Source: Crassaminicella indica (GTDB taxonomy: Bacteria > Bacillota > Clostridia > Peptostreptococcales > Thermotaleaceae). Taken from it: a stretch of 32,000 nt of DNA. This document shows, one piece after another, positions 1-32,000 of the stretch. The stretch covers positions 2,700,389 to 2,732,388 of the forward strand of contig NZ_CP078093.1 of NCBI RefSeq assembly GCF_019203185.1, in the 5' to 3' direction. The position numbers and the translations under genes are program-made. Positions within the stretch are counted from its first letter, which is position 1, and every line of letters begins with the position of its first letter. The notes under the pieces are model-generated. The model was not told the DNA's origin, did not search any database, and worked only from the letters and a program-made list of their open reading frames with translations.

Positions 1-936
1 TGTAATATAAGCTAATATTCCTTTTTCCTTTAAAATTTCTAATGCTTTATAAATAAAAAAATAAAAATAATCCATTTTACCTTCATAATATTTTTTCCCA
101 AAAGGAGTATTTTTGATCCCATCAAATAAATCTTTATTTCCCTTTTCTCCTAAATATGGAGGATTTCCTATTACAATATCAAATTCCTTTTCTTTTCCAA
201 ATAAATTCTCATCTATCAAACTATCTGCCTTAGTAATATTAATAATATGTGGATACCCCTTTTGCTGCTGTCCACAAACTAGATCATACAAAGCCATTTT
301 CCCAACTATTGTTGGCTCCCTTTGTATATCTATTCCAAACAAATTGTTCTCCACAATATTTTTTCTTATGAAAAAATCCTCTTCTTTTCTGCCTAATACT
401 CTATAAATATTTTTTTTATATTCATATATTTTTCTAAAAGCACCAATCAAAAACAATCCTGTTCCACAGGATATATCAATCATTCTTATTTCATCAAATG
501 CTTTCAAAATTTTTAAAAGTTCCTTTTTATCTAGTGAATTGTTTTCAAAAAAATATTTCTTTAAATATTCTTCGGAAAATCCAGTTTCTCTTGATAAATA
601 AATTTCTAAAGCTCTTTGTACCATATAATCGATAATATAGTATGGTGTATAAAAGCTACCTGTCTTTTCTCGACGATTTAATGACAAATAATTATCATAT
701 ATCTGACTAAATACAGCAAAATCAAAATCTTCTAAATTTAGATTCTCATTTAGTTCAAATTGATCTTTTATATCTTCTCTTATAAAAACACCTATATTTT
801 TTAGAGCTTCCATTCCATATTTCTTTAAAAATATCACTTTGCAAATTTCTAATATAAAATCTGAATCTTTAATATTAATTTGTTCTGTATTCCTTACAAT
901 TGCATCAAAAAATTTCTTCCACTTCAAATTCTGCAT
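1..936 (-). CDS. N6-adenine DNA methyltransferase, gamma-class (Eco57I/TaqI-like), N-terminal 312 aa; 3' end runs off the window
   Basis: Absent from the ORF track because it has no stop in the window. Reverse translation from ATG (rc of 934-936, RBS GGTGGAGA rc of 941-948) reads MQNLKWKKFF...GSFYTPYYIIDYMV...IDISCGTGLFLIGA (SAM-binding motif I)...DIVIGNPPYLGEKG. The NPPY codons are the rc of 154-165, in frame with the start. The frame stays open to position 1. Confidence 0.85.
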   Translation of the reverse strand, partial: MQNLKWKKFFDAIVRNTEQINIKDSDFILEICKVIFLKKYGMEALKNIGVFIREDIKDQFELNENLNLEDFDFAVFSQIYDNYLSLNRREKTGSFYTPYYIIDYMVQRALEIYLSRETGFSEEYLKKYFFENNSLDKKELLKILKAFDEIRMIDISCGTGLFLIGAFRKIYEYKKNIYRVLGRKEEDFFIRKNIVENNLFGIDIQREPTIVGKMALYDLVCGQQQKGYPHIINITKADSLIDENLFGKEKEFDIVIGNPPYLGEKGNKDLFDGIKNTPFGKKYYEGKMDYFYFFIYKALEILKEKGILAYIT

Positions 937-1016
937 CACATCTCCACCTAAATAAAGTCATATGGGTATCACATATACCTTTTAATTATCAATAAAAAAC
1001 TTTAATCTTTATTTTT

Positions 1017-1625
1017 TTACTCAGTTATATACTTTATCCTATTATCTAATTCTAAATATATAATATCATATTTGTCAAAAACCTTTTTTAAAGAGCTTCT
1101 TCTCATTTGACCCACAATAAAATACTTTTTTAAATATTCATTGGCTCTTGTTAAGCTCTTTTCATCATTATATACTACACTCAATTTTTTTTCTAACAAA
1201 ACATCTCTCATTGTCTTCATTTCTTCTAAAAATAAATAATGATTTTCTATCATATAATAATTAGTTTTAACATTTGCTAATTTGATCATCATATCATCGA
1301 TTGCTGCAATATTTTCTTGCAGTAACTCTTTATTATCTTGATAAATACTTTGGTTCTTTAAATCTATGGTTTCATTTACTAATGTATAAAACTGTTCCTC
1401 TATGAATTGTATACTTTTTAAATAGGTAAATATTTGTTTTTTTTGTTTTATATAAAAAAAACTTTTTACAATGCTATTTTTCATAATGAGGTCTTGTTGT
1501 GTTAAATAAACAAATGATGTAGTAATAAAAATCATTAGTATACTCAAAATAATAAATTTCTGTCCTAAGCTATTTTTTCTAGCTTTTTCTTGTGAAGGTA
1601 CTTGTTTGTTTTTAAATAAATTCAT
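1017..1625 (-). CDS. hypothetical membrane-anchored protein (single N-terminal TM, coiled-coil-like remainder)
   Basis: ORF track 1017..1646. Start preferred at MNLFKNK (1625) because GAAGGTGAG precedes it. Hydrophobic stretch FIILSILMIFITTSFVYL. No recognisable catalytic motif. Confidence 0.5.
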   Translation of the reverse strand: MNLFKNKQVPSQEKARKNSLGQKFIILSILMIFITTSFVYLTQQDLIMKNSIVKSFFYIKQKKQIFTYLKSIQFIEEQFYTLVNETIDLKNQSIYQDNKELLQENIAAIDDMMIKLANVKTNYYMIENHYLFLEEMKTMRDVLLEKKLSVVYNDEKSLTRANEYLKKYFIVGQMRRSSLKKVFDKYDIIYLELDNRIKYITE

Positions 1626-1708
1626 TTTCTCACCTTCTATTTTCATAATATTTTATATTATTTCTATACATTTTCATAGATTCCTTCACAAGCTTTTTAA
1701 TTTAAATC

Positions 1709-1741
1709 AAAAAATAACGCGAAAGCACCGCGTTATTTTTA
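1709..1741. terminator. hairpin with T-runs on both strands (bidirectional rho-independent terminator candidate)
   Basis: aataacgcg (1713-1721) / loop aaagcac / cgcgttatt (1729-1737). It is flanked by an A-run upstream and a T-run downstream, and lies directly after the stop of the 144-aa minus-strand gene. Confidence 0.55.
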
Positions 1742-1743
1742 AA

Positions 1744-2178
1744 TCAATTTGTTTTTTTTAAATACATACCATCTCCAACCTTTTTAACCCCATCAATTTC
1801 TTGAATCAATTGATCCACAATTAAATCCATATCTTTATACTTTATGTTAACGCCCTTTTTCTTTAAATATTTCATAATCGTAACCAAACGAATAGGATAA
1901 TCACAAGGATTTTTAAAATAAGGATGCTTTTCAATCTTTTTTTTGATACTGTTTTTATCAATATCAAAAATACGAATTACATTTTCACAATCCTTATTTC
2001 TTTCTAGCTCACTAATCAAATAGTCAATTTTATGAATCGGCTTATTGTAATCCTTTAAAAGCTTTTTTAAATCCTTTAGAAATTTTAATTCGTTGTCTAC
2101 AAAATTATCACAAGTATCCAAGTATAAAGGTATATCTTCATTGCACGAATCTACCAAATCTGACAATGATATTTGCAT
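1744..2178 (-). CDS. hypothetical protein (144 aa)
   Basis: Uninterrupted ORF co-oriented with its neighbours. No motif recognised. Confidence 0.5.
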   Translation of the reverse strand: MQISLSDLVDSCNEDIPLYLDTCDNFVDNELKFLKDLKKLLKDYNKPIHKIDYLISELERNKDCENVIRIFDIDKNSIKKKIEKHPYFKNPCDYPIRLVTIMKYLKKKGVNIKYKDMDLIVDQLIQEIDGVKKVGDGMYLKKTN

Positions 2179-2297
2179 AAGAGTTTTTTATCCCCCTTCA
2201 AGATAAGTGTTTATTCACTATTAATTACATACTATTGTATATATTTTATGCTTTACTGTCAATTTTATTAATTTATTATATTGCTTCATTTTTCTTT

Positions 2298-3227
2298 TTA
2301 AAGAATATCCTCTAATCCTACAACTTCATCTTTATAATGTTTTGCTAAATCTCCTAAAATTGATTCAATTATTTTCTTCACTTTGATTCGATCTTTTTCA
2401 GAATTGCACTCTAATTCTATTCTATTTTTCTCTAATACTATTTCCGCCAATATTCCCTCTTTATCAAAAAATTTAAAATAATAACTTCCATCGTCTTCAA
2501 AATCAAGCTGAATTTCTTTATGCTTTTGTAATATTTCTTTAATAGTTTTTAAATCATCAATCAAGTATATACTTTGCAAAACATTATATTCATCTTTATC
2601 ATCTGTTTCCTTTGTTACATCTGTAATAACATCTACATATTTTTGAAGTAAAAGACTATTTTTCTTCAAAAATTCCTGCCATGTAGCATATCGATTCTTT
2701 CCTTTGTATTCTTCATACTTTAAAAGTATATGTTTTTCTATCGCATTTTTAAAAATGGCTGGTATGTATATACTATTGCCAACAAATTTTGATCTATTTT
2801 TTATTTCTATCATTCTTCCAAGTATCAAATCTTTACATTGTGCTTTGTGAAATTTTTCTAAGTTTACAAAAACATCTATCTTTGTAAAAATATCTCTCAA
2901 TAAACCTCTATCTTCATTTAACTCTTTTATTTCATATATGCTTAGATAAGAATTTATTTTTCTTTGAATCAATTCACTTTCTTTTTGAGATAATTGACCT
3001 TTCATCCTTTCATGATATTTTTCGATAAATGTATTTCCATCTTTCATGATATAGTCATATATTAACCAAGAATTAAAATCTATCATCATTTTATCATTAG
3101 TTCCTTCTTCGCCAATACTCCTATCAAAATATGCTTTTGCCTCTTCAATATCCTTTCTAAATTCATCATCCAGTAAAAATTTTAAAATATTTTCTTCTAT
3201 GATCATTTCTAAATTTTCATAATTCAT
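2298..3227 (-). CDS. hypothetical protein (309 aa, acidic, soluble)
   Basis: Long uninterrupted ORF. AGGAGA-type RBS (rc of tctcct at 3234-3239) upstream of the ATG. No motif recognised. Confidence 0.55.
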   Translation of the reverse strand: MNYENLEMIIEENILKFLLDDEFRKDIEEAKAYFDRSIGEEGTNDKMMIDFNSWLIYDYIMKDGNTFIEKYHERMKGQLSQKESELIQRKINSYLSIYEIKELNEDRGLLRDIFTKIDVFVNLEKFHKAQCKDLILGRMIEIKNRSKFVGNSIYIPAIFKNAIEKHILLKYEEYKGKNRYATWQEFLKKNSLLLQKYVDVITDVTKETDDKDEYNVLQSIYLIDDLKTIKEILQKHKEIQLDFEDDGSYYFKFFDKEGILAEIVLEKNRIELECNSEKDRIKVKKIIESILGDLAKHYKDEVVGLEDIL

Positions 3228-3475
3228 ATGCGTCTCTCCTTTATAACTACTCTAATCATTTCAATTTAAATATTATATACCTATTTTACCCTAATAGCTA
3301 CTAATAGATGAAATTTTTTCGACTCCTTAAATAATATAACTCTTACTACATATTATTCAGCCTGTCTATATTAGTGTTTTGATACAAATTTAATAGTTGT
3401 ATTTTTTGTTTTTTATCTCAAGCAAATACAAATATTTCATTTAAAAGGGACATATACTTAATCGAGGTGATATAA

Positions 3476-4471
3476 ATGGTAAAAAAACTTTTTACAATTT
3501 TGCTTATTATCCTTTTATTATCTACAGCCTTTATATTCAATGAATTTTTTAATAACAATCAATACATTACCACTTTCAAAACATATGTAATTCCTAACTT
3601 AAAAATATCAAATAAGCTTTTAGAAAATTATTATAGTACTAATACAACACTACATAAAAAAGCCTCTGAAGCTATTCTCCTAACCACACTAAAAAATTTA
3701 AAATACAACCAATGGATTGAATATGCAGATTATATTGATTTAATCCTATATAAGTCTAATGTACTCCCTTACAATAAAGATGAACTAATCGTTGTACTAA
3801 ATCTATCAAAGGACTCCTCTGTCATAGCTATATATTCCCATGTAAACAACGAATACATATTTACAAATAAAATTGAGAATGTATTACCTGTTCAAAATAT
3901 TAAATTTCTACCTGTTCCTGAATTAGGATATAATATGCTAATCACCGATCAATTATTAGATGAACGATTGGGAGCATTTTTTTTAGAAGAGTTCATAGAA
4001 ATTTTTGTTTATCGTGATGATCATTTCAAAAGCGTTTTTAAAAAAGCAAAATATAAAGAAGAAATCTATAATGCAGAATGGGTCGACCCAAAAGCATCTT
4101 CAGAGAAATGGATAAAAATTATCGAAGCCAATAATATTACATTTAATCAAAAACCAAAATTGAATATATCCGTTTCTATTAATCAAAAAAAATTTGAAAC
4201 CATCAAAAAAACCTTCCCTGCAAAAGGAGATTTTAAACTTACTGAAGAAATTGTCACACAAGAAAATTATTACTGGAGTCCAAAATATCAGATGTTTGTA
4301 ATGAATGAAGGAATAATCAAAAATTCAACAACAGCTATCGCAATTATTGATGATACAAATCATTGGCTAGAATCTTTCTTAGGTTTTCCATCAAACAACT
4401 ACAAAATTCTCACAGAGAACGGAAAAGTATTTTACTTACATAAACAATTTGTATCTATAAAAAGTAAATAG
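3476..4471 (+). CDS. hypothetical protein with N-terminal signal/anchor helix (331 aa)
   Basis: RBS GAGGTGA at 3464-3470. N-terminus MVKKLFTILLIILLLSTAFIF is a signal or TM segment. A terminator hairpin follows. Confidence 0.55.
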   Translation: MVKKLFTILLIILLLSTAFIFNEFFNNNQYITTFKTYVIPNLKISNKLLENYYSTNTTLHKKASEAILLTTLKNLKYNQWIEYADYIDLILYKSNVLPYNKDELIVVLNLSKDSSVIAIYSHVNNEYIFTNKIENVLPVQNIKFLPVPELGYNMLITDQLLDERLGAFFLEEFIEIFVYRDDHFKSVFKKAKYKEEIYNAEWVDPKASSEKWIKIIEANNITFNQKPKLNISVSINQKKFETIKKTFPAKGDFKLTEEIVTQENYYWSPKYQMFVMNEGIIKNSTTAIAIIDDTNHWLESFLGFPSNNYKILTENGKVFYLHKQFVSIKSK

Positions 4472-4473
4472 CT

Positions 4474-4499
4474 ATAGGGGCAAAAGCCCTATTTTTTTT
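4474..4499 (+). terminator. rho-independent terminator
   Basis: GC-containing hairpin ataggg(g)c-aaaa-gccctat followed by T8, immediately after the stop at 4471. Confidence 0.6.
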
Positions 4500-4558
4500 G
4501 CAGGATTTTATCTCTTCATATAGAAGATAATAGTTATTCACAATACAATCCGAAAGGA

Positions 4559-5770
4559 ATGAGATTATTGACAAAAAAATTATTCTACGACAATATATAT
4601 CAAAAAGAGTTTACTGCAAATATTGCTTCAGTAAAAGAAATAGATGGAAAATTTCATATTGAATTAAACCAAACTGCCTTTTATCCAGAAGGAGGCGGTC
4701 AACCATGCGATAAAGGAACTATAGAAGGTCTTGAAGTATCTTATGTATATGAAAAAAACAACAAAATTTATCATATAATAGACAGAGAGCCTCCTAAGCT
4801 TCATCTTTTAAAATGTGCAATTAACTGGGAAAGACGTTTTGATCATATGCAGCAGCATTTAGGACAACATATTTTATCTGCTTGCTTTCATAAACTATTT
4901 GATGCAAAAACAGTTGGATTTCATTTAGGAAATGAATTTGTAACAATTGACATCACATTAAACAATATATCTCCTGTTCAAATTGAAAAAGTTGAGTACT
5001 TTGCTAATCAAGTAGTATTTAACAATCTTCACGTAAAACAATTATATCCAACAGCTTCAAAGCTTTCTGAACTTCCTCTCAGGAAGCCTCCTAAAGTTAA
5101 AGAAAATATTCGCATTATAGAAATAGACCAGTTTGATTTTTCTCCTTGTTGTGGAACCCATTCATCACATACAGGAGAAGTAGGAGTTATTAAAATTAGA
5201 AAATGGGAAAAAATACGAGGAAATATTCGTATAGAATTTGTGTGTGGTAATCGTGCCCTTAAAGATTTTTACTGGAAAAATGATACTATAAATAAAATAT
5301 CTAAGCTATTATCCGTAAAGGACATAGATGCATTGAGCGGTGTAGAAAGAATATTTTCTCAATATAATTCACAGAAAAAAGAGATTAGGAAATTAAAAGA
5401 ACAACTATTAGACTATGAAGCATCCACCTTTTATCAAAGTGCCTATATAGTAAATAATATTAAAATTATTAACAATATCTTTGATAACAGAAATTTTGAA
5501 GATATAAGAAACTTAGCAGCAAAAATTGTCTCAAAACCTGATGTAATTGTTTTATTCGGTTTAAAAAATGAAAAAGCCCAAATGATATTAAGCTGTTCTA
5601 AGGAAATAGATATTAATATGACAAAAGTATTTAAAGAAGTATGTCCTATCATTAATGGACGAGGTGGAGGAAATGCACATACAGCACAAGGTGGTGGCGA
5701 TCAAACATCAAAGCTTGAAGAAGCATTAAAAACAGCTCAAGATATTATCATTCATCAATATTTAGTATAA
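4559..5770 (+). CDS. alaX: alanyl-tRNA editing protein, AlaX-L type (tRNA_SAD editing domain plus C-terminal DHHA1-like domain)
   Basis: Zinc/editing motifs HLGQH (HxxxH) and CCGTH (CxxxH). C-terminal GRGGGNAHTAQGGG is typical of the AlaRS C-terminal/DHHA1 region. The true start may be TTG at 4568 (MTKKLFYDN), which has better spacing from AGGA. Confidence 0.85.
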   Translation: MRLLTKKLFYDNIYQKEFTANIASVKEIDGKFHIELNQTAFYPEGGGQPCDKGTIEGLEVSYVYEKNNKIYHIIDREPPKLHLLKCAINWERRFDHMQQHLGQHILSACFHKLFDAKTVGFHLGNEFVTIDITLNNISPVQIEKVEYFANQVVFNNLHVKQLYPTASKLSELPLRKPPKVKENIRIIEIDQFDFSPCCGTHSSHTGEVGVIKIRKWEKIRGNIRIEFVCGNRALKDFYWKNDTINKISKLLSVKDIDALSGVERIFSQYNSQKKEIRKLKEQLLDYEASTFYQSAYIVNNIKIINNIFDNRNFEDIRNLAAKIVSKPDVIVLFGLKNEKAQMILSCSKEIDINMTKVFKEVCPIINGRGGGNAHTAQGGGDQTSKLEEALKTAQDIIIHQYLV

Positions 5771-5806
5771 AAAAGAAAAGTGTCCAAAGACACTTTTCTT
5801 TTTTTC
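5771..5806 (+). terminator. rho-independent terminator
   Basis: aaaagaaaagtgtc-caaa-gacacttttctttt followed by a T-run, directly after the alaX stop. Confidence 0.7.
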
Positions 5807-5980
5807 TACCCTATATATGCTTGGAAAATGATCTTACTCACATTTATTAATTATATATAAAGAATGAATATACTGCAATAGTATTTTAAAATTTTTTTTA
5901 TTATTTTCGACATCTTTCATCATATAGGACAAATACATACTCAATCCTTTTATTTTTCAATAATTTTTACTTTTCTAAAG

Positions 5981-7354
5981 TTAAAAATTCCCAAATTCCT
6001 CTTTTTTATTCACAAATAAGTAACCAAATAAAATAGTTATCACAGGAGAAACATAACATAATACAGTATATAATCCATACGCTGTTGCTCCTACACCTGT
6101 TATAACTGTAATAATAATTGAATTTACATTCCAGGGAATCAAAGGTGCTATAGTTGTCCCTGTATCTGCTATACTTCTAGCAAGAATCGTTTTCTTTATT
6201 TTAAATTCTTCATATTTAGCTTTTAAAAACTTTCCTGGCAAAAGAATTCCTATTGTTTGATCACAAGCAACTGTTGTTAAAACAATACTTAATATAGAAG
6301 TTCTTGCAATCAAAGCTCCTTTTGTTTTTATATTTGATGCCATTTTATCTATCATTGGAGCAATTGTATTCGTACCTTCAAATATACTGCTTAAAGCAAC
6401 AGCACCTATAATAATAAAAATCACCTCAATCATTGGAAGAATTCCTCCACCCCTCAAAATCCCATCTAATTCCTCTATTCCTGTCCGCGCATGATATCCA
6501 AATAATATAGCATGCATCAATTCCTTTATCTGGATTCCTTGAAAAAATATACTAATACATATCCCACCTAATAAACCAAAAGTCATATTCGGAATAACCT
6601 TTACACCTACAACAGCTAAAATAATCATCGTAATAGGGAACAACAATAATGCTGGTGAAATAGTAAAAGTATTAAAAATATTCCTTTGATAAGCTTTTAA
6701 TGTTGAAACATCTACCTCTCCTGTAAAACTTTTTCCTAAAATATAATAAATAATAGCACTAACTATGAGAGTAGGAATCAATGTGGCTAACATATTTTTA
6801 AAAAAATCTTTATAATTTATATCTATTGTTTTAATAGTAAGATTAACCAATGCACTAATAGGAGATATTTTATCAGCAATAAAAGCACCTGAAATAATAG
6901 CTCCTAAAAGGATAGGCTCTGGTATTGATAACCCTTTTCCTATTCCAAGTAGAGCAATTCCTATCGTACTAATAGTTCCAAAAGCTGTTCCCATAGCAAA
7001 TGATATCACTACCATAATCATAAAACATGCAAGTAAATAATTCATATGTACAATATAATCAAATCCATAATAAATCATAGTAGGTACAGTTCCTGAAGCA
7101 ATCCAAACAGATATAATTGATCCCATAAGGAGTACAATGATATATACTGAAAAACATTCTTTTATACCTTTTAAAATCATCTTAATTAAAGCAGTAAAAG
7201 AAAAACCATTTCTCATAAATACAATTATAGAAAAAAATACACCTATAAAAAATCCATAAAACAAAGGTATACTCTTTATGATACAAGCTGCAATAGCGCC
7301 CATACTTACAGCAAATATGATATAAATGTGCTTAAATGATCGATTATTTTTCAT
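5981..7354 (-). CDS. nhaC: Na+/H+ antiporter NhaC-family membrane transporter
   Basis: About 457 aa and polytopic, with more than 10 hydrophobic segments. The C-terminal TGTTIAPLIPWNVNSII resembles the conserved NhaC-family PLIPW region. Start set at MKNNRSF (7354) because AGGAGG lies 5 nt upstream. Family call is from memory of the motif only. Confidence 0.6.
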   Translation of the reverse strand: MKNNRSFKHIYIIFAVSMGAIAACIIKSIPLFYGFFIGVFFSIIVFMRNGFSFTALIKMILKGIKECFSVYIIVLLMGSIISVWIASGTVPTMIYYGFDYIVHMNYLLACFMIMVVISFAMGTAFGTISTIGIALLGIGKGLSIPEPILLGAIISGAFIADKISPISALVNLTIKTIDINYKDFFKNMLATLIPTLIVSAIIYYILGKSFTGEVDVSTLKAYQRNIFNTFTISPALLLFPITMIILAVVGVKVIPNMTFGLLGGICISIFFQGIQIKELMHAILFGYHARTGIEELDGILRGGGILPMIEVIFIIIGAVALSSIFEGTNTIAPMIDKMASNIKTKGALIARTSILSIVLTTVACDQTIGILLPGKFLKAKYEEFKIKKTILARSIADTGTTIAPLIPWNVNSIIITVITGVGATAYGLYTVLCYVSPVITILFGYLFVNKKEEFGNF

Positions 7355-7533
7355 AGCTCCTCCTAAATTATTCATTTATTTCTTTATATTGTAAATTATA
7401 CACTAAAAATATAAAAAACCATTGAAAAATTTCAGTGGTTTGTCTTTTTTAAATATAAAATAAGCGAGCGTAGCTTAATATTTTATGAGAATAATCATTC
7501 AAAAAAGAATTAAAAGATAGAGATGATAGTATC

Positions 7534-7791
7534 GGGGCTACTGATCTTAGGAAAAGTATTGATGGATTAAGTATCATTGTTCAAACTCAGTTTCAGCTAG
7601 ATCCTTTTGAAAAGGCACTATTTGTTTTTTGTAATAGACAGATGAATAAGCTTAAAATACTACATTTTGATGATGGATTTTGGTTATACTACCATAGCTT
7701 AGAAAGAAATAAGTTTAAATGGCCTATTTCAAAAGAAGAAGGCCTTAAAGTTACAGTAGAAGAATTAAGATGGCTGCTTAAAGGATACTAA
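7534..7791 (+). pseudogene. tnpB: IS66-family accessory protein TnpB (orf2), 5'-truncated fragment
   Basis: Reads GATDLRKSIDGLSIIVQTQFQLDPFEKALFVFCNRQMNKLKILHFDDGFWLYYHSLERNKFKWP...LKGY*. The first ~14 codons (MLNIDKIDTVYLAC, present in the copies at 13031 and 20973) and the whole tnpA are missing. Confidence 0.8.
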
Positions 7792-7931
7792 GTAAGAACT
7801 GTTTCAAAATTCAAACCAATCAAAGGGAAAAATCACTTCTAAAAGATACCACAAAATCAAATCGAAGGTTAAAAATTCAATGATTTTGTGGTATAATTAC
7901 TTGAATTTTAATAGAAAATGAGGGTAAAAAC

Positions 7932-9190
7932 ATGAGTGATTTATTCAACAAAAATCAGTTAGATGAAAAAACTAAAGAGCTGATTTCAAAAATGGAAAAA
8001 GAAATTGCTAATCTAAAAAATGAGTTATTCTACTTTAAAAATCAAATTTTAAATAAAAATAGAAAAATATTCGGCTCTTCTAGTGAGCAAACAAGCTCAA
8101 TGCAAATATCCATCTTTGATGAAGCTGAAAAATTCAGCAATTTAAAAATAGAAGAACCAACAATTGAAGAAATCACTTACAAGAAAAATAAGCCCTCTAA
8201 AAATATAGGCAAAAAAGATAATTTAGCGAATTTAGAAAAAGTAGTGCTTGAACATAAATTAGATGAAAATGAACAAGTCTGCGAAAAATGCTCATCAAAT
8301 TTAGTAGTTATAGGAAAGAAATCAAAAGAGATTCTGAAAATAATTCCAGCAAAAATATGTGGCTTTATAAATCTCCAAGTAAAAAAGCCCCAATAGTCCT
8401 TTATGACTATCAAAAGACAAGGTCAGGTTCTTACCCTAAGAACTTTTTAAAAGGTTTTGCTGGGGTTATTCAAACAGATGGTTATACATGTTATAATCAG
8501 ATTGAAAATGTAAAAAGGATATATTGTCTAGTTCACATAAGAAGAAAATTTCATGAAATCATAGTAAATCTAAATGAAGAAGCCCTCAAAGAATCACGAG
8601 CATTAATAGGGTTTAATTCTTGTGCCAAGCTTTATGAAATCGAAAAAAAGCTTAGAGAAGAGCATAGTGAAAAAGAAGATTACTATGATATACGTTATAA
8701 AACAAGACTTGAAAAATCTAAGCCAATAATAGAAGAATTTATGGATTATGTAGATAAAGAAATAAAAGATGCAGTGCCTAGAAGCCCACTAGGAAAAGCG
8801 CTAGAATACACAAAGAAGCTTTTACCAAATTTCCTTATCTTTTTAGAAAATGGAACACTTGAAATAGATAATAATGGAGCTGAAAGATCCATAAAGCCAT
8901 TTGTAATGGGTCGTAAAAACTGTCTCTTTTCAGCATCATCAAAAGGAGCAGCTTCAAGTGCACCGCTTTATAGTATTATAGAAACAGCAAAGCTTAATCA
9001 CCTAGCAGTAGAAAAATATCTACTATACTTGATGGATGAATTATCAAAGCTTCAAAACAAAGATAAATCATCTTTATTGAAACTTCTTCCTTGGGCCAGT
9101 GAACTCCCAAAAGAACTAAAAATTGAACTAAAAAAAATCAATCCAGTAAGAGATAATTCTCCTACTGGATTAAATTTTATCAGGTATTAA
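7932..9190 (+). pseudogene. IS66-family DDE transposase (TnpC), frameshifted with an internal deletion
   Basis: Two overlapping ORFs (7932..8396, 8288..9190). N-terminal coiled coil, Zn-finger-like CEKCSSNLVVIGKK, then IQTDGYTCYN, LVHIRRKF and the hallmark DNNGAERSIKPFVMGRKNCLFS. The frame breaks after IPAK. Confidence 0.85.
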
Positions 9191-9541
9191 ATTTATTTTC
9201 CATGCATCTATTTTGGGGTGGATACCAAAAATTGGATCGATTGTCAATCAGGGAAAATAGTTTAGCAAAATACAAAGAAAAGACAAGAATTAATAAGCAA
9301 AGCAGGAAATGACTACGAGCCATCATTTTTCAGGTAATTCTGTTGTTGGTAGCAAACAATAATGAATTTAAAGAAATATACAATTATTACACCACAAGAA
9401 AACAGAATTCACTAAAAAACTTTATTTCTGCAAAAATAAAATCGTAATTGGTAGTACTTCCAAAAATAGATATGGCATAATTCCTTAATCTGTGTTAAAT
9501 AAAAGTTACCACACAAATATATAACAGGGGGTTAAGAACTT

Positions 9542-10268
9542 ATGCCATATACAACTACTAATATTTTAAAACCAAACTAAGAAATTTACAACTATATTGA
9601 AGATGTAAATTATGGTATGATTAAACCATAAATCAATCATTTAAGCAACTTGATGTATGGTCTAGTGGCTGTACATAACAATAAGTCAATCTCTTCAATT
9701 TCTAAGGCTATCTTATCAGATAAAGATAGTAGCTGTATTTATAAGTTTTTAAGCAAGTCAAAGTGGGATGGTAAGATTCTAAACAGAAATCGAACAGCAA
9801 ATTTGAATCTTTTTTTAGAGCAACATACCAAATCTAATTCCGTAGGATTTCTAATAATTGATGATACTGTTAATTCCAAGCCAGAAGCTAAGAAGATAGA
9901 AAGATTAGACTATCACTTTTCTCATGCAGAAGGCAAGAATATTTGGTTCCACTATGTAGTTACTTCTAATTTTGTTGTAAGAGATATTAAATATCGCTCA
10001 AGAATTTGTGAGAAATTTTAAAACACCATCCCATTGTAAAAAAATATATCCCTTTACAGATTCATGGTATAGCAATCAAGGGATAATTTATGAAAGTCTT
10101 AATCATTTTATTAGTGCTGTAAAAGGCAATAGAATTATAGTACCTAAAGGAATAAAACTTCAGTTTTCTAAATTCACAGAATATCTAGACCTCTCTACTT
10201 TAGATGTTGTGACCATCAAAGATAAGGAATATAGGAGATACGTTTATCAAAGTCCTGTAGCAAAATAA
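9542..10268 (+). pseudogene. IS4/IS701-like transposase, N-terminal part, multiple stops and frameshifts
   Basis: MPYTTTNILKPN*...*INHLSNLMYGLVAVHNNKSISSISKAIL...FLIIDDTVNSKPEAKKIERLDYHFSHAEGK (first DDE aspartate region). Broken into at least 3 frames (ORFs 9650..10021, 10008..10268). Confidence 0.6.
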
Positions 10269-10367
10269 TGGAGTTCTTAAAAGCTTTTTAAAGGAATATG
10301 AAAAATGGAGATTAAGAGAGTAAATAAAAGATATTTTAATATTATATAGAGAGGGAGTCGAATATAT

Positions 10368-11954
10368 ATGAAATTAACAAAAAAAACAATTATTTTAGGG
10401 CTTATTAGTATAACAATTATTTTTAGTATAGCATATATCTTAAATAATCTAAAATTTATTTCTACCACTGAGCAATCAACTGATAGTAAAAAGATAAAAA
10501 ACACAAAATATACACTCAATGATCTTCCAAAAGATATTATTAAACATATTAAGTCCAATAGAATCACTAGTGATTTATCTAAAGAAGAGATGAAAGAAAA
10601 TTTTAAAAAATGTTTATATAAATATACTAGCTTAGATGAAGGATTAGATAAGATTCCTAAGAATGATCAAATTAAAGGAAATCCTTCAGACTCCTTATTA
10701 ACTCAACAGAATATGCTTAAATATGAAGAATGTGTGGAAGATATAAACTATCTTTTTACAAATCTAAAGTATGGATATCCTGGATATGAATATTTTGGTG
10801 GAGATGACAGATTTAATAAATCAAAAAGTAAAATCTTAAAAGAAATAAACCAATTTAAAGATGAAAATGAAAGAATAGAGACAATTCAATTCAATTTAAT
10901 TGTTATTAGGAATTTAAAATTCATTAAGGATGGACATTTTATAGTAAATTATATGCCTCTTACTAATACTACATATACATTTATGAATATAAATAATTCT
11001 ATTTTAAAAGATCGTGATAATTACTATATAAAAGATAACAACAAAATGTACTCCATAGTATCTATTGAAGAAAAAGATCCATCCTATTATATAAAGCCAT
11101 CTCTTGATGATGATGGAAAAATTATATATAAAATTGTGTATTTAAAAGATGTTATAAATTCTGCATTATACATTAATATGGTTCTTAATGATGAAGAATC
11201 AGAAATTCTAAAGAAAGTGAAACTTAAAAGGGTAATTCCCCCCTCAAAGAAAATAAAATTGAAAAACTATATATTTAAAAAAATTCAAGGTATACCAATA
11301 TTTAAAGTTACTTCTTTTGGAAAAGAATTAAAATCATTTCAAGAGGACGGTTTGAGATATTCAGATGAGAATATTGCCATATTAGATTTAAGAGGTAATA
11401 AAGGAGGTGCAATCTTTGATGGTTGTAAATGGATTTCGAACTTTACTAATAATAAGGTAGATTCTTTTAAACTTATTAAGTCTGCATTACTTACTAAAGT
11501 TTGTAAAAAGCGAATATCTGATAACTTTACTACAAATAACAACCTGAAAAAAGTAGACCTAAAGGATTTTTATGCTGGTATTGATTCCTCTAATTTAGTT
11601 GGTTGGTCAAAAATAAGGATTCCTGAATTAGGATACTTGAAAAATGATAAGATTATTATTGTTCTCTTTGACAAAAATACTGCATCAGCTAGTGAAAACA
11701 TGATTAGTACGTTAAGTAAAATGGATAACACCATTTTCATAGGAATGAATTCAGCTGGTGCATTAAATATACCTGGTCTAGGGATTAACATTCTTCCAAA
11801 TTCTAAGTTAACAGTTCAATTTGGATCTTTCATATTAATGGAACCAGACTTTGTTTGGAGAGATGGCATTGGATATTTCCCTGATTTTTGGGTTGAATCT
11901 GATGATGCTTTAGATAAAGCCATTAGGTTTATAAATAATTATATAAAGAAATAA
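10368..11954 (+). CDS. S41-family (tail-specific/C-terminal processing type) serine peptidase with N-terminal membrane anchor
   Basis: RBS GAGGGAG. TM helix IILGLISITIIFSIAYIL. S41 signatures LDLRGNKGGA and NTASASENM (catalytic Ser region). Confidence 0.7.
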   Translation: MKLTKKTIILGLISITIIFSIAYILNNLKFISTTEQSTDSKKIKNTKYTLNDLPKDIIKHIKSNRITSDLSKEEMKENFKKCLYKYTSLDEGLDKIPKNDQIKGNPSDSLLTQQNMLKYEECVEDINYLFTNLKYGYPGYEYFGGDDRFNKSKSKILKEINQFKDENERIETIQFNLIVIRNLKFIKDGHFIVNYMPLTNTTYTFMNINNSILKDRDNYYIKDNNKMYSIVSIEEKDPSYYIKPSLDDDGKIIYKIVYLKDVINSALYINMVLNDEESEILKKVKLKRVIPPSKKIKLKNYIFKKIQGIPIFKVTSFGKELKSFQEDGLRYSDENIAILDLRGNKGGAIFDGCKWISNFTNNKVDSFKLIKSALLTKVCKKRISDNFTTNNNLKKVDLKDFYAGIDSSNLVGWSKIRIPELGYLKNDKIIIVLFDKNTASASENMISTLSKMDNTIFIGMNSAGALNIPGLGINILPNSKLTVQFGSFILMEPDFVWRDGIGYFPDFWVESDDALDKAIRFINNYIKK

Positions 11955-12030
11955 TTAAATGATAATAGAATAGTGATACTGGGCAGCTCCGTTTTTTCTG
12001 AAAAAAGTTATCAAACCTTACTTTAGTGTT

Positions 12031-12760
12031 TTGTCTAAAATAATACTAGTCCACTGTAACATTTAATTTCTAGTCCACTGAATCTACTTCTAAAATCCTG
12101 TCTATAATCTTGAATAATATCATATTGATGTATATAAGAGATCGCAAATCTCAAAGACAAATAAGTAAAGAAACTGGTATATCTAGAGACACCCTAAGAA
12201 AATACATCAGAAAATATGAAAACAAATTAATAGAACTAGGAAAAATCAACAAAGGAGATGATATGAATAAGGTGGACCTTATATGAGATATAATTTTGCC
12301 TCCCAAGTATAAAACTGGCCCAAGAACTAAAAAAGCTATGACAGATGAAGTTATAGAAAGAATTAAATATTACTTAAAAGAGAATGAAAATAAAAGGTTA
12401 ATGGGATTATCTAAGCAACAGAAGAAAAAAGTTGATATACATCAAGCCTTATTAGCCGAAGGCTTTGGAATTAGCTATACTAGTGTTGTAAATACTATAA
12501 ATAATATTGAAAAAGTAGCCAAAGAAGCCTTTATTAAGCAAGAATATTCTAAAGGTGATGCTGCGGAATTTGATTGGGAAACTGTGAAATTATACACCGA
12601 AGGTAGTGTTTTAAGAGAATATCAAATGGCCATATTTACATCTGCCTACGGCAATTATAGATAGGCTAGATTATTCCCTAAACAAAATACATATTGCTTT
12701 TCAGAAGCTCACGTTTTATTCTTTGACCATATTCAAGGTGCTTACAGAACTGTAGTATAC
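12031..12760 (+). pseudogene. IS21-family remnant: terminal repeats plus broken istA N-terminal half
   Basis: Terminal region with direct repeats ctagtccactg at 12046-12056 and 12070-12080 (IS21-type multiple terminal repeats). HTH part SQRQISKETGISRDTLRKYIRKYE, then ORF 12296..12664 (..DIHQALLAEGFGISYTSV..EFDWETVKLY..), a stop, ..FSEAHVLFFDHIQGAYRTVVY, then an abrupt junction at 12760. Confidence 0.7.
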
Positions 12761-12880
12761 GAGTTTATGAGATTTTATAATGAACGTAGAATTCATTCTA
12801 GTATTAATGATATGTCTCCAAAAGAATTTTATGAAGCAAGTCAGAAAAACAAAATAAAAACTAAGGAAATACACTTATAA
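12761..12880 (+). pseudogene. IS3-family transposase C-terminal fragment (39 codons)
   Basis: EFMRFYNERRIHSSINDMSPKEFYEASQKNKIKTKEIHL* is the conserved rve-domain tail (YNxxRxHSxL/I..SPxxF). Confidence 0.6.
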
Positions 12881-12944
12881 CAAAGGTATTTTAAGAATGA
12901 AAGAGCTAATAGTACTTATTGTTCAAAAATAAGGGGTTGATCCG

Positions 12945-13453
12945 AATGATACTTAATCCATCAATACTTTTCCTAAGATCAGTAGCCCCACAAGCTAAGT
13001 ATACTGTATCTATTTTATTTATATTTAACATGTCTTCATAATCGCTTCCAAAACGGATGATATTGAAGCCTTGTCATTATTTTGAATATATATTTTGGCT
13101 TTTCCTATCTCAATTTTAATACTATTTGTTGGATACGATGTAGATGTAGTAGATACGTTTTTAGAAGTTTTTTCTTTAAGGTTGACAGCATGAAATACCT
13201 GATGATCTTTCTTTTTGATATTTTTTCTTCTGTAATATAGTTGATGGATGCTAATGTTATTTTTTTTGCAAAAAGACCTAATAGTTCCTTTATGTAAAGA
13301 AAATCTATTTAAAATATCTTCCCTGTCAATAGCTGGTGATTCTTCTTTCATAACAGGTAACTCCTCCTATATCTCCTATATAATAGATTTTGTTATCTGT
13401 TATTCTAGCAAAGTAAGATACAAACTACTAGGCAGAAAATCTTTGACGGTTAC
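12945..13453 (-). mobile_element. IS66-family left-end remnant (terminus, tnpA, first ~29 codons of tnpB)
   Basis: The terminal sequence ...aaatctttgacggttac (ending ~13453) is shared with the copy ending ~21231. The tnpB start MLNINKIDTVYLACGATDLRKSIDGLSII (rc of 12945-13031) stops abruptly at 12945. Confidence 0.8.
13025..13351 (-). CDS. tnpA: IS66-family TnpA (orf1), apparently intact 108 aa
   Basis: HTH-like GTIRSFCKKNNISIHQLYYRRK. Its stop overlaps the tnpB start, as in IS66 elements. Confidence 0.75.
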   Translation of the reverse strand: MKEESPAIDREDILNRFSLHKGTIRSFCKKNNISIHQLYYRRKNIKKKDHQVFHAVNLKEKTSKNVSTTSTSYPTNSIKIEIGKAKIYIQNNDKASISSVLEAIMKTC

Positions 13454-13919
13454 GAATAATGTTTAAAACAAGAAGCAGCAAATCTAAGAGCTAAAATATA
13501 TGAGGAGTTTTAATTAATATGCATCCATAAATTCTTTTCTCAAACTATATACACTACATAATAGACATATAAACAAAGATGAATCTCTTGATTTTACAGG
13601 AACTCATCTTTGTTAGTTAAGATAATCCGACAAAACTCACCGCTAAGACAATATATGGGGATAATTATTGAATTTTTTTCACATTAATTATTTATCAGCG
13701 AAGATGTCATCAAGGGCTAAGTAATTTCCAATATATACAATTTACTTTATCCCTAGATGCACGGATGATCCTATTACCCCATGTTGAAAGAAACTCAAAA
13801 CACAAGTAATATAAATTTTTCCATTCATTCTACAAAATTCTGCTTTTTTTTTAAGTTGTTTATATTATTATTATTATAAATGCAGTTTTATTTGTAATCA
13901 AATAGAAAGGAAGATTTGC

Positions 13920-14387
13920 ATGTTCTCAATACCATTAGCTACGGCTGTAATGATAGGTTGGCCAGAAATATTTATAATGCTTATAATGGGATTTTACTTA
14001 TCAAATATAAGAAAACTAAACATATTCAAATTACTGTTTATAGCATTTATACAAGCTATTATTACCTACCAGGTAAGAAAGCTAACTGGAATATTTGGAA
14101 TACATACCATTGTACATATGATTACATTGACTTTATTGGTTTATTTTATTCTAAATATAAGCTTTTATAAAGCTGCAATCCCTGTTCTAATGGGAACTGT
14201 ATTAGAAGGAATGATTCAAAGCAGTATGTTACCGAATATTTTAAACTTTTGTAAAATTGATGTATGTAATTTAGCACAAAAACCTAAGGATATAACTTTG
14301 TGTTTTATGCCTATTTTTATAGTTTCATTTTTGTTTATATTTCTTATTAAAAAATTTAATCTCTCCTTATGGGATGTTGAAAAATAG
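13920..14387 (+). CDS. agrC: AgrC-like sensor module: polytopic membrane protein (155 aa), the N-terminal half of a split AgrC
   Basis: RBS GAAAGGAAG. About 5 hydrophobic helices and no soluble domain. Ends at TAG directly after an A5 run (14380-14384). The next ORF, in the -1 frame, opens at 14381. Confidence 0.6.
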   Translation: MFSIPLATAVMIGWPEIFIMLIMGFYLSNIRKLNIFKLLFIAFIQAIITYQVRKLTGIFGIHTIVHMITLTLLVYFILNISFYKAAIPVLMGTVLEGMIQSSMLPNILNFCKIDVCNLAQKPKDITLCFMPIFIVSFLFIFLIKKFNLSLWDVEK

Positions 14388-14398
14388 AAGGTGTTATA

Positions 14399-15268
14399 TT
14401 GAAAATATTTAACATTTATATGCTTATTATTACGATTCTTTTACAACTAACAGTAATTTTAATGTTTAATACATCTATTGAAACTGCTACATCCCTTGAA
14501 AATCTCAAAAGGTGTATACCATTTTTCAACTTATTAATAATGATTTTAACTTTTTTTGTTATTTTTTCTATAAAAAAAATAAATGAATATAGAAACAAAG
14601 AAATTGAAAATAAATTATTAAAAACCTACTTAAGTAATGTAGAAAGTATACTTACTTTATTTCGAAAACAAAGACATAGCTATATCAACCATATACAAAC
14701 CATAAAATCTATGAGCTATTTAGAAGAGTATAATGATTTAATAGATTATTTAGAAGGGATTTCAGAAGAATATAGAAATGTTTCTGAATTAATCAGAGTA
14801 GGAAATCCAGCTCTTACAGCTTTATTGAATATAAAAAAGGAAATTGCAGAAAAAAAAGGCGTGAATGTATATATTAAGTGTAAATACAAAACAAATTTTG
14901 AATGGATTAGACCTTGGGATCTTTGTGATATGGTAGGGAATTTAATAGATAATGCAATTGAAGGGGCTACGATACTCACTAATTCCAAAAAATGGATAAA
15001 AGTAAAAATCGATAAATCTGAAAATAAATATATCTTACAAATAGAGAATACAGGAAAATTAGATAAAAATATTCCTACAGAAGAGTTATTTAAAGCAGGT
15101 ATTTCTACTAAAAATGCGACCAGCCGAGGGTACGGACTATATATCGTAAAACAAATCGTTGAAAAATATCATGGAACTGTAAGCATAGAAGAAACAGAAG
15201 ATGAAACCGTATTGGTAACATTAGTGCTAATAGAAGGAGTACAAGAAAATGTTGAAAAGATTATCTGA
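14399..15268 (+). CDS. agrC: AgrC-like histidine kinase (2 TM helices, HPK10-type DHp and GHKL ATPase), the C-terminal half
   Basis: TTG start. H-box RKQRHSYINHIQTI, N-box DMVGNLIDNAIEG, G-box TSRGYGLYIVKQIV. Only 2 N-terminal TM helices, too few for a stand-alone AgrC sensor. Confidence 0.8.
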   Translation: MKIFNIYMLIITILLQLTVILMFNTSIETATSLENLKRCIPFFNLLIMILTFFVIFSIKKINEYRNKEIENKLLKTYLSNVESILTLFRKQRHSYINHIQTIKSMSYLEEYNDLIDYLEGISEEYRNVSELIRVGNPALTALLNIKKEIAEKKGVNVYIKCKYKTNFEWIRPWDLCDMVGNLIDNAIEGATILTNSKKWIKVKIDKSENKYILQIENTGKLDKNIPTEELFKAGISTKNATSRGYGLYIVKQIVEKYHGTVSIEETEDETVLVTLVLIEGVQENVEKII

Positions 15269-15887
15269 TACAATAGCTATTTACATAAGCAAAAATTTAA
15301 AAAGTGATAGGGATAAAATAGAGATTTATTCCTATGGACTACAAATATTTTTAGGAACAGCTTTCGAAATCATATTTATTATTATTACTGCTTATTTGCT
15401 TAATACCTTAAAATCTACAATTGTTGTATTAGTGTCTTTTATTCTTTTTAGAAGGTTATTAGGGGGGACTCACTGCACTATTTATAGAAACTGTTTTTTT
15501 GTAAGTGGGTTTAGTATGCTTTTATTAGGATTTATAGGTGATCAAGTAGTCTTATCATCTAAATACTTATTCGTTTTACTTGGATTAGCTTATATATTCT
15601 CTGTCATACAAACCATTAGATATATTCCAATGGGAACAGAGAAGAAAATGATAAAAAATTCAAATACTCGTTTAAAAATCAAAATACAAACAATACTACT
15701 TTTAAGTTTTTGGATGATCATCATTTATTTATTAAAAGATAAAGTTTCATCAAAATATATATTTTCTAGTTTATTAGGGGTAATTGGTGCATTTTTCTTT
15801 AGCACCCCTTTTAGTTATAAAATCATTAATCATTTAGAAATTTACTTGAATTTCTTAACAAAAGGAGGAAAAAAACAAAATGTTTAA
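15249..15887 (+). CDS. agrB: AgrB accessory gene regulator protein B (AgrD-processing membrane endopeptidase)
   Basis: MLKRLSDTIAIYISKNLK...IEIYSYGLQIFLG...FRRLLGGTHCTIYRNCF carries the catalytic His and Cys. Four or more TM segments. Overlaps the kinase stop by 20 nt and the agrD start by 8 nt. Confidence 0.85.
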   Translation: MLKRLSDTIAIYISKNLKSDRDKIEIYSYGLQIFLGTAFEIIFIIITAYLLNTLKSTIVVLVSFILFRRLLGGTHCTIYRNCFFVSGFSMLLLGFIGDQVVLSSKYLFVLLGLAYIFSVIQTIRYIPMGTEKKMIKNSNTRLKIKIQTILLLSFWMIIIYLLKDKVSSKYIFSSLLGVIGAFFFSTPFSYKIINHLEIYLNFLTKGGKKQNV

Positions 15888-16020
15888 ATCAATGAGAAGA
15901 AATTTATTAGCTCTTGTTGCTGGGGTAGTCACTATGGTAGCTATGACAGGTGTAAGTACTGCATGTACATGGGGAGTTTACGAGCCTGAAATACCTGAAA
16001 GTATTAGAAAGGAACTTTAA
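15880..16020 (+). CDS. agrD: AgrD autoinducing-peptide precursor (46 aa), below the ORF-track size cut-off
   Basis: RBS AAAGGAGGAA at 15861-15870. MFKSMRRNLLALVAGVVTMVAMTGVSTACTWGVYEPEIPESIRKEL* has an amphipathic N-terminal helix, a single Cys, and an acidic Pro-containing C-terminal tail (EPEIPE..KEL) like staphylococcal and clostridial AgrD. Confidence 0.8.
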   Translation: MFKSMRRNLLALVAGVVTMVAMTGVSTACTWGVYEPEIPESIRKEL

Positions 16021-16031
16021 TTTAAAAGTAT

Positions 16032-16742
16032 ATGATGAATATATTAATATGTGATGATGATCTATATACAAGAAAAATGCTAGAAAAAATAGTATCACAA
16101 AATCCTTTTGTAGATACTGTTTTTCTTGCAAAGGATGGCGTAGAAGCAATTAATATGATTAAAAATGAATCTATTGATATTGCATTAATGGATATTGATA
16201 TGCCTAATCTAGATGGCATAGATGCAGCAAAAATGATGAGTAATTTATCTTCTAAAACTAGATTTATTTTTATTACTGCGTATATGGAGCATGCTATTGA
16301 ATCTTTTAGCGTACATCCTTATGATTATCTTTTAAAGCCAATAGATATTTCAAAATTTAAATATACACTTAATAATCTTATAATCATTGTTATGGAGGAT
16401 TTTAAAGAGAATGGTATTAGAAAGATTACTATAAAAGATAAAAGTAAAATATCTGTTGTTCCACTAAAAGAGATATTATATTTTGAAAAGGTAGATAGGG
16501 ATGTATTGGTACATACTCAAAAAGAAGAGTATACCTTAAGTAAAACATTAACTGAACTAGAAGATAAACTTAATAGTAGTTTTTGTAGAGTGCATCAATC
16601 GTTTATAGTAAATATAGAAAAAATAAAGACAATTACAAATATGGGAAACAGATCTTATCAAATTGAATTTACAGGATCTGAAAAAACTGCTTTAATGAGT
16701 AGATATAAGTTTGAGAAGTTAAAGAAGATTGTAATTTTTTAG
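16032..16742 (+). CDS. agrA: LytTR-family response regulator (AgrA-like)
   Basis: Receiver domain ILICDDD...ALMDIDMPNLDG...FITAY. C-terminal LytTR-type domain ..ILYFEKVDRDVLVHTQKEEYTLSKTLTELEDKL..FCRVHQSFIVNIEKI. Confidence 0.85.
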   Translation: MMNILICDDDLYTRKMLEKIVSQNPFVDTVFLAKDGVEAINMIKNESIDIALMDIDMPNLDGIDAAKMMSNLSSKTRFIFITAYMEHAIESFSVHPYDYLLKPIDISKFKYTLNNLIIIVMEDFKENGIRKITIKDKSKISVVPLKEILYFEKVDRDVLVHTQKEEYTLSKTLTELEDKLNSSFCRVHQSFIVNIEKIKTITNMGNRSYQIEFTGSEKTALMSRYKFEKLKKIVIF

Positions 16743-16870
16743 AATCGGGGAACGCCGAGATACATGTAAAAAGGGTTCTGGTGCAAAAAATATTAAATGC
16801 TAAAGTAATTTTCTTTCCAATTTTACTTTATGTCATTAAACCAAATAAATTATTGACTTGTGCAAAAATT

Positions 16871-17285
16871 CTAGGGCGTTAGCCCAAAGATTTTATATGA
16901 TTCATACAAGTTGATATTAATTGAAGCTAATATATATGTCCATATAATTATATACTTAAAGGTATCCCCTTTAAATAACTGTATTATATCTCCAAGCGTT
17001 AGCTTAGATTTTTCTTGATTTACTCTAGCTCGATAGATCTCTAACAAAGTGTAGGCTAAATATACAACCATCCAAAACCTTGTAAGGCCTTTTAGTTTAC
17101 GCATTTGATAATGCTTTAATCTTAATCTGTCTTTGAGATATAGAAATAATATTTCTATTTCCCAACGATTAGAATAATACTTTAAAATGGCTTTGTTACT
17201 AAGCTCTGTGTCGGTAGATAAAATAGATACTGTTTTAGGATTGCTTTATTAGCTTCAGAACATATTAGAACTACAGCATTCGGAT
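16871..17285 (-). pseudogene. IS4-family transposase C-terminal fragment
   Basis: The reverse frame reads ..TDTELSNKAILKYYSNRWEIEILFLYLKDRLRLKHYQMRKLKG.. and contains an exact IS4 Y-(2)-R-(3)-E-(6)-K signature. An upstream in-frame stop is present, and the fragment is cut at 17285/17286 by the IS3 terminus. Confidence 0.7.
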
Positions 17286-18346
17286 TGACCCCCTATTATT
17301 GGACACTATCTTAAATTTTCTTAAGATAACATAGTATTTCAGCTTTTTCTAAAGTTGTCATGTAACTCTCGGTCTGCCCTTGACATTGAGCCTTTGTATT
17401 CATGATGTAATGCTCTTAAGGCAGCATTAAAAGTGAAAGAGCTTGCCTTGTTAATAGGCTATCATGCATGCCCTAAATATCAAGGGTACGCTCTGCCAGA
17501 CCTAAGTATAGCTTTTATAGCGCAATATGAACTTTCTCATTTGTATTCTGTAAATATTCATAATACTCATTTGGAGGCATAAACTTTGTAGATGAATGGA
17601 TTCTTTTCGTATTATATTTTTTGACGAACTCATTAACTTCTCTATAAGCTTGAGCATAATTTTCAAATTCATTGATTCCTAAACACTCATCTTCTAAGAT
17701 ACGATGATATGCTTCTATATATGCATTCATGTTTGGCGTATTATATGGAATTCTTTCATGTTCTATATTTAAATCTTTACAAGCAGTATTGTAAGCATTG
17801 CTAATATATTGAGGGCCATTATCTGATCGAATAATAGGCTTGCTTTTAACATCATATAATTGTCTTTTTAGTAATGCTGTTTTAATCACTCTAATTCCAT
17901 CTTCTGCTGTGCAACTAAGACCTATATGGTATGCAATAATGTTTCGATCAGCTACATCTATCATGCTCATAATGTAAAAAAATCTATCTTCGCCTGCTAT
18001 ATATCCATATTTTATATCTATTTCCCATAGTTGATTAGATCCTGTAACAATTCTATTTTTTGCGAGTTTTCTTGGATATTTTGGTTTGATTTTTCTTTGT
18101 TGTTTTAATATGTTCAGCTCTTTGCAAAGCCTGTATACTTTTTTCTTGTTTATGATTAAATTGCAATTTCTTCTCAACGCATATGTTAATTTTAAGTAAC
18201 CGTAGGAATATCCTTCGTCTTCAATAATTTGAATAATATATTCCTTGATTTGTTCATCGGATACCTTTTTCCCATTATTGGTTTTTGAATATCCTGGTAT
18301 AGCTCGTCCAGGAGCTTTACCTTTCGCTTGAGATTTTTTTGTCACG
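17286..18346 (-). mobile_element. IS3-family element, 5'-truncated (orfB 17515..18345 only; orfA and left end replaced by IS21)
   Basis: Terminus TGACCCCC at 17286. The orfB rve domain has WEIDIKYG.., SDNGPQY.., YNTKRIHSS... The annotated start is only a GTG one base from the IS21 terminus, so the reading frame is cut. Confidence 0.75.
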
Positions 18347-18435
18347 TGATAGTAGTGTTAATGTCAATACAAATTCCTCAAAAAAGGGAAGATTTTTTCC
18401 CCACCTAAAAAATATAAAAAAATAAATAATTGATT

Positions 18436-19230
18436 TTAAGTTTCAATCTCAGATGATTTTTTATTAGTTACTTCATTATTTTGAAACATAGACTTAATTA
18501 CACCTTCACGTTGTTTCATTCTATAACTTTCACCTTTAATTACAATAAAATGGCAATGATGTATAAACCTATCTAATATAGCAGTAGCTAATACTGGATC
18601 ATAAAAGATTCTTGCCCATTCTTCAAAAACTTTATTTGATGTAATTATTATTGAGCCTTTTTCATACCTTCTTGATATAATTTCATAAAAGTCATCAACA
18701 CTATTTTGATTAAGTTTTTTAAGTCCTAATTCATCCAATATTAGCAAATCTGGGCTTGTATAATATCTTAGTTTTTGCCTAAATGAATTATCAGCTCTTG
18801 ACATATATAGCTCTTCGAGCATTTCATTTACAGTTGTAAATACTACTTTATAGCCTTGTGTAATAGCTTTAAGACCTAGAGCTATTGCTAAATGCGTTTT
18901 TCCTGTGCCCGGAGGGCCTATTAATGCTATATTTTCTTTTTTACGTACAAATTCACAAGTACTAAGATTATACACAAACCTTTTATTAATTGTAGGTTGA
19001 TAATTAAAATTATACTCTTCTAATGTTTTATGCTGTGGAAATTTAGCTTTTCTAATTCTATTTTTATTGCTATTATTTTGTCTATTTAAGATTTCATCAT
19101 TTATTAATAATTCAAAAAATTCAATATATGACAAATCGCTTTTTATAGCTTCTTCATTTCTCGAATCAAGTGTTTTTACTATACCTGAAAGCTTCAGATT
19201 TTTTAATCTAGACATTAGCATATCATTCAT
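18436..19230 (-). CDS. istB: IS21 helper ATPase IstB
   Basis: Walker A GPPGTGKTH, Walker B LLILDELG, 264 aa. The start overlaps the istA stop. Confidence 0.9.
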   Translation of the reverse strand: MNDMLMSRLKNLKLSGIVKTLDSRNEEAIKSDLSYIEFFELLINDEILNRQNNSNKNRIRKAKFPQHKTLEEYNFNYQPTINKRFVYNLSTCEFVRKKENIALIGPPGTGKTHLAIALGLKAITQGYKVVFTTVNEMLEELYMSRADNSFRQKLRYYTSPDLLILDELGLKKLNQNSVDDFYEIISRRYEKGSIIITSNKVFEEWARIFYDPVLATAILDRFIHHCHFIVIKGESYRMKQREGVIKSMFQNNEVTNKKSSEIET

Positions 19231-20719
19231 ATTTAAACTCCCCCAAACTAGCTAGTTTATCATATTCTGCAAGATTCCTTGTAATATTAGTTGTATTTTC
19301 ATTGATATATGTTATATTTGTTTGAGTTGGAAAATCTATTATACCTTTCTCACAGATTCTCTTAATAATTTTATAAGAAAAAGCTCCATAAGTATTAGCT
19401 CTTTCACATGCTTTATCAATTATTTCATCATCATATTTTGTTCTTAAAGAAAGTATTCCAGAAATAGATTTATAATCATATTTTTTGTTGTTTGAATGCT
19501 TTATGAAGTTATCAAAGAACTTAAGAGCATTTTCTCCTATTTCAAGCATTTCTTCTCTTTGTCTTGACAATATTTGAGCACTTGTTATACTTTTACTATA
19601 AGGATAATGTTCATTATTTGTTATGTATTCGCCCTTTTTATCTTGACATAAGGTATGGAGGGCTATTTCTTTTTCTTTGTAGAATATTTTTAATATATTA
19701 TTTATCTCAATAGCTTCTATTTCTTGTCCTATATAAGCATATGGTACAGAATAATAATTAGCATCGTAGCTGATATGACAATTTGTATTTACAATACATT
19801 TAGTAGATTTAGATAAGATAAAATCTTTATTAGGGATAGGAATTAATTTTTCTTTTTCTATAGAGTTAAAAACTTCGGCAGGAACTTTTTTAGTTGTACC
19901 ATGTTTTCTTATGTTTGCAATATTTTCAAGCCATTCAGATAAAAATTCTTTAGCTTCTTCGTAATCTTTAAATTCTCGACCTTTAAAACAATTATCCTTA
20001 ACATATTTAACATTAGCTTCTACTTTGCCTTTATCCGTAGGAGTGTATACTCTACATGGCTGCGCCCAAAATCCATAATGCGAAGCAAATGATGCATAAT
20101 TTTTTTGCACTGTAGGTTCATAAAAATCAGCTTCTAAAATACCTGCTTTTAAATTATCTATTTTTACTGTTTCAGGTACTCCACAAAAATATTTAAAAGT
20201 ATTTTTGTGACAAGTAATAAAAGTTTTAACAGATTGGTCAAATACTATTTGAACATACATATATCTTGAATAACTCAATGTCATAACAAATATCCAAGCT
20301 TTTTTATGTCTGCCATTAACTTTTATTGTTCCTATATACCCAAAATCAACTTGAGCTTCTTCTCCAGGAAGAGAAGTTAATACCATGTAAGCTTTAGGTG
20401 GATTTTTCTTTATTCCAGCTATATATTTTTTTACAGTATCATAGCTTCCTTCATATCCATGTTCTCTTTGTAAATCTTGAAAAATGCGCTTTGCTGAAAG
20501 TTCTTTAGAAGTTTGAATATTGATATATTCTTTATATGGATCAAGTATTGAAGGATACGCTTTTCTTTCTACAGCACCATGTTTTTCAAGTTTTTCTAGT
20601 ACAGTTCTTACTGTTTTTCTGTCTATTTTTAACATTTTAGCTATTTGAGTTTTGTTATATCCTTTTTCAAATAAAGTATCTATTGTAGTATGCATTTCAA
20701 CCCCCAACATGTATTTCAT
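19223..20719 (-). CDS. istA: IS21 transposase IstA
   Basis: N-terminal HTH NKTQIAKMLKIDRKTVRTVL. DDE/rve core ..EEAQVDFGYIG..WIFVMTLSYSRYMYV...VKIDNLKAGI... 498 aa, uninterrupted. Confidence 0.9.
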   Translation of the reverse strand: MKYMLGVEMHTTIDTLFEKGYNKTQIAKMLKIDRKTVRTVLEKLEKHGAVERKAYPSILDPYKEYINIQTSKELSAKRIFQDLQREHGYEGSYDTVKKYIAGIKKNPPKAYMVLTSLPGEEAQVDFGYIGTIKVNGRHKKAWIFVMTLSYSRYMYVQIVFDQSVKTFITCHKNTFKYFCGVPETVKIDNLKAGILEADFYEPTVQKNYASFASHYGFWAQPCRVYTPTDKGKVEANVKYVKDNCFKGREFKDYEEAKEFLSEWLENIANIRKHGTTKKVPAEVFNSIEKEKLIPIPNKDFILSKSTKCIVNTNCHISYDANYYSVPYAYIGQEIEAIEINNILKIFYKEKEIALHTLCQDKKGEYITNNEHYPYSKSITSAQILSRQREEMLEIGENALKFFDNFIKHSNNKKYDYKSISGILSLRTKYDDEIIDKACERANTYGAFSYKIIKRICEKGIIDFPTQTNITYINENTTNITRNLAEYDKLASLGEFKYE

Positions 20720-20825
20720 CTCCCTTTGCAGACTTTATTTTATTAAACTACAAAGGGGTATTTTTTTCTATACAGATGGGGAATTTTCTTTCCCTTTTCC
20801 GGGTAATTAAATTCTACCACTAACA

Positions 20826-21232
20826 GTCTATTACAAAAAACAAATAGTGCCTTTTCAAAAGGATCTAGCTGAAACTGAGTTTGAACAATGATACTTAATC
20901 CATCAATACTTTTCCTAAGATCAGTAGCCCCACAGGCTAAGTATACTGTATCTATTTTATCTATATTTAACATGTCTTCATAATCGCTTCCAAAACGAAT
21001 GATAGACGATGTAGATGTAGTAGATACGTTTTTAGAAGTTTTTTCTTTAAGATTGACAGCATGAAATACCTGATGATCTTTCTTTAATATAGTTGATGGA
21101 TGCTAATCTTATTTTCTTTACAAAAAGATCTAATAGTTCCTTTATGTAAAGAAAATCTATTCAAATTTTGTTATCTGTTATTCTAGCAAAGTAAGGTACA
21201 AACTACTAGGCAGAAAATCTTTGACGGTTACG
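20826..21232 (-). mobile_element. IS66-family left-end remnant (terminus, deleted tnpA, tnpB N-terminus cut by IS21)
   Basis: 20826-20945 (rc) is identical by eye to 7534-7640 plus the missing N-terminal tnpB codons. The tnpA region has internal deletions relative to 13025-13351. The terminal ...ctttgacggttac is shared with 13441-13453. Track ORF 20743..20973 is a chimera across the IS21/IS66 junction. Confidence 0.8.
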
Positions 21233-21254
21233 CTCAAATTACATTTTTCACAAA

Positions 21255-21297
21255 CAAAAAAAGTCAGCCAAGAATATTTTATTATTCTTAACTGACT
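21255..21297 (-). terminator. rho-independent terminator candidate
   Basis: agtcagccaagaata / tattcttaactgact imperfect hairpin, with a T7 run on the minus strand (A-run 21256-21261 on plus), just downstream of the transposase fragment. Confidence 0.5.
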
Positions 21298-21306
21298 TAA
21301 ATTTTA

Positions 21307-21747
21307 TTAATGTGCCTTAACTAAATGACATTGCCCATTAAGATACTTATTTTCTCTTTTGTTAGCATGATCAAAGTGCTTAAAGTAGCAATCAAAACGA
21401 TCACCAAACTTGGCTTGTAATGTATCAGCAATAGTTAGAAATATGGTAGCATTCTTTAACGTTTTAGGAATCAATTATATTACAATACCTACGGTAATTC
21501 TAATTAGTTCTTCCATAGGGAAATGAACATAGGATAAAACGTAATATAGGGAATTTAAAGCTTTTCCACTATATTTTTTAATGAAATTTTCATATAAAAA
21601 TCGTATAGATCTAACTTCTTCAACAGAAGTAATGGCTAACATTAACCACAGAAATCCATCAAAGCTACGCTTTTTGAAAAGTGAGCAATATTTAAGTAAA
21701 TACTGTTGTAAAGTTTGAATAAATGAATATTTGGATATACTAATCAT
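21307..21747 (-). pseudogene. IS4/IS701-like transposase N-terminal fragment with in-frame nonsense codon
   Basis: ORF 21475..21747 continues in the same frame past TAA (21475-21477) as LIPKTLKNATIFLTIADTLQAKFGDRFDCYFKHFDHANKRENKYLNGQCHLV. This resembles the (I/L)DDT..K.G...........DH...GH region of such transposases. Only ~146 codons in total. Confidence 0.55.
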
Positions 21748-21887
21748 ATCAGATGCCTCCTAGGGTATTGGTCTTCATAAAATTAGTATTCCTAGTATTC
21801 AGGTGTCTGATTTTGTTATTTATATCCAATTAATTTATAATTTCTTGTAAAGTAATGTAAAAATATTAGATAGATACGATTTTATAC

Positions 21888-23531
21888 TTACCACCTATAC
21901 TCATTATATCCACCTTCAGGACCATTGTCTTTGTCATACCATTTATCTAATAATTCAAACCAGTTACCTACTTTATTTATTTCTTTATTTATTCCTTCTT
22001 TACACCATTTTAATTTTCCATAACACATGTCTCCAAGCGCTAAATATTTAGTTAAATCAAGAGGGCTATACCAAAATTGAGATTCAAAATGTCTATGGTA
22101 AACGCGATTAGAATAAACTTCACTATCACCTGATGGGAAGAAAATAGATAATCCATTTTTACCATCCTTAAATCCATCATAATCTTCTCCCCCATAAGAA
22201 TAGAGAATCATATCATCTACTCTATCCATAAGAGTTTGAGATTTACTATAGATATTCGATAAATTTGTTATAAGAATATCTTCATTTTGATTATATATCA
22301 CATCATAAACAGCAGTCTGTTGTTTTTCTATATATACTTCATTCATAACAGTATTAGGTTGTTTTTCATTATATACTTCATCCGCAACAGTTTTTGTGAA
22401 TTTATCACTATATTTTATTTCTTTTGCAAAATCATATAAATCAAATAATGGATAAAAAAGTTGACTAATTATATTATTCGAATAAAAATAATGCATAATT
22501 TTAGGATTACTTATGTTCCCTCTTAATTCTTCGATTTTTTGTTTCTCATCCTCAATAGCAACAACAAGACCATCTACTGCATTTTTAACATCTTTTACTT
22601 TGGATAAGTCATAACAAGACAAAGTTTGATTTGTAACAATATTTTTACAAGAATCTCTCTGTTCTTCAACGATGATTGCACCAATTTGAGCATTTGTTAT
22701 AGTTTTAGGAGAATAATATTTTTCATATCCCCCCAAAGTTGAATCCTTTTCATTATTGTGTCCATCTTTAGTTTGTAATCTGTTTAGAATCTTATCATAT
22801 TTCCAACCTTGTTCCCATTCAGCTGTAGCACAGCCCACCATAATATCAGCTTCAAATCCACCATTTCCTTTATAAAATTGATAAGCAAACTCTACATTTC
22901 CCATGTAGCAAGCATCTAAACCTAAAACATCTACAGATTGTTCTTTAGTTAGTACATCAGAAATCTCTCCCGTATATAAAGCATCATATCCATTTGTTTC
23001 ATCTGTACATACCATTTTTCTTTTTTCGTTTTTAGGATCTTTTCTTGGTCCTCCTCCATGATTAGAAAGAATCAATACATATTTATCAGCTGGGTATTTT
23101 TCTTTACAATAATCAATAAAATTTTTTAGTGTGTAAGCATCCCCCATATTAGCTTCAAATGTTGTAAAAATTGTACTTATTTTAGGAAATTGTTTTCCAC
23201 CATCTAACCTTTTAACTTCATTTGGATTGATCTTATATAATCTTGTATCATCAAAATCTTCTCCAAATACCTCTTGATCAGAACTATAGCTTTCATGTCG
23301 GTCTACTAACGCAATCAGATTAATTTCTTTAGTAACACCTTTTTTCATTTCTACAACGTCACTTAACAAATCTGGTTCAAGATCATTATCTGCATCGCAA
23401 TAGTACATTATAGTGATAGGTTTTTTTTCTACTAATAATTCTTTTGCATAAGCAAAGTTAAGATTTCCTAAAACTAGACATATCAATAGAACAACGGTCA
23501 ATATAGCATTATTTTTTTTATTTTTAATCAT
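21888..23531 (-). CDS. secreted C11-family (clostripain-like) cysteine peptidase
   Basis: Start set at MIKNKKNN (23531, RBS GAAAGGA). Signal peptide ..LGNLNFAYA|KE. C11 layout MYYCDADNDLE..., catalytic His in LILSNHGGG and catalytic Cys in LGLDACYMG. Confidence 0.8.
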   Translation of the reverse strand: MIKNKKNNAILTVVLLICLVLGNLNFAYAKELLVEKKPITIMYYCDADNDLEPDLLSDVVEMKKGVTKEINLIALVDRHESYSSDQEVFGEDFDDTRLYKINPNEVKRLDGGKQFPKISTIFTTFEANMGDAYTLKNFIDYCKEKYPADKYVLILSNHGGGPRKDPKNEKRKMVCTDETNGYDALYTGEISDVLTKEQSVDVLGLDACYMGNVEFAYQFYKGNGGFEADIMVGCATAEWEQGWKYDKILNRLQTKDGHNNEKDSTLGGYEKYYSPKTITNAQIGAIIVEEQRDSCKNIVTNQTLSCYDLSKVKDVKNAVDGLVVAIEDEKQKIEELRGNISNPKIMHYFYSNNIISQLFYPLFDLYDFAKEIKYSDKFTKTVADEVYNEKQPNTVMNEVYIEKQQTAVYDVIYNQNEDILITNLSNIYSKSQTLMDRVDDMILYSYGGEDYDGFKDGKNGLSIFFPSGDSEVYSNRVYHRHFESQFWYSPLDLTKYLALGDMCYGKLKWCKEGINKEINKVGNWFELLDKWYDKDNGPEGGYNEYRW

Positions 23532-23595
23532 TATTAAACATCCTTTCGTTTTGTTTAAAGTACACTGCAATTTATTAAATAATTCTTAATAAGCT

Positions 23596-24593
23596 TGATG
23601 TTAGTATAAAAGCATGAACACGAAAAGTAGGATATAATAACTATATCTGAAAGGAAGTGTTCACATGAAACAAAATGGAAAAAGATATGATGATGATTTT
23701 AAAAGAATGCTTGTTGATTTATACAATACCACCAATCATACCTACAAAAGTCTCGAAAGCGAATATAGCGTAACAGCTACAACAATTCAAAGATGGGTAA
23801 AGGATTTAACTCCTATCGATCCATCGGATGAAAATTCTATAAGCCCTCGTGAAAGAAAGCAAGCGCCGCTATGGAGCGCATAAAATCCATCAACAGATGA
23901 AGAAAGAGAAACTGCTTGAAACAATACCTAGCCTAAAAAGAGTTCAAAGATTCATGAAAAATATGGGTTTATTTGCTGTACTCATCAAACGATTTAAATA
24001 CAAGAATACCAAGACTACTAATAAAAATCTTCCAAATCTATTTAATCAAGATTTTTCGACTACTAAATTGAATCAGAAGTGGGTTGCCGATATAACTTAT
24101 ATCAATACAATTCATGATGGATGGTGCTATTTAGCTTCAATACTTGATTTACATAGCCAAAAAATTGTTGGCTATGAATTTACTAAGAAAATGGATTAAT
24201 CCATCGTTTTAAACGCATTAGATAAAACTATGCTTCGACAAGGAAAACCTAAAAATGTGATTATACATACAGATCGTGTTAGTCAATACCTAAGTAAAGA
24301 TTATATAAAAGCAATCGAAGGCTATGGAGCAAAGAGATCTTATAGTGCTAAGGGAAATCCTTATGATAATGCTGTAATCAAATCATTTCATGCAATTTTG
24401 AAAAAAGAAGAAATTTACCAAAATATTTATCGTTCATATGAAAAAGCTAATTTGGCTATATTTGAGTTTATTGAATCCTGGTACAACAATAAAAGAATTC
24501 ATAGCAGCATTGGATATCTTACACCAAATGAATTTGAAAAACTTGCTGCTTAAAATATCACACTTTTTGTGTCCAAATATTGACATAAGTCCA
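23596..24593 (+). mobile_element. IS3-family element, decayed (orfA truncated, orfB in 3 pieces, ~260 bp shorter than its relative)
   Basis: Ends TGATGTTAGTATAAAAGCATGAACAC... and ...GTGTCCAAATATTGACATAAGTCCA. Flanked by direct GCT (23593-23595 and 24594-24596). ORFs 23665..23883, 23849..24199 and 24230..24553 carry the HTH and rve motifs (WVADITYI, HTDRVSQY, YNNKRIHSSIGYLTP). Confidence 0.8.
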
Positions 24594-24646
24594 GCTTCAC
24601 ATGTTCATCATTATTAACATATGATTCTACTATGCGTATATTTTAT

Positions 24647-26437
24647 TTAAGACTGTTCATAGTCGCCTATTTGGATATTATATAATGTACTATAAATTCC
24701 TTCTAAATTCATGAGCTCTTCATGGCTTCCACTTTCCTCAATTCTTCCTTTTTCTAAAACAATTATATTAGCAGCTTGTTTAATAAAATTATTAAATCTG
24801 TGAGCTACAATAATACCTATTTTCTCTTTCAACAAATCATTATACATACTAGATAAATTGTACTCTGATATAGCATCTAATGCTGCATTAGGTTCATCTA
24901 AGATGTATATATCAGCTTCCTTTGCAAACGCTCTTGCTAAAGCAACTCTTTGCCACTGTCCAATAGATATTTGTTTACCATTATCAAACCAATACCCCAA
25001 CTGAACATCTATGTTTTTAGGTTCATTCTTTGTCAAATCTTGCAAGTTAAATCTATTACTAATTTCATTAATACGATTATCGTCTCGAATAATATCTAAA
25101 TTTCCATAGCCTATATTTTCTCTAAAAGTAGTTTCGAATTTAGCAAAATCTTGAAATAAAGTTCCTATTCTTCTTTGTAATACTGATTTATCTATTTCTT
25201 TCATATCAATTCCATTTATGTATACACTGCCTTCATAATCATCATAGAATCCCATCATAATTTTTATTAGAGTAGTTTTTCCACTTCCGTTTTTTCCTAC
25301 TATTGCAATAAATTCCCCTTTCCTAATGGTTAAATTAATATCTTTTAATACATAATCCTCATCTTCTCTATATTTATAATATAGATGTTCTATTTTTATT
25401 TCGTTTATTTGATCTATCTCTTTTAGAGTTGTTACTTTTCTTTTGTTTTTTAAATTCAAAAAAACATACAATTGATCTATAAAAATACTTTGTTTTTGTA
25501 TACTTGCAAACGACTCTAGAATTTTTTCAATATAAGATGTTAAATCTATAATCGTTCTAGTATAAGTTATAACATTTCCAATTAAAATTTCACCAATATA
25601 TCCGATATAAAGAACATAAGCAAACATAAGTGAGCTTAAAATATGTTCAAATATCCCAACAATTGATAAATATACTATAGATTGCTTTGCAATCTTTAAA
25701 TCTTGTAAATTAAAACTATTAATATAGTTTTTATATTTAGTTATAAAATAATCAAACAATTGATATGCTTTTAATTCTTTATAGTTCTCTCCATTCTTTA
25801 TAAGAAAATCATAGTACCATGCTTGTCTCTCCTGATTAGTTCTCGCTTTTATTATTTTAAATTCTTTTATGTTTATATTTTTAACTACAAAATATTTAAC
25901 AATTGGAACTATCAAAACAATTATAACAATCCAAGCTTTAAAATAAAGTAAAATAATTACATATGAAAACATAGTAATCAAAGTACTTGAAATATTAACA
26001 AACATGTTAAAATATGATAATAGCTTACCTTCACTTTCATATTGTGCTCGTCTAATTATGTCATAAGTTTCACTATTTTCATAATCCTTCAGCTCAAGAT
26101 TTGTTACTTTTCGTAATACTTCCTCTTTAATTATTAAATTAAATTTTAAACTAAACTTAGTATTAAAATATCCTACTAAACTTTGAAATATAGTTTGAAA
26201 TAAATCCACCCCTGCATAAAGAGCTATATAAACAAATACTTGTCTTATATTTTTTATTCCAAGTTGTATTAGATTTATAATTTTCTGCATTAATAGTAAA
26301 GAAACGGTAGGAAGTATACCCGTTACTATCGTAGAAATTAAAGTTACAGCAAAATATCTCTTGTCTACTTTATATATATACTTTATTGTTTTAATTAAGT
26401 TTTCCCAAATATTAGTAGTTGTTTCTTCTGGATTCAT
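24647..26437 (-). CDS. lanT: ABC exporter, fused TMD-NBD half-transporter (LanT-like, no C39 peptidase domain)
   Basis: Start set at MNPEETT (26437, RBS AGGAGA). Six predicted TM helices. Walker A GKNGSGKTT, signature SIGQWQRVALARA, Walker B IYILDEPNAALD. Same strand as, and contiguous with, lanC once the IS is removed. Confidence 0.7.
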   Translation of the reverse strand: MNPEETTTNIWENLIKTIKYIYKVDKRYFAVTLISTIVTGILPTVSLLLMQKIINLIQLGIKNIRQVFVYIALYAGVDLFQTIFQSLVGYFNTKFSLKFNLIIKEEVLRKVTNLELKDYENSETYDIIRRAQYESEGKLLSYFNMFVNISSTLITMFSYVIILLYFKAWIVIIVLIVPIVKYFVVKNINIKEFKIIKARTNQERQAWYYDFLIKNGENYKELKAYQLFDYFITKYKNYINSFNLQDLKIAKQSIVYLSIVGIFEHILSSLMFAYVLYIGYIGEILIGNVITYTRTIIDLTSYIEKILESFASIQKQSIFIDQLYVFLNLKNKRKVTTLKEIDQINEIKIEHLYYKYREDEDYVLKDINLTIRKGEFIAIVGKNGSGKTTLIKIMMGFYDDYEGSVYINGIDMKEIDKSVLQRRIGTLFQDFAKFETTFRENIGYGNLDIIRDDNRINEISNRFNLQDLTKNEPKNIDVQLGYWFDNGKQISIGQWQRVALARAFAKEADIYILDEPNAALDAISEYNLSSMYNDLLKEKIGIIVAHRFNNFIKQAANIIVLEKGRIEESGSHEELMNLEGIYSTLYNIQIGDYEQS

Positions 26438-26579
26438 AATTATTCTCCTATTCAACTAAATACATTAATATAAGTTGTTCATCTTATATTATAATAGTAT
26501 GCAAATTATCGTGTTTTGTATCTACCAACAATTATACTTAGTCCTACTAACTAAGTACAATAATTTTTAATGTGCTACC

Positions 26580-27840
26580 TGGGCTTATGTCAATATTTTG
26601 AACACAAAAAGTTTAACAGATTAAAAAGCTGACTTTAAATTATTCTCAAATTGGTCGGGAGTGATATAACCAATACTACTATGTATTCTATTTCTGTTGT
26701 ATCAAGACTCAATGAATTCAAAGATAGATTTTTTAGCTTCATTAAAATCTCTATACTTTTTATGATTAACTTCTTCTTTTTTTAATATTGAATGAGATGA
26801 TTCTATTGGAGCATTATCATAGGGATTACCCTTACTGCTAAAAGAAATAGATAATCCTAGACTTTTAACCTTTTTCATATATTCATAGCTAGTGTATTGG
26901 CTTCCTCGGTCAAAGTGAATGATAACTTGACCATTAGGTCTTTGGTTAAAATAAGCATTTTCTAAAGCTTTTATTGTTAATTCAGTAGTGATAGATTTAG
27001 AGAATGAGTAACCTATGATTTTTCTTGTATATAAATCCATTATTGATGCTAGGTAACACCAACCATCTTTAATAGTATAAATATAGGTAATATCAGCTAC
27101 CCACTTTTGATTTATACAAGTAGCTGTAAAGTCTCTTTTGATGATGTTTTTACCTATTATTTCATTACACTTAGAAGAATAATACTTAAATTTTTTATGA
27201 ACAATTGATCTAATACCTAGCTTTTTCATTAACCTTTATGTTCTTTTTAGACTTACTGACCATCCACGAGATTTTAGTATTTGTCTAATTTTAGGAGCAC
27301 CGTAACGCTTTTTACTATCTAGATAAACAGACATAATGGCTTTTTAGTTTTTCATTTTCAAGAGATCTGTTAGATTTTTCTCTGGACCTACGGTCATAGT
27401 AAGTGCTACGAGGTAGTTCTAAAATTTTACATAACAATTTAATATTATGTTTTTTCTTATTATCTTCGATAAAAGAAATTAATGATTGAATATCTATTTT
27501 TTCGTGAATATGGTTAAAGCCTTTTTTAAGATTTCAATTTCCTCCTTGATCTTTGCATTTTCCTTTTTCATCTCAGCTATATCTTTAGGAGTAATAGGTT
27601 CTTGATCTTCTACTTTAATTACTTTGTTTTCTTTAATCCATTTATAGATTGTTGTTCTAGTTACACCATATTCATGTTCTAACTCTGATACTGAACTACC
27701 AGAGTTATATAATTCAATAATTGTTTGTTTAAAATCTTCGTTGTATCTTTTACCATTAGTATTCATACGGACACACCCTTTCATCTAATTATAGTTTATC
27801 TTGTTAAACTAAGTGTGTCCATGATTCTATACTAACACCA
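26580..27840 (-). mobile_element. IS3-family insertion sequence (1261 bp), orfA intact, orfB inactivated
   Basis: Termini TGGGCTTATGTCAATATTTTGAACAC (26580) and ...ACTAACACCA (27840). Flanked by direct ACC (26577-26579 and 27841-27843). orfB has a premature stop before MKKLGIRS and a TGG-to-TGA nonsense at 26702 (FEFIES*YNRNRIHSSIGYITP). Confidence 0.85.
27494..27766 (-). CDS. IS3-family OrfA (HTH transposase subunit)
   Basis: MNTNGKRYNEDFKQTIIELYNSGSSVSELEHEYGVTRTTIYKWIKE plus a leucine-zipper-like tail. Start at 27766 follows AAAGGGTG. Confidence 0.75.
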   Translation of the reverse strand: MNTNGKRYNEDFKQTIIELYNSGSSVSELEHEYGVTRTTIYKWIKENKVIKVEDQEPITPKDIAEMKKENAKIKEEIEILKKALTIFTKK

Positions 27841-27973
27841 ACCTGATAATTTTCTTTCTAATAATTTTGTTCCTTTAACAACAGATATTCTATCATTTAA
27901 GACTCCTTATATTGTATAGAATAGACATCTATTTTTAGATTTTTATAAGCATACCTACATTATATAAATACCA

Positions 27974-29272
27974 TTAATCGACCATTAATACTCTTCCATA
28001 CTCCATGCTTTCATGAATAACACCTAAAAGTGATAGTACAACTCCCATTGCTCCTTGTAATAAAGACAAATCATTTTCAAAATGATTTTTAATGATTTGA
28101 TTCATATCATAGCTAGTATCACTATTCTTATTAAATATATCAAGAATTGCATTTATATCTTTCTCAATAGTTTTAACAAAACGTTCATCTTTGGTATCCC
28201 TATAAGCCATCATTCTTATGCATAAAACACTAGAATACCCATGACATAAAATTGTTTCAAATAAATTATATCGATTTACAGGTTGATTGATTATATTAAT
28301 CAGATCTTTTTTATAAGTTTCCTCCTTTTGCGTATAACCCATATATTGAGCTGCTTTTTGCAACCCTCTTGCTATTCCTGTGTTACCATAACACCAACTT
28401 GCCATGGGAAGTCTTAAATTATCTGAATACTGTCCTTTGATAAAATTTTCAAAAGATAATTGCGTAGGCCATGCAGCAATATCATTACGGTATACTTTAA
28501 ATTGATCATAAATATCAAACAATGTGCTAATTGCATTTTCAATTCCTTCTACTCTTATTTCTTTATTATGTGCTTTAGTTAATGCCACTAATGGTCCTAA
28601 CATTCCATGAGATAAACCAAAATTAATATTTCCATTTGGAAACTCTAATTGTTCATCTTCTCTAGATAAATTTTCCTTAATAATATGAAAATTTATAATC
28701 GAATTATCCATATGCTCATGATAGTTAGTTAATTCAATAAGATATTTAATTAATTTTTCTAATTGCAAATTTTCCTCTAAATTCCATTCAAAATCTAGTA
28801 AAAAGTATACAAAACCAGATACTCCAGCAATAACATCATAATCGTTCATAAAAACATCATTTTTTCTTCTTAATCTTTCCACAAACTCAACAGCTTGCTC
28901 TAGAAAAAACTTATTTAATGTATTAGAGAATTTTGATAGATTTCCAGTTTTTTTATTAAATAAACTAACACAGAAACATTTATATCCAAATCCACCAATC
29001 ATACCAAGATTTTTTTCTGAAATACCATATGTTTCTATTTCCTGTTTCAATCCTTTACATAAGTCATATCCCATTTGTTCCCATTTATCTTTATTATCTA
29101 TTAGTGGATAGATCTCCGAAATTATCATTAAAAAATCACTATTATATATAGGATTTATAATTTCTAAATCATATTGTTCTTCAATGTATTGAAAAAAGCA
29201 ATTTAAAAACTCATTAACCCTATCCCTTGTATTTTCTGAAATATGTATATAATTATTTGTATCACCTATCAT
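27974..29272 (-). CDS. lanC: LanC lanthipeptide cyclase (class I)
   Basis: Zinc-ligand and active-site motifs GLSHGMLG, SWCYGNTGIARG and LCHGYSSVL, in the canonical order and spacing. The start overlaps the upstream gene stop by 11 nt. Confidence 0.9.
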   Translation of the reverse strand: MIGDTNNYIHISENTRDRVNEFLNCFFQYIEEQYDLEIINPIYNSDFLMIISEIYPLIDNKDKWEQMGYDLCKGLKQEIETYGISEKNLGMIGGFGYKCFCVSLFNKKTGNLSKFSNTLNKFFLEQAVEFVERLRRKNDVFMNDYDVIAGVSGFVYFLLDFEWNLEENLQLEKLIKYLIELTNYHEHMDNSIINFHIIKENLSREDEQLEFPNGNINFGLSHGMLGPLVALTKAHNKEIRVEGIENAISTLFDIYDQFKVYRNDIAAWPTQLSFENFIKGQYSDNLRLPMASWCYGNTGIARGLQKAAQYMGYTQKEETYKKDLINIINQPVNRYNLFETILCHGYSSVLCIRMMAYRDTKDERFVKTIEKDINAILDIFNKNSDTSYDMNQIIKNHFENDLSLLQGAMGVVLSLLGVIHESMEYGRVLMVD

Positions 29273-30023
29273 TATAAAATTCCCCCTCTTTTTTTAATCT
29301 TTGCATTTTTTTATTTTTAATAGCAAATTCTTGAAATGACTTACATTCTTTAATCCATTTCTGATCCCAATAATTCCATTCATACTCTAGTTGCCCAACA
29401 GCTATTTGTTTATCAATGAGAATACTATAATAATTTTGATAAAATCCAAAGTAATCTTCCAAAAACTTATTTGAGTATCCATAATTATTTTGTATAGAAT
29501 TTAAAAATTCAGCTGCACTTGTTTCTATAAACTCTTTAATTTTATCTCTCTTTTTAATAAAAACATAATTGCCTAAATTCTTAATACCTATCGACTCTTG
29601 TATTTCACACATATGTTCTTTTACAAACTCTTGTCCACTACTCATTGTAGTAGTTAATGTAAATCCTAATTTGCCAGCATAATTCATTAAATGGGCTGAA
29701 CTAAATATTCTATCCTCAAAAGTTTTCATAATTCCCGATATATTGTTAAAATAAACGGGACTAGCAAAAAACACAATGTCTGATTCTAATAATTTTTTTC
29801 TTATCTTAAAAAAGTCATCATGCTCATCTACTAAGCAAAATCCATTATCTAAACAATTTGAACATCCAAGGCAATAATTTATTTTATAATCTCTTAAACA
29901 AATTATCTCCGAGTCATAACTCGTATCTAAAATCTGAATTTTTTCCAAAATTCTTTTCGTTAACAAATTTGTAATAGAATTATTGTTATTACTACCAACA
30001 ACAGCTACTATTTTACATTTCAC
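29262..30023 (-). CDS. flavodoxin-fold NAD(P)H:FMN oxidoreductase-like protein (candidate lanthipeptide tailoring enzyme); not HFCD/LanD-like
   Basis: GTG start with AAGGAAG RBS. KIVAVVGSNNNNSIT (phosphate loop), CLGCSNCLDNGFC, DIVFFASPVYFNNISGIMKTFEDR are typical of the FMN_red/flavodoxin_2 family. About 100-aa C-terminal extension of unknown function. Confidence 0.7.
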   Translation of the reverse strand: MKCKIVAVVGSNNNNSITNLLTKRILEKIQILDTSYDSEIICLRDYKINYCLGCSNCLDNGFCLVDEHDDFFKIRKKLLESDIVFFASPVYFNNISGIMKTFEDRIFSSAHLMNYAGKLGFTLTTTMSSGQEFVKEHMCEIQESIGIKNLGNYVFIKKRDKIKEFIETSAAEFLNSIQNNYGYSNKFLEDYFGFYQNYYSILIDKQIAVGQLEYEWNYWDQKWIKECKSFQEFAIKNKKMQRLKKEGEFYNDR

Positions 30024-30151
30024 TATATCATCACTTCCTTATTACTACATGATTTTTTTAATAATTAATTTAGTAATAGTACATCCAAATGTTGTATGTG
30101 ATGTAATACTATATCTATTTATGGTTATTTTTTTTACTCCTTTTATTTGCA

Positions 30152-30176
30152 CAGTAGGTGATCAAAGGGGTCGTAA
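30152..30176. repeat. left arm of a perfect 25-bp inverted repeat (cagtaggtgatcaaaggggtcgtaa)
   Basis: Exact reverse complement of 30737-30761. Lies in the lanA2-flavoprotein intergenic region. GC-richer than its surroundings. Confidence 0.95.
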
Positions 30177-30221
30177 TATTTTATTACAGTTTAATTATAT
30201 AGTTCTACCTAATTATTTTAT

Positions 30222-30425
30222 TTAGCAGCGTGTACCTTCTCCTGGTTTAGCAGCATTACGACAAGCTGTCATATCACTTGGTGAACAATGAGTTGAAATT
30301 TCAGAACAATGTCTTTCTGATATATAAGTATAACAAAAAACATTAGCCGTCCACGCACGGCTAGTATTTTTATTATCAGTTTTAACTTTCTTTAAATTCA
30401 AATCAAAATCTTTAAATTTACCCAC
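30222..30425 (-). CDS. lanA: class I lanthipeptide precursor LanA2 (67 aa)
   Basis: GTG start with GAAGGAGAGA RBS. Leader MGKFKDFDLNLKKVKTDNKNTSR contains an FDLNL (FNLD-type) box at about -17. Core AWTANVFCYTYISERHCSEISTHCSPSDMTACRNAAKPGEGTRC has 5 Cys and 11 Ser/Thr. Confidence 0.85.
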   Translation of the reverse strand: MGKFKDFDLNLKKVKTDNKNTSRAWTANVFCYTYISERHCSEISTHCSPSDMTACRNAAKPGEGTRC

Positions 30426-30477
30426 AGTAATCTCTCCTTCATATGATTTAATTACATAATTTTATCTAACTATTTTT

Positions 30478-30684
30478 TTAGCAGCGTGTACCTTCTCCTG
30501 GCTTAGCAGCATTACGACAAGCTGTCATATCACTTGGTGAACAATGAGTTGAAGGATCAGAACAATACTTTCTTGATAAAACAGTATAGCAAGTAAGTGG
30601 ATTCATCGTCCAGTTACGAGCAGTATTTTTATTATCAGTTTTAACTTTCTTTAAATTCAAATCAAAATCTTTGAATTTACCCAT
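30478..30684 (-). CDS. lanA: class I lanthipeptide precursor LanA1 (68 aa)
   Basis: ATG start with AAGGGGGA RBS. Leader MGKFKDFDLNLKKVKTDNKNTAR. Core NWTMNPLTCYTVLSRKYCSDPSTHCSPSDMTACRNAAKPGEGTRC has 5 Cys and 11 Ser/Thr. Confidence 0.85.
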   Translation of the reverse strand: MGKFKDFDLNLKKVKTDNKNTARNWTMNPLTCYTVLSRKYCSDPSTHCSPSDMTACRNAAKPGEGTRC

Positions 30685-30736
30685 AGCAATTTCCCCCTTA
30701 TGATTTCTAACTACTATTATTGTTTTTTATTAACTC

Positions 30737-30761
30737 TTACGACCCCTTTGATCACCTACTG
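30737..30761. repeat. right arm of the perfect 25-bp inverted repeat (ttacgacccctttgatcacctactg)
   Basis: Exact reverse complement of 30152-30176. Lies in the lanB-lanA1 intergenic region. Confidence 0.95.
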
Positions 30762-30780
30762 AATTAAATATGCGGTACTT

Positions 30781-32000
30781 TTATTTTCTTTTTGTATACT
30801 TCCACTTTTCTATTAAATCATGTAAAGAATGTCTTATGATTGATAAACATTTTCCTTCGTATGCTGTATCACCAATCATACGATTGCAATACATATGATT
30901 CATAGAAAATATAATCTCTTTTTTGATATTTGTTGTTTTTTTCTTTTCAATCTGCTTTTCTAACTGTTTTTTGAATTCAAATAACATTAGCTGTCTTTTT
31001 TTATATACTTCTATTATTTTTAATAATCTTTTATCAATTTTTTCAACTTCTCCTTTTAATATGTATTCTGCGATTCTAAGATAATTTATCCTTTCTTTCT
31101 TAAATTCATCTCTATATTTATTTCTCAAATTCTCTTCATCTAAGATTTCAAGCAATTCAAATTCATCATGAGTTAGCTCTTTTAATACCGATATCATACC
31201 AACCATATATAACAGTTCTTTATCCTTTTCATTATCTAAATCAAATGAATTTAATATATTAATTACAAAAATGCTATCCGCATAAAAAAATTGTTCCGCA
31301 TATTCTATTAATTCTAATCCACCATATCTATTCACTTCTCTTTCGTATACATCAAATATAGTTCTATTAATTAAACGATTTTTTTGCAATTCAAAAATCC
31401 AAGACTTAATTCTATGTAATTTATTTAATGCTATATTTTCATTCTCAAATTTAAATCTTAGTCGTAGATGTTTTCCATTCTCATAATATCTAAGAAAAAA
31501 GAATTTCTCTAAATCTAGATCATCTAACAAACATGGTAATTCTTTTGTTAATAATTCATTTTCTTTATCTCCTAATCCATATAATTTCATATAAATCCAA
31601 CCATGGTCTCCTAAAGAAAAACGTTGACTCTTGTTTTGAATCATCCTATTGTTTTCTACAAAATCCTCTTTTATAGTCGATAAAAGTATTTTTTTATTTT
31701 CTTCATGTTGTATGAATGAAAAAACAAATTCTGCCATATAATTATTCTGGTCTAAATCCTCTACAATGGGATTGCTAAACATTTCAGTTTCGTGTAAATT
31801 CAATTCACCATTCTTCTTAACAGATGAATATATAATATCTAAGAACTCTTCATGTTTTAAATCAACTAATATTCGATGGTCTCCTTCACACAAACATACA
31901 TAGTCATCAATTTTATATTGGTGAATGACTTTATCAAAGCTTTTTTTGAACTTTTCTAAACTTTTCATATCAAAGTTCTCACTACTAAAATTCCAACTTT
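30781..32000 (-). CDS. lanB: LanB lanthipeptide dehydratase, C-terminal ~406 aa (end of glutamylation domain plus glutamate-elimination domain); 5' part outside window
   Basis: The frame stays open upstream of the track's first Met (..SWNFSSENFDMKSLEKF..) to the window edge. Lant_dehydr_C-type motifs GWIYMKLYG, FFFLRYYENGKHLRLRF, YEREVNRYGG, AEQFFYADS. Confidence 0.9.
   Translation of the reverse strand, partial: SWNFSSENFDMKSLEKFKKSFDKVIHQYKIDDYVCLCEGDHRILVDLKHEEFLDIIYSSVKKNGELNLHETEMFSNPIVEDLDQNNYMAEFVFSFIQHEENKKILLSTIKEDFVENNRMIQNKSQRFSLGDHGWIYMKLYGLGDKENELLTKELPCLLDDLDLEKFFFLRYYENGKHLRLRFKFENENIALNKLHRIKSWIFELQKNRLINRTIFDVYEREVNRYGGLELIEYAEQFFYADSIFVINILNSFDLDNEKDKELLYMVGMISVLKELTHDEFELLEILDEENLRNKYRDEFKKERINYLRIAEYILKGEVEKIDKRLLKIIEVYKKRQLMLFEFKKQLEKQIEKKKTTNIKKEIIFSMNHMYCNRMIGDTAYEGKCLSIIRHSLHDLIEKWKYTKRK

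Follow-up and report, generated by a model that had tools for sequence, protein, structure and literature searches.

A LanC-coupled flavoprotein related to the LanJB reductases, with a putative iron-sulfur motif, in a class I lanthipeptide cluster of Crassaminicella indica

Class II and class V lanthipeptides are so far the only ones in which reduction of dehydro residues to D-amino acids has been demonstrated. The flavin-dependent LanJB reductases of class II, represented by CrnJ and BsjJB, have been placed in the PF03358 family (PMC7794033, PMC7268733). For class I lanthipeptides, including the group of proteins termed branch A below, no reductase-made D-amino acids have been demonstrated (PMC7268733, PMC11519912), and a genome survey from 2020, which had already come across genes for FMN reductases in class I clusters, left their role open. 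Our literature search for PF03358 in combination with lanthipeptides found no paper. Two other groups of flavoproteins are relevant for comparison: the HFCD enzymes of the LanD type (EpiD and MrsD), which carry out flavin-dependent tailoring of lanthipeptides with a Cys-ended core, and the iron-sulfur flavoproteins (Isf) of anaerobes, whose compact Cys motif has been defined previously (PMC3164229).

We analysed a 32,000-nucleotide stretch of the C. indica genome (the window), which carries a lanthipeptide cluster in the order lanB-lanA1-lanA2-flavoprotein gene-lanC-ABC transporter gene, flanked by insertion sequences (Table 1). The lanB gene runs over the window edge and is complete just past it, coding for 1024 aa. 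The two precursors, LanA1 and LanA2, share an identical leader and identical last 25 residues, and the ABC transporter shows 78% identity to its counterpart in the C. pascui cluster. The only genes that border or break up the C. indica cluster are those of IS3-type transposases, one decayed element sitting between lanC and the ABC gene, so that the flavoprotein gene, with lanB complete, is indeed the only tailoring gene, as an earlier note on this DNA had proposed. The ORF coordinates also agreed with the placement of this gene between lanA2 and lanC, with an 11-nt overlap between its stop region and the lanC start. Its GTG is the first start codon after an in-frame TAA. A scan for terminators and promoters revealed nothing above the shuffled expectation and gave no sign of an operon ending after lanA2, ahead of the flavoprotein gene.

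Table 1 Features of the cluster in window coordinates.
Feature	Position	Strand	Details
ABC transporter gene	24647..26455	-	602 aa
Decayed IS3-type element	26702..27784	-	HTH_Tnp_1 orfA and rve orfB fragments
lanC	27974..29272	-	432 aa, LANC_like
Flavoprotein gene (LanJB-like, probable iron-sulfur flavoprotein)	29262..30023	-	253 aa, GTG start
C-terminal helical extension	29265..29555	-	residues 157-253; family-wide E215, W219; branch motif SFQEFA
FMN_red (PF03358) core	29556..30014	-	residues 4-156
Compact CX2CX2CX5C motif, CLGCSNCLDNGFC	29835..29873	-	C51, C54, C57, C63; putative [4Fe-4S] ligands
Shine-Dalgarno AGGAAG	30034..30039	-	10 nt upstream of the flavoprotein GTG
lanA2 precursor gene	30222..30425	-	67 aa
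lanA1 precursor gene	30478..30684	-	68 aa
lanB, 3′ part	30781..32000	-	rest beyond the window

The earlier note had assigned the N-terminal part of the flavoprotein to the FMN-reductase/Flavodoxin_2 pattern and had called for profile and structure comparisons; when run, these returned an FMN-reductase fold, CrnJ-type homology and no similarity to HFCD proteins. PF03358 matched with an E-value of 5e-19, more strongly than Flavodoxin_2, and the motifs on which the assignment had been based (KIVAVVGS, CLGCSNCLDNGFC and SPVYFNNISG..K.F.DR) were all present. For the AF2 model (pLDDT 90.4), the best Foldseek match was SP1951 of Streptococcus pneumoniae with FMN (E 2e-17, TM 0.78/0.85, 236 columns), seven orders of magnitude better than the generic FMN reductases, and the family profile matched the same protein with an E-value of 4e-30. 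SP1951 (PDB 1SQS; 2OYS with FMN) is the closest solved structure, aligning over the full length at 26% identity, but it has none of the four Cys residues of the window protein, and it was deposited without an assigned function. The second-best PDB relative, the flavone reductase FLR (PDB 7D38), is an FMN ene-reductase of the FMN-reductase fold with Cys at equivalent positions; it acts on an alpha,beta-unsaturated carbonyl, uses its C-terminal tail as the substrate pocket and makes no direct use of NAD(P)H. However, FLR takes small-molecule substrates, its tail is unrelated, and its similarity to the window protein extends only over the first ~105 residues. Judged from the profile matches and the structure model, the flavoprotein has the NADPH-dependent FMN reductase fold and is predicted to bind FMN. 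PF02441, the HFCD/Flavoprotein family, gave no match to it even at E ≤ 10, and the 50 top Foldseek matches contained no EpiD/MrsD-type chain, all being of the FMN-reductase or quinone-reductase type. This lack of detectable similarity in sequence or fold ruled out an HFCD decarboxylase, as the note had anticipated, and sets the window protein apart from the LanD enzymes.

The C-terminal extension, previously described as unexplained, turned out to be a conserved helical subdomain present in the whole family and in the crystal structure of SP1951. Alignments to SP1951 and to proteins linked to class II clusters ran over the full length of the window protein, this 97-residue extension included, and E215 and W219 were at least 92% conserved in both branches of the family described below. 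The subdomain carrying these two residues is limited to the lanthipeptide-linked family and is missing from generic proteins, which match only residues ~1-110 of the window protein. Comparison of the two branches revealed very few branch-specific residues and a common set of candidate active-site residues comprising G10, S16, P89-V90-Y91, K100, D104, R105, H111, G146, E215 and W219.

Sequence comparison places the flavoprotein in a lanthipeptide-dedicated family that includes the dehydro-amino-acid reductases of the CrnJ/BsjJB (LanJB) type. All 22 homologue contexts examined were lanthipeptide clusters, which ruled out a housekeeping reductase for the full-length family; housekeeping homologues were what the note had named as counter-evidence. 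The note's view that the gene is part of the pathway was supported. Over 196 aa, the window protein and P0234 of Carnobacterium maltaromaticum were 31% identical (E 8e-21). P0234 is identified as the CrnJ orthologue by organism and synteny only, and its cluster has the order LanM-precursor-flavoprotein-LanT-S8-precursor with cytolysin-like precursors. Homologues adjoin LanM in 10 class II clusters, including that of the carnolysin-type CrnJ orthologue, and the cores in these ten contexts were rich in Ser/Thr and poor in Cys, one of them having no Cys at all. BsjJB was not found by name, the cluster-member names of four Bacillus homologues being generic annotations only; the plasmid cluster of B. 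cereus BC-01 looks bicereucin-like.

Phylogenetic analysis divided the family into branch A, holding the window protein, and branch B, holding the CrnJ-like proteins and all those linked to class II clusters (SH-aLRT 98), a split that was also seen with FastTree. The window protein thus fell outside the clade with the CrnJ-like proteins, with the root position unsettled, and its function could have diverged because it lies on the other side of this split. Since generic outgroups were divided between both branches, the monophyly of the lanthipeptide-linked family rests on the shared C-terminal subdomain and not on the tree. The kinship to LanJB raised in the earlier note therefore stood, in the form of a full-length CrnJ-type homologue, but the protein itself sits in a separate, LanC-coupled branch and not in the CrnJ-type one. 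Window protein and LanJB have in common PF03358, the overall length, the C-terminal helical extension with E215/W219, the residues K100, D104, R105 and H111, and a location inside lanthipeptide clusters with Ser/Thr-rich cores. In contrast to LanJB, which is encoded in class II (LanM) clusters, the window protein belongs to a class I (LanB/LanC) cluster, is translationally coupled to LanC, to which some of its relatives are fused, and possesses all four Cys of the CX2CX2CX5C motif; this motif is lost in the Carnobacterium, Staphylococcus and Streptococcus members and only partly kept in the Bacillus proteins.

All 18 close relatives and 171 of the 184 family members have the same four Cys residues, which probably hold a [4Fe-4S] cluster. 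The note had listed the segment CLGC..C, which is present, but had not recognised it as part of this invariant motif of the iron-sulfur type. The Isf proteins of anaerobes resemble the window protein in their flavodoxin-like FMN core and in a compact CX2CX2CX5-7C motif at the equal position, but differ in being ~200 aa long, without a C-terminal subdomain and without linkage to RiPP clusters. A second, shorter paralogue of this Isf type (204 aa) is encoded elsewhere in the C. indica genome.

The flavoprotein gene was located directly upstream of lanC in 12 of 12 branch A loci examined, with junctions of −20 to +20 nt. Natural FMN_red-LANC_like fusions were found in six 50%-identity clusters, one of them confirmed on three contigs, implying that the reductase and the cyclase act as a unit. 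Because the protein is a LanJB relative in a LanC-coupled branch with an iron-sulfur-type Cys motif, we consider it reasonably probable that it reduces Dha/Dhb to D-Ala/D-Abu in a class I peptide in concert with LanC. The substrate, product, cofactors and electron donor we infer as follows. LanB would dehydrate Ser/Thr residues in LanA1 and LanA2, after which LanC would form the thioether rings. The overlapping genes would fix the ratio of flavoprotein to LanC, the two proteins probably forming one complex. Reduced FMN would then deliver a hydride to the beta-carbon of some uncyclised Dha/Dhb residues in a peptide pocket that the C-terminal helical subdomain would form above the flavin, and protonation of the alpha-carbon would yield D-Ala/D-Abu. 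The putative [4Fe-4S] cluster would probably re-reduce FMN with electrons taken from a low-potential donor, for example ferredoxin, in place of NAD(P)H or alongside it.

With two precursors, LanB, LanC and one flavoprotein, the window offers a compact test case, and the comparative work adds a distinct LanC-coupled branch to the family. The family members studied so far come from aerotolerant bacteria, and most of the family is unlike them in having the iron-sulfur-type motif. The resemblance of most members to iron-sulfur flavoproteins would explain a possible failure of heterologous aerobic assays and suggests a ferredoxin-type electron supply. If Dha/Dhb reduction by the LanC-coupled enzymes is correct, they would be usable for putting D-residues into class I scaffolds.

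Both LanA cores end in Cys and contain 5 Cys; their Ser/Thr residues number 10-12, according to the leader boundary assumed, consistent with the 11 counted in the earlier note. Class I peptides normally contain more Ser/Thr than Cys, and nothing can be concluded from this surplus. Among the first seven precursor sets of branch A, five had a terminal Cys, and four of these, from the window, C. pascui, L094 and L099, shared a CSPSDM(T/K)xC...C module. This conservation would fit a different redox modification by the flavoprotein and LanC in place of Dha/Dhb reduction, for instance chemistry on the module, where the terminal Cys might be oxidised or decarboxylated in a non-HFCD manner, or some other reaction as yet undescribed, and so would the separation of the branch from the CrnJ-type enzymes and the strict adjacency or fusion to LanC, which goes beyond mere presence in a cluster. 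Yet other branch A precursors have no terminal Cys, namely those of Clostridiaceae M8S5 (...CLP/CIP), Tissierella pigra (...VVDE) and Clostridioides sp. (...CGKKK), and the precursor of the C. botulinum plasmid cluster likewise lacks one. Carnolysin-type precursors, which are accompanied by a CrnJ-type enzyme, end in Cys without any decarboxylase. A terminal Cys thus needs no decarboxylase, because it is not universal in the cognate precursors and is present in carnolysin-type peptides. The identity of the candidate active-site residues in both branches, the typical role of FMN_red-fold enzymes as reductases and the missing HFCD similarity also argue against such a different modification, and we regard it as unlikely, though deserving some weight. 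That the LanC-coupled branch uses its FMN/[4Fe-4S] pair, within a complex or fusion with LanC, for an undescribed redox step on the C-terminal CSPSDMTxC...Cys module appears to us a rather doubtful proposition.

A general iron-sulfur flavoprotein that serves in electron transfer or protects against oxidative stress, or a self-protection factor that leaves the peptide unmodified, would fit with the second, shorter paralogue elsewhere in the genome and with thousands of generic iron-sulfur flavoproteins having the N-terminal 110 residues and Cys motif in common with the window protein. This explanation is very improbable in view of the location of the full-length relatives in lanthipeptide clusters in all 22 contexts examined, the existence of gene fusions to LanC and the restriction of the E215/W219 subdomain to the lanthipeptide-linked family. 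It is also conceivable that the cluster is a decaying, silent remnant and that the gene, whatever it did in the ancestor, has lost its function today: IS3-type elements occur upstream of lanB and on either side of the ABC gene, towards lanC and downstream, and the regulator, CPBP-protease and TraX genes of the C. pascui cluster are absent here. We judged such decay to be improbable, as intact, full-length ORFs in which the motifs are conserved were present for lanB, both lanA genes, the flavoprotein gene, lanC and the ABC gene.

Reading of the window sequence established the flavoprotein ORF as a real gene: its GTG is the first start codon past an in-frame TAA, the ribosome-binding site AGGAAG precedes this GTG by 10 nt, and the ORF overlaps lanC by 11 nt. 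The lanB gene, recovered from the same genome's DNA past the window edge, was intact (1024 aa, Lant_dehydr_N and Lant_dehydr_C domains) with IS3-type transposase genes upstream of it, while a decayed IS3 copy, an ABC transporter, a transposase remnant and the clostripain gene followed downstream of lanC. This gene content upholds the claim of the earlier note that the flavoprotein is the sole tailoring gene of this compact cluster.

Coordinates of features in the window and in the compared loci
Feature	Location	Strand	Remark
Flavoprotein ORF	window 29262-30023	-	253 codons
lanC ORF	window 27974-29272	-	flavoprotein ORF end reaches 11 nt into it
lanA2 precursor gene	window 30222-30425	-	upstream of flavoprotein gene
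lanA1 precursor gene	window 30478-30684	-	upstream of flavoprotein gene; lanB beyond
Secreted clostripain (C11, Arg-specific peptidase)	window 21888-23570	-	TIGR02806 E 8e-160; just downstream of cluster
Transposase gene	window 23665-24553	+	
Transposase gene	window 26702-27784	-	
Transposase genes	L089 4085-5235; 6002-7279		around cluster
Terminator-like hairpin	window 30344-30363		within lanA2 coding sequence
Flavoprotein-LanC fusion genes	L094 10001-12022; L095 458-2479		metagenomic class I clusters
Tandem flavoprotein paralogues	L001 9198-10756		Clostridium pascui
Class II precursor	L083 5107-5295		pCP318-46, Clostridium perfringens
Second paralogue (L088)	G000:C1:2232592-2232891		same genome, far from cluster

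The product was confirmed as an FMN-reductase-fold protein. Pfam FMN_red matched residues 4-156 (E 5e-19) and Flavodoxin_2 matched below threshold only; at E≤10 the scan returned nothing further, including the ‘Flavoprotein’ family of the EpiD/MrsD-type Cys decarboxylases (HFCD). A confident AlphaFold2 model, for which 18 relatives served as input (mean pLDDT 90.4, pTM 0.88), had as its best match among solved structures SP1951, a Streptococcus pneumoniae protein crystallised with FMN (E 2e-17; TM 0.78/0.85); the alignment had 236 columns and took in the entire chain. Generic reductases of the FMN, quinone and azo types came next, at E ~1e-9 to 1e-10, and the top 50 structural matches included no HFCD protein. 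The HFCD decarboxylase was thus ruled out by both searches. SP1951 was also related by sequence (E 9e-14 with the window protein, E 4e-30 with the family profile; residues 4-237). Since its alignment spans the whole chain, the Tyr/Trp-rich C-terminal 97 residues, previously called an unexplained extension, are a helical subdomain conserved across the family.

LanJB enzymes, the CrnJ/BsjJB-type flavin reductases, were sought through the genomic context of homologues. A translated plasmid search matched 69 records, nine of which were inspected; in eight the homologue lay beside LanM (three Bacillus cereus and one each of B. wiedmannii, Clostridium perfringens, Paraclostridium sordellii, C. estertheticum and Staphylococcus aureus), and in the ninth, from C. 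botulinum, it belonged to a class I lanA-lanB-ABC-lanC-flavoprotein cluster. One more LanM context was found in an Erysipelotrichaceae genome. Precursor cores of the examined class II clusters were long, hydrophobic, Ser/Thr-rich and Cys-poor, down to zero Cys in C. perfringens, which by composition is the substrate type expected for Dha/Dhb reduction. This C. perfringens precursor, on plasmid pCP318-46 beside LanM and a family flavoprotein, has many Ser/Thr and is a candidate linear D-amino-acid peptide. A profile of the class II-linked proteins matched P0234 of Carnobacterium maltaromaticum, encoded in the order LanM-precursor-flavoprotein-LanT-S8 protease-precursor, with cytolysin-like precursors. 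Going by the organism and this layout, the cluster is taken to be that for carnolysin, which makes P0234 the CrnJ orthologue. Over 196 residues, P0234 and the window protein share 31% identity (E 8e-21).

A family-profile search over 1.84 billion representative proteins gave 285 matches below 1e-30. In a first tree of 173 listed proteins, 10 named context-verified proteins and 10 generic outgroups, the full-length family fell into group A, including the window protein, and group B, with all class II-linked proteins and the class I C. botulinum protein. With the CrnJ orthologue added, a 62-row IQ-TREE analysis separated A from B with SH-aLRT 98; the orthologue paired with the S. aureus protein inside group B, and the generic outgroups fell on both sides, leaving the tree unrooted. 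In all 12 group A loci examined (the window, C. pascui, Tissierella simiarum, T. pigra, Clostridiaceae M8S5, Clostridioides sp. and six metagenomic contigs or MAGs), the cluster was of the LanB/LanC type and lanC followed the flavoprotein gene immediately, the two overlapping by up to 20 nt or lying up to 20 nt apart. Six group A representatives, mutually <50% identical (P0090, P0091, P0095, P0097, P0098, P0102), were single 615-675-aa chains with N-terminal FMN_red and C-terminal LANC_like domains. One such fusion recurred unchanged on three contigs (two samples), its gene lying between lanB and a precursor gene. The existence of these natural fusions, not described in the papers searched, is strong evidence that flavoprotein and cyclase act together. 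C. pascui carries two tandem paralogues before lanC, 57% and 69% identical to the window protein, and upstream of lanB a single precursor, an agrB/agrD-like pair and a LytTR two-component system.

Positions at least 85% conserved in both groups were G10, S16, G53, D69, P89, V90, Y91, G97, K100, D104, R105, H111, G117, G130, G146, F192, E215 and W219, with only about five group A-specific positions, a pattern that fits a core chemistry common to both. No group A protein lacked C51, C54, C57 or C63 (CLGCSNCLDNGFC); in group B, 92-99% of representatives had them, and the full CX2CX2CX3-8C pattern occurred in 171 of 184 proteins. This pattern is the compact Cys motif by which iron-sulfur flavoproteins are defined and the presumed ligand set for a [4Fe-4S] cluster (PMC3164229). 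Among the named organisms the motif tracked oxygen tolerance: all four Cys were kept in Clostridium, Paraclostridium, Tissierella and Erysipelotrichaceae and three in Bacillus, while the motif was lost from the Carnobacterium CrnJ orthologue (one Cys left) and from the S. aureus protein and SP1951 (none). Family members studied to date thus appear atypical. The genome of the window also encodes a second, shorter iron-sulfur-flavoprotein-type paralogue (~204 aa) with the Cys motif and without the C-terminal subdomain.

We favour, with reasonable though not high confidence, a LanJB-like FMN ene-reductase, probably iron-sulfur-containing, that alongside LanC would reduce part of the Dha/Dhb of LanA1/LanA2 to D-Ala/D-Abu. 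Flavone reductase (FLR), its second-closest solved relative, is an FMN ene-reductase of the same fold whose substrate pocket is built by the C-terminal tail and which, per its authors, cannot use NAD(P)H directly; it offers a mechanistic precedent. The main rival, in which the LanC-coupled branch would have gained another redox chemistry, seems rather improbable to us, and a non-tailoring role of the flavoprotein is unlikely. FMN-reductase genes were already noted in class I clusters by Walker et al. (2020), who stated that D-amino acids were then known only from class II and that such enzymes might have a new role (PMC7268733). Later literature found still places D-residues in classes II and V only (PMC11519912 among it). 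This analysis adds the separate LanC-coupled branch, the natural fusions and the presence of an iron-sulfur-type motif in nearly all members.

Group A cluster precursors shared an FDLDL-type leader, often with Arg ahead of the core. A CSPSDM(T/K)xC module followed after 9-12 residues by a terminal Cys was found in the window, C. pascui, L094 and L099 (two compared loci); other group A precursors ended in CLP/CIP, VVDE or CGKKK, and the C. botulinum plasmid precursor in TTTITL. Both carnolysin-type precursors end in Cys in the presence of a CrnJ-type enzyme and without a decarboxylase. Given non-Cys ends in the same branch and Cys ends with a CrnJ-type enzyme, a terminal Cys, judged from these sequences, is not required for flavoprotein presence and is no sign of a missing decarboxylase. 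The leader and the last 25 residues (STHCSPSDMTACRNAAKPGEGTRC) are the same in LanA1 and LanA2 (window 30222-30684, minus strand), with differences confined to the N-terminal half of the core, like a variable head grafted onto a fixed tail.

As the window cluster has no LanP and Arg directly precedes the likely core in both precursors (..NTAR|NW.., ..NTSR|AW..), as in several relatives, the clostripain could be their leader peptidase. However, an IS remnant separates its gene from the cluster, and related loci lack clostripain.

IS3-type and other transposase genes, several broken, bound and interrupt the cluster, and the agr-type regulator, CPBP protease and TraX genes of the C. pascui version are missing. 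The locus is IS-ridden, and the window cluster might be silent. The region holds one terminator-like hairpin, inside lanA2; with 2 such hairpins found against 0.8 expected, it is probably a chance occurrence.

Follow-up and report, generated by a model that had tools for sequence, protein, structure and literature searches.

A perfect inverted repeat of 25 bp encloses two tandem class I lanthipeptide precursor genes in Crassaminicella indica, and the locus raises the question of whether this repeat acts as DNA, for example as recombination sites, operators or the ends of a mobile cassette, or is the imprint of a structure formed by the RNA. The stretch of DNA that was analyzed, referred to below as the window, is 32,000 nt long.

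The inverted repeat and its surroundings

Positions 30152–30176 (plus strand, CAGTAGGTGATCAAAGGGGTCGTAA) are the exact reverse complement of positions 30737–30761, with 25 of 25 positions matching, and the inverted repeat stretches to 33 nt (91%) when three mismatches are allowed (30152–30184 and 30729–30761). Read on the minus strand, which is the sense strand of the genes, the 5' arm (30737–30761, CAGUAGGUGAUCAAAGGGGUCGUAA) is located in the lanB–lanA1 intergenic region, 19 nt past the lanB stop and 52 nt ahead of the lanA1 start, and the 3' arm (30152–30176, UUACGACCCCUUUGAUCACCUACUG) begins 45 nt past the lanA2 stop. Inner extensions of the 5' arm (30729–30736, minus strand) and the 3' arm (30177–30184, minus strand) are imperfectly paired with each other. 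The 560 bp between the arms contain only two small minus-strand ORFs, which are tandem duplicates. The first, lanA1 (30478–30684), encodes a 68-aa class I precursor with the leader sequence FKDFDLNLKK and the C-terminal pattern CSPSDMTAC...RC, and its product is 100% identical to a C. indica protein. The second, lanA2 (30222–30425, minus strand), begins with GTG and encodes 67 aa that weakly match the leader of the gallidermin/nisin family.

The neighboring genes are likewise encoded on the minus strand. The 3' part of the lantibiotic dehydratase gene lanB (30781–31998, Lant_dehydr_C domain) precedes the bracket, its frame running past the end of the window. The next operon gene after the bracket (29262–30023) encodes a flavoprotein with an FMN_red domain match, the counterpart of the second of two FMN reductases in Clostridium pascui, and is followed by the lanthionine cyclase gene lanC (27974–29272). 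Directly past the 3' arm is a conserved AAAUAAAAGGAG motif (30136–30149, minus strand), which serves the next gene as its ribosome-binding site in homologous loci, within about 12–13 nt of the arm; in the window the motif is orphaned, with no start codon after it.

An earlier sequence-only reading of the window had described the repeat as perfect, richer in G+C than its context, absent from the rest of the window, and bracketing lanA1 and lanA2 alone between a lanB stop at 30781 and a flavoprotein start at 30023, and this description held on every point. The G+C content is 48% in the arms and about 27% in the window, no further ORF is located within the 560 bp, and a search of the window at up to three mismatches returned two copies, namely the arms themselves, compared with none in 100 shuffles. 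The best-helix score of the lanA bracket is 62. When the identical geometry was applied at 394 other positions in the window, the scores had a mean of 21.4, a standard deviation of 3.0, and a maximum of 34.

Pairing of the arms at homologous loci

Homologues of LanA were found at 18 loci besides the window. Both flanks were readable at 16 of these and in the window, whereas L017 and L018 stop short of the 3' arm, provide 5' arms only, and were left out of the bracket count. RNAduplex applied to 130/160-nt flanks over-extended the pairing through large internal loops and was replaced by an ungapped helix scan and a strand-neutral version of it. The scan was performed on 12 representative loci; the duplicate assemblies L005–6 and L009–11 share the same sequences. 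In all 17 readable loci, which sample about 11 lineages, several of them related, a helix of 16–46 bp pairs the intergenic region before lanA with the one after it. Besides the window, these loci are L001, L002 and L003 (Clostridium mobile and a Clostridiaceae MAG), L004–6 (C. pascui), L007, L008–11, L012 (Tissierella), L013, and L014–16. The enclosed span ranges from 234 to 560 nt, the bracket is present with one or two lanA copies alike, and it is kept despite varying neighbors, which are lanB or lanC upstream and lanC, an Rce1-like gene, or the flavoprotein gene downstream. The arm sequences in L008, L014/15, and L016 are unrelated, yet their pairing persists. Helix scores are 58–72 for the main family and L014, 43 for L015, 39 for L008, and 35 for L016, against the null maximum of 34. 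Three unrelated class I lanA genes, which lack the bracket, scored 19 (nisin-like), 27 (kunkecin-like), and 20 (epiA). A metagenome scan with the LanA alignment gave at least three loci among the matches listed, the leader pattern being too generic, and a viral-contig scan and a plasmid tblastn search gave no match.

If the arms pair as RNA, substitutions in one arm are expected to be matched in the other, and the sequence-only reading had proposed looking for a flanking repeat with compensatory changes in related lan clusters. Such changes were found. At the eight alignable loci, 89.9% of the cells are paired, and ten pairs have changed on both sides compared with 4.9 in shuffles, none of 500 of which reached ten, although these counts are of non-independent events, as about 11 lineages were sampled and several are related. 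Controls in which the pairing was slid gave at most two pairs changed on both sides. One pair, for example, occurs as C-G, A-U, and U-A, and another as G-C, G·U, and A-U. The resemblance of AGGUGAUC in the 5' arm and GAUCACCU in the 3' arm to a Shine-Dalgarno and anti-Shine-Dalgarno pair was considered and set aside, as the position covaries in homologues, where it is found as G-C, C-G, A-U, and G·U. As a separate observation, up to 22 of the 25 arm positions vary little within the main family, which exceeds what pairing alone requires; given this conservation, a sequence-specific partner of the arms is possible.

The mismatches between the arms are also asymmetric with respect to strand. In helices defined by strand-neutral scoring, the mismatched cells on the sense strand include 19 G·U and three A·C. 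G·U cells make up 56% of the non-Watson-Crick cells, where chance helices on that strand have 18%, an excess to which non-template C-to-T mutation could add a little and which should be read against a null ratio that is already 1.5:1. In L007, the arms differ by five DNA mismatches in 30 (83% DNA identity), and four of these five are G·U on the sense strand. A DNA-level element is disfavored because it would not produce a G·U bias on the sense strand.

Folding predictions agree with the pairing. All 11 distinct loci that were folded have the helix in their minimum-energy fold, with a median pair probability of about 1.0. For the window segment, the fold has a z-score of −7.2, all 25 pairs are in both the minimum-energy and the centroid folds, and the duplex of 25 perfect base pairs has a calculated free energy of about −46 kcal/mol. 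Rfam covariance models gave no match in the window at gathering thresholds, the only hit being a chance-level miRNA match (E = 0.37, 30068–30115).

Sequence comparison thus supports a real RNA helix, conserved and covarying, with its constraint on the sense strand. Of the three readings offered from the sequence alone, the one that gains from these results is a duplex in the minus-strand polycistronic RNA closing a loop around the lanA genes, given the bracket in about 11 lineages, the compensatory changes, and the sense-strand G·U excess. We consider it probable that the inverted repeat reflects, at the DNA level, a conserved long-range RNA helix around the precursor genes and that this helix is a processing or stability stalk.

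Transcript context and competing readings

A helix of this kind requires both arms on one RNA. All genes are co-oriented and the gaps between the neighboring genes and the arms are 6–20 nt. No terminator was identified between the arms and the neighboring genes in the window, L002, L004, and L014, and promoter scans revealed no consistent promoter or sigma-70-like site ahead of the 5' arm. With gaps this short and neither signal intervening, both arms should share one transcript, and we infer that they are co-transcribed. A promoter specific to lanA may nevertheless lie within the last part of lanB or in the interval from the 5' arm to lanA; from a site past the 5' arm, it would leave the helix to form in read-through RNA only. 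One candidate promoter inside lanB, TTGTAA-17-TAGAAT, is present in L002 and L004 but not in the window and probably reflects conservation of the coding sequence. A local G+C-rich hairpin with a U tract was not found between lanA2 and the flavoprotein gene, nor likewise in L002, L004, and L014, and the 3' arm is followed by GUGCAAAUAAAAGGAG and not by a U run. In C. pascui, agrB precedes lanB at a distance of 46 nt, and lanA is thereby placed in the middle of the operon. Across loci the 5' arm ends 19–52 nt ahead of the lanA start and leaves the Shine-Dalgarno sequence unpaired.

The strongest competitor to a processing stalk, though we judge it unlikely, accepts the helix as real and has it act without endonucleolytic cleavage. 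Three variants can be envisaged: the helix could be a clamp insulating lanA from decay by RNase Y or RNase J; pairing of the 5' and 3' UTRs could let ribosomes that finish lanA re-initiate on lanA; or the helix could bring the lanB stop beside the ribosome-binding site of the downstream gene, so that the enzyme genes stay translationally coupled. The structural evidence is identical to that for a processing stalk, and the arrangement of signals is compatible with such roles: both lanA and the downstream gene keep their Shine-Dalgarno sequences unpaired, a conserved ribosome-binding site is within about 12 nt of the 3' arm, and the stop codon of lanB or lanC is 6–20 nt ahead of the 5' arm. However, RNase III is near-universal in Firmicutes, and a near-perfect duplex of 25–30 bp would be hard to hide from it. 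Hand-over of ribosomes across the base of the helix has no bacterial precedent that we could find, and in the window the ribosome-binding site past the arm is orphaned while the helix is nonetheless perfect.

The remaining competitors place the function in DNA. In the first of them, the arms are paired operators for a single regulator, such as the LytTR response regulator of a linked Agr-like system, and act through a loop or a roadblock. These clusters come with Agr-like and LytTR genes, the main family shows strong conservation of primary sequence (22 of 25 arm positions are identical between the window and L001), and two inverted copies of one binding site would also covary. What makes the operator reading quite improbable is that the 19 G·U and three A·C differences on the sense strand are inexplicable for a double-stranded DNA site and that complementarity is kept with unrelated sequences in distant family members. 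On inspection, moreover, the arms show no internal palindrome and do not form a direct-repeat pair with the spacing of LytTR sites, and the motif is missing from all other sequence examined (the window and the fetched loci). A LytTR/AgrA box pair (xGTAxG, 19 bp apart) was also considered for the 5' arm and was rejected for poor spacing and match; it would leave the complementary 3' arm with its G·U pairs unexplained.

An inversion switch, in which a site-specific recombinase flips the 560-bp lanA segment and turns the precursor off, had been the first suggestion of the sequence-only reading. A perfect 25-bp inverted repeat around a short segment is what such a switch would look like, and clostridial invertases can act in trans; a recombinase may be encoded elsewhere in the genome. 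Comparison of the loci does not support the suggestion, which is now very improbable. In each of 19 assemblies the lanA genes point the same way as the flanking lan genes, also where one sequence was assembled independently (L004–6 and L008–11), the arms of L007 have diverged to 83% DNA identity with RNA pairing intact, and the G·U bias is strand-specific. Pfam and NCBIfam searches of 36 window ORFs (28 of the 36 of at least 80 aa, plus lanA1 and lanA2) identified no serine or tyrosine recombinase, in keeping with the original remark that none is nearby; DDE transposases alone were detected in the window (IS3, IS21, IS66, and DDE_5). The literature yielded no record of invertons at lanthipeptide genes.

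That the lanA genes belong to a small mobile cassette (MITE-like or a transposon remnant) whose terminal inverted repeats are the arms is scarcely credible: the unit is compact, has inverted termini, and is found beside different downstream genes in different genomes, but inspection of the flanks (...ATTTGCA / AATTAAAT...) confirmed that there is no target-site duplication, the window holds no further arm copies, the position in the operon is constant, and no associated transposase or match in the plasmid or viral collections was found. The third suggestion from the sequence alone, which had combined operators with a cassette, therefore loses its cassette half and retains an operator half that is unlikely. 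The proposed search of related genomes for the 25-mer, performed as a degenerate scan of 185,579 genomes (C. indica not among them), returned only C. mobile and the Clostridiaceae MAG, in each case only the lanA-flanking pair, and thus no dispersed family.

A candidate processing stalk and its relation to known systems

Based on these observations, a processing or stability stalk would operate as follows. In the lanB–lanA1–lanA2–flavoprotein–lanC RNA, the arms would pair as a 25-bp duplex closing a 560-nt loop that contains the precursor genes and their ribosome-binding sites and nothing else. As the arms overlap neither the coding regions nor the Shine-Dalgarno sequences, the helix could persist while lanA is translated. 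The duplex would be a likely substrate for the double-strand-specific RNase III, and cleavage, or the paired ends alone, would part the lanA message from the enzyme messages. The paired ends would also shield the lanA message from exonucleases, with the outcome that one promoter could yield far more precursor peptide than enzyme. We infer both the cleavage by RNase III and the stabilizing or stoichiometric outcome from sequence; in Firmicutes, mRNA cut by RNase III often enters decay and is not stabilized.

A more specific proposal, which we advance tentatively, is that the bracket is a modular mRNA excision stalk that has co-evolved with one lanthipeptide precursor family in Clostridia and Tissierellia and that is cut by RNase III, releasing a long-lived lanA message with paired ends. 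Cutting would resemble that of rRNA stalks and the flanking enzyme messages would decay, the loop would tolerate gain or loss of lanA copies, and ribosomes leaving lanB may be passed on, at the base of the helix, to the enzyme gene that follows. No account of a lanA-bracketing helix or of RNase III processing of lantibiotic mRNA was found in the literature. If the proposal is correct, a conserved processing stalk that brackets a protein-coding gene of a biosynthetic operon and is supported by covariation would have been described for the first time.

RiPP pathways require precursor peptide far in excess of the modifying enzyme, and the known answer is a leaky hairpin past a precursor gene that is first in its operon. 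If the helix is a processing or stabilizing stalk, it would provide a second, portable answer to this stoichiometry problem for precursors encoded mid-operon, and it could be reused in the design of constructs that express lanthipeptide clusters heterologously. The locus also carries a caution for genome-mining and inverton-finding pipelines, as an inverted repeat that encloses a gene, even a perfect one, is not necessarily a DNA switch.

Local hairpin attenuators or terminators past RiPP precursor genes include those of nisA and mccA and the hairpins between the A and B genes of lasso peptide clusters. The presumed purpose is shared, namely to raise precursor mRNA above enzyme mRNA from one operon. 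Those elements, however, are short stem-loops 3' of a first-in-operon precursor gene, whereas the lanA genes described here are mid-operon after lanB or lanC, have no local terminator, and are spanned, singly or as a pair, by the whole helix. Clostridial invertons, such as the flgB and cwpV switches of Clostridioides difficile, have inverted repeats of about 20–30 bp around a segment of a few hundred bp. The lanA bracket resembles them in the size of repeat and segment and in residing in a low-G+C Firmicute; in contrast to them, its segment carries genes and not a promoter, is found in a single orientation in assemblies with no recombinase in the window, and has arms that diverge in an RNA-compatible, strand-biased manner.

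Among RNA structures, pairing between the 5' and 3' UTRs of icaR in Staphylococcus aureus (PMC3868564) is similar in that both UTRs belong to the same mRNA and that RNase III is involved in icaR. The icaR 3' UTR masks the Shine-Dalgarno sequence and represses translation (PMC3868564), whereas the lanA Shine-Dalgarno sequence is outside the helix; neither that sequence nor the start codon is sequestered, as repression of the icaR type would require. The RNase III stems that process 16S and 23S rRNA (PMC6582327) offer a closer parallel, as the flanks of a unit pair within a polycistronic transcript and allow its release, but the lanA loop is translated mRNA for small peptides, with ribosome-binding sites and ORFs. 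Finally, RNase III of Bacillus subtilis cuts intramolecular long-range duplexes in which the two cuts can be as much as 505 nt apart (Taggart et al., Nucleic Acids Res 2025, PMC11780869). These substrates are like the lanA helix in joining segments of a single mRNA that are hundreds of nt apart, in occurring in a Firmicute host, and in forming duplexes of a length suited to RNase III. The B. subtilis sites were end-mapped in one species and were not described as conserved gene-bracketing elements (PMC11780869), whereas the lanA helix, a candidate substrate, is conserved, covaries across genera, and always encloses one type of gene. If it is a stalk, it would constitute a naturally conserved, phylogenetically supported case of the kind of long-range mRNA duplex recently mapped in B. 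subtilis as an RNase III target.

The inverted repeat and its precursor genes

As the sequence-only reading had described, a perfect 25-bp inverted repeat encloses two lanA genes: CAGTAGGTGATCAAAGGGGTCGTAA at 30152-30176 is the exact reverse complement of 30737-30761, and at up to three mismatches the 25-mer occurs nowhere else in the window (0 in 100 shuffles). If three mismatches are allowed, the complementarity lengthens inward to a total of 33 nt. The 560 bp between the arms consist of two small minus-strand ORFs, the tandem duplicates lanA1 (30684-30478, 68 aa) and lanA2 (30425-30222, 67 aa, GTG start). Also on the minus strand are the lantibiotic dehydratase gene lanB before them (stop at 30781, the frame continuing past the window end) and, after them, an FMN-reductase-type flavoprotein gene (30023-29262), lanC (29272-27974), a broken IS3 and, beyond it, an ABC exporter gene. 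The best helix between the 130 nt upstream and the 160 nt downstream of the precursor genes scored 62, compared with a mean of 21.4 (sd 3.0, maximum 34) for the same geometry, with its 463-nt gap, at 394 other window positions.

Two hypothetical proteins of Crassaminicella indica have exactly the sequences of LanA1 and LanA2. Neither precursor matched a Pfam family, and the sole NCBIfam precursor match was a sub-threshold gallidermin/nisin leader in LanA2. A profile built from the first relatives found 31 related precursors, which have in common the leader sequence FKDFDLDLK and a C-terminal CS(P/A)SDMTAC...RC motif. The precursors (window 30222-30684, and further loci L001-L018) form an apparently uncharacterized class I lanthipeptide family with a variable middle region of 0-40 residues; the usual companions are one or two FMN_red flavoproteins, an Rce1-like (CPBP) membrane protease, TraX and an Agr-like quorum-sensing module. 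Within lanA2 (30344-30363, minus strand, codons about 22-35) lies a terminator-like hairpin, UAGCCGU-GCGUGG-ACGGCUA followed by AUGUUUUUUG, which has no counterpart in lanA1. The scan returned two such sites, which are one palindrome read on either strand, where 0.2 were expected; the hairpin could truncate lanA2 transcripts or be due to chance.

The window is rich in insertion sequences (7932-9190, 9650-10021, 17515-20719, 23849-24553 and 26702-27784), comprising IS66, a DDE_5 fragment, IS3, IS21 (istA/istB), split IS3 fragments and the broken IS3. The Agr-like module, which adjoins lanB in relatives, is represented by a histidine kinase (14399-15268), AgrB (15249-15887) and a LytTR regulator (16032-16742); insertion sequences and a clostripain gene (21888-23570) lie between it and the lan genes. 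The lan cluster of the window may be decaying or rearranged.

Conservation of the pairing across homologous loci

Exact-protein look-ups, a DNA-pattern scan of species genomes and a metagenome scan supplied DNA of the 18 further loci, of which L017 and L018 stop short of the downstream flank. Twelve representative loci entered the helix scan; L005-6 and L009-11 are duplicate assemblies with the same sequences. With square brackets marking the genes between the arms, the order lanB-[A1-A2]-flavoprotein of the window becomes lanB-[A1-A2]-lanC, with 51-aa precursors, in a Clostridiaceae MAG and Clostridium mobile (L002, L003), lanB-[A]-Rce1-FMNred-FMNred-lanC in C. pascui and two Logan assemblies (L004-6), and lanB-lanC-[A] in JGI and Logan assemblies (L008-11). 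Three Logan assemblies carry a single lanA followed by an Rce1-like gene (L001), a lanB fragment (242-aa ORF, Lant_dehydr_N)-[A]-Rce1-like arrangement (L007) and lanB-[A] (L013); a Tissierella MAG (L012) has a single lanA with Rce1-like and LytTR genes downstream. Among the metagenome contigs L014, L015 and L016, a lanB-size ORF precedes lanA in the first and a 426-aa ORF in the last. In L006 (1802-4907 and 7042-8343), lanB is split (216 + 824 aa) and one FMN reductase is present versus two in C. pascui; in L007, lanB is shortened to the fragment before lanA (3439-4167). Frameshifts, errors of assembly or genuine variation may account for these differences.

The sequence-only reading had proposed looking for a flanking inverted repeat with compensatory changes in homologous clusters, and the flanks were found to pair at every locus where both are present: the best pairing of the 130 nt before lanA with the 160 nt after it is a helix linking the upstream to the downstream gap. 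The arms are recognizably homologous in the main family (window, L001, L002/L003, L004-6, L007, L012, L013), and unrelated arm sequences occupy the same position in L008-11, L014/L015 and L016 (17, 40, 20 and 16 bp). The main family and L014 had helix scores of 58-72, L015 scored 43, L008 39 and L016 35, the last borderline when taken alone, as the null reached at most 34. Scores for three unrelated class I precursor genes, which lack the bracket, were 19 (nisin-like), 27 (kunkecin-like) and 20 (epiA). When the whole segment was folded at 11 distinct loci, a set without a separate L003, the minimum-free-energy structure contained the helix every time, with a median pair probability of about 1.0; the centroid fold of the window also contains it, and z is -7.2 for the 656-nt segment versus shuffles. 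No Rfam family matched, and our literature search found no description of a helix bracketing lanA.

Tandem duplication of lanA inside the bracket occurs in two lineages (window 30222-30684; L002 920-1290 / L003 6257-6627), and in both a single helix still surrounds the two copies. The duplicated unit starts in the 5' untranslated region in the window and with the last 6 nt of the 5' arm in L002/L003; the differing end points of the units suggest two separate events. L002/L003 also carry a third, partial copy of the 5' UTR just before the 3' arm.

Both arms lie clear of ORFs and Shine-Dalgarno sequences at all loci. The distance from the preceding stop codon to the 5' arm is 6-20 nt and from this arm to the lanA start 19-52 nt, and the 3' arm starts 29-58 nt past the last lanA stop, followed in the main family within about 12 nt by a conserved AAAUAAAAGGAGG, the ribosome-binding site of the next gene. 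Scans detected no intrinsic terminator or consistent promoter between the arms and their neighbors. Since lanB starts 46 nt after agrB in C. pascui, lanA there occupies a mid-position in a long, probably Agr-controlled operon. In the window, 128 nt (30024-30151) separate the 3' arm from the flavoprotein start versus about 24 nt in homologues, and no start codon follows the conserved ribosome-binding site. Over its distal 76 nt this gap matches the C. pascui sequence where the first FMN-reductase gene meets the second (80% identity, L004 7053-7123), which implies that C. indica lost the Rce1-like gene and the first FMN reductase by deletion. On the minus strand, the C. indica arms contain AGGUGAUC (5' arm, 30743-30750) and GAUCACCU (3' arm, 30163-30170), which match the extended Shine-Dalgarno motif and the 16S rRNA 3' end, respectively; this resemblance is probably coincidental, as the central base of the motif covaries in homologues (G-C, C-G, A-U, G·U).

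Covariation and strand asymmetry

When the two arms from the 8 alignable loci were aligned, standard pairs made up 89.9% of cells, and 10 pairs were changed on both sides, compared with 4.9 ± 1.2 in shuffles (0/500 reached 10) and at most 2 when partners were slid by 1-3 columns. In 25-mer numbering, pair 1-25 is C-G, A-U or U-A, pair 9-17 is G-C, C-G, A-U or G·U, and pair 16-10 is G-C, G·U or A-U; in L013, pairs 12-14, 20-6 and 21-5 are doubly changed. Covariation alone does not decide between RNA and DNA, because two inverted copies of one protein-binding site also co-vary. For the strand comparison, helices were defined strand-neutrally, scoring all non-Watson-Crick pairs alike, an A·C on the sense strand being a G·U on the antisense strand. 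The arms contained 19 G·U, 3 A·C (all in peripheral extensions) and 12 other mismatches on the sense strand, and chance helices from that strand of the window gave 55, 36 and 212, so that G·U accounts for 56% of non-canonical cells in brackets versus 18% by chance. These cells are not independent events; counted as independent positions, there are roughly 13 G·U versus 3 A·C (two-sided binomial p about 0.02). The asymmetry is clearest in L007, where 4 of the 5 DNA mismatches in 30 are sense-strand G·U, and L014 and L015 differ by wobble-compatible transitions only. Nothing about a double-stranded DNA element (recombinase site, operator, transposon end) would make G·T commoner than A·C on one strand, but an RNA helix in the sense transcript would. 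A selected RNA helix in that transcript is likely.

A proposed processing helix and its alternatives

We propose that the two arms pair in the polycistronic sense RNA to form a 25-30 bp duplex around a translatable loop. Paired RNA ends are poor substrates for both 5'-to-3' and 3'-to-5' exonucleases. RNase III cleavage in both arms would free a lanA RNA whose ends remain base-paired, leaving a lanB fragment without 3' structure and a downstream fragment with a single-stranded, monophosphorylated 5' end; the outcome would be a high precursor-to-enzyme ratio from a single promoter. In B. subtilis, mapped RNase III substrates include equally long duplexes between segments hundreds of nucleotides apart, the cuts being separated by as much as 505 nt (PMC11780869). 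Given the helix, we would put even chances on RNase III processing with a stabilizing or stoichiometric outcome. The RNA stalk of the sequence-only reading is supported as a structure, with conserved pairing, covariation and strand-biased G·U, and its processing by RNase III is a proposal. The helix may instead act without cleavage, as a stability clamp, by ribosome recycling on lanA or by letting ribosomes that finish lanB pass over the helix base to translate the next gene.

Paired operators, also raised from the sequence, retain a small probability because arm sequence is strongly conserved within the main family, but the wobble pattern is strand-biased and distant relatives lose the arm sequence and keep the pairing. 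A DNA inversion switch is not supported: lanA is co-oriented with its neighbors in 19 of 19 assemblies, including independent assemblies of identical loci (at assembly level, where rare inversion could escape notice), the arms tolerate DNA mismatches that keep RNA pairing, and scans of 36 window ORFs, including 28 of the 36 that reach 80 aa, revealed no serine or tyrosine recombinase. A small mobile cassette fares no better, as the reported lack of a target duplication beside the arms was confirmed, operon position is constant, a scan of 185,579 species genomes returned just the two arms in each of two matching genomes, and plasmid and viral collections gave no matches.

The RNA helix around lanA is well supported comparatively and could be useful for cluster engineering. 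In RiPP operons the stoichiometric role is usually filled by a leaky hairpin after the precursor gene, and the lanA helix would serve the same purpose. By analogy, it would work as a putative member of the rRNA-type or RNase III-type long-range processing helices, the likeness to rRNA stalks (PMC6582327) being direct.

Follow-up and report, generated by a model that had tools for sequence, protein, structure and literature searches.

In Crassaminicella indica, two small genes lie in tandem downstream of a lanB gene and encode precursor peptides that are nearly the same at both ends and different in the middle. The locus raises the questions of how such a mosaic arose, to which kind of precursors these peptides belong and what the genes around them may do with the products. 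The analysis was carried out on a window of 32,000 nucleotides, meaning the whole stretch of DNA, and all coordinates are counted from its first letter.

The precursor pair and its family

The two genes and their parts are located in the window as follows:

30478-30684, minus strand: lanA1, ATG start, 68-aa precursor
30616-30684, minus strand: lanA1 leader, 23 aa, with the FDLN box and Arg at the end
30481-30615, minus strand: lanA1 core, 45 aa with 5 Cys and 11 Ser/Thr
30553-30621, minus strand: lanA1 divergent block
30426-30477, minus strand: lanA1-lanA2 spacer, 52 nt, containing the lanA2 ribosome-binding site
30222-30425, minus strand: lanA2, GTG start, 67-aa precursor
30357-30425, minus strand: lanA2 leader
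30225-30356, minus strand: lanA2 core, 44 aa with 5 Cys
30297-30362, minus strand: lanA2 divergent block
30334-30363, minus strand: terminator-like hairpin in the lanA2 divergent block, with a 7-bp stem and a 6-nt loop, followed by AUGUUUUUUG

The initial annotation had described a tandem duplication of about 256 bp with near-identical ends and a strongly diverged centre, and the repeat search and the codon comparison agree with this description. The direct repeat has a start-to-start spacing of 256/259 nt. Codons 1-21 differ at 2/63 nt (ATG/GTG and TTC/TTT), and the last 24 codons together with the stop differ at 1/75 nt (AAG/AAA). The centre contains 24 differences in 66 aligned nt as well as a 3-nt indel of one codon. 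The protein strings given at that time were exact, including the five Cys per core and the core lengths of 45 and 44 aa. Nonsynonymous differences affect around 20/52 sites in the centre versus 0/105 in the flanks (Fisher p = 1e-11), a central clustering of amino-acid-changing differences that is far beyond chance. As a whole, the LanA1 and LanA2 peptides are 81% identical, both carry the leader box FDLN at residues 7-10, and both are recorded for C. indica as hypothetical proteins.

Concerning the noncoding parts, the spacer is homologous to the 3' flank of lanA2 (25/30 nt) and also to the 5' flank of lanA1, and the Shine-Dalgarno sequence of lanA2 is good (GAAGGAGAG). The terminator-like hairpin within lanA2 is followed by a U tract and is predicted by MFE as well as centroid folding. 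A scan for terminator-like sites found 2 versus 0.2 expected, and lanA1 is without an equivalent of this hairpin.

The cores had at first been reported as not recognised among known lantibiotics. This stands in the sense that they match no named family, but the peptides are not orphans, since at least 54 related clusters exist. Searched with a word index, 5.8 billion proteins yielded only the two paralogues and one metagenomic relative, and 23 relatives were obtained from 1.84 billion cluster representatives in a profile search. With the family profile, a search of the 5.8 billion proteins revealed at least 54 precursor clusters at 90% identity, belonging to Clostridia, Tissierellia and Peptoniphilus. 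Genomes of C. pascui, C. minihomine, Peptoniphilus tyrrelliae and Clostridium sp. MSJ-11 supplied the genome-derived members, and the source names of the relatives are 'hypothetical protein' and, in one case, 'Lantibiotic'. When genome contigs were scanned with leader patterns only, one locus was returned, with C. indica itself not among the matches.

All family members present a leader of the M-G-x-[FY]-x-D-F-[DN]-L-D-L type. The N-terminal part of the core varies freely in length, sequence and number of Cys and is unalignable across the family, and most members then carry the C-terminal module [PS]-[ST]-x-C-S-[PAM]-S-D-M-T-x-C, with 5-15 further residues up to a final R-C. In the family alignment A3, C48, D52 and C56 are invariant and S45, S49, S51, T54 and C68 nearly invariant. 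The features by which LanA precursors are classed are also found in the window, as the ORFs stand beside separate lanB and lanC genes, carry a leader box of the F-(N/D)-L-(D/N) type and hold at least as many Ser/Thr as Cys in the core.

Pfam gave no family-level match; lanA1 had no match at all, and lanA2 matched only PocR at chance level (E 0.12). In NCBIfam, lanA1 did not match TIGR03731 and lanA2 reached it only below the threshold (17 bits versus a cut-off of 29.3), mainly through the leader (residues 3-32). Membership of the gallidermin/nisin family represented by this model was rejected, with the score below the cut-off and the CTPGC-type ring A/B motif absent. The core motif is absent from the literature searched, including supplements of the largest lanthipeptide mining study, and nothing relevant on lanthipeptides of Tissierella or Peptoniphilus was present in that literature. 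Judged by their sequences, the precursors belong to a new family of class I lanthipeptides rather than being a singleton.

The biosynthetic cluster and its flavoprotein

The description of tandem class I lanA paralogues beside LanB, LanC and a flavoprotein was borne out by the Pfam-annotated neighbours, which follow the order lanB-lanA1-lanA2-flavoprotein-lanC-(IS)-lanT:

30781-32000, minus strand: lanB, C-terminal 405 codons in the window, Pfam Lant_dehydr_C with E = 2.9e-42 (PF14028/PF04738)
29262-30023, minus strand: flavoprotein of the FMN-reductase family, LanJB-like, 253 aa, PF03358 with E = 5e-19
27974-29272, minus strand: lanC cyclase, PF05147 with E = 4e-43
26702-27784, minus strand: IS3-family insertion between lanC and lanT, occupying the position of traX in C. 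pascui
24647-26455, minus strand: lanT-type ABC exporter, ABC_tran and ABC_membrane
23849-24553, minus strand: IS remnants
21888-23570, minus strand: clostripain-like (C11) peptidase, TIGR02806 with E = 8e-160
17515-21747, minus strand: further IS elements (IS701 fragment, IS21 and IS3)

The lanB frame is open to base 31998 and runs past the window end. No C39 peptidase domain was detected in lanT, and neither a subtilisin-type LanP nor LanFEG/LanI genes were seen in the window cluster. Arg is the last leader residue of the precursors, and a homologue of the Arg-specific clostripain is encoded nearby. Among the PLSDB plasmids, megablast of positions 29000-32000 found no match.

The complete cluster that matches best is that of C. 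pascui (L003), with the order agrA-HK-agrD-agrB-lanB-lanA-CPBP-flavoprotein-flavoprotein-lanC-traX-ABC-orf150-CPBP. Residues 626-1029 of C. pascui LanB match the window LanB with 67% identity, and the identities are 72% for LanC, 78% for the transporter, 69% for the flavoprotein and 47-53% for the LanA peptides, which points to a slower evolution of the cluster enzymes than of the precursor peptide. The window has no counterparts of the two CPBP genes (putative immunity), traX, orf150 and the second flavoprotein of C. pascui, and lanA2 sits where C. pascui has a CPBP gene and flavoprotein 1. The C. indica cluster represents a rearranged, possibly degraded version of the C. pascui type, and it could be inactive because it is disrupted by IS elements and misses several of the C. 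pascui genes. An agr-type module with an AgrD-like ORF is located at 13920-16742 of the window, and the C. pascui cluster and the related clusters L002 and L016 have agr or LytTR genes as neighbours too.

Among the known systems, nisin and subtilin are similar in having a separate LanB and LanC together with an ABC exporter without a detected protease domain. The nisin leader has 23 aa, with FNLD at 6-9, and ends in PR; the window leader is likewise of 23 aa, with F-D-L-N at 7-10 and a terminal Arg. The first ring donor is at core position 3, as in nisin and subtilin. On the other hand, the window cores are of 44-45 aa and lack the CTPGC lipid II motif, as had been stated in the initial annotation, and lanA comes after lanB instead of being first in the operon.

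It had also been proposed that the T-R-C ending of the peptides allows a very small C-terminal ring or a modified C-terminal Cys. A small T-R-C ring is unlikely because the Thr of GTRC is not conserved, being V, L, I, A, N, G or another residue in nearly all relatives; the terminal Cys is nearly invariant in the family. A modification of this Cys by the flavoprotein is not supported either, since the enzyme presents a PF03358 FMN-reductase fold and not that of HFCD, and its co-occurrence with the terminal Cys fails. The flavoprotein co-occurs with a peptide ending in CGKKK in one cluster and is absent from two clusters with peptides ending in RC, so it is not tied to this residue. An AviCys/LanD decarboxylase of the EpiD type was rejected (PF03358/PF02525, not HFCD PF02441), and no HFCD structure is among the 50 best fold matches of the flavoprotein.

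The best match of the flavoprotein in both sequence and fold is SP1951 from S. pneumoniae with FMN (TM 0.78/0.85), with FMN, quinone, azo and flavone reductases ranking next by fold. Its C-terminal helical extension of around 90 residues is shared only with SP1951 among the PDB matches. Nothing relevant on SP1951/1SQS or on pneumolancidin together with a flavoprotein was present in the literature searched. Homologues form 41 clusters from Clostridia and Tissierellia, and they sit in lanB-lanA-(CPBP)-flavoprotein-lanC clusters (five loci, window included). The motif CX2CX2CX5C (C51, C54, C57 and C63) is invariant in 22 homologues with 37-100% identity and absent from SP1951, and this invariant four-Cys motif suggests an Fe-S cluster, probably [4Fe-4S], in the flavoprotein. 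The iron-sulfur flavoproteins (Isf) of anaerobes are known for a compact Cys motif. The window protein resembles them in its PF03358 flavodoxin-like fold, in its conserved compact four-Cys motif and in coming from a strict anaerobe, but no Isf structure is among the top PDB matches, and the helical extension of about 90 residues is a further difference.

Walker et al. 2020 (PMC7268733) place the LanJB reductases, enzymes that turn dehydro residues into D-amino acids, in PF03358. By this family and by its cluster context, the flavoprotein is a candidate LanJB-family reductase, and as it is not of the EpiD type, D-amino acids are a more likely outcome than a modified C-terminal Cys. The likeness to LanJB (BsjJB of bicereucin) consists of PF03358, the location in a lanthipeptide cluster and a fold shared with FMN-dependent C=C/N=N reductases, and it is a comparison at the level of the family. 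The LanJB enzymes that have been characterised work in class II systems (PMC11519912), whereas the window flavoprotein belongs to a class I cluster and carries the invariant CX2CX2CX5C. LanJB-type genes do occur in class I clusters, yet no D-residue has been seen there (PMC7268733), and the 2024 paper places D-residues mainly in class II, with one class V case (PMC11519912).

Regarding the pathway, its chemistry, ring pattern, activity and expression are presented here as predictions from the genes. LanB would dehydrate Ser/Thr residues and LanC would close up to five thioether rings. For the conserved Cys33 and the terminal Cys, the conserved Ser26 and Ser28 (core numbering) are the probable ring partners, with Ser22 probably paired to Cys25; the Ser pair of C-S-x-S-D is considered the best choice for Cys56 and Cys68, as some members have Q, K or S in place of Thr54. 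The FMN reductase, probably with [4Fe-4S], could turn some of the approximately six left-over dehydro residues into D-Ala/D-Abu. LanT would export the product, and the leader would be cleaved off behind Arg23. Two congeners with a common C-terminal module and different N-terminal rings would result. The clostripain is a speculative candidate for the leader peptidase, and this link stays speculation because IS remnants separate its gene from the cluster and C. pascui is without clostripain.

Origin of the divergent centre

The reading that we favour, with a probability of about 0.6, is that lanA1 and lanA2 are a lineage-specific duplicate of about 256 bp, served by one class I machinery and belonging to an uncharacterised family, with replacements only in the variable block of that family. 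After the duplication, the replacements and the one-codon indel would have been confined to the block that is free to vary family-wide, and the leader, which is the enzyme-recognition part, and the C-terminal module would have had zero replacements since then. In the Nei-Gojobori counts, each conserved block shows 1 synonymous and 0 nonsynonymous differences, and the centre shows 4.2 synonymous and 19.8 nonsynonymous differences (pS 0.31, pN 0.38, dN/dS ~1.35), with a pS of 0.07 in the flanks. The mosaic matches the family constraint pattern because the relatives share a conserved leader, a variable N-terminal core and a conserved C-terminal module, and it recurs in an independent pair of paralogues on one contig (P0048 and P0049). 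From these comparisons, the mosaic appears as the constraint map of the family imprinted on a young, lineage-specific duplicate. For this one pair, the dN/dS near 1 in the centre would fit relaxed constraint as well as diversifying selection.

Tandem variant precursors are common in class I lanthipeptide clusters, and tandem class I lanA genes include bsaA1/bsaA2 from S. aureus, mutA/mutA' from S. mutans and nsoA1-A4 of the Blautia nisin O. The window pair resembles these systems in having near-identical precursors, with the leader conserved and the core varied, beside one enzyme set. Nevertheless, its variation stays within the N-terminal core half, and the C-terminal module of 24 residues is kept identical.

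The initial annotation had related the mosaic to gene conversion of its ends. An old duplication with ends homogenised by conversion and a centre escaping it is in keeping with coding flanks that are 98-99% identical in DNA, synonymous sites included, with noncoding repeat parts that are only about 75-83% identical, and with the higher pS of the centre (0.31 versus 0.07). However, centre and flanks do not differ significantly at synonymous sites (p = 0.16), and nearly all of the excess in the centre stems from the paths inferred for replacement codons with multiple hits. Conversion predicts a centre older than the ends, and the amino-acid-conserved codons, identical in 8/9 cases in the centre and 41/43 in the flanks, give no positive sign of this, so conversion is not supported. 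Moreover, the conserved/variable/conserved pattern also separates species, which is beyond the reach of conversion. This explanation is considered unlikely, and some homogenisation of the coding blocks is possible in view of the identity of ~83% in the noncoding repeat versus ~98% in the conserved coding blocks. A similarly low probability is given to a decay of lanA2 or of the whole cluster, where the divergent centre would be the drift of a redundant, poorly expressed copy. Decay would agree with the dN/dS of about 1 in the centre, with the GTG start and the internal terminator-like hairpin with its U tract in lanA2, with the several IS elements of the cluster and with the loss, compared with C. 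pascui, of the CPBP, traX, orf150 and second flavoprotein genes. Nonetheless, neither stop codons nor frameshifts are present in either copy, the 105 nonsynonymous flank sites hold zero replacements, and the Shine-Dalgarno sequence of lanA2 is good. In addition, lanA2 is not obviously the derived copy because it retains the outgroup-like S-R-A-[W/F]-T junction.

The mosaic had also been read as a possible two-component pair, that is, an obligate two-component lantibiotic sharing the C-terminal module, and the presence of two different cores in one unit, with leader and module intact in both, speaks for it. Known two-component lantibiotics are class II systems made of two dissimilar peptides, usually with two LanM enzymes, whereas the window peptides are 81% identical and have one LanB/LanC set. 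The related clusters examined carry one lanA, which is the case in L001, L002, L003 (C. pascui) and L016 and in the more distant L004 and L005 (C. minihomine and Peptoniphilus). Since most relatives have one lanA, a two-component pair is very unlikely, and LanA1 and LanA2 look like congeners of one pathway rather than an alpha/beta pair.

A conserved long-range RNA helix around lanA

The lanA genes are enclosed by two complementary arms:

30729-30761, minus strand: 5' arm of the helix, with a perfect 25-nt core at 30737-30761
30152-30184, minus strand: 3' arm of the helix, with a perfect core at 30152-30176

The 5' arm begins around 20 nt past the lanB stop and finishes 44 nt upstream of the lanA1 ATG, and the 3' arm begins 37 nt past the lanA2 stop. 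The helix has 25-33 bp with 544 nt between the arms, whose sequence is present in the window in these two copies only, and when the 636-nt region is folded (z = -5.2), the helix is found in the MFE and the centroid structure alike. With a threshold of at least 14.5 in a strand-symmetric score (control mean 9.1, sd 1.8), an equivalent helix was found in 16/21 lanA cases versus 1/68 other genes in the same loci. In the related loci, the upstream gene is typically followed within a few to around 20 nt by the start of the 5' arm, the ribosome-binding site is in the loop, and the 3' arm starts 15-60 nt past the stop codon. The helix-bounded unit holds one lanA in C. pascui, L001, L002, C. minihomine and Peptoniphilus. 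Locus L021 has two paralogues with a CPBP gene between them and one helix for each. The arms of five homologous loci are homologous, with 88% of cells paired and 7/33 pairs changed on both sides (compensatory); the covariation score was reached by 0/500 shuffles, and the pairing in slid controls is 27-47%. The arms of distant loci have unrelated sequences and are still complementary. The helix is a conserved long-range RNA structure.

A perfect 25-bp inverted repeat around a 544-bp segment could also be expected of a DNA inverton that flips the precursor genes, and such DNA switches in Clostridia are served by recombinases encoded elsewhere in the genome. However, the sense-strand mismatches within the helices are G·U in 31 cases and A·C in 6, a strand asymmetry expected of RNA only, which indicates RNA rather than DNA recombination sites. 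The pairing kept between unrelated arms and the seven compensatory pairs of the homologous loci also argue against an inverton, and no invertase-type recombinase is present among the window ORFs scanned, where the rve integrase-core matches are IS transposases. An inverton is therefore regarded as extremely improbable. Returning to the lineage-specific duplicate, the ~256-bp tandem duplication would have arisen within the helix-bounded lanA transcript unit, and its occurrence inside the stem means that lanA1 and lanA2 share one helix.

Regarding its function, the helix resembles the RNase III stalks of rRNA and the 5'/3' stems of mRNA in being a long near-perfect duplex with a gene in the loop, but the predicted window stem encloses small peptide gene(s) inside a biosynthetic operon and has no Rfam family. 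The Rfam search of 29900-31000 gave only a chance-level miRNA match. Between lanB and the 5' arm no sigma-70-like promoter was found, the total of such sites being not above that of shuffles. Neither a description of this helix nor RNase III in connection with a lantibiotic was found in the literature searched. The role that we infer is probably that of an mRNA processing or stabilising stem of the RNase III type, which isolates and protects the precursor mRNA; cleavage by RNase III, for example, would leave a lanA mRNA with paired ends.

The features of this locus that go beyond the routine are the occurrence of a LanJB-like flavoprotein, with a putative Fe-S cluster, among class I genes and the conserved long-range lanA helix. 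The pair is otherwise fairly ordinary for the field, as a new family within the well-known class I lanthipeptides. A joint proposal, in which the helix is a lineage-wide device for the excision or stabilisation of lanA mRNA and these peptides are the first class I lanthipeptides with D-amino acids, made by an Fe-S reductase of the LanJB type, is tentative, with odds somewhat below even. If it is true, the high ratio of precursor to enzyme would be set post-transcriptionally from a single operon, an arrangement that was not found for RiPP clusters in the literature searched.

For the family, these results describe an unstudied scaffold with at least 54 clusters in anaerobes, including gut-associated Clostridium and Peptoniphilus. 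The fixed C-terminal module with a naturally diversified N-terminal half represents a natural set of variants for structure-activity work, and the candidate FMN/Fe-S reductase could bring the introduction of D-amino acids, with anaerobic electron donors, to class I systems. Finally, the conserved lanA helix offers a testable answer to how one operon yields far more substrate peptide than enzyme.

A long-range helix around lanA

Of the 21 related cases, 16 have their lanA gene or genes inside a long-range helix of 15-46 bp; among the control genes the figure is 1 of 68. Compensatory changes link its arms, and the lanA helices show a G·U bias on the sense strand (31 against 6). The arms are located as follows:

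Window, 30729-30761 and 30152-30184, - strand
L001, 15-41/343-369
L003 (Clostridium pascui), 9920-9952/10258-10290
L002, 404-438/739-773
L016, 4228-4257/4538-4567
L004 (C. minihomine), 9962-9980/10222-10240
L005 (Peptoniphilus), 9964-9979/10271-10286

The helix is also present at the related loci L009, L011, L013, L019 and L020, and the metagenomic contig L021 carries two. Rfam gave no match to it, and the literature search found no paper on a lanA-enclosing helix. Its probable role is that of a stem for processing or stabilising mRNA.

Divergence between paralogous precursors

Window 30334-30363, - strand: terminator-like hairpin in lanA2
L021 4001-4228: P0048, precursor-family member
L021 5338-5553: P0049, precursor-family member

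The divergent codons 21-31 of lanA2 make up a terminator-like hairpin (UAGCCGU-GCGUGG-ACGGCUA, followed by AUGUUUUUUG), which is absent from lanA1 and from the L001 homologue. It could attenuate transcription past lanA1 or reduce lanA2 expression. P0048 and P0049, an independent pair of paralogues with a CPBP gene between them, present the same mosaic as lanA1 and lanA2: the leader end and N-terminal core are variable, and the CFTFDGSNTCNCPSTDCSPCDM.TSCR module is conserved.

Cluster integrity and neighbouring genes

7932-9190 and 9650-10021: fragments of further transposases (IS66 family, DDE_5), upstream of the agr region
10368-11954, + strand: S41 peptidase ORF
13920-16742, + strand: agr-type quorum-sensing module
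15249-15887, + strand: AgrB
15880-16020, + strand: AgrD-like 46-aa ORF, containing ...STACTWGVYEPEIPE...
16032-16742, + strand: LytTR response regulator
21888-23570, - strand: clostripain-type (C11, Arg-specific) peptidase, downstream of lanT past IS remnants
L005 10317-11357: S41 peptidase gene, directly after lanA in the Peptoniphilus cluster

Between 17515 and 27784, IS3, IS701-fragment and IS21 elements break up the cluster. It has one flavoprotein fewer than that of C. pascui, no traX, no orf150 and neither of the two CPBP genes, which are putative immunity genes. No gene for immunity was seen anywhere in the window. The window as a whole is unusually rich in IS elements.

The agr-module histidine kinase, represented by a 155-aa ORF and a 289-aa GHKL ORF, is possibly split in two. 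In the related clusters L003, L002 and L016, too, the neighbours include agr or LytTR genes. Arg23 is the last leader residue in both lanA1 and lanA2, and the clostripain-type enzyme, which is not conserved, is a possible leader peptidase.

The flavoprotein

29262-30023, - strand: flavoprotein with invariant CX2CX2CX5C motif
L003 11287-12845: two tandem paralogous flavoproteins of C. pascui

Both C. pascui proteins (57% and 69% identity to the single C. indica enzyme) carry the four-Cys motif. Since these cysteines (C51, C54, C57 and C63) are invariant among 22 homologues and the motif is missing in the structural homologue SP1951 from S. pneumoniae, an Fe-S cluster is proposed for this likely lanthipeptide tailoring reductase.
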